Notes: generated from the letters alone by a model not told the origin. Shown: positions 1 to 56,253, counted from the first letter of the stretch. The stretch is DNA of 56,253 nt from Macrostomum lignano (GCA_002269645.1 NIVC01003578.1:1-56253), one strand, 5' to 3'. Made by a program: numbers and translations.

Positions 1-13
1 ACAAGCTGTAGGA

Positions 14-190
14 ATGTCTGACAGCAGAAACCCGTTCTACACAGAGGATAAAAATCCCTTTAGTCTTGCGGCGGCGGCGGCCGGAACCCGTTCGAGACTG
101 GGCAGGACCGGCAGGCTGGCAGCTTCGGCTCCTACAATCCTGGCGCGGCTACGGCTATGAAGGCCGGTCGACTGTGCAGCAGCAGTGCAG
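14..190 (+). CDS. SNAP29: SNAP29-like gene exon 1 (N-terminal NPF-rich region, frameshifted)
   Basis: ATG at 14 gives MSDSRNPFYTEDKNPFS; neighbouring frames continue RNPFETGQDRQAGSFGSYNP and GYGYEGRSTVQQQ; donor GTGAG at 191. About 3 single-base shifts are needed to join the frames. Confidence 0.65.
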
Positions 191-215
191 GTGAGCGGCT
201 GCTGTCACCGCGGAG

Positions 216-780
216 GATGGGGTGGGGGGAGTCTGGGGCAGATGGGGTGGAGGGAGTCTGGGGCAGATGGGGTGGAGGGAGTCTGGGGCAGATGGGGTGG
301 AGGGAGTCTGGGGCAGATGGGGTAGAGGGAGACTGGGGCAGATGGGGTGAAGGGAGACTGGGCAGATGGGGTGGGGGAGACTGGGCAGATGGGGTGGAGG
401 GAGACTGGGGCAGATGGGGTGGAGGGAGACTGGGGCAGATGGGGTGGAGGGAGACTGGGGCAGATGGGGTGGAGGGAGTCTGGGGCAGATGGGGTGGAGG
501 GAGTCTGGGGCAGATGGGGTGGAGGGAGACTGGGGCAGATGGGGTGAAGGGAGACTGGGCAGATGGGGTGGAGGGAGACTGGGGCAGATGGGGTGAAGGA
601 GACTGGGCAGATGGGGTGGAGGGAGACTGGGGCAGATGGGGTGGAGGGAGACTGGGGCAGATGGGGTGGAGGGAGACTGGGGCAGATGGGGTGGAGGGAG
701 TCTGGGGCAGATAGGGTGGAGGGAGTCTGGGGCAGATGGGGTGGAGGGAGTCTGGGGCAGATGGGGCGGAGGGAGTCTGG
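216..780. repeat. 25-bp G-rich intronic minisatellite (GATGGGGTGGAGGGAG(T/A)CTGGGGCA)n
   Basis: Directly visible tandem array filling most of SNAP29 intron 1. Confidence 0.97.
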
Positions 781-995
781 AAGTAGATAAGACTAGGAGA
801 GGACAGGCAAGGGACAAAAATAAGAGTTGAGACGAGTTTTAAATCGACAGAGAATAAGACGACCGGAGCGAAGGGAGGAAAAGACTGGGGGAGGCTTCTG
901 TGATTGGGGAATGTATCAGTATGGGAGACTAGGAGAAGTTAAACACTGCAGACTCAAATTACATGTGCTTGTGCACCTTTGATGCCGGCTTGCAG

Positions 996-1333
996 GCCTC
1001 GCAGAGCCGGCAGCTGGAGACGCAACGGCGGGCTCTTCAGTCAATGTACAGCAGCGAGAGCATGGGCGTGGACACCGCCCAAGAGCTGGTCAGGCAGGGC
1101 GAGGTGCTGAACCGAACAGAGGAGAAGCTGGACCACATCGAGGCCGTCCAGAAGGAATCGCAGGCCACATCAATAGCCTGAGCTCGATGTTCGGCGGCGT
1201 CAAGAACTGGTTCCGCGGCGACTCGGCCAAGAAGCGCCAGCAGCCAGCGCAGCAGTACGAGCCCGCCGGCGCCAGCCTGGACAAGGCCATGGCCGTCAGC
1301 TCCACCGCCGAGGCCAGGAGAGTCGCTGCCCAG
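996..1333 (+). CDS. SNAP29: SNAP29-like gene exon 2 (Qb-SNARE helix), one frameshift near 1165
   Basis: Acceptor TTGCAG at 995, donor GTGAAT at 1334. QRRALQSMYSSESMGVDTAQELVRQGEVLNRTEEKLDHIEAVQKESQ, then after a 1-nt shift HINSLSSMFGGVKNWF, matches the SNAP29 first SNARE motif (…SQKHINSIKSVFGGL…). Confidence 0.88.
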
Positions 1334-1420
1334 GTGAATTTTGGGGACTTTGAGATTTTGGGTTTCCTGTGTCTCTAATTGAAATTTATTAGTGTCCCAG
1401 GTGAGATTTGGGTTTCTGGC

Positions 1421-2870
1421 GAGACTGCTGAGTGTCTATGGGGGTGAGAATGCTGAGTGTCCCTGTGGTGAGACTGCTGAGTGTCTATGGGGGTGAGAAT
1501 GCTGAGTGTCCCTGTGGTGAGACTGCTGAGTGTCTCAATGGTGAGACTGCTGAGTGTCTCAATGGGGAGACTGCTGAGTGTCTCAATGGGGAGACTGCTG
1601 AGTGTCTCAATGGGGAGACTGCTGAGTGTCTCAATGGTGAGACTGCTGAGTGTCTCAATGGGGAGACTGCCGAGTGTCTCAATGGTGAGACTGCTGAGTG
1701 TCTCAATGGGGAGACTGCTGAGTGTCTCAATGGTGAGACTGCTGAGTGTCTCAATGGGGAGACTGCGAGTGTCTCAATGGTGAGACTGCTGAGTGTCTCA
1801 ATGGGGAGACTGCTGAGTGTCTCAATGATAAGACTGCTGAGTGTCTCAATGGGAGACTGCTGAGTGTCTCAATGGGGAGACTGCTGAGTGTCTCAATGGG
1901 AGACTGCTGAGTGTCTCAATGGGAGACTGCTGAGTGTCTCAATGGGGAGACTGCTGAGTGTCTCAATGGGGAGACTGCTGAGTGTCTCAATGGTGAGACT
2001 GCTGAGTGTCTCAATGGGGAGACTGCTGAGTGTCTCAATGATAAGACTGCTGAGTGTCTCATTGGGGAGACTGCTGAGTGTCTCAATGGGGAGACTGCTG
2101 AGTGTCTCAATGATAAGACTGCTGAGTGTCTCAATGGGAGACTGCCGAGTGTCTCAATGGTGAGACTGCTGAGTGTCTCAATGGTGAGACTGCTGAGTGT
2201 CTCAATGGGGAGACTGCTGAGTGTCTCAATGGTGAGACTGCTGAGTGTCTCAATGGGGAGACTGCTGAGTGTCTCAATGGGGAGACTGCTGAGTGTCTCA
2301 ATGATAAGACTGCTGAGTGTCTCAATGGGGAGACTGCCGAGTGTCTCAATGGGAGACTGCTGAGTGTCTCAATGGTGAGACTGCTGAGTGTCTCAATGGG
2401 GAGACTGCTGAGTGTCTCAATGATAAGACTGCTGAGTGTCTCAATGGGGAGACTGCCGACTGTCTCAATGGGAGACTGCTGAGTGTCTCAATGGGAGACT
2501 GCTGAGTGTCTCAATGGGGAGACTGCTGAGTGTCTCAATGGGGAGACTGCTGAGTGTCTCAATGGGGAGACTGCCGACTGTCTCAATGGGGAGACTGCTG
2601 AGTGTCTCAATGGGGAGACTGCGAGTGTCTCAATGGGGAGACTGCTGAGTGTCTCAATGGTGAGACTGCTGAGTGTCTCAATGGGGAGACTGCTGAGAGT
2701 CTCAATGGTGAGACTGCTGAGTGTCTCAATGATAAGACTGCTGAGTGTCTCAATGGGAGACTGCCGAGTGTCTCAATGGGGAGACTGCTGAGTGTCTCAA
2801 TGATAAGACTGCTGAGTGTCTCAATGGGGAGACTGCCGACTGTCTCAATGGTGAGAATGCTGAGTGTCTC
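1421..2870. repeat. 24-bp intronic minisatellite (GAGACTGCTGAGTGTCTCAATGG(G/T))n, ~60 copies
   Basis: Visible tandem array filling SNAP29 intron 2; each unit holds a GAGAC…GTCTC inverted repeat. Confidence 0.97.
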
Positions 2871-2910
2871 CAGTCTCACAGCAGCTGTTCCATTCCACGT
2901 TCGCCGCCAG

Positions 2911-3216
2911 GAGCCCGCGGCATCCTTTGGCGCCGCAGCCACGGGGGCCGCCGGCTACCAGCAGCAGCAGCAGCGGCAGCAGCCGCAGACCTCCTACGAC
3001 AGGGCGTTCAGCGAAAACCTGGGCGAGATGGAGCATGGCATGGGCCGGCTGAAGCAGCTGGCCATGGGGCTGGGCGGCGAGATCGACAGGCAGAACTCGC
3101 AGCTGGAGCGAATGTCGGTGAAGACAGACAAGACGAACGCCAAGATGGACGAGCAGAACACGCAGATGAACCGCATTCTCTATGGCAGCAAGGCGCCGCC
3201 GGCGGCTAAGAAGTGA
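2911..3216 (+). CDS. SNAP29: SNAP29-like gene exon 3 (Qc-SNARE helix, stop TGA)
   Basis: Acceptor CGCCAG at 2910 is phase 0, matching exon 2. NLGEMEHGMGRLKQLAMGLGGEIDRQNSQLERMSVKTDKTNAKMDEQNTQMNRIL is a typical Qc-SNARE with central Q. Confidence 0.9.
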   Translation, partial: EPAASFGAAATGAAGYQQQQQRQQPQTSYDRAFSENLGEMEHGMGRLKQLAMGLGGEIDRQNSQLERMSVKTDKTNAKMDEQNTQMNRILYGSKAPPAAKK

Positions 3217-4170
3217 GCCCGGCCCGATGCTGCCCGAGAATTCCCGCACGAGTATGACGCAATTCCTTGTCGCTGTGTCTTATTAGCAGTCGCGGGTATA
3301 AGCTGTGCAGGCAACTCTGACCTGTGTGCCCCAAACCTGCTTACTCAGAACTTGCGTTCGATTATTGATTTTTTGGATTGGATTGGATTCTCTCTATAAA
3401 AAACAAATTAATCAAATTCTGCCTGCTCTCTTCACTTTATTTCTTTCATGTAAAAGTAATTTATGATTACATATGCGTCTGTATTTAAAAAGCTAAACTT
3501 CACATTAGTTGATTGAATAGATGATTTATATGCTTACTCGGGACTCGTGTTGAATGGTTTTTTACCTCACTAACACTCCAGACGTCAATGGGATGCTTTC
3601 ACCCCGGATATCTTAAATTAATAAAACTCCGGAACCGAAATATCATTTCTGATTCAAATTATTTGAAAGACCAAGCAAAATTGGCATTGAAACCGTCTCA
3701 ATTGAGCCTCCTGATACACGGCTTTTGCATTTATCCAGTTAGCCAGAAGGCAACGAGGGAGAGAGATAAGAAGAACGAGACTGAACTGGCCAGACCACAG
3801 ATAATAGAATTAGATGGGCCACTCAGCACATTTGCGTGTAATCTACTTTCAGTTCAGTAGTAAGTTAAACAAGCATTTTGATGTATTTTAAAGCCAAGGC
3901 TCAATTTATTGGCTCTTACCCACCAGCTTCAACCTTCCAACCGCGCCTTTCCACACCACACTACCCCTCGCCCGCCCCCCCCACCAATTTTATTTCCGTT
4001 CTCGGAATTCCAGCCTAAAGCTGCCATGTACATTCCAGTGGCCCATGTACATTATGGGTGAACCAATTAGCAAGTTGTTTACGTCTTCTGTGGGCTTCTA
4101 AACTTATCAGTCATTTTAAACTGCCTTTTTATAAAATTTTTATAAAGTGTCTATATTATTCTTTGCTACT

Positions 4171-7139
4171 CACGCCTATGCAGAAGCTGAAAAATGGGGA
4201 AAGAAAATTCCCTAAGAAACTAATGCTTTTCCCAGCCCCAAGGACCTATGCAGATTTCAAAAACAGTGTCAGACAAATCTAATCGCCTTGTCAAAAATGG
4301 TAATATGAATTTTTATATTATATGCAAATTACATGTAAGATGATAGATATTTAAGGCGAAACCCATCGATAATATTAATGTTAATATAAGTTCGTAGTTT
4401 TAATATTATTTTTAATCATTAAAGGAACGTGCAAATGTATTAGTATTAATATTATAAAATGAGAACCATGCACTTATTATTGCTAATGTCCGTATGGAAT
4501 AAAGTGCGCATGGATATTAAGTACACAAGCTAAATCCTAGAAATCTTGGCAGGCATGAAAATGCTTGACATCAAATATGGCTGGAATTGTAGCTAACAAC
4601 TGCGCGCAGCAGGCATTCTGCATACTGCAAATGCCCCAGAGGCCTGCAAAACCGCTGCCACGTCGAACGAAAGTCGCTGTGTGCAGACTCGACTGCCTGC
4701 TCACTGAAGGTCCCAAGGCCTGAGTTGAATCGCTCGCAGAACTCCGGAACATGGTGGAAAAGGGCGTGCATCTTAGGTGTCGGCACCAGCTTCAGTTCAG
4801 CGCAGCAGGATTCCAGCTGGGCAATCTTCTGGCAAAAGTCGCTCATCAGCTGTTGCCCAAAGCATGCTTGGCGAACAGCATCGAATGCCATGAGAGCAGA
4901 CGCATAGCCCTGGAGCCTTGATGGCAGGTTGCTCTTGAGCTCTTGAGCTTTAAGCAGCAATCTGACACACGCAGGGCCTTCCAGACACCCGCCGTGGTAC
5001 TGCTCGCGACAGATTCCAGCTGAATGCGCCCACTTGTATGCCTTGTCGTCGCCTCAAGCTGAGTTCAGCTGATCGAGCAGTTTGTTGGTCACACCAAGCA
5101 TGATGTGCAGCTCTGGTGGTGGCACGAGGTCCAGCATTGGCGTAGAATCAGCCCCAGGGAGAAGAGGCTGTCTGACACAGCTTGCGTAGTTTCTTGCCAG
5201 TCGCTGGCAGCTACCAGCAGCCTCGAATGCCGTGGCCATCCGACGAATGGATCCAAGGGTTCTTATGGAACCGGCAACTTGCCACGGCGCCTGCCCCTCA
5301 CAGTAGAGACAAGGATGAGCTGCGGCATGACTTTGAAGGCCACACAGGATGTTGGCTAGCTTGAAGTCGCAAGCGACTGTGAACTTAATCGATGTCAAGT
5401 CTAGCTCATCTAGAAGTGCTCGCACATTTGCATAGTTCTCCTGGACATCCTCAGCAATCGCGATGATAAACAGTTTTTTTACGCCAAAGTTGCTTATTCG
5501 CGACTCCCTGCTCAGCTTCTTAGGTGTGGACTCTGCCTGTGGTTCGGTAGGCAGTACTGGGGCGACACTAAGGCAGATTTTTAGCGAGCCACCACCTCCG
5601 TCCATCCCCAGCTTCAATCTCACATCGAACTCACTAAATCCTCGCTTTGAGCAAATGAAGCTCAGCAGTCCCTGCAGATCGGGGCATATGACGGAACATC
5701 TTGTGGTATCAGTAAAGCTGCCACCTGAGGACTTTTGAGTGAATTTGAGCTGCCGCATCTCAAAAAAACTCTCCGCGATGCTGCCTGCGGCTGCCAGAGC
5801 TGCCCGCAGTCCGGGTTGCACGGCCTTACGACTGCCCTCCGCCTGCCTGATAATTGTGGCTGCCATGTTTGTCTGCCGGTCACTCAGATTGAGAGATGTC
5901 TTTAACGTTACTAGTGTCTCGGTCCTCAGCGCTCTCTGCTCATTTGAATCACTTGCATGCCTCAGCTGCATTGGTGGGCCACCGGTGGCGCTGGAAATAG
6001 AAGCCGTTGATCCATGTCCTGATGCTGCTGCTGCTCTTAGCTTTTCACGCATCACGTCATGAGCGATGTGCTCTTTTGATGTAGGGCTGAGCGTGCGCAG
6101 GTACTGCAACTTGCTGGAGACGCTGCACTCGTGCCTTAGGCCTTTGCCCACAAGTGAGTGGCACCTAGTGCAGCGCTTCTCCGAGTCTCTGTCCTGGCTT
6201 CGAGTTGTTTCTGCAGGTCGTCCTTGGGGCAATTTATGGTTGGCCCGGCTGCTGTCAGACATGTATGGGTGCCAGACCGCCACCCGCTTGTTTGATGGGC
6301 TGGAAACTACCTGGCAGATACAGCAGGAGCAGTGCGGATGCTCACGTGTGAGTTGTGGCAAAACCTCCAAATCTGCAACAATTTGAAGGTATGGCAGTCG
6401 AGCAGGCAGTTCTTGCGGTACAGGTGACGTCTGTGACTGCAATTTCTTGATGCAGCAGCTGCACATGCCTCCTGGCAGAGTATTACGGATGTAGGCATGA
6501 CAGAATTCTGACAGGATAAATTGCTCGATGAGTTCTGCCTGAGCAGCTGAAATAACGCGATCGGCTTTGCGGAAGCAGAGGATGCAGCACCAGATACGAT
6601 TCTCTTCATGTGTGCGTCGAAAGTTTGGCATCGCGAGGCCAGAGAACTGATTTGAGTACTGAGGGTAATTGTTTCAATTGACTGCAACTTTATTTTCAAA
6701 GGAAGTCTGCGTGTTAGCAAACTTGTGATAAGAGGCATGTTCTACTTTATGAATGTACATAGTCTGTTCATTGTTTCTCAATCCCTTAATCACAATAGAT
6801 CTCAATAAATATGTACATTTGAGTTGTCTGCCAAAATTTCTATCTAATAATGTACAGCATTATATAACGCCCTTAAATTTATGCTCTAAACTTTGCAATT
6901 GATGCCTGCTCTTGTTACGCAATTGTTTTCAGTACTTGCAATGGCGCAACTGACGAATCTAATACTGAACATGCAGCTGAGAACACATAATTTCAATTTT
7001 CCATTCTATTATTTTTGGACAAGGCGATTAGATTTGTCTGACACTGTTTTTGGAATCTGCATGGGTCCTTGGGGCTGGGAAAAGCATTAGTTTCTTAGGG
7101 AATTTTCTTTCCCCATTTTTCAGCTTCTGCATAGGCGTG
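4171..7139 (-). mobile_element. Chapaev-type (CMC superfamily) DNA transposon, full length
   Basis: ~127-bp TIRs (4171-4297 and 7012-7139) with 5'-CAC…GTG-3' termini, a 4-bp TSD TACT on both sides, and an internal transposase. Confidence 0.9.
4571..6631 (-). pseudogene. Chapaev transposase (~686 codons) with a single in-frame TGA at 5054-5056
   Basis: ORFs 5054..6631 and 4571..4960 are in the same frame (LNSA*GDDKAYKW…). N-terminal H-x7-C-x2-C…P-x3-C-x2-C zinc finger, LGMDGGGG, ACDFK…HPCLYC, PPPELH, TPKMH and SEQAVESAH are RAG1/Transib/Chapaev-like DDE motifs. Confidence 0.88.
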
Positions 7140-7517
7140 TACTGAACTGAAAGTAGAAAGCTGTTTTGCTAAGTATATATGCCTGAGTGGCCCATCTAGT
7201 TATTGTATCTGTGGCCTAGACAGGGAGAGAAAACAGAGTAAACAGAGACAACGAAGGCATGCACACGGAAGGCCTGTGACGGAATTGTAGAGTAAAGTAA
7301 GCCAGCCTGCATCAAACCAATTTTAACAATACGCATGTGCTATTGTGAGAGACGTCAGTGAAACCTTGGAGGTAATCCACCTATACTAAATATATAATTA
7401 AAACTTCATAAACTGGACAATCGATAACAAGAAGTGGCAAACGGACTCGAGATCCACCGGCCACACCCATGTTCGCATGAAAAAATGGCAGGTGTTAGCA
7501 GACGTGACGAGCGCATT

Positions 7518-8478
7518 GGGGCCTAAAGTGTCCAACACGCCGGTTTTTCTGCCTTTGAGGCTCTCCAGCATGCATGAATTCTACGCGTGCGGAATTGTTC
7601 AGAAGCTTTGCAAATAATTTTCATGATTTTCTGATGGGGCCTGAAGTGTCCAACACGCCGATTTCTTGTGCCTTGGGGCTCTCGACCATGAATGAATTAT
7701 TCTACGCGTGCAGGTGTTCAGAAGCTTTGCAAATAATTTTCATGATTTTCTGATGGGGCCTGAAGTGTCCAACACGCCGATTTCTTGTGCCTTGGGGCTC
7801 TCGACCATGAATGAATTATTCTACGCGTGCGGAATTGTTCAGAAGCTTTGCAAATAATTTTAATGATTTTCTGATGGGGCCTGAAGTGTCCAACACGCCG
7901 ATTTCTTGTGCCTTGGGGCTCTCGACCATGAATGAATTATTCTACGCGTGCGGAATTGTTCAGAAGCTTTGCAAATAATTTTCATGATTTTCTGATGGGG
8001 CCTGAAGTGTCCAACACGCCGATTTCTTGTGCCTTGGGGCTCTCGACCATGAATGAATTATTCTACGCGTGCAGAAGTGTTCAGAAGCTTTGCAAATAAT
8101 TTTCATGATTTTCTGATGGGGCCTGAAGTGTCCAACACGCCGATTTCTTGTGCCTTGGGGCTCTCGACCATGAATGAATTATTCTACGCGTGCAGAAGTG
8201 TTCAGAAGCTTTGCAAATAATTTTCATGATTTTCTGATGGGGCCTGAAGTGTCCAACACGCCGATTTCTTGTGCCTTGGGGCTCTCGACCATGAATGAAT
8301 TATTCTACGCGTGCAGAAGTGTTCAGAAGCTTTGCAAATAATTTTCATGATTTTCTGATGGGGCCTGAAGTGTCCAACACGCCGATTTCTTGTGCCTTGG
8401 GGCTCTCGACCATGAATGAATTATTCTACGCGTGCAGAAGTGTTCAGAAGCTTTGCAAATAATTTTCATGATTTTCTG
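7518..8478. repeat. ~121-bp satellite, ~8 tandem copies
   Basis: GGGGCCTGAAGTGTCCAACACGCCGATTTCTTGTGCC…TTTTCATGATTTTCTGAT recurs every ~120-121 nt. Confidence 0.96.
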
Positions 8479-8752
8479 AGGATCTACATGTCGGTGGGAT
8501 TTGCTCGTGTGCAAACGTACTGTCGGGATCCTCGATGAACTGTTTCACCACTAAACGCTTTCACATTAAATGTCCCCACGAATGTGCAAGCTATAAACCA
8601 AATCTGTAAGTTGTATGACCTTGGTGGTCGTTAGCAGCACAGTATAAAATGCGAGTGACTCACTCGAAAGGCAAAATCTAAATTTTGATTATACATTCAA
8701 GTCTTGTGTATTTTATTAATCCAGCGCATACTCAGTTTCGCACGGCGTTTGC

Positions 8753-9051
8753 CTACTCTTTATAGAAAAACGCCAACTCAATAATGATGACCTTGTGATA
8801 TGGCTTCGGCGTGACCTCCATTGCTTGCGCATTCGCGCATTCAAAGTTATTGTACCGCCTGAACGTTGGGAAGTGTTTCTCCTTGCCGGATGGCAGGCAT
8901 CGGAAATTCAAGTTCTCTGCGCTGCTTCTGGCGTTTGACTTTGCCATTAAAAGAAACTTTTTTATATCAACTGTCTTCGAAAACGTGTAAAACAGAAAGT
9001 CACGCCCGGGACCATCAGCGTAAGCGACTCCGTACGACCACACATTCAAGT
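8753..9051 (-). CDS. Probable terminal exon of the giant Cys-rich gene (beta-rich ~99-aa domain)
   Basis: Minus-strand acceptor CTATAG at 9053-9052 is phase 1, matching donor G|GTGAG at 9382/9381. Reads DLNVWSYGVAYADGPGRDFLFYTF…HKVIIIELAFFYKE*; AATAAA on the minus strand at 8717-8712. Confidence 0.6.
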
Positions 9052-9381
9052 CTATAGAATACCTGCACGTTTTCGATATGCCGTCTTTAGAAGAGCACTC
9101 GATATTAACTCGATCTAAATGTCGGTGGGAAAGTGGATATAATTTTTATTCACGTTTTTATAAGTTCCAATATAAGTAAATTATGAGTACCGTCCCGAAC
9201 AGATGTCTAAAAATAGCTCCAAAGCTGGTATCCCGTCCTACTGGCACAGGGACTGCCTCAGGCCACAACTTGTGACGCTCGATTAGCAATAAACTCCTGT
9301 CAGGTCAAGTCGTTGACAATGTCCCCAAAAAGCTAACTACAAAAAAGTAAAACGGAAAATAAATTTATAAAATCAGCTCAC

Positions 9382-12300
9382 CATAACATTTATATTTTGT
9401 GAGTGTCGGGGTGAACTCGGGGCACTCGTCGCATATGCTCATACCAGATCGATATGACAAATTGTTCTCCAAGTTGCACTGTATGCATTCGGTAGCCCGC
9501 TGAATACTGGATCGCGTGCCAGGGGGGCAGGGCGTGCAGGTGCTACTACCAGTTTTGTTCGTGAAGTAGCCAGGGAAACAATCAAAGCATTTGTCTGAAC
9601 CAGGGCTTGGCGCGTATTGCCCTACCCGGCAAAGACTGCAACGCGTAGAGCCAGGCTCCTCAGCCACGCTGCCAGGGGGCACATCGTGCAGCTAGAGGTG
9701 CCCTCCCGATCTGCAAAAGTGCCCCCGAACATTGAATGCAGTGCCTTGATCCAGCAGGCGAAAAATGACCCTTGGGGCACAAGCGGCAGGACAAAGCACC
9801 CGAACGGCTCCAGCTGCCTGCATTGCATAACTCGCACAAAGAGGCACCGCTATGGCCGCTGTATCTGCCAGGCGGACAAGGTTTGCACTCACTTGAGCCG
9901 TTAGAATTAGCAAAAGTTCCAGGAGAACATCGCCTGCAAGAAGAAGATCCAGCAGACGAGGAAAATGATCCAGGGATGCAGGCAGTACACGCACTTGAAC
10001 CAAGTCCACTCCAGGTGCCTACGGGACAAGGATTATAGGAGGTCGAACCGACTCCATTTATAAAATAGCCAGCAGGACTAGGGGTGCATTCTATTGAATT
10101 CAAAGTCGAAGAAAAATATCCAGCAGGACACTTGGTGCATTCCTTGGACCCCTTCTTGTTGGCGAAGCTACCCGGTGGACACTTAGTGCAGGCGCTTAAC
10201 CCGGCTCGGTCAGCAATGCTTCCTGCCGGGCACTGGGTGCATGCCGAAGAGCCGACAGTTGAGATTGTTCCAGGCTCGCAGTTCGTACACGCGGCCGCGC
10301 CTTTACCGCTCCACGTGCCTGCAGGACACGGTTTAGCGCTTGTCGAGCCAGTCTTGTCGACGAATGATCCCGGTGGACTCGGTGTACACTTGCTAGATCC
10401 GGCGATCGCAAACGTTCCCGCCTTGCACTTGGTCGGCTCGGAGGCGCCGTTGGTACACACGCTTCCAGCAGGACACTTGGTGCATTCCTTGGACCCCTTC
10501 TTGTTGGCGAAGCTACCCGGTGGACACTTAGTGCAGGCGCTTAACCCGGCTCGGTCAGCAATGCTTCCTGCCGGGCACTGGGTGCATGCCGAAGAGCCGA
10601 CAGTTGAGATTGTTCCAGGCTCGCAGTTCGTACACGCGGCCGCGCCTTTACCGCTCCACGTGCCTGCAGGACACGGTTTAGCGCTTGTCGAGCCAGTCTT
10701 GTCGACGAATGATCCCGGTGGACTCGGTGTACACTTGCTAGATCCGGCGATCGCAAACGTTCCCGCCTTGCACTTGGTCGGCTCGGAGGCGCCGTTGGTA
10801 CACACGCTTCCAGCAGGACACTTGGTGCATTCCTTGGACCCCTTCTTGTTGGCGAAGCTACCCGGTGGACACTTAGTGCAGGCGCTTAACCCGGCTCGGT
10901 CAGCAATGCTTCCTGCCGGGCACTGGGTGCATGCCGAAGAGCCGACAGTTGAGATTGTTCCAGGCTCGCAGTTCGTACACGCGGCCGCGCCTTTACCGCT
11001 CCACGTGCCTGCAGGACACGGTTTAGCGCTTGTCGAGCCAGTCTTGTCGACGAATGATCCCGGTGGACTCGGTGTACACTTGCTAGATCCGGCGATCGCA
11101 AACGTTCCCGCCTTGCACTTGGTCGGCTCGGAGGCGCCGTTGGTACACACGCTTCCAGCAGGACACTTGGTGCATTCCTTGGACCCCTTCTTGTTGGCGA
11201 AGCTACCCGGTGGACACTTAGTGCAGGCGCTTAACCCGGCTCGGTCAGCAATGCTTCCTGCCGGGCACTGGGTGCATGCCGAAGAGCCGACAGTTGAGAT
11301 TGTTCCAGGCTCGCAGTTCGTACACGCGGCCGCGCCTTTACCGCTCCACGTGCCTGCAGGACACGGTTTAGCGCTTGTCGAGCCAGTCTTGTCGACGAAT
11401 GATCCCGGTGGACTCGGTGTACACTTGCTAGATCCGGCGATCGCAAACGTTCCCGCCTTGCACTTGGTCGGCTCGGAGGCGCCGTTGGTACACACGCTTC
11501 CAGCAGGACACTTGGTGCATTCCTTGGACCCCTTCTTGTTGGCGAAGCTACCCGGTGGACACTTAGTGCAGGCGCTTAACCCGGCTCGGTCAGCAATGCT
11601 TCCTGCCGGGCACTGGGTGCATGCCGAAGAGCCGACAGTTGAGATTGTTCCAGGCTCGCAGTTCGTACACGCGGCCGCGCCTTTACCGCTCCACGTGCCT
11701 GCAGGACACGGTTTAGCGCTTGTCGAGCCAGTCTTGTCGACGAATGATCCCGGTGGACTCGGTGTACACTTGCTAGATCCGGCGATCGCAAACGTTCCCG
11801 CCTTGCACTTGGTCGGCTCGGAGGCGCCGTTGGTACACACGCTTCCAGCAGGACACTTGGTGCATTCCTTGGACCCCTTCTTGTTGGCGAAGCTACCCGG
11901 TGGACACTTAGTGCAGGCGCTTAACCCGGCTCGGTCAGCAATGCTTCCTGCCGGGCACTGGGTGCATGCCGAAGAGCCGACAGTTGAGATTGTTCCAGGC
12001 TCGCAGTTCGTACACGCGGCCGCGCCTTTACCGCTCCACGTGCCTGCAGGACACGGTTTAGCGCTTGTCGAGCCAGTCTTGTCGACGAATGATCCCGGTG
12101 GACTCGGTGTACACTTGCTAGATCCGGCGATCGCAAACGTTCCCGCCTTGCACTTGGTCGGCTCGGAGGCGCCGTTGGTACACACGCTTCCAGCAGGACA
12201 CTTGGTGCATTCCTTGGACCCCTTCTTGTTGGCGAAGCTACCCGGTGGACACTTAGTGCAGGCGCTTAACCCGGCTCGGTCAGCAATGCTTCCTGCCGGG

Positions 12301-15300
12301 CACTGGGTGCATGCCGAAGAGCCGACAGTTGAGATTGTTCCAGGCTCGCAGTTCGTACACGCGGCCGCGCCTTTACCGCTCCACGTGCCTGCAGGACACG
12401 GTTTAGCGCTTGTCGAGCCAGTCTTGTCGACGAATGATCCCGGTGGACTCGGTGTACACTTGCTAGATCCGGCGATCGCAAACGTTCCCGCCTTGCACTT
12501 GGTCGGCTCGGAGGCGCCGTTGGTACACACGCTTCCAGCAGGACACTTGGTGCATTCCTTGGACCCCTTCTTGTTGGCGAAGCTACCCGGTGGACACTTA
12601 GTGCAGGCGCTTAACCCGGCTCGGTCAGCAATGCTTCCTGCCGGGCACTGGGTGCATGCCGAAGAGCCGACAGTTGAGATTGTTCCAGGCTCGCAGTTCG
12701 TACACGCGGCCGCGCCTTTACCGCTCCACGTGCCTGCAGGACACGGTTTAGCGCTTGTCGAGCCAGTCTTGTCGACGAATGATCCCGGTGGACTCGGTGT
12801 ACACTTGCTAGATCCGGCGATCGCAAACGTTCCCGCCTTGCACTTGGTCGGCTCGGAGGCGCCGTTGGTACACACGCTTCCAGCAGGACACTTGGTGCAT
12901 TCCTTGGACCCCTTCTTGTTGGCGAAGCTACCCGGTGGACACTTAGTGCAGGCGCTTAACCCGGCTCGGTCAGCAATGCTTCCTGCCGGGCACTGGGTGC
13001 ATGCCGAAGAGCCGACAGTTGAGATTGTTCCAGGCTCGCAGTTCGTACACGCGGCCGCGCCTTTACCGCTCCACGTGCCTGCAGGACACGGTTTAGCGCT
13101 TGTCGAGCCAGTCTTGTCGACGAATGATCCCGGTGGACTCGGTGTACACTTGCTAGATCCGGCGATCGCAAACGTTCCCGCCTTGCACTTGGTCGGCTCG
13201 GAGGCGCCGTTGGTACACACGCTTCCAGCAGGACACTTGGTGCATTCCTTGGACCCCTTCTTGTTGGCGAAGCTACCCGGTGGACACTTAGTGCAGGCGC
13301 TTAACCCGGCTCGGTCAGCAATGCTTCCTGCCGGGCACTGGGTGCATGCCGAAGAGCCGACAGTTGAGATTGTTCCAGGCTCGCAGTTCGTACACGCGGC
13401 CGCGCCTTTACCGCTCCACGTGCCTGCAGGACACGGTTTAGCGCTTGTCGAGCCAGTCTTGTCGACGAATGATCCCGGTGGACTCGGTGTACACTTGCTA
13501 GATCCGGCGATCGCAAACGTTCCCGCCTTGCACTTGGTCGGCTCGGAGGCGCCGTTGGTACACACGCTTCCAGCAGGACACTTGGTGCATTCCTTGGACC
13601 CCTTCTTGTTGGCGAAGCTACCCGGTGGACACTTAGTGCAGGCGCTTAACCCGGCTCGGTCAGCAATGCTTCCTGCCGGGCACTGGGTGCATGCCGAAGA
13701 GCCGACAGTTGAGATTGTTCCAGGCTCGCAGTTCGTACACGCGGCCGCGCCTTTACCGCTCCACGTGCCTGCAGGACACGGTTTAGCGCTTGTCGAGCCA
13801 GTCTTGTCGACGAATGATCCCGGTGGACTCGGTGTACACTTGCTAGATCCGGCGATCGCAAACGTTCCCGCCTTGCACTTGGTCGGCTCGGAGGCGCCGT
13901 TGGTACACACGCTTCCAGCAGGACACTTGGTGCATTCCTTGGACCCCTTCTTGTTGGCGAAGCTACCCGGTGGACACTTAGTGCAGGCGCTTAACCCGGC
14001 TCGGTCAGCAATGCTTCCTGCCGGGCACTGGGTGCATGCCGAAGAGCCGACAGTTGAGATTGTTCCAGGCTCGCAGTTCGTACACGCGGCCGCGCCTTTA
14101 CCGCTCCACGTGCCTGCAGGACACGGTTTAGCGCTTGTCGAGCCAGTCTTGTCGACGAATGATCCCGGTGGACTCGGTGTACACTTGCTAGATCCGGCGA
14201 TCGCAAACGTTCCCGCCTTGCACTTGGTCGGCTCGGAGGCGCCGTTGGTACACACGCTTCCAGCAGGACACTTGGTGCATTCCTTGGACCCCTTCTTGTT
14301 GGCGAAGCTACCCGGTGGACACTTAGTGCAGGCGCTTAACCCGGCTCGGTCAGCAATGCTTCCTGCCGGGCACTGGGTGCATGCCGAAGAGCCGACAGTT
14401 GAGATTGTTCCAGGCTCGCAGTTCGTACACGCGGCCGCGCCTTTACCGCTCCACGTGCCTGCAGGACACGGTTTAGCGCTTGTCGAGCCAGTCTTGTCGA
14501 CGAATGATCCCGGTGGACTCGGTGTACACTTGCTAGATCCGGCGATCGCAAACGTTCCCGCCTTGCACTTGGTCGGCTCGGAGGCGCCGTTGGTACACAC
14601 GCTTCCAGCAGGACACTTGGTGCATTCCTTGGACCCCTTCTTGTTGGCGAAGCTACCCGGTGGACACTTAGTGCAGGCGCTTAACCCGGCTCGGTCAGCA
14701 ATGCTTCCTGCCGGGCACTGGGTGCATGCCGAAGAGCCGACAGTTGAGATTGTTCCAGGCTCGCAGTTCGTACACGCGGCCGCGCCTTTACCGCTCCACG
14801 TGCCTGCAGGACACGGTTTAGCGCTTGTCGAGCCAGTCTTGTCGACGAATGATCCCGGTGGACTCGGTGTACACTTGCTAGATCCGGCGATCGCAAACGT
14901 TCCCGCCTTGCACTTGGTCGGCTCGGAGGCGCCGTTGGTACACACGCTTCCAGCAGGACACTTGGTGCATTCCTTGGACCCCTTCTTGTTGGCGAAGCTA
15001 CCCGGTGGACACTTAGTGCAGGCGCTTAACCCGGCTCGGTCAGCAATGCTTCCTGCCGGGCACTGGGTGCATGCCGAAGAGCCGACAGTTGAGATTGTTC
15101 CAGGCTCGCAGTTCGTACACGCGGCCGCGCCTTTACCGCTCCACGTGCCTGCAGGACACGGTTTAGCGCTTGTCGAGCCAGTCTTGTCGACGAATGATCC
15201 CGGTGGACTCGGTGTACACTTGCTAGATCCGGCGATCGCAAACGTTCCCGCCTTGCACTTGGTCGGCTCGGAGGCGCCGTTGGTACACACGCTTCCAGCA

Positions 15301-18300
15301 GGACACTTGGTGCATTCCTTGGACCCCTTCTTGTTGGCGAAGCTACCCGGTGGACACTTAGTGCAGGCGCTTAACCCGGCTCGGTCAGCAATGCTTCCTG
15401 CCGGGCACTGGGTGCATGCCGAAGAGCCGACAGTTGAGATTGTTCCAGGCTCGCAGTTCGTACACGCGGCCGCGCCTTTACCGCTCCACGTGCCTGCAGG
15501 ACACGGTTTAGCGCTTGTCGAGCCAGTCTTGTCGACGAATGATCCCGGTGGACTCGGTGTACACTTGCTAGATCCGGCGATCGCAAACGTTCCCGCCTTG
15601 CACTTGGTCGGCTCGGAGGCGCCGTTGGTACACACGCTTCCAGCAGGACACTTGGTGCATTCCTTGGACCCCTTCTTGTTGGCGAAGCTACCCGGTGGAC
15701 ACTTAGTGCAGGCGCTTAACCCGGCTCGGTCAGCAATGCTTCCTGCCGGGCACTGGGTGCATGCCGAAGAGCCGACAGTTGAGATTGTTCCAGGCTCGCA
15801 GTTCGTACACGCGGCCGCGCCTTTACCGCTCCACGTGCCTGCAGGACACGGTTTAGCGCTTGTCGAGCCAGTCTTGTCGACGAATGATCCCGGTGGACTC
15901 GGTGTACACTTGCTAGATCCGGCGATCGCAAACGTTCCCGCCTTGCACTTGGTCGGCTCGGAGGCGCCGTTGGTACACACGCTTCCAGCAGGACACTTGG
16001 TGCATTCCTTGGACCCCTTCTTGTTGGCGAAGCTACCCGGTGGACACTTAGTGCAGGCGCTTAACCCGGCTCGGTCAGCAATGCTTCCTGCCGGGCACTG
16101 GGTGCATGCCGAAGAGCCGACAGTTGAGATTGTTCCAGGCTCGCAGTTCGTACACGCGGCCGCGCCTTTACCGCTCCACGTGCCTGCAGGACACGGTTTA
16201 GCGCTTGTCGAGCCAGTCTTGTCGACGAATGATCCCGGTGGACTCGGTGTACACTTGCTAGATCCGGCGATCGCAAACGTTCCCGCCTTGCACTTGGTCG
16301 GCTCGGAGGCGCCGTTGGTACACACGCTTCCAGCAGGACACTTGGTGCATTCCTTGGACCCCTTCTTGTTGGCGAAGCTACCCGGTGGACACTTAGTGCA
16401 GGCGCTTAACCCGGCTCGGTCAGCAATGCTTCCTGCCGGGCACTGGGTGCATGCCGAAGAGCCGACAGTTGAGATTGTTCCAGGCTCGCAGTTCGTACAC
16501 GCGGCCGCGCCTTTACCGCTCCACGTGCCTGCAGGACACGGTTTAGCGCTTGTCGAGCCAGTCTTGTCGACGAATGATCCCGGTGGACTCGGTGTACACT
16601 TGCTAGATCCGGCGATCGCAAACGTTCCCGCCTTGCACTTGGTCGGCTCGGAGGCGCCGTTGGTACACACGCTTCCAGCAGGACACTTGGTGCATTCCTT
16701 GGACCCCTTCTTGTTGGCGAAGCTACCCGGTGGACACTTAGTGCAGGCGCTTAACCCGGCTCGGTCAGCAATGCTTCCTGCCGGGCACTGGGTGCATGCC
16801 GAAGAGCCGACAGTTGAGATTGTTCCAGGCTCGCAGTTCGTACACGCGGCCGCGCCTTTACCGCTCCACGTGCCTGCAGGACACGGTTTAGCGCTTGTCG
16901 AGCCAGTCTTGTCGACGAATGATCCCGGTGGACTCGGTGTACACTTGCTAGATCCGGCGATCGCAAACGTTCCCGCCTTGCACTTGGTCGGCTCGGAGGC
17001 GCCGTTGGTACACACGCTTCCAGCAGGACACTTGGTGCATTCCTTGGACCCCTTCTTGTTGGCGAAGCTACCCGGTGGACACTTAGTGCAGGCGCTTAAC
17101 CCGGCTCGGTCAGCAATGCTTCCTGCCGGGCACTGGGTGCATGCCGAAGAGCCGACAGTTGAGATTGTTCCAGGCTCGCAGTTCGTACACGCGGCCGCGC
17201 CTTTACCGCTCCACGTGCCTGCAGGACACGGTTTAGCGCTTGTCGAGCCAGTCTTGTCGACGAATGATCCCGGTGGACTCGGTGTACACTTGCTAGATCC
17301 GGCGATCGCAAACGTTCCCGCCTTGCACTTGGTCGGCTCGGAGGCGCCGTTGGTACACACGCTTCCAGCAGGACACTTGGTGCATTCCTTGGACCCCTTC
17401 TTGTTGGCGAAGCTACCCGGTGGACACTTAGTGCAGGCGCTTAACCCGGCTCGGTCAGCAATGCTTCCTGCCGGGCACTGGGTGCATGCCGAAGAGCCGA
17501 CAGTTGAGATTGTTCCAGGCTCGCAGTTCGTACACGCGGCCGCGCCTTTACCGCTCCACGTGCCTGCAGGACACGGTTTAGCGCTTGTCGAGCCAGTCTT
17601 GTCGACGAATGATCCCGGTGGACTCGGTGTACACTTGCTAGATCCGGCGATCGCAAACGTTCCCGCCTTGCACTTGGTCGGCTCGGAGGCGCCGTTGGTA
17701 CACACGCTTCCAGCAGGACACTTGGTGCATTCCTTGGACCCCTTCTTGTTGGCGAAGCTACCCGGTGGACACTTAGTGCAGGCGCTTAACCCGGCTCGGT
17801 CAGCAATGCTTCCTGCCGGGCACTGGGTGCATGCCGAAGAGCCGACAGTTGAGATTGTTCCAGGCTCGCAGTTCGTACACGCGGCCGCGCCTTTACCGCT
17901 CCACGTGCCTGCAGGACACGGTTTAGCGCTTGTCGAGCCAGTCTTGTCGACGAATGATCCCGGTGGACTCGGTGTACACTTGCTAGATCCGGCGATCGCA
18001 AACGTTCCCGCCTTGCACTTGGTCGGCTCGGAGGCGCCGTTGGTACACACGCTTCCAGCAGGACACTTGGTGCATTCCTTGGACCCCTTCTTGTTGGCGA
18101 AGCTACCCGGTGGACACTTAGTGCAGGCGCTTAACCCGGCTCGGTCAGCAATGCTTCCTGCCGGGCACTGGGTGCATGCCGAAGAGCCGACAGTTGAGAT
18201 TGTTCCAGGCTCGCAGTTCGTACACGCGGCCGCGCCTTTACCGCTCCACGTGCCTGCAGGACACGGTTTAGCGCTTGTCGAGCCAGTCTTGTCGACGAAT

Positions 18301-21300
18301 GATCCCGGTGGACTCGGTGTACACTTGCTAGATCCGGCGATCGCAAACGTTCCCGCCTTGCACTTGGTCGGCTCGGAGGCGCCGTTGGTACACACGCTTC
18401 CAGCAGGACACTTGGTGCATTCCTTGGACCCCTTCTTGTTGGCGAAGCTACCCGGTGGACACTTAGTGCAGGCGCTTAACCCGGCTCGGTCAGCAATGCT
18501 TCCTGCCGGGCACTGGGTGCATGCCGAAGAGCCGACAGTTGAGATTGTTCCAGGCTCGCAGTTCGTACACGCGGCCGCGCCTTTACCGCTCCACGTGCCT
18601 GCAGGACACGGTTTAGCGCTTGTCGAGCCAGTCTTGTCGACGAATGATCCCGGTGGACTCGGTGTACACTTGCTAGATCCGGCGATCGCAAACGTTCCCG
18701 CCTTGCACTTGGTCGGCTCGGAGGCGCCGTTGGTACACACGCTTCCAGCAGGACACTTGGTGCATTCCTTGGACCCCTTCTTGTTGGCGAAGCTACCCGG
18801 TGGACACTTAGTGCAGGCGCTTAACCCGGCTCGGTCAGCAATGCTTCCTGCCGGGCACTGGGTGCATGCCGAAGAGCCGACAGTTGAGATTGTTCCAGGC
18901 TCGCAGTTCGTACACGCGGCCGCGCCTTTACCGCTCCACGTGCCTGCAGGACACGGTTTAGCGCTTGTCGAGCCAGTCTTGTCGACGAATGATCCCGGTG
19001 GACTCGGTGTACACTTGCTAGATCCGGCGATCGCAAACGTTCCCGCCTTGCACTTGGTCGGCTCGGAGGCGCCGTTGGTACACACGCTTCCAGCAGGACA
19101 CTTGGTGCATTCCTTGGACCCCTTCTTGTTGGCGAAGCTACCCGGTGGACACTTAGTGCAGGCGCTTAACCCGGCTCGGTCAGCAATGCTTCCTGCCGGG
19201 CACTGGGTGCATGCCGAAGAGCCGACAGTTGAGATTGTTCCAGGCTCGCAGTTCGTACACGCGGCCGCGCCTTTACCGCTCCACGTGCCTGCAGGACACG
19301 GTTTAGCGCTTGTCGAGCCAGTCTTGTCGACGAATGATCCCGGTGGACTCGGTGTACACTTGCTAGATCCGGCGATCGCAAACGTTCCCGCCTTGCACTT
19401 GGTCGGCTCGGAGGCGCCGTTGGTACACACGCTTCCAGCAGGACACTTGGTGCATTCCTTGGACCCCTTCTTGTTGGCGAAGCTACCCGGTGGACACTTA
19501 GTGCAGGCGCTTAACCCGGCTCGGTCAGCAATGCTTCCTGCCGGGCACTGGGTGCATGCCGAAGAGCCGACAGTTGAGATTGTTCCAGGCTCGCAGTTCG
19601 TACACGCGGCCGCGCCTTTACCGCTCCACGTGCCTGCAGGACACGGTTTAGCGCTTGTCGAGCCAGTCTTGTCGACGAATGATCCCGGTGGACTCGGTGT
19701 ACACTTGCTAGATCCGGCGATCGCAAACGTTCCCGCCTTGCACTTGGTCGGCTCGGAGGCGCCGTTGGTACACACGCTTCCAGCAGGACACTTGGTGCAT
19801 TCCTTGGACCCCTTCTTGTTGGCGAAGCTACCCGGTGGACACTTAGTGCAGGCGCTTAACCCGGCTCGGTCAGCAATGCTTCCTGCCGGGCACTGGGTGC
19901 ATGCCGAAGAGCCGACAGTTGAGATTGTTCCAGGCTCGCAGTTCGTACACGCGGCCGCGCCTTTACCGCTCCACGTGCCTGCAGGACACGGTTTAGCGCT
20001 TGTCGAGCCAGTCTTGTCGACGAATGATCCCGGTGGACTCGGTGTACACTTGCTAGATCCGGCGATCGCAAACGTTCCCGCCTTGCACTTGGTCGGCTCG
20101 GAGGCGCCGTTGGTACACACGCTTCCAGCAGGACACTTGGTGCATTCCTTGGACCCCTTCTTGTTGGCGAAGCTACCCGGTGGACACTTAGTGCAGGCGC
20201 TTAACCCGGCTCGGTCAGCAATGCTTCCTGCCGGGCACTGGGTGCATGCCGAAGAGCCGACAGTTGAGATTGTTCCAGGCTCGCAGTTCGTACACGCGGC
20301 CGCGCCTTTACCGCTCCACGTGCCTGCAGGACACGGTTTAGCGCTTGTCGAGCCAGTCTTGTCGACGAATGATCCCGGTGGACTCGGTGTACACTTGCTA
20401 GATCCGGCGATCGCAAACGTTCCCGCCTTGCACTTGGTCGGCTCGGAGGCGCCGTTGGTACACACGCTTCCAGCAGGACACTTGGTGCATTCCTTGGACC
20501 CCTTCTTGTTGGCGAAGCTACCCGGTGGACACTTAGTGCAGGCGCTTAACCCGGCTCGGTCAGCAATGCTTCCTGCCGGGCACTGGGTGCATGCCGAAGA
20601 GCCGACAGTTGAGATTGTTCCAGGCTCGCAGTTCGTACACGCGGCCGCGCCTTTACCGCTCCACGTGCCTGCAGGACACGGTTTAGCGCTTGTCGAGCCA
20701 GTCTTGTCGACGAATGATCCCGGTGGACTCGGTGTACACTTGCTAGATCCGGCGATCGCAAACGTTCCCGCCTTGCACTTGGTCGGCTCGGAGGCGCCGT
20801 TGGTACACACGCTTCCAGCAGGACACTTGGTGCATTCCTTGGACCCCTTCTTGTTGGCGAAGCTACCCGGTGGACACTTAGTGCAGGCGCTTAACCCGGC
20901 TCGGTCAGCAATGCTTCCTGCCGGGCACTGGGTGCATGCCGAAGAGCCGACAGTTGAGATTGTTCCAGGCTCGCAGTTCGTACACGCGGCCGCGCCTTTA
21001 CCGCTCCACGTGCCTGCAGGACACGGTTTAGCGCTTGTCGAGCCAGTCTTGTCGACGAATGATCCCGGTGGACTCGGTGTACACTTGCTAGATCCGGCGA
21101 TCGCAAACGTTCCCGCCTTGCACTTGGTCGGCTCGGAGGCGCCGTTGGTACACACGCTTCCAGCAGGACACTTGGTGCATTCCTTGGACCCCTTCTTGTT
21201 GGCGAAGCTACCCGGTGGACACTTAGTGCAGGCGCTTAACCCGGCTCGGTCAGCAATGCTTCCTGCCGGGCACTGGGTGCATGCCGTTATGCCACTCGTG

Positions 21301-21971
21301 CTGTAAGAGCTGAATGTTCCTGGGTTGCAGACAATGCAGTTTTGATTTCCTTCTTGGTATTTGTAGCTTCCAGCAGGGCATGGCACGCAGAGGTTACTTG
21401 TTGTCACGCTTTTTTGATGGCCTACGGGACACCTTGGTATACAGTCATATCTTTGGCTACCTTTTTTATCATCAAAAGTTGGTGATTTGATTTTGACGTT
21501 GCGACACTCTTTGCAGGCCATACTGTCGTATGGTTTATCGCAGTCAGTGCACTCTTTGTGACAATTAGGTTTGCAAATACCGTTTTTCAAGGTATAGTTT
21601 GCATTTTTGCATAGTTTTCTTTTTGTGACGACTAAGTTGAGAAAAGAAAAAACTTTGTAACCTTTTCTAGAGTGCATCGAAAGTCTGGACACGCGAGTTC
21701 GCTGGACTCCAGGCACCGTGCTGTTAGGAGGCTTTTCTTCGTTTAAAATATTTCGCAAAAACTGTTGCGTCACAGTTTTTGGCAGTTTGTCTTTCAAGTT
21801 GGCGAAAGTTTCACGTTTGAGCAGGGCCCCATCGGCGCCACCAGCTGCAGCGCCACCAGCTGCAGCGCCACCATCTCTTGGGTTTCGTTGCCCATATTCC
21901 GCTGTCGTCTTTCCGCTGGTGGCATCCAAGCTGAGGGTGAGCAAAATGAATGCCACTGACGCAAGTCTCAT
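9382..21971 (-). CDS. Giant secreted cysteine-rich repeat protein (signal peptide, furin-like repeat, hundreds of ephrin-receptor-like/GCC2-GCC3-type CxxCPxG repeats), exon 1
   Basis: 4119-aa ORF. ATG at 21971 starts MRLASVAFILLTLSLDATSG (signal-peptide-like); then CHKECTDCDKPYDSMACKECRN…CIPRCPVG (furin-like); then C-x2-C-P-x-G-[ST]-[FYW] repeats. Adding one G (~9724) and one C (~9678) in homopolymer runs restores the frame into ORF 9365..9682. Confidence 0.9.
10120..21286. repeat. Coding tandem array, 345-bp unit x ~32.4
   Basis: The ORF track repeats every 345 nt (10196 to 20891, 32 identical short ORFs); I saw no substitutions between units by eye. Confidence 0.97.
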
Positions 21972-22814
21972 TTTCCGCAGTTGTCGGCAGTTGCAGATTG
22001 TTCCAGTTGATCGATTCACTGTTGTGTTTCTGAAGACTGAAGTTGTTTACGAGCTAGCTTAAAGGTACCGGAAGAGAATTATGTCTTTTATTGCGAAAAG
22101 TTCTGAGCAGAAAAAAATTAAATCGAATAAATCGATTCCTACTGACTATCCCGCTAGCTGAGTTTCCTACAGCCTGTTTTTCGATTTGAATTGCAGCAAA
22201 ACTCGACAGGAATGTTGGACGCGGTCAAATTTGAAGTCGATCTGCGTTTTCTGCCGAACTTCTGTCTGCCAATAAGTTGCTTTTCCAACGTTTTTTCTTT
22301 GCTGGTTGCTATCGGAATATTTTTGAAACTTTTAAGTACAAGTTTATTGAAATTCCAAAGGTTTTTGTTTTATTTTATCATTTGTTTTAATTTTTTCTAA
22401 TTTTCGTAGATATTTTGCCTGGTATACATGTACGTACAACTTTGGTGCATTGCATGATACTGCATCGCGTGATTTTAGTAAGACCTTAGTAATTTGTAGA
22501 TTTTAGTATAAGAAAAATAATGCGTGCAGTACGGACAAATACAATCGATTTGATTTGGCTACCCATCGGTTGAGTACGTGTACTCAGAAAACTGCATAGT
22601 CCAAGAATTCGATGACATCCGTCTTTACATGCCTCTACTGCATGTGCATGTTGACGGTTGATGGCCTTGTCTTGCTCCGCAAAGCAATTCTTGCTGGACT
22701 GCATGTAACACACGATGCATTGTGGTAAATTCCTGCTAAATTTACATCCTGGTAGAACCTACGTGAAATACAGATATTGTATATTGTACTTACAGTACCC
22801 CGTATGCATTAAGC

Positions 22815-23188
22815 CAGGGGCGTAGCCAGGAATTTTGATTGGGGGGGCCGTGAGTTAGGGGGCGCCAGCTTCTTATAGGGGGGCGCCAGTTTCTTTTAGG
22901 GGGGGGGGCGCCAGTTTCTTATAGGGGGGCGCCAGTTTCTTTTAGGGGGGGCGCCAGTTTCTTTTAGGGGGGGCGCCAGTTTCTTTTAGGGGGGGGGGTG
23001 CCAGTTTCTTTTAGGGGGGGGGGCGCCAGTTTCTTATAGGGGGGGCGCCAGTTTCTTATAGGGGGGGGGCGCCAGTTTCTTATAGGGGGGGGGGCGCCAG
23101 TTTCTTTTAGGGGGGGGGGCGCCAAGGCCAGAGTTGGTGATTGGGGGGGGCCACGGCCCCCCTTGCCCCCCCTCTGGCTACGCCCCTG
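22815..23188. mobile_element. hAT-type MITE with internal G-rich ~22-bp repeats
   Basis: TIR CAGGGGCGTAGCCAG / CTGGCTACGCCCCTG; perfect 8-bp TSD CATTAAGC; internal (GGGGGGCGCCAGTTTCTT(T/A)TAG)n. Confidence 0.88.
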
Positions 23189-25198
23189 CATTAAGCCTGT
23201 AATATATCCACGAAATTAAGCTCTACGTGTCTACCAGTGCCATATTAGGGTGCTCTCCAGTACGTGAACATGCAAAACTTTCTTTGCTGAGAATGCTGTA
23301 TGGAATGTGGCTCAAAATCAACTATGTAAGGCTGTCGCGCATTCCATTGTTTGCGTAAATTTAAAAAAGTTTCAACGTACGAGCGTACATATGAAACATG
23401 CATGAACACAGACAGCGTGGGTTAGTTAAAATTATGTTAATTTATAAGCTTCCGATTTTCGTCTCTCGATAGGAAGTCAGTCTGTGGTGTACATGTAATT
23501 TACTCGTAATTTGTATACAGAAGTACTGAAGCATTATGCATGCATGTATTTACATAAAAGTGCAGATCGTTACAAACAAGGACTAAATCTTTTCTCGCAT
23601 TGTCTTTGAACGTATACTTTGTATTTTTATTCATACTTTTCCATGTCTGTTATGTTTTCTGCTCCGACCTGGAGCTGCTACATTTAAGTAAGAAGGCTCG
23701 AGCTATCGTATTGCTCCGGTTGATTTAACTCCTCTTGGGATTCATTTTGTAAAAACTTTATTATAAAATAATAGGTTGTGCCCTAGACAACAAAACATTG
23801 GGCTGCGGCATACTAAGTGTCGATCTTCTCTGTTAATATACAACAATTGGAGATTATACATACGGTACTAGAGGTAAACAATAAGCAAAATCACGATATT
23901 TATCGTGAAATTGTGTACCGTATGTATAGATTTATTGTCACTATAGTTTAGCAACTCGACTAGAAGCATTGTTTAACGCTTGTAGCTATATGAATCTGCC
24001 ATACTTGTAGTTATAATAACATAGGCGCGGTTTTATATACTAAAGGCTTGTTTACTTGCCTTCTCTCTCCGCCTCACTCCGCCACGGTTCTAGCTACGCC
24101 TTCGCCAGCCTCAGCCACGCCACTTCCACTGTCTGTCGAGCTCTCACTACGAGCACCGCCACTGTACGTTCACCGCCATCACTTCGTCACCGTTGCCTCA
24201 AACTCATCGACCCACTCTGCCTTCTACCATCTAACTTATTGTTGTGTAGCCGCCAGTGCATCGTTTGCGAATTCAACTAGTACTTTGACCTATCTCGATC
24301 TGTTAACCGACCAGGACGGAATTAATAATAGCAAACCTAACTGTCCTCTCATACGTTACAATAAACAGAGTGTGCGGCCATTGCCCGCATCAGTCGCCAT
24401 TACTGCCAAGTGCTACCGCTACAAAATTGCCTCGGCCGTATTTGTCTTCGTCGATTATCGAGGCCGCCACATTATCGTCACAGAGCCTATTGCATTAAAG
24501 CCCATTAAAGAACCAACTTAAAATTTACGCTTGTGTGAAATCGGCTGCTGAGCTGGATCGTAGACTTAATCAAATTAAATAAATTAACCGCTACACCAGA
24601 TAAGACTTCCGTCTTAATCGTCACATTATTATCGCGTTATATCCAGCAAGCTTTAGCTGATATTTCACACCGTCAGATATGAAATTTACAAGCAGTTAGA
24701 ATTATTAGGAAAAAAGATATAAATAAATAATAAAGAAAATAAAGTTAATGTATGCTATTCATTTTGCTTCGTTTTAGGTATTAGCTAGAAACTTTTTTAA
24801 TGTTACTTCGGATTTAGTAAATGTACGAGTTTAATTTAAAACAGTACTATATAGGGCCGATCGCTCTTCTGGAGGCCGCCCGCTTAAAAAATCGAAGCCG
24901 ATTCCTGGTTAAATTCCAAGTTAAACTGTGAATATTCAAGATTTATCTAGGAATGGTGGGAAATTCGAGACTGTATGAGCTTTCTGTGTGAGGTTGTGTG
25001 GGCGCACTCGCGGAGTCAGCTAGTTCGCGACTATGCGGCTATCTTACCAGTACGTACCATATACCAAGTCGTCGACGGCCTCGACCGGCGACCTGCTCAA
25101 TGCGACGGCGCCACTGTGATGAATAACCTTTGTTTCCTTTCTGCAATTACTTTTTCTATAATTAAATATTTTTATAAAGTTTAAATTTACAGTATGTG

Positions 25199-25386
25199 CA
25201 GGGGCGTAGCCAGGAATTTCCTACGGGGGGGGATACACCAAGGTGAATTTCCTACGGGGGGGGATACACCAAGGTAAAAGTGCTCACATGGTAGCATGTA
25301 TGGCGAAAAAGTGCAACAAAAAAGTTTTGGTCAGGCTCTTCGGGGGGGGGATACATCCCCCCTGATCCCCCCTCCCTACGCCACTG
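25199..25386. mobile_element. hAT-type MITE, related TIRs
   Basis: CAGGGGCGTAG…CTACGCCACTG; perfect 8-bp TSD AGTATGTG. Confidence 0.85.
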
Positions 25387-25404
25387 AGTATGTGGTGAGA
25401 AAGT

Positions 25405-25975
25405 GGTGACAATACCTATATCCTGATTATTTGCCTCAATTTTGTTATATGATACCGAATGAAAAATATAAGTGAAAATTGAAATAAACATAGCCATGAT
25501 AGCATAAATGCTAAAATTTTAGCTTACTAGATCACAATCCTTATATCACTTTCATTATTTGATGTCTTCAATGAAGAATTTGTTAAAAATGTATCATAAA
25601 ATGAAAGTAAGGGGGTATGAAAGACAAAGCAAAAATGAGGGAGAATAGTAAGAATTGGATGTAACCAGCCAAGAATTCTATAATTGTAGCTATAATTGTA
25701 CCTTACATTCACTTTTGTTATATGAAGCCCTCAATAAAAATTTGCTTTTTCATTTTCATTTCTACCCCTTCACTTTTGTTTTATGATGTATTAGTAGTAG
25801 TCTTCATTGAAGGCATTGTATAATGAAAGTAAATATAAGGATTATGCTTTATTAAGGTATGATTGTAGCATTTTTGCAATCATGGCTATGTCTATTTTAA
25901 TTCTTACTATTTTACTATTTTACTTTGTTATCATATAACAAAATTGACACAACAATCTGGGTATTATAAAGCAAA
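25405..25975. repeat. Degenerate ~570-bp palindrome (foldback) centred near 25690
   Basis: Left-arm blocks (TTGTTATATGATAC, CATAGCCATGAT, AATCCTTATAT, TCTTCAATGAAGA) have reverse complements in mirror order on the right arm (GTTATCATATAACAA, ATCATGGCTATG, ATATAAGGATT, TCTTCATTGAAG). Confidence 0.8.
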
Positions 25976-26558
25976 AGAATGCTAAGTTTTTATGTTATAT
26001 TTCTTATTTATTAGGTAACTAATTATTAAAATACAAATATATAAACTTATAATTATTAATGATACCATTAGATTATGAATATATGGCAAGGCAGTTAGAT
26101 TGAGTTTTGGTCATAGATATCCAGAAACATAATTTTAAATGTTTAGTAAAAGGTTGAAGGATTAAAACAGAGGATATATTTTGAAGTTATTAAAGTTAAC
26201 TTATTTTCAATGTGGCTAGCCAACAACTTGCCCTTAGGCCTTGAATTTATTTGGCTACAGGTATTTGCCTTAAGAATTAAGAATACATGAGGTTTAAACA
26301 AAAATTAAAGCAAATAAGAAAATTCATTAAATATTGATAGGCTGTCAATACTACATAAAAGAATTAGTCAAGTTTACTATTTAGGCTTATGAGAACTAGC
26401 CTTGGTCATTATTTGACTAGAAGATGAATATATAACTAGCAAACTAAAAATAGCATATGATCAATTCACATTTTTCTAGATTATTCAACTGGCAAGCTAT
26501 ACAAGCAACTAAATTGGACAAAGTATCCTGGTCATTAGATGAAATAATTTGGCCAATT

Positions 26559-27343
26559 GGGCCATTCCATATAATTATGGTCGTAACATAACAGACTATT
26601 TTCACTAATAAAATGAAATCTAATAATAGAATATACTAAACCAATATTTTGAATGAAAGATTTTTTGTCAAGAATATGTTTATAAAGTTTCATATAGATA
26701 TCATCATTAGTATAGATGCTATTAAACCTTGAATGGCACTTATGGTCGTAACAACAGGATTTTTGACATATAGAAACTAAAAGGCAAAAGTCTTATAACA
26801 TTTTCATTTTTGATATTTTGCAATAATTTTTTTAAATTTGACTAAGAACATCTTTAGAAGTCATAATGCTCTTTTATTAGAATATATAAACTCAAAAAGG
26901 CAACAAAGATAAAAGAAAAGGTAGCCTTATGGTCGTAACATTTTGGTTGTAACATATTTTTTTCTGTCAATTCAGTAACTTTGAAGTACTAATATATTAA
27001 AAATATAATAGATTATATGGTTGCTAATGTTTTTATCTGATGATGCAAGTACTATAATTTTATATATAGTTTGTTTTAACCTTCTAAAGCTTTCTATTTG
27101 TTTTTAAAAGGTACATAAACTTAATGATGTCTTTTGCTTAGAAAATGTCTAATTTTTTACAAAAATAATTTTTTGCCAATTGATAACATACTAATCCAAC
27201 ATTTTATAATTTATTTATTCTTAGATTGTATACATTATATACAAAAAAGATTTGGTAAAAAAATGGCCAATAAGGCAACGACAAGCAAAAATATTGACTT
27301 TTTTCTATTTTCCAAATATGTCCATCTTATATGGAATGGGCCC
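26559..27343. mobile_element. Possible degenerate MITE (GGG…CCC termini)
   Basis: GGGCCATTCCATATAA at 26559 is inverted at ~27327-27343 (TTATATGGAATGGGCCC); ATT flanks both sides. Confidence 0.45.
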
Positions 27344-28995
27344 ATTGGATTTGGCCATTTTGCTAAAAAACCACATACTTTTGCTAGTAAAAAAGTTGTT
27401 CATTCTATTGTAATGCTTTATTAGATTCAAAATCTATTAAATCCCTTTGATATTCCAGTGCTCTTGAGAGTTGGTTGACCTTATACTATTTTGTTTTAAA
27501 AGTTGATTTATTTACTTGCTAGTTCAAAAAATTAGAAAATAAATCCTAGGAAAAACCAAATATTGGATACTATATAAACATATTTTATTTTGCATTTATA
27601 CTCATAATAACAATTTAGGCTAAGGGTTGGCAAACTTTTTATATTGATGGCTAGATATAGGGGTTGAAATAGAGGGGTGTTTTTAAACTGTGTGAGGGAT
27701 TTTAAATTTCCACTGTTTCCATGGTAATGGAGTTCTATACTAAAGATTTGTTTGAATGCGCCTATCGTCTCCCCCTCCCCCTTTTTGGTTTGGTATAAAT
27801 AGAAGCAATTTTTGCACCTAGAGAGGCGAACACTTTTCTTTTGCCAACCGATCTTTCGGTTTAAAGGTGATTTGCCTAGCAAATTGAGGAGTTTTTCCAT
27901 CTTTCCTTATTTGCTGGAATCAAGAGCAAATACTCATTGGACAGGTAGAAGTTACCAAGAGCACAAGACAAACAGTCTAACAGTCAATAGCAAACTTGCA
28001 AAGATCAGAGGCATTATTCAGCCAATTGACAAGGGAGAAATATCCCAATAGAACTATTCAAACTGAACAGCCAATGGGAAGTTGTATATGACAAGAGTAA
28101 ATCCATAAGAGGAAATTGAAATTCACTGGGCAACCTCAATCCATTGGAGGGCGCTGCTTTAAGACTGAGTCACCCCCTTCTTTTCCTAGCTAAACAGTGT
28201 CTTGCCGCTCGGGCACTGTGTGCTACCAGGGCAATCTGTACTTACGTGAAAGCTCATAATCTCAAACTCAGTCACACCATATTTTAGTAGTTTATGATGA
28301 ATCTACAAAATAATAGCTAATTTCGTGGAATTCTAGAATTATAGCAAATTTTAGCCTAGTATAACTTGGTGTTAGCAGTGAGATCTAAAGAATAATTTAA
28401 ACACCCCTACAACAACTTGGTGGCACAGTGGGATAAAATAAAATAATAGTAAAGAGGCCTACAACAGGGTCATACTATAAAGCTGTTGTAGCATAAGTTT
28501 GATCATAAGTTGGAACTTTTACACTGTAGAGATAGGAGCTAAGAATGATCTTATCTTACAATGGCTTTATAGAATTGGCCCACATACTATAGGGTAGGAT
28601 GATAAGATGGAATAGAAGAGAGGAGAGAAGAGAATAGAGATTAGAAAGAGGAGAGCTAAGAAGAGTTACAAATCTTAAGTAGGCCAGATTGCTATTATGA
28701 AGTTTCAAAGGACTCCAGGGTGGGACCACAGGTTTAGACTTATTTTTGTCAAATTTTGAATTTCATTATTCTTGTTTTTTAAGACTATCTAGACCTATCA
28801 TTTCTGATAACAATTAATATGTTGCTCATATATACTAAAGGCTTATTTTATATTAGTTTAACTGTTTGAATAAATGAATATAGTAGGTCTTCTTACAGTT
28901 TAAATTTTATTGATTCAGTTGCTTTACTCAAAGCCATGGTGACTTATTAGCTTGATATTTTATAAAATTGCATTACACCACATGCATTTTTGCAG

Positions 28996-29070
28996 ATGGC
29001 TACTGTAGAAGACTTGCTTGACCTGGGCAGCGAAGCTCCAGTGCCCAACATATCGGAAGTCAGCTTAAAT
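28996..29070 (+). other. Isolated candidate 75-nt exon (MATVEDLLDLGSEAPVPNISEVSLN)
   Basis: TTTTTGCAG acceptor directly before ATG, and GTGAGT donor at 29071; host transcript unknown. Confidence 0.35.
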
Positions 29071-30543
29071 GTGAGTTTTCTACAAACTTTTTCAAGGTAA
29101 ATAAACGCTTAGAATTTAGCCAGTCAGAGGCCTTGCAAATGTGCAACTTGGCGACAAACTTTAGCCTGATCAGCAGCAGCCGAGTATCGATCTGTTGATG
29201 ATGGATACTGGAGAGCAGGTTTGTCATTGATTGATAGGGGGATCACAATGCTGCATCATCTGTTGTCTTTAAGCACTGTGTTAGCTATAGCTAGTCTATA
29301 ATACGTAAGTTATGCGCACCAGTTCACTCGAAAATGCAAGTTCAATATTTTTATTAAAATTTTTATCAAGACACCGCAAAATCAGCGATACTCTTGCTAG
29401 TCTTGCATTATTCTTGTGCGTTGTGCTAAAAATAGGCCCTGGGCTGCACTGGATACGGGGCTGATAGGCTTTTGCTGATCGATCCAATCTAGCCTGTGAG
29501 CGCACTCTATTGATTTGGCTCCAACGCCTTGCCTTCTGTCCCTGCGTGCGCTCGGCCTTGCACTCATGTACTGAAGGCGCCTTCCTTGTCCTGCCCTCCT
29601 CCCTAAACTGCCATTCTTTGAGACTGAAAGAAAGCAAGCCAGAAATACTGCTTTTAACCGAGTAGCCAAGTGCTCAAACAGTTTTTTTATGCGGCGCAAA
29701 TCCCGCTGTTGGGGAACGAGGGGTGCCCGGCTTTCTTCGCCTCTTCTAGGAGAGTTGGGCGGGGCTAACGCGCCTTTCTGACTTGCGGACTCCTTCATTC
29801 TGCAACCCCGAATTTCACCGCGACTGCATGGTAGCGACTGGCTTCTTTGGCTGCTTGCTACAGATTTCCTGCCAGTTTCAAAAGTCTGCTTATTTTGCTC
29901 TCGGCCCCGCGCTCTCTCGCCCTCGGTTTTCGACTTGCTGGCTTTGTACTGCTTCTGCTGTTGCTGTTTGCTGCTTTTGCGTCCTTTTTTTGCGGGGCGA
30001 GGCTCCGGGATCTCTGAGCGCGTATTTAAGCGAACTCCCGCGCTCTTGTAAGAAAATTGCTCCACTGGGGGGCTTCTGCTGTACAAGCAAATCAAATTGC
30101 CCAGCCTGATTGTCACTGGGGGATGATTTTCTAACCGAACCCGCTGTTCTAGTCTGGCTAGAGACCCGCGCCGCGCACCTGCACGCATCGCCACCAGCAA
30201 CCATCTCCGGCTTTCTTTGCGCGCTCGCCAGCGTGCGTAAGTTTTGCGACAGTCTGTTTTGCGTTTCTTTAAGGGCGCCGTTCTGCCGGCCGATACGGTA
30301 CTGCAATTATACCCTGTACTCCCTGTACACCAAATTGTGCGCGTTGTTTCCTTAACTTTTGCACCTGGATTATATTTTTAATTCAACAAATGATTGAATA
30401 AAACTTTGAAATTAGAAATTTTATTCGGCACTTCTTGCACCTTTTTAACTGTCTGGTAGTCATAAAGTTTTGCAATGTGGACGTAGCTTTGTACTTGTGC
30501 TAGGTCTATTGAATGAACTGGGTTTTGCATGCCTACATGTCGC

Positions 30544-30888
30544 CTCTGGGACAGATGGAGAGACTCTGGGACAGCTGGAGAGACTCTGGGACAGCTGGAG
30601 AGACTCCAAAAACAGATGGAGAGACTCTGGGACAGATGGAGAGACTCTGGGACAGATGGTGAGACTCTGTGACAGATGGAGAGACTCTGGGACAGATGGA
30701 GAGACTCTGGGACAGGTGGAGAGACTCTGGGACAGATGGAGAGACTCTGAGACAGATGGAGAGACTCTGGGACAGATGGTGAGACTCTGGGACAAATGGA
30801 GAGACTCTGGGACAGATAGAGAGACTCTGGGACAGATGGAGAGACTCTGGGACAGGTTGAGAGACTCTGGGACAAGTGGAGAGACTCA
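30544..30888. repeat. 20-bp minisatellite (CTCTGGGACAGATGGAGAGA)n
   Basis: Visible tandem array of ~17 copies. Confidence 0.95.
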
Positions 30889-31670
30889 GAAACCAAAAAT
30901 ATGTACAGATCCACTTGTTCACTGCACACTTTGGTGGGCCAGTTTTTTCTTAATTTTACATCCGTCGTCTTATATACTAAAACTGAAAAGTTGTGTAGCC
31001 ATTTGCTAAATGACTTTCATTCCTTATCTTTATCTAACTATCCAACTTTCTAGCCTGCCCAGCATTTCCTATGTGTCAGTGTCTATTTAATCTGAGAAAA
31101 TGTTTACCAATCTAGGCCGGCAATCGCGGACTCGACGCGTTAGAGAAACCAGTTGCCAAGGTAAACAAATTGGATGGTGACGCAGTTACTATGGTGTGGT
31201 TATTATTATTTTATACCTAATGTGTATTGTGTTGCAATATTATCTTGATGGACTCGATGTGCGCACTGGAATTTTCATTACTGCCGGTTTTGAGGCGGTG
31301 CCGGGCGGTTAATCAGCTGTTCATTCTCAAGTGTTTCTCTGTCCATTTCGGTATTGCGCAGTGCCTCCGCCTGCCTGTGTCAATTATATGTATCGGCACT
31401 GGGCAGCTATCTATTTAATGTAGTCCACAAGCAGTGCCTTTTTGATTCAGCTGTGTTATAGTCCCGGCTGCCGCTTGATTCGCAGCCTCGCACCAGTGGT
31501 TTCTTACCGGTAATCGGTCTTCATCCGGCCTTGACCCTCGGTGTCGTGTTGTCTGTCTCACCCATTCAATAAGCCATTGTGAAGGCACTTTTTGTTCATC
31601 CAATTGCCTGTCGGTGTCGGTCTTGACTGATTCTGGTGTTGCCGCGACAAGCAGGCTCGCAGAACCCGAA

Positions 31671-34600
31671 ATGCATTCGCTATGCGGCCGCGTCGAATTG
31701 CAGAGACAGTCGGCCGCATCGACAGACCGGCAGTCGGAGGAGGACTCGGCCAGCTTAGCCTCCGCCGCTACCTACACTGTGCGCACCGAGCCGCAGCTCC
31801 GGCCCGGTGGCACCTTCACATTGCGCAAGTCCCGGCTCAGACAGCCGACCCCGCTGCAGCCAGGCATGCCCATCTCCTCGGGCGCCTCCCAGCTGGCCAA
31901 GTCCACCCCGAACCTGTTGGCCGCCGAGGACAAGCCGCCCAAGGCCAGGCATAAGCAGCCTCCGGCTTCCCTCTCCCCCGCTGATGGCGCCCTGTCCAAG
32001 GCAAAGTCCCGCTCCGTCACCAGCCTGCCCTCCGGCCACCGCAGCCGAACGGTGCCGCCAGGCCGCAGTCCGATCACGCCGAAGAACTACCCGGTGCACA
32101 GCTGCACCGGCGCCGCCAGTCGCCGAGGCTCCGAGTCGCGCCACCCCAGCGGCGGCGGCAGCGGAGAGCGGATGATTGACGCGCCGCCGCGCATCGAGAC
32201 TCGGGGCTCCCGGCAGCGCCAGCGTCAGCAGCAGTTGTACGGCACCAAGCCGCCTTGGGCCACGGACGAAGACTTCGAGGCTGACTGGACAACGTCCGCT
32301 CGGCCGTTTTATCCCGCTGGTGACGCTTCTTCTGCAGGCGGCAGCGGCGAGCCCGTGCGAATGCGCCGGCTGAAGGCGGCCCGCGAGCTGTACAAGTCTC
32401 CTCAAAGCCGCAGCCAGTACTCCGGCAGCGTTGACAACCTGCTCAGACAGGCTGAGTCTGAGGCGGCCGTCTCGTCCTCGGCAAACGCATTGACCTCGCC
32501 AAGCCCAACCAGGCAGAGTCCCTCCAGGCAGCAGCAGCATCTCAACAGGCGCAAGGCGCAGCAGCAGCAGCAGCAGCACGGAAGAGCCGTCCCGACCTCG
32601 GAGACAACGGCCAGCCAAACGCCTCGCAGCCTGACGCGGAGCGAGCCGGACCTGCGGCGCTCCCTGTCCGATGACAGCCTCAACGGGGAGGAAGCTGCTG
32701 CTGTCAAACACGGTGACGAAGCTGGCGTCACGTGCGGAACTTCTCCGCCTGTCCGCAAAGCCAACGCGTCCACCGCTACCTCGCCCGTGCAGACGGAGGC
32801 TGCGCAGTCGGTGACGCACGCTACGCAGACGGTGCCAGACCCGCAGCCGTCCAGCCAGCAGCAGGCAGTCTCGCCTATAGGCGGCGGCTACTCGACCAGC
32901 CTGCAGTTCTCTCCCCCCGCCGCCAAGCGGCAGACCTTCAACCGCACCAAGATGGCGCCTGGTCTCCGGCCGGCTGATGACAAGAAATACCAACCGGCGC
33001 CGCGGGTTCGGCCCTCGCCCATTCGGCCAGCCAACGCTGGCAAGCAGCAGAGCAGGCAGCACAAGGCCGGCCGCGAGCCGAGCCAGAGCAACACGACCAC
33101 CTCCGGCTACCGCAGCGGCGGCAGCTCGCCGCAGCGTCCGCCGCAGCTGGCGCCGCAGAAAAGTCAGCACGAGCGTCAGCGGAGCATGGACGAAGACTCA
33201 CTCACCGAGGACGCCTCGGCGGACACGGAGTTTATCCGTCCGGAACGGGTGGCCAAACCTCGGCCGGCTGATGTCGTGGACGGCGCGCTTCGCCACCTGC
33301 AGGCCGGCCAGCAGGTGAGTTTCGTGCACGAAAGAAACAGCGCGGCGCACTTTGTGCTCACTCAGCCGGTCGATCAGGTGGTGGCTGCCTCCAGCAGCGG
33401 AGGAGACGCGCACACGGACAGCGCCAGTAGGGTGGGGCCCCTGCACCCGCCGGCTATTGCACACTTTGGCAGGCGATTGCGCACTCAGAACTCTGCCGGC
33501 TCCCTTGACGACGATGAGGCCGCGGTGGCCGAGAATTTAGCTCCCTCCTCTCACGATGGAACCTCGCAGGACGGCACCAGCCTAGAGGATGAGGCGGCGG
33601 GGGCGGCCGCTACCGAGTACGGACGCCAGCCGCAGGCGCAGCCAAGGCCGCCTCTGAAGATCGAGCACCCCTACAAGAAAGTGGTGCTGGTTCGAAAGCC
33701 GCAGAGGCACAGCAGTGGGCCCGGCTCAGATAAGAGCTTCAGCAACTCCAGCGATATGATGGTCCTACCTGACAAGGTGCGCAAGGATCGCTCGGTGACT
33801 GATATCAATCTTGACGAGATTTTCGGCACCAGTTCCGCGCCCAGGCCCAGCGAGAAGCTGCCGGAGGACCACGAGGTGAACCAGCGCATCCAGTACTGGC
33901 TGAAGAAGAACATCTACTTCCAGACCAGCGAGCCGGAGGCGGCTCAACACCAGCAGCCGGTAATGGAGGTGCTGGTGCAACAGGAGGAGGATGCTCCGGC
34001 ATCGGAAGACCCAGCAGCTGGGCCTGTTGTGTCCAGCGTGGAGTACCCGATACGCAAGTTCCAGCCGCTGAGGTTCGGCTACATCAGCCCCGGAGTGTCG
34101 CCCGCCGTGCCTGCCGAAACCGCCTCGGACGAAGACGCTGATGCTAACGAGGAGTTGGACGCTGAGCCCAGCTTTGAGGTGTTGAGGCACACGCTGATCT
34201 ACCCAGAGCCCGACCGTCAGGCACGAGACGCCGCCGAGCAGCAGCAGCAGCAGCCAGAGTCGTTCTGGTACGCTGAGAACTCGTCGCCAAGGAATCTGTC
34301 TTACACCTACAATGCTGCGCCCAGCGACTCAAATCCCATTCGCACCGGGAAAGTGCGTGCACTGGCCAGCCGCTTCCAGGAGCAGCAGCAGCCAGCCAAG
34401 TCCCGAGCCGCCTACCATCAGCAGCTTCGCAGGACACCGGCGCCGCCTCAGCAGCAGCAGCCACCGGCTCAGCCTTCATCATCGCACGACGCCATCGTTA
34501 ATCAGCTCCGCCGGTATCAGCAGCAAACTCATCATCAGCAGCAGCAGCAACCGCCGCCTTCGCAGAGCCGGCCTCCGGTGACGTCGAGCTCAAAGCCGAC

Positions 34601-34751
34601 AGCCAGCGGGTCGGACTCCAAGACGTTCTACTTTGGCGACAAGTCGCTGGTGAGCAAGCGCGAAGAGCGCGAGCACTGGGCCAGCCGGTACTTCAATCGG
34701 CCCAATATTGAAATCATCGGCCGGCTGGGCACCGACACGGACGCCAGCCAG
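31671..34751 (+). CDS. LIM-domain gene: very large low-complexity first coding exon
   Basis: Uninterrupted ~1,030-codon GC-rich frame (ATG 31671), Ser/Pro/Gln-rich, ending CAG|GTAAAT in phase 0; contains GKVRALASRFQEQ, similar to helical motifs in later exons. Linkage to the LIM exons is inferred from phase and orientation. Confidence 0.75.
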
Positions 34752-36133
34752 GTAAATTAAGATCACGTGGTCAGTTCTAGCCTGTCAGATTAGCTAGCTT
34801 ACGAGCATTGTGAAACATATCATTGTTTCTGCATACGTTTCTTTGTCTTTCTCAAATGTTGCACTTACCTATCGTTTGTACTTTTGTGCCATCACACACC
34901 TGTCCTGAGAGGTTTATTCTGTGTGTAGTTTAGCTACAGTTTGTATTTTAGCTGTTTATATATATACGATATTGCCTCACTGTTTTGACACTGCTGCTGT
35001 CTCTACACTCTACTGTCATATCGATCAATGCGCAATAGCACTCAGTACCAGTGCGGACACGCCCAAGCCGTGTGCCTGAGCTGTCTACCTGTCCTTACTG
35101 TGCAGCAATACAATATTTTTGGGTGTGGCTGTGGTTATCCAAGCATACCCAATCTGATCAGGTCTCTGCATTCTGTCTTCTTTGTGGGCTGGCTTTACTA
35201 ATTACAAGGACTTTTAATTAGCGTCCCGGATTGAATGTTTCTATTTTGTATTATCAAAGAAAGGAATGCGGCTTAGTGATTCACGGCTCGCGTATAGTAT
35301 ATAATTTATAGTAGTCTGCCTGTCTGTTACAGATTGCTGACGGCAGATCGGGTTGTCTGGTAGAATTCTTTCTTCAGCAATCTTTGTGTTCCAAATTCTC
35401 TCTGTCCGGGTTCGGTCTGGGACTGTACAGTCTGATCCTCTCGCTGACTTCTTGCTCACGCCTCTCTGCCCTGCTGGATTAGATTGCGGGGAGTCGCTCT
35501 TGGCCTTCTGCAGTTCCCCTGCGTTCATCCCATTCTATCTTTTCCCTTCTCCCCTCCTCTTCCCCAATAAGTCGGGCCGTTCCCTGTGCCCCATCGGGGC
35601 CAGCAGTTATGACTCACTCAGGCCGCCAAGGCCTCTTAGCTTGCACTGCGCATTAGTAAGGGCTGGGCGCACTCGATGCTAGCGCGGTACCGACAGTGTG
35701 GTATGGCCCGCTTGTTATTTTACGATCGTATGCTGATTCAAATTTTATTAAGTGCTACCTCTCATTTCAGAGTTTGTATTGAAGTGCCTCTGTACGTGCG
35801 TACGAGGTATAGATGTGCGGTGTTGGCTGTTTTTTGCTGTTTTATTTGCCAGTTTAGTGCATTCCCGGGGTGCTCATTTCAGCCAATTCCCTAATACGCC
35901 CAAAATTTCCCCACACTGTCACTTCTCACGTACTGCAGTATCTGCTCTACCCATATCTATTTGCATTGTTCGTTCTTGAGAAAACTGTACTGCAGCATTT
36001 TTTTGGTTTCAATGCGCATTTGCGCACTACACTACTGGAATAAGTAGATATAATTGCGTTCTTTGTTCGGGAAAAAAGTTTTGTTATTAGAACTTTTCCG
36101 ACTCCGCTAGTATTGTGCTGATATAACTCGCAG

Positions 36134-36355
36134 GACGGTAGCCAGTCGGATGATGCAGAAAAGTTGAACGCACCAGCTGCGGCAGCTGCGACACCCGATG
36201 AGCTGCAGCTGCTCACTGAGCAGGCCTTGATAGCCGCTGAAATCTTGTCCAGCGAGGACGACTCGGACCTGACGGCGCTTGCCGCAGCCGAAGTCGCCGT
36301 CTCGGCCAAGACCTGCGTGACCATCCGGGCCGCGGTGTCGCCCAGTCTGGACCGG
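36134..36355 (+). CDS. LIM-domain gene exon (DGSQSDDAEK…SPSLDR)
   Basis: CTCGCAG acceptor, GTGGGT donor, phase 0-0, open frame. Confidence 0.6.
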
Positions 36356-36539
36356 GTGGGTGAAGGCCAGCGAATCCTGCCGGGCCATGCGCTGCGTCAC
36401 GGATGTTGTCCATCTCTTAGTCCTTTAGCCCTTCCTTGCGCTTACCTCTTTTTACTTCTTTGTGTTGTCAACCGGACCAAACGCACAGAATCCCACGGAC
36501 TGCCGGAGTCCACAGTGCTGTAAACTTTGCATTGCAGCT

Positions 36540-36756
36540 CCAGAATAGTTGCTGTTATTTAGCTTCTGGCTCTCCAGCACAGCTCTGAGCGGCGCCAGAA
36601 TAGTTGCTGTTATTTAGCTTCTGGCTCTCCAGCACAGCTCTGAGCGGCGCCAGAATAGTTGCTGTTATTTAGCTTCTGGCTCTCCAGCACAGCTCTGAGC
36701 GGCGCCAGAATAGTTGCTGTTATTTAGCTTCTGGCTCTCCAGCACAGCTCTGAGCG
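36540..36756. repeat. 55-bp tandem repeat x4
   Basis: CCAGAATAGTTGCTGTTATTTAGCTTCTGGCTCTCCAGCACAGCTCTGAGCGGCG recurs with period 55. Confidence 0.96.
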
Positions 36757-37130
36757 TTTTTCTGCCTCTCCCACTATTTCAGCGCACTGACTAGGCGCCG
36801 AGATTTGCGAACTGAAGTTTGTCGGGTGCTCACAGACTCATTTCGGACACCTTAATATAATCGCAAAAAATTACTTAATCGGAGTTTATCGTTTAACTGT
36901 ACCTGAATTTTATAGCCCCCCAGGTGTTGCGGTGAAGCACAGATCAGCTGAGGGAGCACAAATTGAAACTTTGCACCTTCAAAAAGTTTTTATTATTTGC
37001 TGGCACATGGTCAACCCTGCACCAATTTCTCTGGGAAATGCTTCCAACTGCCCAATTCAATTTTTAGACAATAAAAAATCGAATATAATTTTTAGTACGA
37101 CCTTTAGCTATTAAGATTCTGAGATTTTGT

Positions 37131-37589
37131 TGCAGATTTCAGTGCCGCTGCAGCCTCAATCTCAGTGAGATTTCTGTGCCGCTGCAGCCCCAATCTCGGT
37201 GAGATTTCTGTGCCGCTGCAGCCCCAATCTCAGTGAGATTTCAGTGCCGCATGTTGCCCCCAATCTTAGAGAGATTTCAGTGCCGCTGCAGCCCCAATCT
37301 CAGTGAGATTTCAGTGCCGCATGTTGCCCCAATCTCAGTGAGATTTCAGTGCCGCATGCTGCCCCAATCTCAGTGAGATTTCAGTGCCGCTGCAGCCCCA
37401 ATCTCAGTGAGATTTCAGTGCCGCATGCTGCCCCAATCTCAGTGAGATTTCAGTGCCGCTGCAGCCCCAATCTCAGTGAGATTTCAGTGCCGCATGCTGC
37501 CCCAATCTCAGTGAGATTTCAGTGCCGCTGCAGCCCCAATCTCAGTGAGATTTCAGTGCCGCATGCTGCCCCAATCTCAGTGAGATTTT
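37131..37589. repeat. 34/35-bp minisatellite with 69-bp higher-order unit
   Basis: GAGATTTCAGTGCCGCTGCAGCCCCAATCTCAGT alternates with …GCCGCATGCTGCCCC…. Confidence 0.95.
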
Positions 37590-38143
37590 AGTAGTTTAAA
37601 GGTAAAATTTCACAGACCAGGCACTAATTTGCGATAATTTGGACACCGAAGCAGTTACTAGATGACAGAGTTAATTAGCCAGAGAGTTTAGGGCGCACCT
37701 GGCAGGGCAAACTCGGCACAGATTTTATCCGGTTGCAGTTAATTTAATCGCGCACCAAATTATTTTTATTTTGGCTGTTGTAAATTTTGATAACCGAAGC
37801 TGCAGGGCCGGCACCAGCTTTGGTGTCTGCACTGGCGCCTGCTGCATGGAAATTCAAGGCATGAGAATTCTCACGGGCCTAAACTATTTGCCCAATGTAG
37901 GCTACACACTGCTGGCTGCTAGTTGCTCTTTTACTCGCCATTGTTAATTAACAGGCTTGAATTTGTTGCTTTTTGTGTGCCGTAACTGCGCAGCACTTAT
38001 GCGTTTTATTTGCCTCTGGCGCCTGCTGCTGCCGCTGGCTGCGCCTGAGTCTGCAGACTGAGTCTCCCCTGTCCTCTCAATCTGCCATCCCCCGATCTCC
38101 CCCTCTCTGCCGTACCGCCATAGCGTCTGTTAACAGACTTACT

Positions 38144-38669
38144 GGGGGTGTTTCTCGAAACTCACGTAAGTTCTATGGTAAGTTAGATCGTAAGAAAGAA
38201 ATTTACGTGTAGCGTAAGTTTGCTCGTAAGACGCTTTCTCAAAACTCACTTAGACTTTGCGTGGCTTACGCTGTTCGTAAGTCGTATCTGAAACGAAAAT
38301 TTGCATGTCTATGGTCCTAAATCTGTAAATATCTTTACTTTGTTTCTCGTAAGTTGCTTTCGAGAAAGACCCACCTTCGATAAAGTTTAACTTGACTTGG
38401 CTTGACTAAAGCTTCACGTACTATGCGATTAGTGCTAAGTGCGTCTTACGACTGATACCGAGCAGTCGTAGGGTTAAGATCAACCTTACGAAAGACCATA
38501 GACATTCGAACGTTTCGAGAAACAGTCTTTTGCGCAAAGTTACGAACTCGTAAAGTTGCGATCAATCTTACGCATAGCTAACTTGCGAGCCCTTCGAGCA
38601 ACCCGTAAGTGTAGCTTACCCAACTTACGTCTATGGTCGATCGTAAGTTGCTTTCGAGAAAGACCCCCC
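38144..38669. mobile_element. PIF/Harbinger-like MITE
   Basis: TIR GGGGT(G/C)TTTCTCGAAA at both ends, CTG (CWG-type) 3-bp flanks, many internal CGTAAG/CTTACG motifs, and an internal copy of the right TIR near 38350-38373. Confidence 0.7.
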
Positions 38670-39700
38670 TGGTTATTGTGCCCGCAGCAGCCCCTGTTTG
38701 ACAGATGATCCACCGTTGTACATAGCAGCGCATCTGTCTTTTAGTTCCTTATATTTCAACAAGCAATAAAATACTTCCACTCTAGCGACTGTGTGGAAAA
38801 ATTGAAATTGTACAAATAGTAATTGTGGATAAATAGTTTCATGTTTTTCTTTCTTTCGGGAATCTTTCGGAACCCTAAACGAAGGGCCATCAAAGCGAAG
38901 CCTCTTGCTTGAAAACTAGCCAGTATCCCAGCGCCCCTGCCAATGCTGGCTCGCATATTTTCACCTGGCCCCGCGTGTGTGTGTGCAGCTGCTGACGCCA
39001 GCCTGCTGCCGCTGCAAAGGCTTTGCTAAGGGGAGCCATCGGAGGCGGGCAAAAAAGCTGCGGGGATAGCGGATGGAGGCCGGGAATGCGGCCTGCCCTC
39101 TACTGTTGGCGTGCCATTCGGAGTAAACAGCGAATCGCTCCGCCGTCCTTCGCTGCTTCGCCAAGACATTCAGCTTTGCCCCTTTCCATTGCGCACCCCC
39201 CCCCTGGTTTTCCTGCGCACTGAACGCACAGGGGTGGCCGCGTTTGCGAAGCCCTCGGGAGCTGCCGGCCTTAGATGGAAAGTTGAATTTCGAATACGCC
39301 CAGCCTCGGTCCTTCCCTTCCCCCGTCTATAAACTGTGCATAGATTGCTAAAACCTACGCATCTGGAATGGAAACTGCAAAATATAGCATTGTCTTTGTG
39401 TTTCAAGTTCAATGCCCAAAAATGAAGGCCCTATTATCAAGATTTACTATTTTATAAGTTCAAATGTTGTTTGTGCGCCGGCTAAATAAATTGCAGCCTC
39501 CGCCTGCGCGTATCCTCACCATCAATTTTCCACTCCGGATGCTTATAAGAATTCTATAGAACTCCTTGCGCTGGGAGTCTGGAATACCTGGCTGTACAGC
39601 TGCCCCCCTGCCCCACCGCCCCCTGCCTGCAGTTGGCAGCCAGTCGCGATCGCAGAACTTTCTCTTAGGAGGGCTCCTGCCGTCCCCACCAGGCCTGCGC

Positions 39701-39705
<5 letters not shown>

Positions 39706-39733
<28 letters not shown>
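39706..39733. repeat. (GA)n microsatellite
   Basis: Visible dinucleotide run. Confidence 0.95.
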
Positions 39734-39737
<4 letters not shown>

Positions 39738-40041
39738 AAAACGGCAAGAAAGAAAGTAAAAATAGCGGCGCCGCAATCTTCGCCATCGGATTGCTGCTGA
39801 CTTGAGGGCTGCACATCAAAGTCTGCTATTCGCGCTAAACCAGATCGCTTATTGCACTGCCAGACCAGATTAGCCATGGTAAGGCCAAGCATCTTGTGCA
39901 GGCTACTCAAGAGCCGCACTTCAGATTGTGTCTGTTCTCACGGTGCTTCATCAACCCCCCCAGCCTGTTTTCCAAGCCAGTTGTCTCCCTGTCTATTTGA
40001 TTAAGCAGTGTGTTTGATTCAGACCCGCATTCCGTTCGCAG

Positions 40042-40114
40042 GAGACGGCAGCCACCGATTCGAAGCAGCCGGAGCAGCGGCTCGAGTCCGAGGATACTCA
40101 ACAGCAAGTTGCAG
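40042..40114 (+). CDS. LIM-domain gene exon (ETAATDSKQPEQRLESEDTQQQVA)
   Basis: TTCGCAG acceptor, GTGAGT donor, phase 0-1. Confidence 0.65.
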
Positions 40115-40768
40115 GTGAGTTTGCCGACACGCTTCTGGTTCAGCGACTGCGGATCTGCGGCTCAGCTGACTCAGCCTTGGGCCATCCATTATTTAGTAGC
40201 ATATGCTTGCCTTCATTCTCTGCGATTTGGAATCTGCCGGAGTTTCACCTGCACCATCTCCCTCTGTCTGGCGTACTGCGCAGCCTGCGCTGAATCAGCT
40301 TCATCCCCTCACTGCCTCGCTGGGATTCGCAGCCTCCTCCCTTGCGCCTCATCGGTTTGCAGCCGCCCATTCCCAGAATCACGCAGCCCAGCAGCCGCCC
40401 ATCTCACTGCCACTAGAATTTTGTGCCCATTGATTGTCTTTCAACTTTCACTTCGAGTTAATCTTTTATTTAATAACTGTTGCATTGCTATTCCCTTAGC
40501 GCTGGGGATCTGCAAATGTCAGTGCATTGCCGAAATTCAGCTGTCCGAAGTTCAACTGGCTGCGCTGTTTTCCTTTGTAGTGTGGGGGGGTTAATTTGCC
40601 TGCACTTTTAACCTGCCCTGCCGCCTGCTGGCTGCCCGCTGCATGTCTGCTGGCGTGCCGGCCATTTGTGAATGCACTGCCGGGCTGCCGCGTGCCGAGT
40701 TTTGCTGCACGGTCTGCGGTCATCTTGAATTCCATTTCTGCGCAGCTGCTTGTGGCTTAAACTGGGGC

Positions 40769-40977
40769 GACAGACAGACAGACAGACAGACAGACACTAA
40801 GACAGACAGACAGACAGACAGACACTAAGACAGACAGACAGACACTAAGACAGACAGACAGACACACAGACAGACAGACACACAGACAGACACACAGACA
40901 GACAGACAGACAGACACACAGACAGACAGACAGACAGACAGACACACAGACAGACATACAGACAGACAGACAGACAC

Positions 40978-41008
<31 letters not shown>

Positions 41009-41049
41009 CACAGACAGACAGACAGACAGACAGACACACAGACAGACAT

Positions 41050-41112
<63 letters not shown>

Positions 41113-41180
41113 CACAGACAGACAGACAGACACACAGACAGACACTAAGACACTAAGACAATAGGAGAGACAGACAGACA
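40769..41180. repeat. (GACA)n microsatellite
   Basis: Visible tetranucleotide array. Confidence 0.97.
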
Positions 41181-41495
41181 GAGGCATAAATCGACATGCA
41201 TAAACGGAAGCATAGCTTACAGACGCAAACCTGGTGACGAAAATATCAAATTTATTTTGTTTCATTTCTCTCCTGCCCGTGCGCTGCCGGCCGCATGAGC
41301 TTGTCAGCTAAAGTCGGTCACTCACTGCTACTCACCCAGGCGCTGATTTGCGTCACAAATACCTGCTCAATTTTTGGAGTGCCACAATTTATTTATTATT
41401 AAGCTTTCCCTGTCTCAGTGCATGCGCATGCCTTGCAGTGCTGTGGCCACCCACCCCACCCTCCGCTCCCCCGCTCGCCCGCTCGAACCGAACAG

Positions 41496-41656
41496 CCGCT
41501 GAAGAAGAGTCTGGAGGCGAAGACCAGCCGCCGTTGGAATCCGTCGGAGACGAGGAGAGCGCAGAGGAGGCCGTTGCCATAGCAACCGAGTCTGCCAACG
41601 GCGACGAATTTGGCAGCCGCATGAGCAGCGGCAACGGCAGCGTTGGTCAGGGACAG
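41496..41656 (+). CDS. LIM-domain gene acidic exon (AAEEESGGEDQPP…GQGQ)
   Basis: AACAG acceptor, GTGAGG donor, phase 1-0, fitting both neighbours. Confidence 0.7.
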
Positions 41657-42489
41657 GTGAGGTTGGGATTTAATTACGGTGTGTTGCCATGCTATGCCAA
41701 ATGTTTCAATTCCTTTCCTGCTCTTGGAAGAGCTCTGCTTCTAGCAGCAGATGGCAGCAGCAGCGGCAGTCAGCCAGCAATCCATTCGGCAGAGGGCCGG
41801 CGTCCAGCTTATTCAGGCACAACAGCACAGCCTCCTGCTCTAGAGGCAGCTATGTAATTACCTGTCAATCAATGATGTGCTGCTTTGTACTTTCCTAGAA
41901 AGTGCGGCTTGCCGGGACACGCAGTTGGCACCGCGCCAGCCCAGTCTGCCTGCTCCGCAATGCACCGATTTCTTTTGATTCTTCTTTAGCGTCTGCATGC
42001 TGGCATACAGACTCTACTGGCTTGAGTTGCACTCAGAGGCATTGCTGTTTAATCAACTGCAACTATTTGGCATGCTCTCCAATGTCGCCTGTTGCACACC
42101 TTGCAGCCTTTCTGCACCATCGTCTATGCGCAAACAGAAGATCTGCTTTTATGCTCTTGAAGGATGAAGAAGACATTTCCAATCCTCCTCCCTTAGATTG
42201 AGACAATGGGCTTCTGGTCCGAGAATCTTGTGCCGGACACGGAGCCCGACTGTCTGTGCGGCTCACTTGTGCGGGTTCGGTCTCAGTTGACTGTTGCTTG
42301 TTTTCAGTATTGCTGTTGCCTGTGATCATACTCACGAATAGTAGTTCATCACCTGAGCAATCACGTGATTTCTGGGCACACACGTACCTGATATTGTACC
42401 GATTCACCTATGATGTCAACCTTCTTGGTCACATTGAATTAATTTGTAAATTTAAACAAATGCTGCTTGTGCCATGATATTGGTCGCTT

Positions 42490-43200
42490 CGTGTCAGAAG
42501 ATCTCTGTCGACTTGTGTCAGAGCCTCTTCGATTTGTGTCAGAGCCTCGTTGTTTTGTGTAAGATCTTTGTCAATTTTATGTCTGAGTTTCGTCGGTGTA
42601 TGTCAGAGCTTTGCCGATTTGTGTCAGATCTTTGCCGATTTGTGTCAGATCTTTGCCGATTTGTGTCAGATCTTTGCCGATTTGTGTCAGATCTTTGCCG
42701 ATTTGTGTCGAAGCTTTGCCGATTTGTGTCAGTTCTTTGCCGATTTGTGTCGAAGCTTTGCCGATTTGTGTCAGTTCTCTGCTGATTTGTGTCAGATATT
42801 TTCCAGTTTGTGTCAGATCTTTGCCGATTTGTGTCAGATATTTTCCAGTTTGTGTCAGATCTTTGCTGATTTGTGTCGAAGCTTTGCCGATTTGTGTCAG
42901 TTCTCTGCTGATTTGTGTCAGATATTTTCCAGTTTGTGTCAGATCTTTGCCGATTTGTGTCAGATATTTTCCAGTTTGTGTCAGATCTTTGCTGATTTGT
43001 GTCGAAGCTTTGCCGATTTGTGTCAGATATTTTCCAGTTTGTGTCAGATCTTTGCTGATTTGTGTCGAAGCTTTTCCGATTTGTGTCAGATATTTGCCAC
43101 TTTGTGTGAGATCTGTGCGGATATGTGTCCAATATTTGCCAGTTTGTATCAGAAATTCGTCGGTGTGTGTCAGATCTTTGCCGATTTGTGTCAGATCTTC
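42490..43200. repeat. 21-bp minisatellite (GATTTGTGTCAGATCTTTGCC)n
   Basis: Visible array with variant units. Confidence 0.95.
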
Positions 43201-43386
43201 GTCAGCTTGTGTAGGGCTTCGTCGATTTGTGTCAATGCCTTTCAGAAGTTGTTACCACTTTTATTTTGCACTCGTTGAGTCTTAGTTTTTGTTCTTAAAT
43301 TTGCCTCCAACTTCACAGCACCCTAAGGTATTGAATCTGCAACCTGCAAAGCAATTTCTGAAACAAATCTGCTTTTTCATTCGCAG

Positions 43387-43511
43387 GGCGGAGGCGCCGA
43401 CTCCTGCAAAATGTGCCACGGGCGGGTTTACCCAATGGAGCGGCTAACCTCCGATGGCCAGGTGTACCACAAGTCCTGCTACCGCTGCTACAAGTGCAAG
43501 CGGCAGCTCAG
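43387..43511 (+). CDS. LIM domain first half (CKMCHGRVYPMERLTSDGQVYHKSCYRCYKCKRQLS)
   Basis: C-x2-C…H-x2-C-x2-C-x2-C with the VYPMERL signature of EPLIN/LIMA1, XIRP and LIMD2 LIM domains; canonical splice sites. Confidence 0.93.
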
Positions 43512-43574
43512 GTATGGCGTTTGGCTGTGCATTTTTCTGGGGGGTTTCTGTTGCTAAGCTGCTAAATAGTGAAT

Positions 43575-44422
43575 GCTAAAGACTCAAGATAGTAAATGCT
43601 GAAGACTCAAGATAGTGAATGGTGAAGACTCAAGATAGTGAACGGTGAAGACTCAAGATAGTGAATGCTGAAGACTCAAGATAGTGAATGGTGAAGACTC
43701 AAGATAGTGAATGCTGAAGACTCAAGATAGTGAATGCTGAAGACTCAAGATAGTGAATGGTGAAGACTCAAGATAGTGAATGGTGAAGACTCAAGATAGT
43801 GAATGGTGAAGACTCAAGATAGTGAATGGTGAAGACTCAAGATAGTGAATGCTGAAGACTCAAGATAGTGAATGGTGAAGACTCAAGATAGTGAATGGTG
43901 AAGACTCAAGATAGTGAATGCTGAAGACTCAAGATAGTGAATGGTGAAGACTCAAGATAGTGAATGCTGAAGACTCAAGATAGTGAATGGTGAAGACTCA
44001 AGATAGTGAATGCTGAAGACTCAAGATAGTGAATGGTGAAGACTCAAGATAGTGAATGGTGAAGACTCAAGATAGTGAATGGTGAAGACTCAAGATAGTG
44101 AATGCTGAAGACTCAAGATAGTGAATGGTGAAGACTCAAGATAGTGAATGGTGAAGACTCAAGATAGTGAATGCTGAAGACTCAAGATAGTGAATGGTGA
44201 AGACTCAAGATAGTGAATGCTGAAGACTCAAGATAGTGAATGGTGAAGACTCAAGATAGTGAATGGTGAAGACTCAAGATAGTGAATGCTGAAGACTCAA
44301 GATAGTGAATGCTGAAGACTCAAGATAGTGAATGCTGAAGACTCAAGATAGTGAATGGTGAAGACTCAAGATAGTGAATTGTGAAGACTCAAGATAGTGA
44401 ATTGTGAAGACTCAAGATAGTG
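43575..44422. repeat. 23-bp minisatellite (GAAGACTCAAGATAGTGAATG(G/C)T)n in the intron splitting the LIM domain
   Basis: Visible array of ~36 copies. Confidence 0.97.
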
Positions 44423-44455
44423 ACTCCAGTCTGCTGTCGCACTCCAAAATTTCAG

Positions 44456-44529
44456 CGTCGGCAATTTCGCCATCATGGACGACCGGCTGTACTGCCAGCC
44501 TCACTACATTGAGCTGTTCCGGCTGAAGG
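44456..44529 (+). CDS. LIM domain second half (SVGNFAIMDDRLYCQPHYIELFRLKG)
   Basis: Phase-2 join with the previous exon; YCxPH…LF+xKG matches the EPLIN/LIMD2 LIM end. Confidence 0.92.
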
Positions 44530-44617
44530 GTTGGTGAAGCTGAACTGTTGCTCATTAATAGTCTTGAGTTCTGACCCAACAGCTTATGGCTCCAACTTGC
44601 TACTCTCCCAATTGCAG

Positions 44618-44665
44618 GCAGCTACCGCTTCCACGATTCGGCTGGAGTCCCGGTTAACTCCATAG
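44618..44665 (+). CDS. 48-nt exon after the LIM domain (GSYRFHDSAGVPVNSI)
   Basis: TTGCAG / GTTTGC, phase 1-1; gives KGSY like the KGNY of family members. Confidence 0.75.
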   Translation, partial: AATASTIRLESRLTP

Positions 44666-44945
44666 GTTTGCATGCTGGCCTAGTTGGCCTCTCGCCTTTT
44701 ATTACCGATTACCGACTCATACACCTGCCCTAATTGCATGTCTTGAATGAGCATGAGATCAGCTTGGTTCGGATTTTGAGCTGAGGACAGCTTTTTGTTT
44801 AAACCGGGACTCCCTCATTCTTGACTGGACACTTTTCAAACCCCTGCAAATTCAGATTGAAAATTCCCTAAATATTCTTTCTAGCTACTAACTAGACAAG
44901 TAGTTTAATCGCGAATTTTTTCTAATCAAATAATTATTGTAGCAG

Positions 44946-45082
44946 GAAGCGGCGACGAGTCCGTTGAGAACGGCGGCGGCTCTAACGACAGCGGCCACGT
45001 GCCCAAGCTCAGCAACATCAAGTCTCGCTTCGAGTCCTTTGAGGAGCAGCCGCCCGCGTCTCCATCTAAGAGGAAGGAGAAG
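44946..45082 (+). CDS. LIM-domain gene exon (…PKLSNIKSRFESFEE…KEK)
   Basis: TAGCAG acceptor, GTGAGG donor, phase 1-0. Confidence 0.8.
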
Positions 45083-45124
45083 GTGAGGAGATTGGGGTTT
45101 GAGTTGTTTGCATTGGCGAGCAGT

Positions 45125-46115
45125 TCCCAGATTCTCAGTTGCTGGGCCAGCCTCCCAGATCCTCAGTTGCCGGGCCAGCCACCCAGATTCTCAGTTGCTG
45201 GGCCAGCCTCCCAGATCCTCAGTTGCTGGGCCAGCCACCCAGATTCTCAGTTGCTGGGCCAGCCTCCCAGATTCTCAGTTGCTGGGCCAGCCACCCAGAT
45301 TCTCAGTTGCTGGGCCAGCCTCCCAGATCCTCAGTTGCTGGGCCAGCCACCCAGATTCTCAGTTGCTGGGCCAGCCTCCCAGATCCTCAGTTGCTCCGCT
45401 GCCTTCCTCGATCCTCAGTTGCTGAGCCAGCCTCCCAGATCCTCAGTTGCTGAGCCAGCCGCCCAGATTCTCAGTTGCTGGGCCAGCCTCCCAGATTCTC
45501 AGTTGTTCCGCTGCCCTCCCAGATCCTCAATTGCTGAGCCAGCCGCCCAGATTCTCAGTTGCTGGGCCAGCCTCCCAGATGCTCAGTTGCTGGGCCAGCC
45601 ACCCAGATTCTCAGTTGCTGGGCCAGCCTCCCAGATCCTCAGTTGCTCCGCTGCCCTCCCAGATCCTCAGTTGCTGAGCCAGCCGCCCAGATTCTCAGTT
45701 GCTAGGCCAGCCTCCCAGATGCTCAGTTGCTCCGCTGCCCTCCCAGATCCTCAGTTGCTGGGCCAGCCTCCCAGATCCTCAGTTGCTGGGCCAGCCTCCC
45801 AGATCCTCAGTTGCTGGGCCAGCCTCACAGATCCTCAGTTGCTGGGCCAGCCTCCCAGATCCTCAGTTGCTGGGCCAGCCTCCCAGATCCTCAGTTGCTG
45901 GGCCAGCCGCCCAGATCCTTAGTTGCTGGGCTAGCCTCCCAGATCCTCAGTTGCTGGGCCAGCCTCCCAGATCCTCAGTTGCTGGGCCAGCCTCACAGAT
46001 CCTCAGTTGCTGGGCCAGCCTCCCAGATCCTCAGTTGCTGGGCCAGCCTCCCAGATCCTCAGTTGCTGGGCCAGCCGCCCAGATCCTTAGTTGCTGGGCT
46101 AGCCTCCCAGATCCC
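45125..46115. repeat. 28-bp minisatellite (CCCAGATCCTCAGTTGCTGGGCCAGCCT)n
   Basis: Visible array. Confidence 0.97.
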
Positions 46116-46389
46116 CAGTTACTTCGCTTCCCTCCCAGAGTAACTCAGTTGCTCAGTTGCTGGGCCGTCGCAACCTTCGCAGATTCTGAGATCTGAGTTT
46201 TGCATTAAGTTTTGCTGCTGCAAGCACTAGCAGAATGTATTAACTAAGGCATTATCAGTCTTGATTGCTAAAGCTTGAAGCAAGTGAGCATTAAGTTAGC
46301 AGCAGTTCTAATTGCTACCCAGTCGCAGCACCCAGCTACGTGCAAAGGGAAATGGCCAGTTAAATTGGTCTGGAAAATATTCTATCCAG

Positions 46390-46896
46390 CTTGCCGAGCC
46401 GGCGGCATCATCAAAGGTTTCCAAGGCAACCGTTCAGCTAAGAATGGTCGCTAGGCAGTCGTCTGTTTCCGGATTACAGTCCCCGATCGATGCTAATGCT
46501 GATCCATTGGTTGCTACGCAACAGCCGGTTGCTAAGGAGACGCCGGTTGCTAGGCAATCATCGGTGACTTCTCTGCTGCCAGTTGCTAGGCAGCAATTTT
46601 TGTCCTTTCAACCGCCTTCGGTTTCTCCGCCCTCGAATGCTGTTGCTATGCAACCATTTGTGGCTGCTACGCAACCATCTCCAGTGGTTGCTACGCTGTC
46701 TTCTCCGGAGGTTGCTATGCAGCCTGCAGTTGCTAGGCAACCAATGCCGGCATCCAGCGGCAACACTCGGCACCCGAAGCTGACAGCCGAGCTGTCCTGC
46801 GCTCCGAACTTTCCCTCCGACTACGACGAGGGCGACTCTGCCGCCCCTGACGAGGCCGAAGAGATGGAGACTGCGCAGCCTCCTGCATCATCTGGG
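46390..46896 (+). CDS. Candidate cassette exon, Pro/Ala/Val/Gln-rich with VA(R/T/M)Q repeats
   Basis: ATCCAG acceptor and weak GTACCT donor, phase 0-0, open frame; skipping it would keep the frame. Confidence 0.4.
46417..46741. promoter_or_regulatory. Cluster of ~11 RFX X-box-like palindromes
   Basis: GTTTCCAAGGCAAC 46417, GTTGCTACGCAAC 46510, GTTGCTAAGGAGAC 46528, GTTGCTAGGCAAT 46546, GTTGCTATGCAAC 46642, GTTGCTAGGCAAC 46729, plus weaker copies; function untested. Confidence 0.35.
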
Positions 46897-47139
46897 GTAC
46901 CTTTTTAACGGCGATCTGCTTTCCTTAGACTTCCTTTCTTTTGATTCGTGGATCGGTTCAGCACTCGTCATTCGGCATTAATAATTGGTTCACCTGGTCC
47001 TGTTCACCTTCGCATGCTTCACGGTCGGATGAGTCACTCAGCTGGCAAGAGGCGATCAAAGCTTTAATATTTTAGTTTATTTACTTTTTCACTGGTTATT
47101 TCACTGGTGTCCGACTCAAAACACTTTTCAATCCCGAGT

Positions 47140-48290
47140 CCCAATTCTCCAAATCCCAAATTCCAGTTCGAATCCCAAACCTAATCCTAAATTCCAATCC
47201 ATAAAATCCCGAATCGCACTCCATCAAATCCCGAATCCCAGTTCATCAAATCCCGAATCCCAAACCTAATCCTAAATCCCAATCCATCAAATCCCGAATC
47301 GCACTCCATCAAATCCAGAATCCCAATCTATCAAATCCCGAATCCCAATCCATCAAATCCCGAATCCCAGTTCATCAAATCCCGAATCCCAATCTATCGA
47401 ATCCCGAATCCCAATCCATCAAATCCCGAATCCCAATCCATCAAATCCCGAATCCCAGTTCATCAAATCCCGAATCCCAATCTGTCGAATCCCGAATCCC
47501 AATCCATCAAATCCCGAATCCCAATCTATCAAATCCCGAATCCCAATCCATCAAATCCCGAATCCCAGTTCATCAAATCCCGAATCCCAATCTATCGAAT
47601 CCCGAATCCCAATCCATCAAATCCCGAATCCCAATCCATCAAATCCCGAATCCCAGTTCATCAAATCCCGAATCCCAATCTGTCGAATCCCGAATCCCAA
47701 TCCATCAAATCCCGAATCCCAATCTATCGAATCCCGAATCCCAATCCATCAAATCCCGAATCCCAATCTATCGAATCCCGAATCACAATCCATCAAATCC
47801 CGAATCCCAATCCATCAAATCCCGAATCCCAATCCATCAAATCCTGAATCCCAATCCATCAAATCCCGAATCCCAATCCATCAAATCCCGAATCCCAATC
47901 CATCAAATCCCGAATCCCAATCCATCAAATCCCGAATCCCAGTTCATCAAATCCCGAATCCCAATCCATCAAATCCCGAATCCCAATCTATCGAATCCCG
48001 AATCCCAATCCATCAAATCCCGAATCCCAGTTCATCAAATCCCGAATCCCAATCCATCAAATCCCGAATCCCAATCCATCAAATCCCGAATCCCAATCCA
48101 TCAAATCCCGAATCCCAGTTCATCAAATCCCGAATCCCAATCCATCAAATCCCGAATCCCAATCTATCGAATCCCGAATCCCAATCCATCAAATCCCGAA
48201 TCCCAGTTCATCAAATCCCGAATCCCAATCCATCAAATCCCGAATCCCAATCCATCAAATCCCGAATCCCAATCCATCAAATCCCGACTC
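47140..48290. repeat. 22-bp minisatellite (AAATCCCGAATCCCAATCCATC)n
   Basis: Visible array of ~50 copies. Confidence 0.97.
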
Positions 48291-48336
48291 CCAAAGCATC
48301 GCGTTCGCACGCAGCTCCCCACCTGGATCCGCCCAG

Positions 48337-48639
48337 GTGTACTACGCTGGCCTGCAGTCTGCCAGACACCGCTACGAGACGGCCACCAGCGAGAAGGAGC
48401 GGCCGCACTCGGAGAAGCCAAAGCGCTTCACCCCGCCCAGGGAGGGCAGCGCCGGAGTGGTCGAAAGCCAGCCGCAGGAGTTGCCACCAGATGTAGTCCG
48501 TTGCTATGACAACGGCGACTCGGACGACCGGCCGGCACCCGGCAGCAGCCGCAACGTGCTGGCCCGCTTCCGGGAGATCGAGCAGCAGAACGGCAGCCAC
48601 CAGCCGCCTGCCAAGGAGGCGGAGGCCCGGCCGCGATCT
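48337..48639 (+). CDS. LIM-domain gene exon (VYYAGLQSARHRYE…PPDVVR…VLARFREIEQ…)
   Basis: CGCCCAG acceptor, GTGAGT donor, phase 0-0. Confidence 0.85.
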
Positions 48640-49323
48640 GTGAGTGCCGCCCTCAGTTTTAACTGAATTTGTGAGCTGTCAGCAGCGCAGAATGCGCCAG
48701 AATGCTCAAATCGGCTGTCTTATATCTGAAGCTAAAATAAAAGGCCATAGGTATTACTACTGAGGTGAAGAATCGGTAAGTAGTGTGTTGCTCAATGAAA
48801 ACCCGATCGCTCTCTGAGAGTCAGCAAATTCAAAAGATTTTCCTTAAATTCAAATAATACTACTCGTTAATCACTTCATCTCAGTAGTATGTCCTGTTTG
48901 CTAATAAGTTTGGCCTTATTTTTTATGCAAAGCGGTCGACTGAGCATTCTGGCCTGTTCTGCGCTTTAGAGGGGATTTCAGCTTAGTCAGAAAATGGTTT
49001 CCGGCTTATCAGACCCGCCGTCTCCCCGTGGTCTCCCACTGACTGCACTGAGCAGGCATGTACACTTCACTGTGCCTTGGGGGTTGGGCCTCAAGGCCGT
49101 TAATTGCACGAGCAGAGCCAAGCTGAGATTCCAGTTTAGCCCCAAATTCATGTGAGTGCACTTGGAATGGAGCTCGGGCCGCTGGCACATCAGAGCGCCG
49201 CGCCAGACTACTTGGCGCTTCCATTTTCCGACTAGTAAAAATTTGATTTTATGAAAGTCCCGGTCCAGACTCCAGCATCATCCGTGCCGCTCTCTGATCT
49301 CCCGAACTAAAATCGCAAATTAG

Positions 49324-49488
49324 CGAAATTGCGCCTCGGAGTCGTCAGCCAGCGATGAAGCTGAGCGGGAATCTGCGCCAGCAGCCAGCAGCTGCCTGGA
49401 CGGCCTGCCGCAGGTCAGCGCCGCCCGCAGCCTGCTTGACCTCTGGCGCCGCCGGGAGTCGCAGGCGGCTGCGGCTGCGCAATTCCAG
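49324..49488 (+). CDS. LIM-domain gene exon (…SAARSLLDLWRRRESQ…FQ)
   Basis: AATTAG acceptor, GTTGAT donor, phase 0-0, 55 codons. Confidence 0.6.
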
Positions 49489-49599
49489 GTTGATCATTCG
49501 CATTGTTGTCCTGCCTGTCACTCCTTATCTTCCTGTCACTCACTGTCATTTATGAGACTGGATTCTGTCTCTGACTAGACTCTGCCATTCTCTGGAGGT

Positions 49600-49878
49600 C
49601 TCTAGATCCTGACAGTCTCTAGACCTGGACTGGCAGTCTCTAGACCTGGACTGGCAGTCTCTAGACCGGGACTGTCACTCTGTCTGGCACTCTAGACCTG
49701 GATCTCTAGACCTGTCAGTCTCTAGATCTGGACTGACAGTCTCTAGACCTGGACTGGCAGTCTCTAGATCTGGACTGACAGTCTCTAGACCTGGACTGGC
49801 AGTCTCTAGACCTGGACTGACAGTCTTTAGACCTGGGCTGGCAGTCTCTAGAACTTGACTGACAGTCTCCAGACCTGA
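49600..49878. repeat. 21-bp minisatellite (CTCTAGACCTGGACTG(G/A)CAGT)n
   Basis: Visible array. Confidence 0.92.
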
Positions 49879-49927
49879 CACGTGTTGAAAATGCCCTTAA
49901 TTCCTAAATCGCTATCGCTTGCTAAAG

Positions 49928-50007
49928 GGCTCCCGCATCAGCTCGATGTGGGAGAAGGCGCTTGAGGAGGAGACCAAGCGACCCCGGCAGAACAGGATAG
50001 ACCCCAC
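49928..50007 (+). CDS. LIM-domain gene exon (GSRISSMWEKALEEETKRPRQNRID…)
   Basis: CTAAAG acceptor, GTGAGT donor; needs one extra C in the CCCC run to be phase 0 with the next exon. Confidence 0.6.
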
Positions 50008-50349
50008 GTGAGTGTGCAGCAAAACTGGCGAGCTTCTCCAGTTTTGACAAGCATGATTTTCCCGTGTTGGAAGCTGCGAGCCCGAGATTTCCGCGTGTTT
50101 AGAGAGCGCACCCGTGCATTTGTACTTTTGCTGTTTTTTTATTTGTGTCAAGTTTAACTGACTCACGGTTTGCACTTTTCTGCGCCTCTCACCGGTTATT
50201 TTATTACTCTGTGTAATTATTTGTCCTGCTTTCCTACTTTTCATTTATATGGAAAATCCTTTGCTTGTTACATAAAGTGTTCCAGTCATGTACGAGTATG
50301 TGCGCGAACTGATGGCAGTTTGTCTGCCCTGTGTCCGCATGAGCTGTTC

Positions 50350-50795
50350 TGCTTGCGTGTGCGGTTCAGAACAAAGACTAGCAGCTGGCTGAGATGCTTG
50401 CGTGTGCGGTTCAGAACAAAGACCAGCAGCTGGCTGAGATGCTTGCGTGTGCGGTTCAGAACAAAGACCAGCAGCTGGCTGAGATGCTTGCGTGTGCGGT
50501 TCAGAACAAAGACCAGCAGCTGGCTGAGATGCTTGCGTGTGCGGTTCAGAACAAAGACCAGCAGCTGGCTGAGATGCTTGCGTGTGCGGTTCAGAACAAA
50601 GACCAGCAGCTGGCTGAGATGCTTGCGTGTGCGGTTCAGAACAAAGACCAGCAGCTGGCTGAGATGCTTGCGTGTGCGGTTCAGAACAAAGACCAGCAGC
50701 TGGCTGAGATGCTTGCGTGTGCGGTTCAGAACAAAGACCAGCAGCTGGCTGAGATGCTTGCGTGTGCGGTTCAGAACAAAGACCAGCAGCTGGCA
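50350..50795. repeat. 45-bp tandem repeat x ~10
   Basis: GCTTGCGTGTGCGGTTCAGAACAAAGACCAGCAGCTGGCTGAGAT, near-perfect copies. Confidence 0.97.
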
Positions 50796-50950
50796 GCAGT
50801 GCACGCAGCAAGTCACCGCTTTTTTCTCGCGTCACCTCGGAGCCCCGCATGCCGCCTGCCGTCTGCCGTGACCAATTCCGAATCTGCCACCGAGTCTGCA
50901 ACCCCGAATCCGCAAACGAATCTAATTTCAAACTTCGCACGCCAACGCAG

Positions 50951-51148
50951 CAAGAGATCCAGTCCTTCGCCTCGCAGTCGGCCACCGCAGTCTACGAGAA
51001 CGAGCCCGCCCCGCTGCCCGATGGTGTCGTGCGGTACGGCCAGTCCGCTACCGACGGAGCACAGGACCAGCTGGAGCAGCAGTACACCAAACGGCTCAAG
51101 GAGAAGTTCCTGCTCGAGTCCCAGCAGCAGAAAACTGTGGAGAGACCG
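50951..51148 (+). CDS. LIM-domain gene exon (…AVYENEPAPLPDGVVRYG…KRLKEKFLLE…)
   Basis: ACGCAG acceptor, GTGAGA donor, phase 0-0. Confidence 0.82.
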
Positions 51149-51164
51149 GTGAGAGTCAAGTTGT

Positions 51165-51915
51165 TCCAGTCTGACTCAAACTGTCTCAGTCTCACTCAAG
51201 CTGACCCAGTCTCACTCAAACTGTCCCAGTCTCACTCAAACTGTCCCAGTCTCACCTCAAGCTGTCCCAGACTCACTCAAACTGTCCCATACTCACTCAA
51301 GCTGTCCCAGACTCACTCAAGCTGTCCCAGTCTCACTCAAGCTGTCCCAGACTCACTCAAGCTGTCCCAGTCTCACTCAAACTGTCCCAGTCTCACCTCA
51401 AGCTGTCCCAGACTCACTCAAACTGTCCCATACTCACTCAAGCTGTCCCAGACTCACTCAAGCTGTCCCAGTCTCACTCAAACTGTCCCAGTCTCACCTC
51501 AAGCTGTCCCAGACTCACTCAAACTGTCCCATACTCACTCAAGCTGTCCCAGACTCACTCAAGCTGTCCCAGTCTCACTCAAGCTGTCCCAGACTCACTC
51601 AAGCTGTCCCAGTCTCACTCAAACTGTCCCAGTCTCACCTCAAGCTGTCCCAGACTCACTCAAACTGTCCCATACTCACTCAAGCTGTCCCAGACTCACT
51701 CAAGCTGTCCCAGTCTCACTCAAGCTGTTCCAGACTCACTCAAGCTGTCCCAGTCTCACTCAAGCTGTCCCAGACTCACTCAAGCTGTCCCAGACTCACT
51801 CAAGCTGTCCCAGACTCACTCAAGCTGTCCCAGTCACACTCAAGCTGTCCCAGACTCACTCAAACTGTCCCAGTCACACTCAAGCTGTCCCAGGCTCACC
51901 CAAACTTCCCCAGTC
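51165..51915. repeat. 20-bp minisatellite (CTCACTCAAGCTGTCCCAG(A/T))n
   Basis: Visible array. Confidence 0.96.
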
Positions 51916-51944
51916 TCACTTCACCTTGCCTCCCCAATCCTCAG

Positions 51945-52313
51945 CCCATCCGTCTAGACGAAGGCGAGGGCGGCATCTACGAGAACGAGCCGGTGCAGCT
52001 GCCCGACGTTGTCCGGCCGGACCCCGCGGCGGCCGAGGACTACCGGCTGTACGCTGAGGGCAAGTGCGCCACCCTGGCCAAGCAGCGCTTCATGTCCGAG
52101 GCGGCGCAGAAGGCGGCCTCGGCCGAGCGACGCGTGGTGCTGGAGCTTGCCAACGATAGCGGTGTGTACGAGAACTGTCCGGAGGTCCGCGACGATGTCG
52201 CCCGCTGGGGCGCCCAGGACGAGGCAGCCGCCTTCGATCCGGCCGGCGCCTACAGCCGCGCAGTCAGCGCCTGGCAGCAGGCCGGCAGCCAGCAGCAGCC
52301 CGCGGCGCCCAAG
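51945..52313 (+). CDS. LIM-domain gene exon (PIRLDEGEGGIYENEPVQLPDVVRPD…GVYENCPEVRDDVAR…)
   Basis: CCTCAG acceptor, GTGAGG donor, phase 0-0, 123 codons. Confidence 0.85.
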
Positions 52314-52324
52314 GTGAGGCTGTC

Positions 52325-53000
52325 TCTGAAGGTGCCTGTCATTCCTCACTCTGTAGTGTCTGTCACTCCTCACTCTGTAGTGTCTGTCACTCCTCACTCT
52401 GTAGTGTCTGTCACTCCTCACTCTGTAGTGTCTGTCACTCCTCACTCTGTAGTGTCTGTCACTCCTCACTCTGTAGTGTCTGTCATTCCTCACTCTGTAG
52501 TGTCTGTCACTCCTCACTCTGTAGTGTCTGTCACTCCTCACTCTGTAGTGTCTGTCATTCCTCACTCTGTAGTGTCTGTCACTCCTCACTCTGTAGTGTC
52601 TGTCACTCCTCACTCTGTAGTGTCTGTCACTCCTCACTCTGTAGTGTCTGTCATTCCTCACTCTGTAGTGTCTGTCACTCCCCACACCACCGAGTCTGTC
52701 ACTCCTCACACCACCGAGTCTGTCACTCCCCACACCACCGAGTCTCACTCCCCACACCACCGAGTCTGTCACTCCCCACACCACCGAGTCTCACTCCCCA
52801 CACCACCGAGTCTGTCACTCCCACACCACCGAGTCTGTCACTCCCCACACCACCGAGTCTCACTCCCCACACCACCGAGTCTGTCACTCCCCACACCACC
52901 GAGTCTCACTCCCCACACCACCGAGTCTGTCACTCATCACCACAGTGTCTGTCACTCATCACCACAGTGTGTGTCACTCCCCACACCACCCAGTCCGTCA
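52325..53000. repeat. 24-bp minisatellite drifting from TGTCACTCCTCACTCTGTAGTGTC to TGTCACTCCCCACACCACCGAGTC
   Basis: Visible array with a unit switch near 52680. Confidence 0.95.
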
Positions 53001-53040
53001 CTCATCACCAGTGTCTGTAACTCCCCCTGCCGCCCGCAGC

Positions 53041-53344
53041 CGCTGGACTTCGATCCGCAGACCGGCGAATTCGTCGGGGCCCGCGCGGCCCGCCAGCAGT
53101 ACGAAGCGCAGCCTCAGCAACAGCTCGGCGCCGAAGCCCAAAGCCCCCGTGGCCCTGGAGATGGGGCAGGGGCGGCGTCTACGAGAACCAGCCGCAGAAG
53201 CTGCTGCCTGACGTGGTGCAGTACCAGGCTGGCGGCGGCGGCGAGCTTGGCGACATCCGCGGCACCGCCAGCGCCGCCAAGCGGCAGCTGCTGCTCCGAC
53301 AGCGCGAGGCGGAGGAGGCCGCCAGAGCCGGCCGGCCTGGAATG
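53041..53344 (+). CDS. LIM-domain gene exon (PLDFDPQTGEF…GVYENQPQKLLPDVVQY…), frameshifted
   Basis: CCGCAG acceptor, GTGAAT donor; the peptide is spread over three frames, implying small indels. Confidence 0.7.
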
Positions 53345-53484
53345 GTGAATTTTGCTGCTGCTGCTGCTGCTGCTGCCGCTGTGTGTGTGCTGCTGCTGGC
53401 TGTTGCACTGCAGCTGCGGCACATTGCCTGACCCTCCTCTCTGCGTGCGCACCGCAGCTGGCTGGCGGCAGGTATTGGCGCAGT

Positions 53485-54360
53485 TCTGTCTGTGTGCTGT
53501 GTCTGTGTGTGTCTGTGTGCTGTGTCTGTGTGCTGTGTCTGTGTGCTGTGTCTGTGTGTGTCTGTGTGCTGTGTCTGTGTGCTGTGTCTGTGTGTGTCTG
53601 TGTGCTGTGTCGGTGTGTGTCTGTGTGCTGTGTCTGTGTGTGTCTGTGTGCTGTGTCGGTGTGCTGTGTCTGTGTTGTCTGTGTGCTGTGTCTGTGTGTG
53701 TGTGTCTGTGTGCTGTGTCGGTGTGCTGTGTCTGTGTGTGTCTGTGTGCTGTGTCGGTGTGCTGTGTCTGTGTGCTGTGTCTGTGTGTGTCTGTGTGCTG
53801 TGTCGGTGTGCTGTGTCTGTGTGTGTCTGTGTGCTGTGTCTGTGTGTGTCTGTGTGCTGTGTCGGTGTGCTGTGTCTGTGTGTGTCTGTGTGCTGTGTCT
53901 GTGTGTGTCTGTGTGCTGTGTCGGTGTGCTGTGTCTGTGTGCTGTGTCTGTGTGCTGTGTCTGTGTGTCTGTGTGCTGTGTCTGTGTGCTGTTTTTGTGT
54001 GCTGTGTCTGTGTGCTGTGTCTGTGTGTGTCTGTGTGCTGTGTCTGTGTGTTGTGTCTGTGTGTGTCTGTGTGCTGTGTCTGTGTGTTTCTGTGTGCTGT
54101 GTCTGTGTGTGTCTGTGTGCTGTGTCTGTGTGTGTCGGTGTGCTGTGTCTGTGTGTGTCTGTGTGCTGTGTCTGTGTGTGTCTGTGTGCTGTGTCTGTGT
54201 GCTGTGTCTGTCTGTTTGTTGTGTATGTCTGCTGTGTGCTAACATAACATAACTAATGTGTCAGTTTGTTGTCTGTGATCTAATTGTTCAGTTAGGGGAA
54301 TGTCTGCTGTGTCTGTCTGCTGTGTCTGTCTGCTGTGTCTGCTGTGTCTGTCTGTTTGTT
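53485..54360. repeat. Compound GT-rich microsatellite (CTGTGTG…)
   Basis: Visible array. Confidence 0.96.
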
Positions 54361-54551
54361 CTGCACATGCATTACTTTTGTCACCTGTGCGCTCTGCTAT
54401 AGTTGACCCAATTTCACTCAATGCATTTTTCTTTTTTGTCTTTTAATGTCGCGCACTTTAAAGCTCACAGAAATCTTTGCTCGCAGCTTCTCACGCAGCT
54501 CCGCCCCCTCCAACCGCCTCTCTCATCGCACTGCTCGGACCCGCCCTGCAG

Positions 54552-54653
54552 ATTGACATCTGGGCCGAGCTCTCAGAGCACAGTGGCGTCTTCGAGAACG
54601 ATCCGCAGCAGCGGCCCGCTGACCTCATCTGGAGCGGCCGCTCCGATGATTGA
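54552..54653 (+). CDS. LIM-domain gene last coding exon (IDIWAELSEHSGVFENDPQQRPADLIWSGRSDD*)
   Basis: CTGCAG acceptor in phase 0; carries the sixth repeat; TGA at 54651. Confidence 0.8.
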   Translation: MDIWAELSEHSGVFENDPQQRPADLIWSGRSDD

Positions 54654-54750
54654 TGATGAAGCTTACATTTACTTCGGGAGTCTGGAACTTGAGGGGAGCA
54701 AAGCTTTGCCGCACGGCTCAGCACCGCTGTAGTTTAGCTGGGAGCTCTGC

Positions 54751-55300
54751 CAGGGGCGTAGCTGGCGTCGGGAGTTTACTCGGCCTCCGGTAGCAACCCA
54801 AGCCCCCACAACACCCCAACCTCCACAACACCCCAACCACCACAACATCCCAACCTCCAGCGGCACCCCAATTCCCACAACACCCCAGCCCCCACAACAC
54901 CCCAGCCCCACAACACCCAGCCCCCACAACACCCCAGCCCCACAACACCCCAGCCCCACAACACCCCAGCCCCCACAACACCCCAGCCCCCACAACACCC
55001 CAGCCCCACAACACCCCAACCCAAGCAGCACACAACCCCCACAATACCCTAATTCAAGCAGCACCCCAACCCCCACAACACCCCAAACCAACAACCCCAA
55101 CCCCAAGCAGCACCCCACCCCAAGCAGCACACAACCCCCACAATACCCTAATTCAAGCAGCACCCCAACCCCCACAACACCCCAAACCACACAACACCCC
55201 AACCCAAGCAGCACCCCACCCCAAGCAGCCTCAGCCCCCACAACACCCCAACCCCTAGCAGCACCAAATTTCTCTATTTCAAACGATAGCTACGCCCTTG
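54751..55300. mobile_element. Probable hAT-type MITE with C/A-rich internal repeats
   Basis: CAGGGGCGTAGCT…AGCTACGCCCTTG termini like the elements at 22815 and 25199; internal (CCCACAACACCCCAG)n; no TSD match. Confidence 0.5.
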
Positions 55301-55894
55301 AATTCCGAGCAACTACCATAAGTAGGGAAAAAATTCTTATCAGTGCTTTGACAAATCCAGTGACTTCTGCCTGCTATATCGAGTACCAATGCTTAGTGTA
55401 CATTGGGAGCCTTAATGCAACTGTTAAGAGTATGCTATAAAAGTACTTGTCGGTTCCTCGCGGCTGTTCACCTCACACATTACAATAATTTTCATGCTGG
55501 CTTGCCTTGCGTGTTTGTAGCCAGATTCGATTCACCATATACTACTGCTGCTTAACGGTTTGCAGTTCCGTGCATGCAGGTATTTATTTGCTTGCGTATC
55601 ATTCTGTGTGGAATTCTTTTTGTGTAAGCTAAATTTGTTAATTGCTTTTAATTTGAGCACACTTGTCCGTATTTAGAAGTCCTTGAATGCAGCTAAGCGT
55701 AATAAATGCTCATTTCTCTGGCATGCCTTTTTCTGCTCTGCTGGGTCGGCTGCGCTACTCTGTCTAGCGAAAGTAAATGAAAGTAAAACGGCATGCAAAC
55801 TAATGCCGTTTCACTTGTGCTACAGTAAATAAATGCAACGCTTCTTAATGTAGGAACGTGTTAACCTGATGTATAGCGCATGCAGCGGAATGTA

Positions 55895-56135
55895 CACCCT
55901 GACACCCTGTGTACATACAGTAGAGTGTACACCTGTGTACATACAGTAGAGTGTACACCCTGTGTACATACAGTAGAGTGTACACCCTGTGTACATACAG
56001 TAGAGTGTACACCCTGTGTACATACAGTAGAGTGTACACTCTGTACATACAGCGGATTGTACATCCTATGTATTGTACTCGTATATACAGTGGAAATTAC
56101 AGTCCATATCTAGTTCATACAGCAGAGTGTACACT
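55895..56135. repeat. 27-bp minisatellite (GTGTACATACAGTAGAGTGTACACCCT)n
   Basis: Visible array. Confidence 0.93.
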
Positions 56136-56253
56136 CTATGTACGTGCATCAGATTGTACAGCCGCTAGAGTGCGGTTGTAGTCAGCCAGTATCCGCATGG
56201 TTTTACCCGCCTCTCCGACCTGTATCGCGCGCCTCCCATCAACCCTCTACTAA

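Follow-up and report, generated by a model that had tools for sequence, protein, structure and literature searches.

A two-exon Macrostomum lignano gene assembled with 32 identical copies of a cysteine-rich 115-residue module, and its possible role as a secreted fibre

The window analyzed here, a stretch of 56,253 nucleotides from Macrostomum lignano (GCA_002269645.1 NIVC01003578.1:1-56253), carries a giant gene on its minus strand, running from the ATG at 21971 to the TAG at 8755–8753; the bounds given by the initial annotation (8753 and 21971) fit exactly in this reading. The gene is genuine and expressed, comprises two exons, and stems from the flatworm M. lignano or a very close relative. 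In the encoded order, a signal peptide-like start and a leader/furin-like segment are followed by 32 copies of a 345-bp unit, approximately 20 diverged repeats, a phase-1 intron, and a small last exon. The features are as follows:

21912–21971, minus strand: start codon (21971–21969) and signal-peptide-like segment MRLASVAFILLTLSLDATSG; no earlier ATG in the stop-free stretch; A at −3
21282–21911, minus strand: N-terminal leader TVTQQFLRNILNEE, pre-furin domain remnant, furin-like Cys-rich segment, and first Ephrin_rec_like hairpins (aa 21–230; paralogue alignments, Pfam)
10242–21281, minus strand: 32 head-to-tail copies of the 345-bp/115-aa unit (aa 231–3910; copy comparison, Tandem Repeats Finder (TRF), Pfam)
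10119–10241, minus strand: partial 33rd unit, its first 123 nt identical to the array before divergence (TRF, copy comparison)
9382–10118, minus strand: approximately 20 diverged Ephrin_rec_like hairpins, ending in the family motif CIQCNLENNLSYRSGMSICDECP...KYKCY (Pfam PF07699, 87.7 bits)
9722–9726, minus strand: first frame break, G5 run, shift −1 (three-frame translation)
9675–9679, minus strand: second frame break, C5 run, shift −1 (three-frame translation)
9660–9662, minus strand: TGA ending the as-assembled ORF of 4,103 aa, reached only via the first frame break (ORF search)
9115–9381, minus strand: phase-1 intron, G/GTGAGC ... TTTAG/ (donor and acceptors located in the sequence)
8753–9114, minus strand: last exon with the C-terminal beta-domain of ~110–120 aa, DRVNIECSSKDGISKTCRYSIDLNVWSYG...VIIIELAFFYKE, and TAG 8755–8753 (paralogue comparison)
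8712–8717, minus strand: AATAAA, 36 nt past the stop codon (sequence)
10084–21306, plus strand: antisense ORF of 3,740 aa (the unit has one stop-free antisense frame)

As assembled, the reading frame breaks twice. One G added at 9726–9722 restores the canonical hairpin CIQCSGGTFADREGTSSC, and one C added at 9679–9675 restores CTMCPPGSVAEEPGSTRC together with 98 open codons up to the splice donor. The proposal that 12.6 kb are encoded in one exon thus holds only with one base added in each run and fails for the sequence as assembled, which stops at 9660. An alternative acceptor, CTAAAG/, places the intron end at 9085, and the repaired product accordingly comprises 4,307 aa (exon 2 from 9084) or 4,317 aa (exon 2 from 9114); the start at 9114 brings back a Cys conserved in the paralogues. 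The antisense ORF owes its existence solely to a stop-free antisense frame in the unit. A Pfam search with it gave no match above threshold, and all homology (Pfam and database matches) lies on the minus strand; we therefore rejected it as a gene and regard it as a by-product of the repeat. The initial annotation had missed this ORF, as well as both breaks in the frame, the complete DNA-level identity of the array (a caution regarding assembly), and the putative lectin-like C-terminal domain.

The array itself was recovered by TRF with a period of 345, 32.4 copies, 100% matches, and a score of 22336, which is far beyond chance. The 32 units match one another at every base, with zero differences across 11,163 bp; other long arrays in the window are 75–99% identical, except for two short ones. 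Each unit consists of seven CxxCPxG hairpin sub-repeats with a spacing of 17, 17, 16, 16, 17, 16, and 16 residues, which sum to 115 and, when joined, are exactly residues 230–344; the sub-repeats are mutually 24–59% identical. The seven-part organization in ~32 copies had been described correctly, and so had the composition: 12 Cys, 11 Lys, and 1 Arg against 5 acidic residues (2 Asp and 3 Glu), with no Tyr. The module is Lys-rich (+7 net per unit) and also Ser/Thr-rich, and its hairpins follow the periodic CxxCPxG(S/T)(aromatic/aliphatic) pattern with an even number of Cys per module. The unit contains no homopolymer of five or more bases. The diverged hairpins downstream (9382–10118) contain Tyr and few Lys, and share ~39% identity with the unit. 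A scan of the whole protein found N-X-S/T sequons only outside the array, in agreement with the previous description of the unit. Overall, the protein has a net charge of +255 and 433–434 Cys. MRLASVAFILLTLSLDATSG, a predicted signal peptide by the n/h/c-region rule, is its sole hydrophobic segment: in line with the earlier reading, no other TM-like 19-residue window was found (best Kyte–Doolittle means 1.0–1.4, all at residues 1–6), and no hydrophobic tail was seen at the C-terminus of the protein sequence.

The assignment of the CxxCPxG repeats to the Ephrin_rec_like type (PF07699; formerly GCC2_GCC3) was borne out by Pfam, with 84.6 bits for two units (E 4e-24), 87.7 bits for the C-terminal flank (E 4e-25), and 28.3 bits for the N-terminal part (called at aa 190–224), at a curated gathering cut-off of 23.1 bits. 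The best relatives with solved structures are the mastigoneme protein MST1 (E 1.4e-43) and also ELAPOR1 (E 1.7e-8). AlphaFold2 without an alignment modelled 2.3 units poorly (pLDDT 56), and the rod geometry discussed below therefore rests on homology only. The furin-like Cys repeat proposed for the N-terminal part fared less well: Pfam called no furin-like domain there, but the Cys-rich segment is conserved with M. lignano paralogues.

These paralogues form a small family, which overturns the earlier view that the protein could not be assigned to any. Only about seven uncharacterised M. lignano proteins share its flanking modules and intron position, and the gene is therefore of flatworm origin and not a contaminant. 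Members are BOX15_Mlig005822g1 (P0001), Mlig012635g1 (P0015), Mlig023775g1 (P0123), and Mlig029702g1 (P0130), with all four of which the gene is collinear, and furthermore Mlig025175g1-3 (P0124, P0133, P0134); P0127 was also counted in the family tests. The shared architecture begins with a signal peptide and the leader motif (I/V)T(K/Q)(E/Q)(I/F)L(K/R)(D/N)(L/I/M)LNE, continues with a furin-like C(F/K)(Q/E)CRNV and a run of Ephrin_rec_like hairpins, and closes with a terminal motif, a phase-1 intron directly after it, and a beta-domain of ~110–150 aa finishing in (A/I)E(V/I)AxYA. Leader and furin-like segment are both present in the gene. Its N-terminal part is 38% identical to residues 938–1054 of P0130 (BLASTP, E 4e-24), its leader matches that of P0130 weakly (BLASTP, E 0.014), and the N-terminal segment also aligns to P0015 and P0001. 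The terminal motif CxxC(D/N)L..(A/L)L...(S/T/I)GM..CD.CP, then C(Y/H), is represented by CIQCNLENNLSYRSGMSICDECP...KCY (tblastn, E 1e-5) and aligns with P0001, P0015, and P0121-P0127. The intron lies one base past the Tyr codon of the terminal CY, reading TAT G/GTGAGC in the window and TAT C/GTAAGT in the P0001 gene (locus L001). In contrast, the paralogues comprise only 400–1,550 aa with 10–25 hairpins, compared to ~245 in the gene, and are only 23–38% identical to it; no close counterpart of the Lys-rich, Tyr-free amplified module occurred among the proteins found. The gene also lacks a long middle domain and a MACPF domain. The latter is present in P0130 only (Pfam, 55.3 bits), where it is joined to the same leader, rod, and C-terminal module, and is thus not family-defining; a tblastn search with the N-terminal 1,054 aa of P0130 revealed no MACPF-like sequence anywhere in the window. 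A MACPF gene adjoins P0015 in its locus (L002).

The C-terminal module yielded only 10 matches among 1.84 billion representatives, and the eight that were looked up (P0001 and seven others) all belong to M. lignano. The pattern C..(T/S)(I/V)D....(T/S)YG ... Y(K/R/T)(L/F) ... (A/I)E.A.Y is recognizable in the last exon in a divergent and shorter form (tblastn against the P0001 C-terminus, E 0.16). The domain is ~30 residues shorter than those of the paralogues and 23–28% identical to them, and keeps all residues that are invariant in an alignment of seven sequences, of which it is itself one. Searches of Pfam and PDB gave no sequence match. The AlphaFold2 model of the P0123 domain (pLDDT 70.7, pTM 0.70) resembles a galactose-binding-domain-like sandwich, and its top Foldseek matches (E 1e-5 to 1e-3, best 1.5e-5; TM 0.5–0.6) were F5/8 type C, the lectinolysin fucose lectin, CBM32, the muskelin discoidin domain, and APC10. 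Judged from this paralogue model, the last exon probably encodes a discoidin/CBM32-like, lectin-like beta-sandwich.

The unit is translated in M. lignano tails. Its tryptic peptides CPAGSVCTNGASEPTK, TGSTSAKPCPAGTWSGK, and AGTFAIAGSSK appear verbatim under RNA1310_6488_2 (PMC6410801 Dataset S1), from a PNA pull-down for which 1,000 tails of M. lignano supplied the protein, and the same sheet holds eight peptides of the paralogue P0123/P0130 (PMC6410801 Dataset S1). The initial annotation would have dropped the protein had the locus given no transcript; transcript and peptides both exist. The transcript model RNA1310_6488_2 encodes 951 aa (99.9 kDa), with the array collapsed to two units, and is 84–94 residues longer than a two-unit collapse of the predicted gene. 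The pull-down sheet also contains myosin and histone H1 and therefore gives no proof of PNA specificity, and hence of O-glycosylation. Within the portions of the footprint and tail datasets covered here, unit peptides were not found.

Among proteins of solved structure, the repeat is closest to MST1 of the Chlamydomonas reinhardtii mastigoneme (PDB 8tx1, 8wa2, 9b4h), whose homologous Cys-rich repeat tandem forms an extracellular spiral disulfide ladder with a spacing of ~11 Å and gives the filament robustness (PMC10602792). However, the MST1 tandem is short, and the protein, which also contains nine Ig-like domains and ends in a polyproline-II tail, polymerises on the cilia of an organism unrelated to Macrostomum; neither flank of the gene gave an Ig-type Pfam match, and no Pro-rich tail was seen in its sequence. 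Within M. lignano, the giant secreted proteins Mlig-ap1 and Mlig-ap2 (5,407 and 14,794 aa; PMC6410801, PMC8621496) share long regular tandem repeats, high Cys content, and, for Mlig-ap1, strong positive charge, and have a lectin-type domain that parallels the putative one of the present gene; they too were missed by short-read transcript assembly and found in tail preparations (PMC6410801, PMC8621496). Mlig-ap1 carries KR-rich regions and C-type lectin, vWD/C8/TIL, and EGF domains, and Mlig-ap2 has 255- and 221-aa repeats with vWD, TIL, LDLa, and TSP-1 domains (PMC6410801). Pfam found none of these domains in the flanks or unit of the gene, and Mlig-ap1/ap2 as described have no Ephrin_rec_like array; an adhesive role for the present gene is only a candidate. 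The metazoan proteins ELAPOR1/2 (KIAA1324 family), SCUBE1-3, and SVEP1 contain few Ephrin_rec_like/TNFR-like hairpin modules, but are membrane or matrix proteins that differ in their other parts: ELAPOR1/2 have an MRH domain, a TM segment, and a handful of repeats, and the similarly few repeats of SCUBE1-3 and SVEP1 accompany EGF and CUB or sushi, vWA, and pentraxin domains, respectively. Long CxxC-repeat arrays that act as an extended surface coat occur in Giardia variant-specific surface proteins (VSPs) and ciliate immobilisation antigens, unlike which the gene is of flatworm origin; its Pfam VSP score of 21.1 bits is below the cut-off of 31.4, and its product has no C-terminal membrane anchor or hydrophobic tail. 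Taken as a whole, the domains are of known kinds, and the full size, family, and function of the protein have so far gone undescribed; the locus holds one gene and not the "undescribed system" envisaged before.

Our preferred reading, to which we assign a probability of about 0.5, is a secreted, cationic, disulfide-rich cross-linking fibre of ~0.2–0.3 µm. The earlier picture of a very long, secreted, cationic, disulfide-stapled protein stands, given the predicted signal peptide, the charge, and the Pfam and MST1 matches. Once the signal peptide is removed, the secreted product would be one chain of about 420 kDa, in which ~245 CxxCPxG beta-hairpins, 224 of them in the 32 identical modules, may stack into a thin ladder with ~217 disulfides. 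By analogy with the disulfide spacing in MST1, the rod would reach the above length and bear the putative discoidin/CBM32-like beta-sandwich at its far end. The Lys-rich and Ser/Thr-rich module together with this end led us to the proposal that the protein acts as a multivalent fibre in cross-linking or cohesion of a tail-region gland secretion; polyanionic glycans or surfaces would be bound along the cationic shaft, and the C-terminal domain would recognize a sugar or another ligand. Of the uses suggested earlier, mucus, adhesive, and reproductive secretion are candidates; a repeat that lacks Tyr makes the tanning of eggshell unlikely. The array would have arisen by very recent amplification, or ongoing homogenisation, of one old seven-hairpin module, within a gene family whose longest member has retained a MACPF domain.

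Several alternatives concern the sequence itself. Perhaps the gene is real but assembly has contributed to its 32 perfect copies, with a mis-estimated copy number and true differences erased by consensus or polishing. This is a possibility of some weight, if on balance an unlikely one: the complete lack of differences within the array is at odds with most other long arrays in the window, and two probable single-base errors only 400–450 bp away mark the sequence as draft quality. However, variants persist in those other arrays, so that homogenisation by the assembler is not general; a unit without homopolymers of five or more bases is expected to be free of indel errors; giant, highly regular arrays are documented in M. 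lignano (Mlig-ap2: 21 × 255 aa and 25 × 221 aa); and the collapse of such arrays in short-read transcript models is a known effect. The identity of the protein is unchanged in either case. We give little credence to real frame breaks, by which the locus would encode a 4,103-aa protein lacking its final ~200 residues along with the lectin-like domain, or be a young pseudogene copy. The assembled ORF does end at 9660, homopolymer slippage also occurs naturally as mutation, and the M. lignano genome contains recently duplicated gene copies. Yet both breaks are one-base deficits in five-base runs, a classic long-read error and the only kind of site absent from the unit, and the 98 + ~110 codons downstream stay open (by our estimate, a chance of ~(61/64)^208 = 5e-5) and keep the Cys pattern, family motifs, conserved intron, and poly(A) signal; the peptides, moreover, show translation of the unit. 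Contamination by a protist or an alga, groups that often have long Ephrin_rec_like arrays, can practically be dismissed. Many repeat matches at 30–35% identity do come from green algae and oomycetes, and the best solved relative from Chlamydomonas; but mass spectrometry of M. lignano tails recovered peptides of the unit, and the flanking modules are specific to Macrostomum and not of protist type, so that the test went against this source and the flatworm origin stands.

Other roles for the protein were weighed as well. It might serve in immunity or defence, as a branch of a perforin-like family that lacks MACPF and uses its stalk and lectin-like head to bind and agglutinate microbes or prey surfaces. 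The composition of P0130 and the MACPF neighbour of P0015 point in this direction, the modelled C-terminal fold resembles lectin domains of bacterial toxins and CBM32 modules, and a polycationic shaft would bind microbial surfaces. We nevertheless consider this role unlikely, as the window has no MACPF sequence and a 32-fold amplification of a charged module would be more typical of structural or adhesive proteins. A seminal-fluid protein of the prostate gland, transferred at mating, seems improbable. Among the 76 M. lignano transcripts limited to the prostate, two carry the annotation "GCC2 and GCC3 domain containing" (RNA815_14562 and RNA815_18395; PMC5977470 Table S1), and the protein is present in tails, the site of the prostate glands; however, neither transcript has a sequence link to the locus, and GCC2/GCC3 proteins are numerous in M. 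lignano.

Beyond the general reading as a cross-linking fibre, a more specific and rather doubtful version is that the gene encodes an overlooked structural component of a gland secretion, e.g., a third cohesive fibre of the duo-gland adhesive, or a fibre of cement or mucus, derived from the stalk of a MACPF protein. The stalk of a perforin-like (MACPF) defence protein would thereby have become a polycationic disulfide-ladder rod of 0.2–0.3 µm with a lectin head. If true, the molecular design would be new among biological glues or gel fibres, with fibre length tuned by a copy-number-variable array.

Between 9.7 and 22.0 kb, the window carries two overlapping open reading frames on opposite strands, each roughly 4,000 codons long. 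The frame on the minus strand opens at ATG 21971 (first residues MRLASVAFILLTLSLDATSG) and, after 230 residues, enters an array of 32 rows of one identical 115-residue sequence. Tandem Repeats Finder described this array with a period of 345, 32.4 copies, 100% matches, 0 indels, and a score of 22336. Compared one by one, 32 of 32 units were identical base for base, and a 33rd copy follows the array over its first 123 nt and diverges beyond. The initial annotation had divided the unit into seven sub-repeats; joined, these give exactly residues 230–344 (spacing 17, 17, 16, 16, 17, 16, and 16), and the composition it reported matches the computed one. The sub-repeats share a mutual identity of only 24–59%, yet the 32 units are identical, and we read the array from its sequence as a very recent amplification, or homogenisation, of one old seven-hairpin module. 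Non-amplified repeats flanking the array are ~39% identical to the unit. How many copies there are, and whether they are truly identical, awaits confirmation from individual reads. The plus-strand frame (10084–21306) showed no significant match to Pfam and was rejected as a gene; it is a by-product of the array, made possible by the absence of stop codons from one of the unit's antisense frames.

As assembled, the minus-strand frame ends at a TGA (9662–9660), and an exact look-up of the corresponding 4,103-aa product returned no database record. Three-frame translation revealed that the repeat pattern moves to the second frame after a G5 run (9726–9722) and to the third frame after a C5 run (9679–9675). 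With one base added at each run, two hairpins regain their canonical form and the frame stays open as far as 9382/9381, where TAT G|GTGAGC fits the donor consensus. The last exon ends at a TAG (8755–8753), and the coordinate 8753, with which the initial annotation had opened its interval, is the last base of this codon. Two features lie downstream:

36 nt past the stop codon, minus strand: AATAAA
7517–8479: tandem array of 121 bp, 8 copies, 97% identity (last 4 at 100%), starting ~230 bp downstream of the poly(A) signal

Several in-frame acceptors are available for the last exon, the main candidates starting it at 9114 or 9084. The former gives CY|DRVNIECSSKDGISKTCRYSID, regains a Cys that the paralogues also keep, and results in an even number of Cys (434); the latter yields a shorter version. 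The repaired product comprises 4,317 or 4,307 aa (~421 kDa, net charge +255); the N-terminus is its only hydrophobic segment. As the unit is devoid of homopolymers of 5 or more bases, homopolymer errors would strike the flank and spare the array. We infer that both frame breaks are sequence errors. The alternative takes the assembled TGA at face value, the breaks being real and the locus encoding a shortened protein or being a young pseudogene; we regard this as rather improbable. The locus is also a warning that perfect arrays give rise to giant antisense ORFs and that adjoining homopolymer errors shorten gene models.

The unit and the flanks on either side of the array all scored far over threshold for Pfam Ephrin_rec_like (PF07699), and the related models TNFR_ELAPOR1 and NCD3G overlap these calls. 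Searched against all solved structures, the unit had MST1, a mastigoneme protein of Chlamydomonas, as its best match (E 1.4e-43) and ELAPOR1 as the next. The MST1 repeat tandem forms an extracellular disulfide ladder with a spacing of ~11 Å (PMC10602792). With six disulfides per unit at this spacing, one unit would measure ~6.6 nm and the whole protein ~0.2–0.3 µm. An AlphaFold2 model of 2.3 units, calculated with no alignment, was of low confidence and was therefore left out of the fold search.

A search among 5.8 billion proteins produced many repeat-only matches from algae, oomycetes, and animals (~30–35% identity). Ranked first, and alone in reaching 90% query coverage, was the uncharacterised M. 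lignano protein BOX15_Mlig005822g1. This paralogue and its relatives have in common a leader motif, a furin-like segment, and a C-terminal domain, as well as the terminal motif CxxC(D/N)L...GMxxCDxCP...CY. With the terminal module as query, an exhaustive HMMER search of 1.84 billion representatives returned no more than 10 proteins, and all 8 that were looked up by name (Mlig005822g1 and seven others) belong to M. lignano. Furthermore, a phase-1 intron occupies exactly the same place in the Mlig005822g1 gene and the window gene. In the paralogue Mlig029702g1 (1,548 aa), a MACPF domain sits between leader and rod. The window gene aligns to residues 938–1054 of this protein and no MACPF is encoded in the window, which by sequence comparison marks it as a MACPF-less family member with a hugely expanded rod.

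Two further loci of the family were inspected. On NIVC01002678.1, which harbors Mlig012635g1, a MACPF gene fragment (3510–4574) lies 5.4 kb upstream of this paralogue (10001–12036) on the same strand. Since MACPF and rod are joined in one protein in Mlig029702g1 and in a 1,681-aa transcript ORF with measured peptides, the two annotations probably represent one gene. At the Mlig005822g1 locus, tblastn of the protein on its own genomic sequence (10001–12262) spread the 721 residues over an alignment of 754 columns (95.6% identity). The genomic copy thus seems longer than the annotated protein by about one 33-aa repeat, a hint that repeat numbers differ or that an intron is mis-annotated in the family.

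For the C-terminal domain, sequence searches against PDB and Pfam gave no match, and the answer came from fold comparison only. AlphaFold2, applied to the domain of the paralogue Mlig023775g1 with a seven-sequence alignment, yielded a model (pLDDT 70.7, pTM 0.70) that matches a coherent set of galactose-binding-domain-like folds, i.e., F5/8 type C, the lectinolysin fucose lectin, CBM32, the muskelin discoidin domain, and APC10. The window protein ends in this family domain, whose paralogue version is modelled with a lectin-type fold. Its own copy is shorter than those of the paralogues and 23–28% identical to them; it has all residues invariant in the alignment, itself being among the seven sequences aligned.

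Evidence on the protein level comes from published tail proteomics. Sheet Pull_down_Trypsin_1 of Dataset S1 in Wunderer et al. 2019 (PMC6410801) lists CPAGSVCTNGASEPTK, TGSTSAKPCPAGTWSGK, and AGTFAIAGSSK, all three of which are exact tryptic peptides of the unit. A search of secretions for unit peptides had been proposed from the sequence, and they are present in these pull-down data. The sample was a peanut-agglutinin pull-down of protein from 1,000 amputated tails of line DV1 (PMC6410801). The same sheet contains eight peptides of the MACPF paralogue, and it also includes myosin and histone H1; a listing there alone is no proof of lectin specificity. Unit peptides were absent from the searched parts of the footprint and tail datasets. 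The three peptides had been assigned to RNA1310_6488_2 (GCC2_GCC3, 951 aa, 99.87 kDa, 9.25% coverage; PMC6410801). As 9.25% of 951 aa equals 88 residues, i.e., each peptide twice, this short-read transcript model has two units compared to 32 in the genome, and it under-represents the window protein more than four-fold. A two-unit collapse of our gene model gives 857–867 aa and 89.4 kDa, against the published 951 aa and 99.87 kDa, and no combination of N-terminus, k units, and C-terminus fitted the published values exactly. The 84–94 extra residues could reflect an additional exon, an alternative 5' end, or a duplicate of the gene. In the same pull-down, another GCC2/GCC3 protein, RNA1310_25452_2 (457 aa, pI 8.9), reached 39% coverage (PMC6410801); its peptides CTECPAGSSSGPGAK and AGTFASSTGASK are Lys-, Ser-, Gly-, and Ala-rich hairpins, unit-like in style. 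The unit peptides, together with the family and intron evidence, assign the window to M. lignano or a very near relative; the peptides in M. lignano tails and the family evidence rule out a protist contaminant. Literature searches of main texts brought up none of the M. lignano gene and transcript identifiers.

What the data show is a gene of two exons, translated in tails, whose protein has a signal-like start, no membrane anchor, and ~245 Ephrin_rec_like hairpins. We propose a secreted product in the form of a long, thin, polycationic rod with a disulfide ladder, which is probably O-glycosylated. Its Lys-rich shaft would make multivalent contacts with polyanions and, in combination with a ligand-binding head, would enable the protein to serve a gland secretion as a fibre for cross-linking or cohesion. 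A precedent from the same animal is Mlig-ap1, which shows that a cationic giant protein can serve cohesion and that polyanions can antagonise it. Alternatively, the protein may act as a defence agglutinin, derived from the MACPF family, or may be part of the prostate secretion. The latter draws on two prostate-limited GCC2/GCC3 transcripts, RNA815_14562 and RNA815_18395, neither of which has a sequence link to the window gene. A role in a quinone-tanned eggshell appears unlikely because the repeat has no Tyr. Identity with either of the known giant adhesive proteins, Mlig-ap1 or Mlig-ap2, was rejected, as the architecture differs.

The whole window is crowded with minisatellites of 13–55-bp period, which yield many spurious long ORFs in several frames; Tandem Repeats Finder returned 33 rows at a score of at least 200 (identities 73–100%). 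Other features are:

1417–2870, 43566–44423, 45125–46120, 47169–48294, 51156–51920, and 53487–54238: examples of minisatellites
5057–6673, minus strand: 539-codon open frame with Cys-rich N-terminal part and C-terminal ...HPCLYCEG...PPELHIMLG
26001–28000: strongly AT-rich stretch, 28% GC, compared to 42–60% GC elsewhere in the window
28467–28582 (13432–13547 of NIVC01002678.1): 116-nt match, 84% identity
31479–34757, plus strand: 1,093-codon open frame, Ser/Pro/Gln-rich, in a GC-rich island (66% GC at 32–34 kb)
31758–33197: long antisense open frame overlapping the 1,093-codon frame

The 539-codon frame looks like a mobile-element protein; it had no match in Pfam, and its C-terminal 139 aa gave unnamed database matches of at most 49% identity (top-scoring 46%). 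The 1,093-codon frame had no Pfam match either, and its last 400 residues were without a homologue in the database search. Both are simply annotated nowhere. The 116-nt match, probably a shared dispersed repeat, was the only non-simple DNA similarity when the window was compared by blastn to the Mlig005822g1 and Mlig012635g1 loci; as all else was simple repeats, this comparison was uninformative. Rfam and tRNA scans of the window found nothing.

It is already known that the repeats form a Pfam family and that M. lignano has giant tandem-repeat secreted proteins. Three things have not been described so far: how the family is built (a leader, a Cys rod, and a discoidin-like end, MACPF being optional), that a Lys-rich seven-hairpin module was amplified 32-fold into perfect copies, and how long the window gene is in full. 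Temporary flatworm adhesion is currently explained by two giant proteins, both recognised only after a long-read genome sequence had joined fragmentary transcripts. With the window gene, the number of giant, cationic, Cys-rich proteins built of tandem repeats in M. lignano rises to three; its peptides were already in published tail proteomics, unrecognised there. This defined locus can be probed by in situ hybridisation, RNAi, and mass spectrometry, and as a natural, very long single-chain disulfide-ladder rod the protein would be of interest for biomaterials. The gene is not a new kind of system; however, it is a good target for adhesion and secretion biology as well as biomaterials, and an example of how amplification can turn the repeat stalk of a MACPF-containing family into something new.
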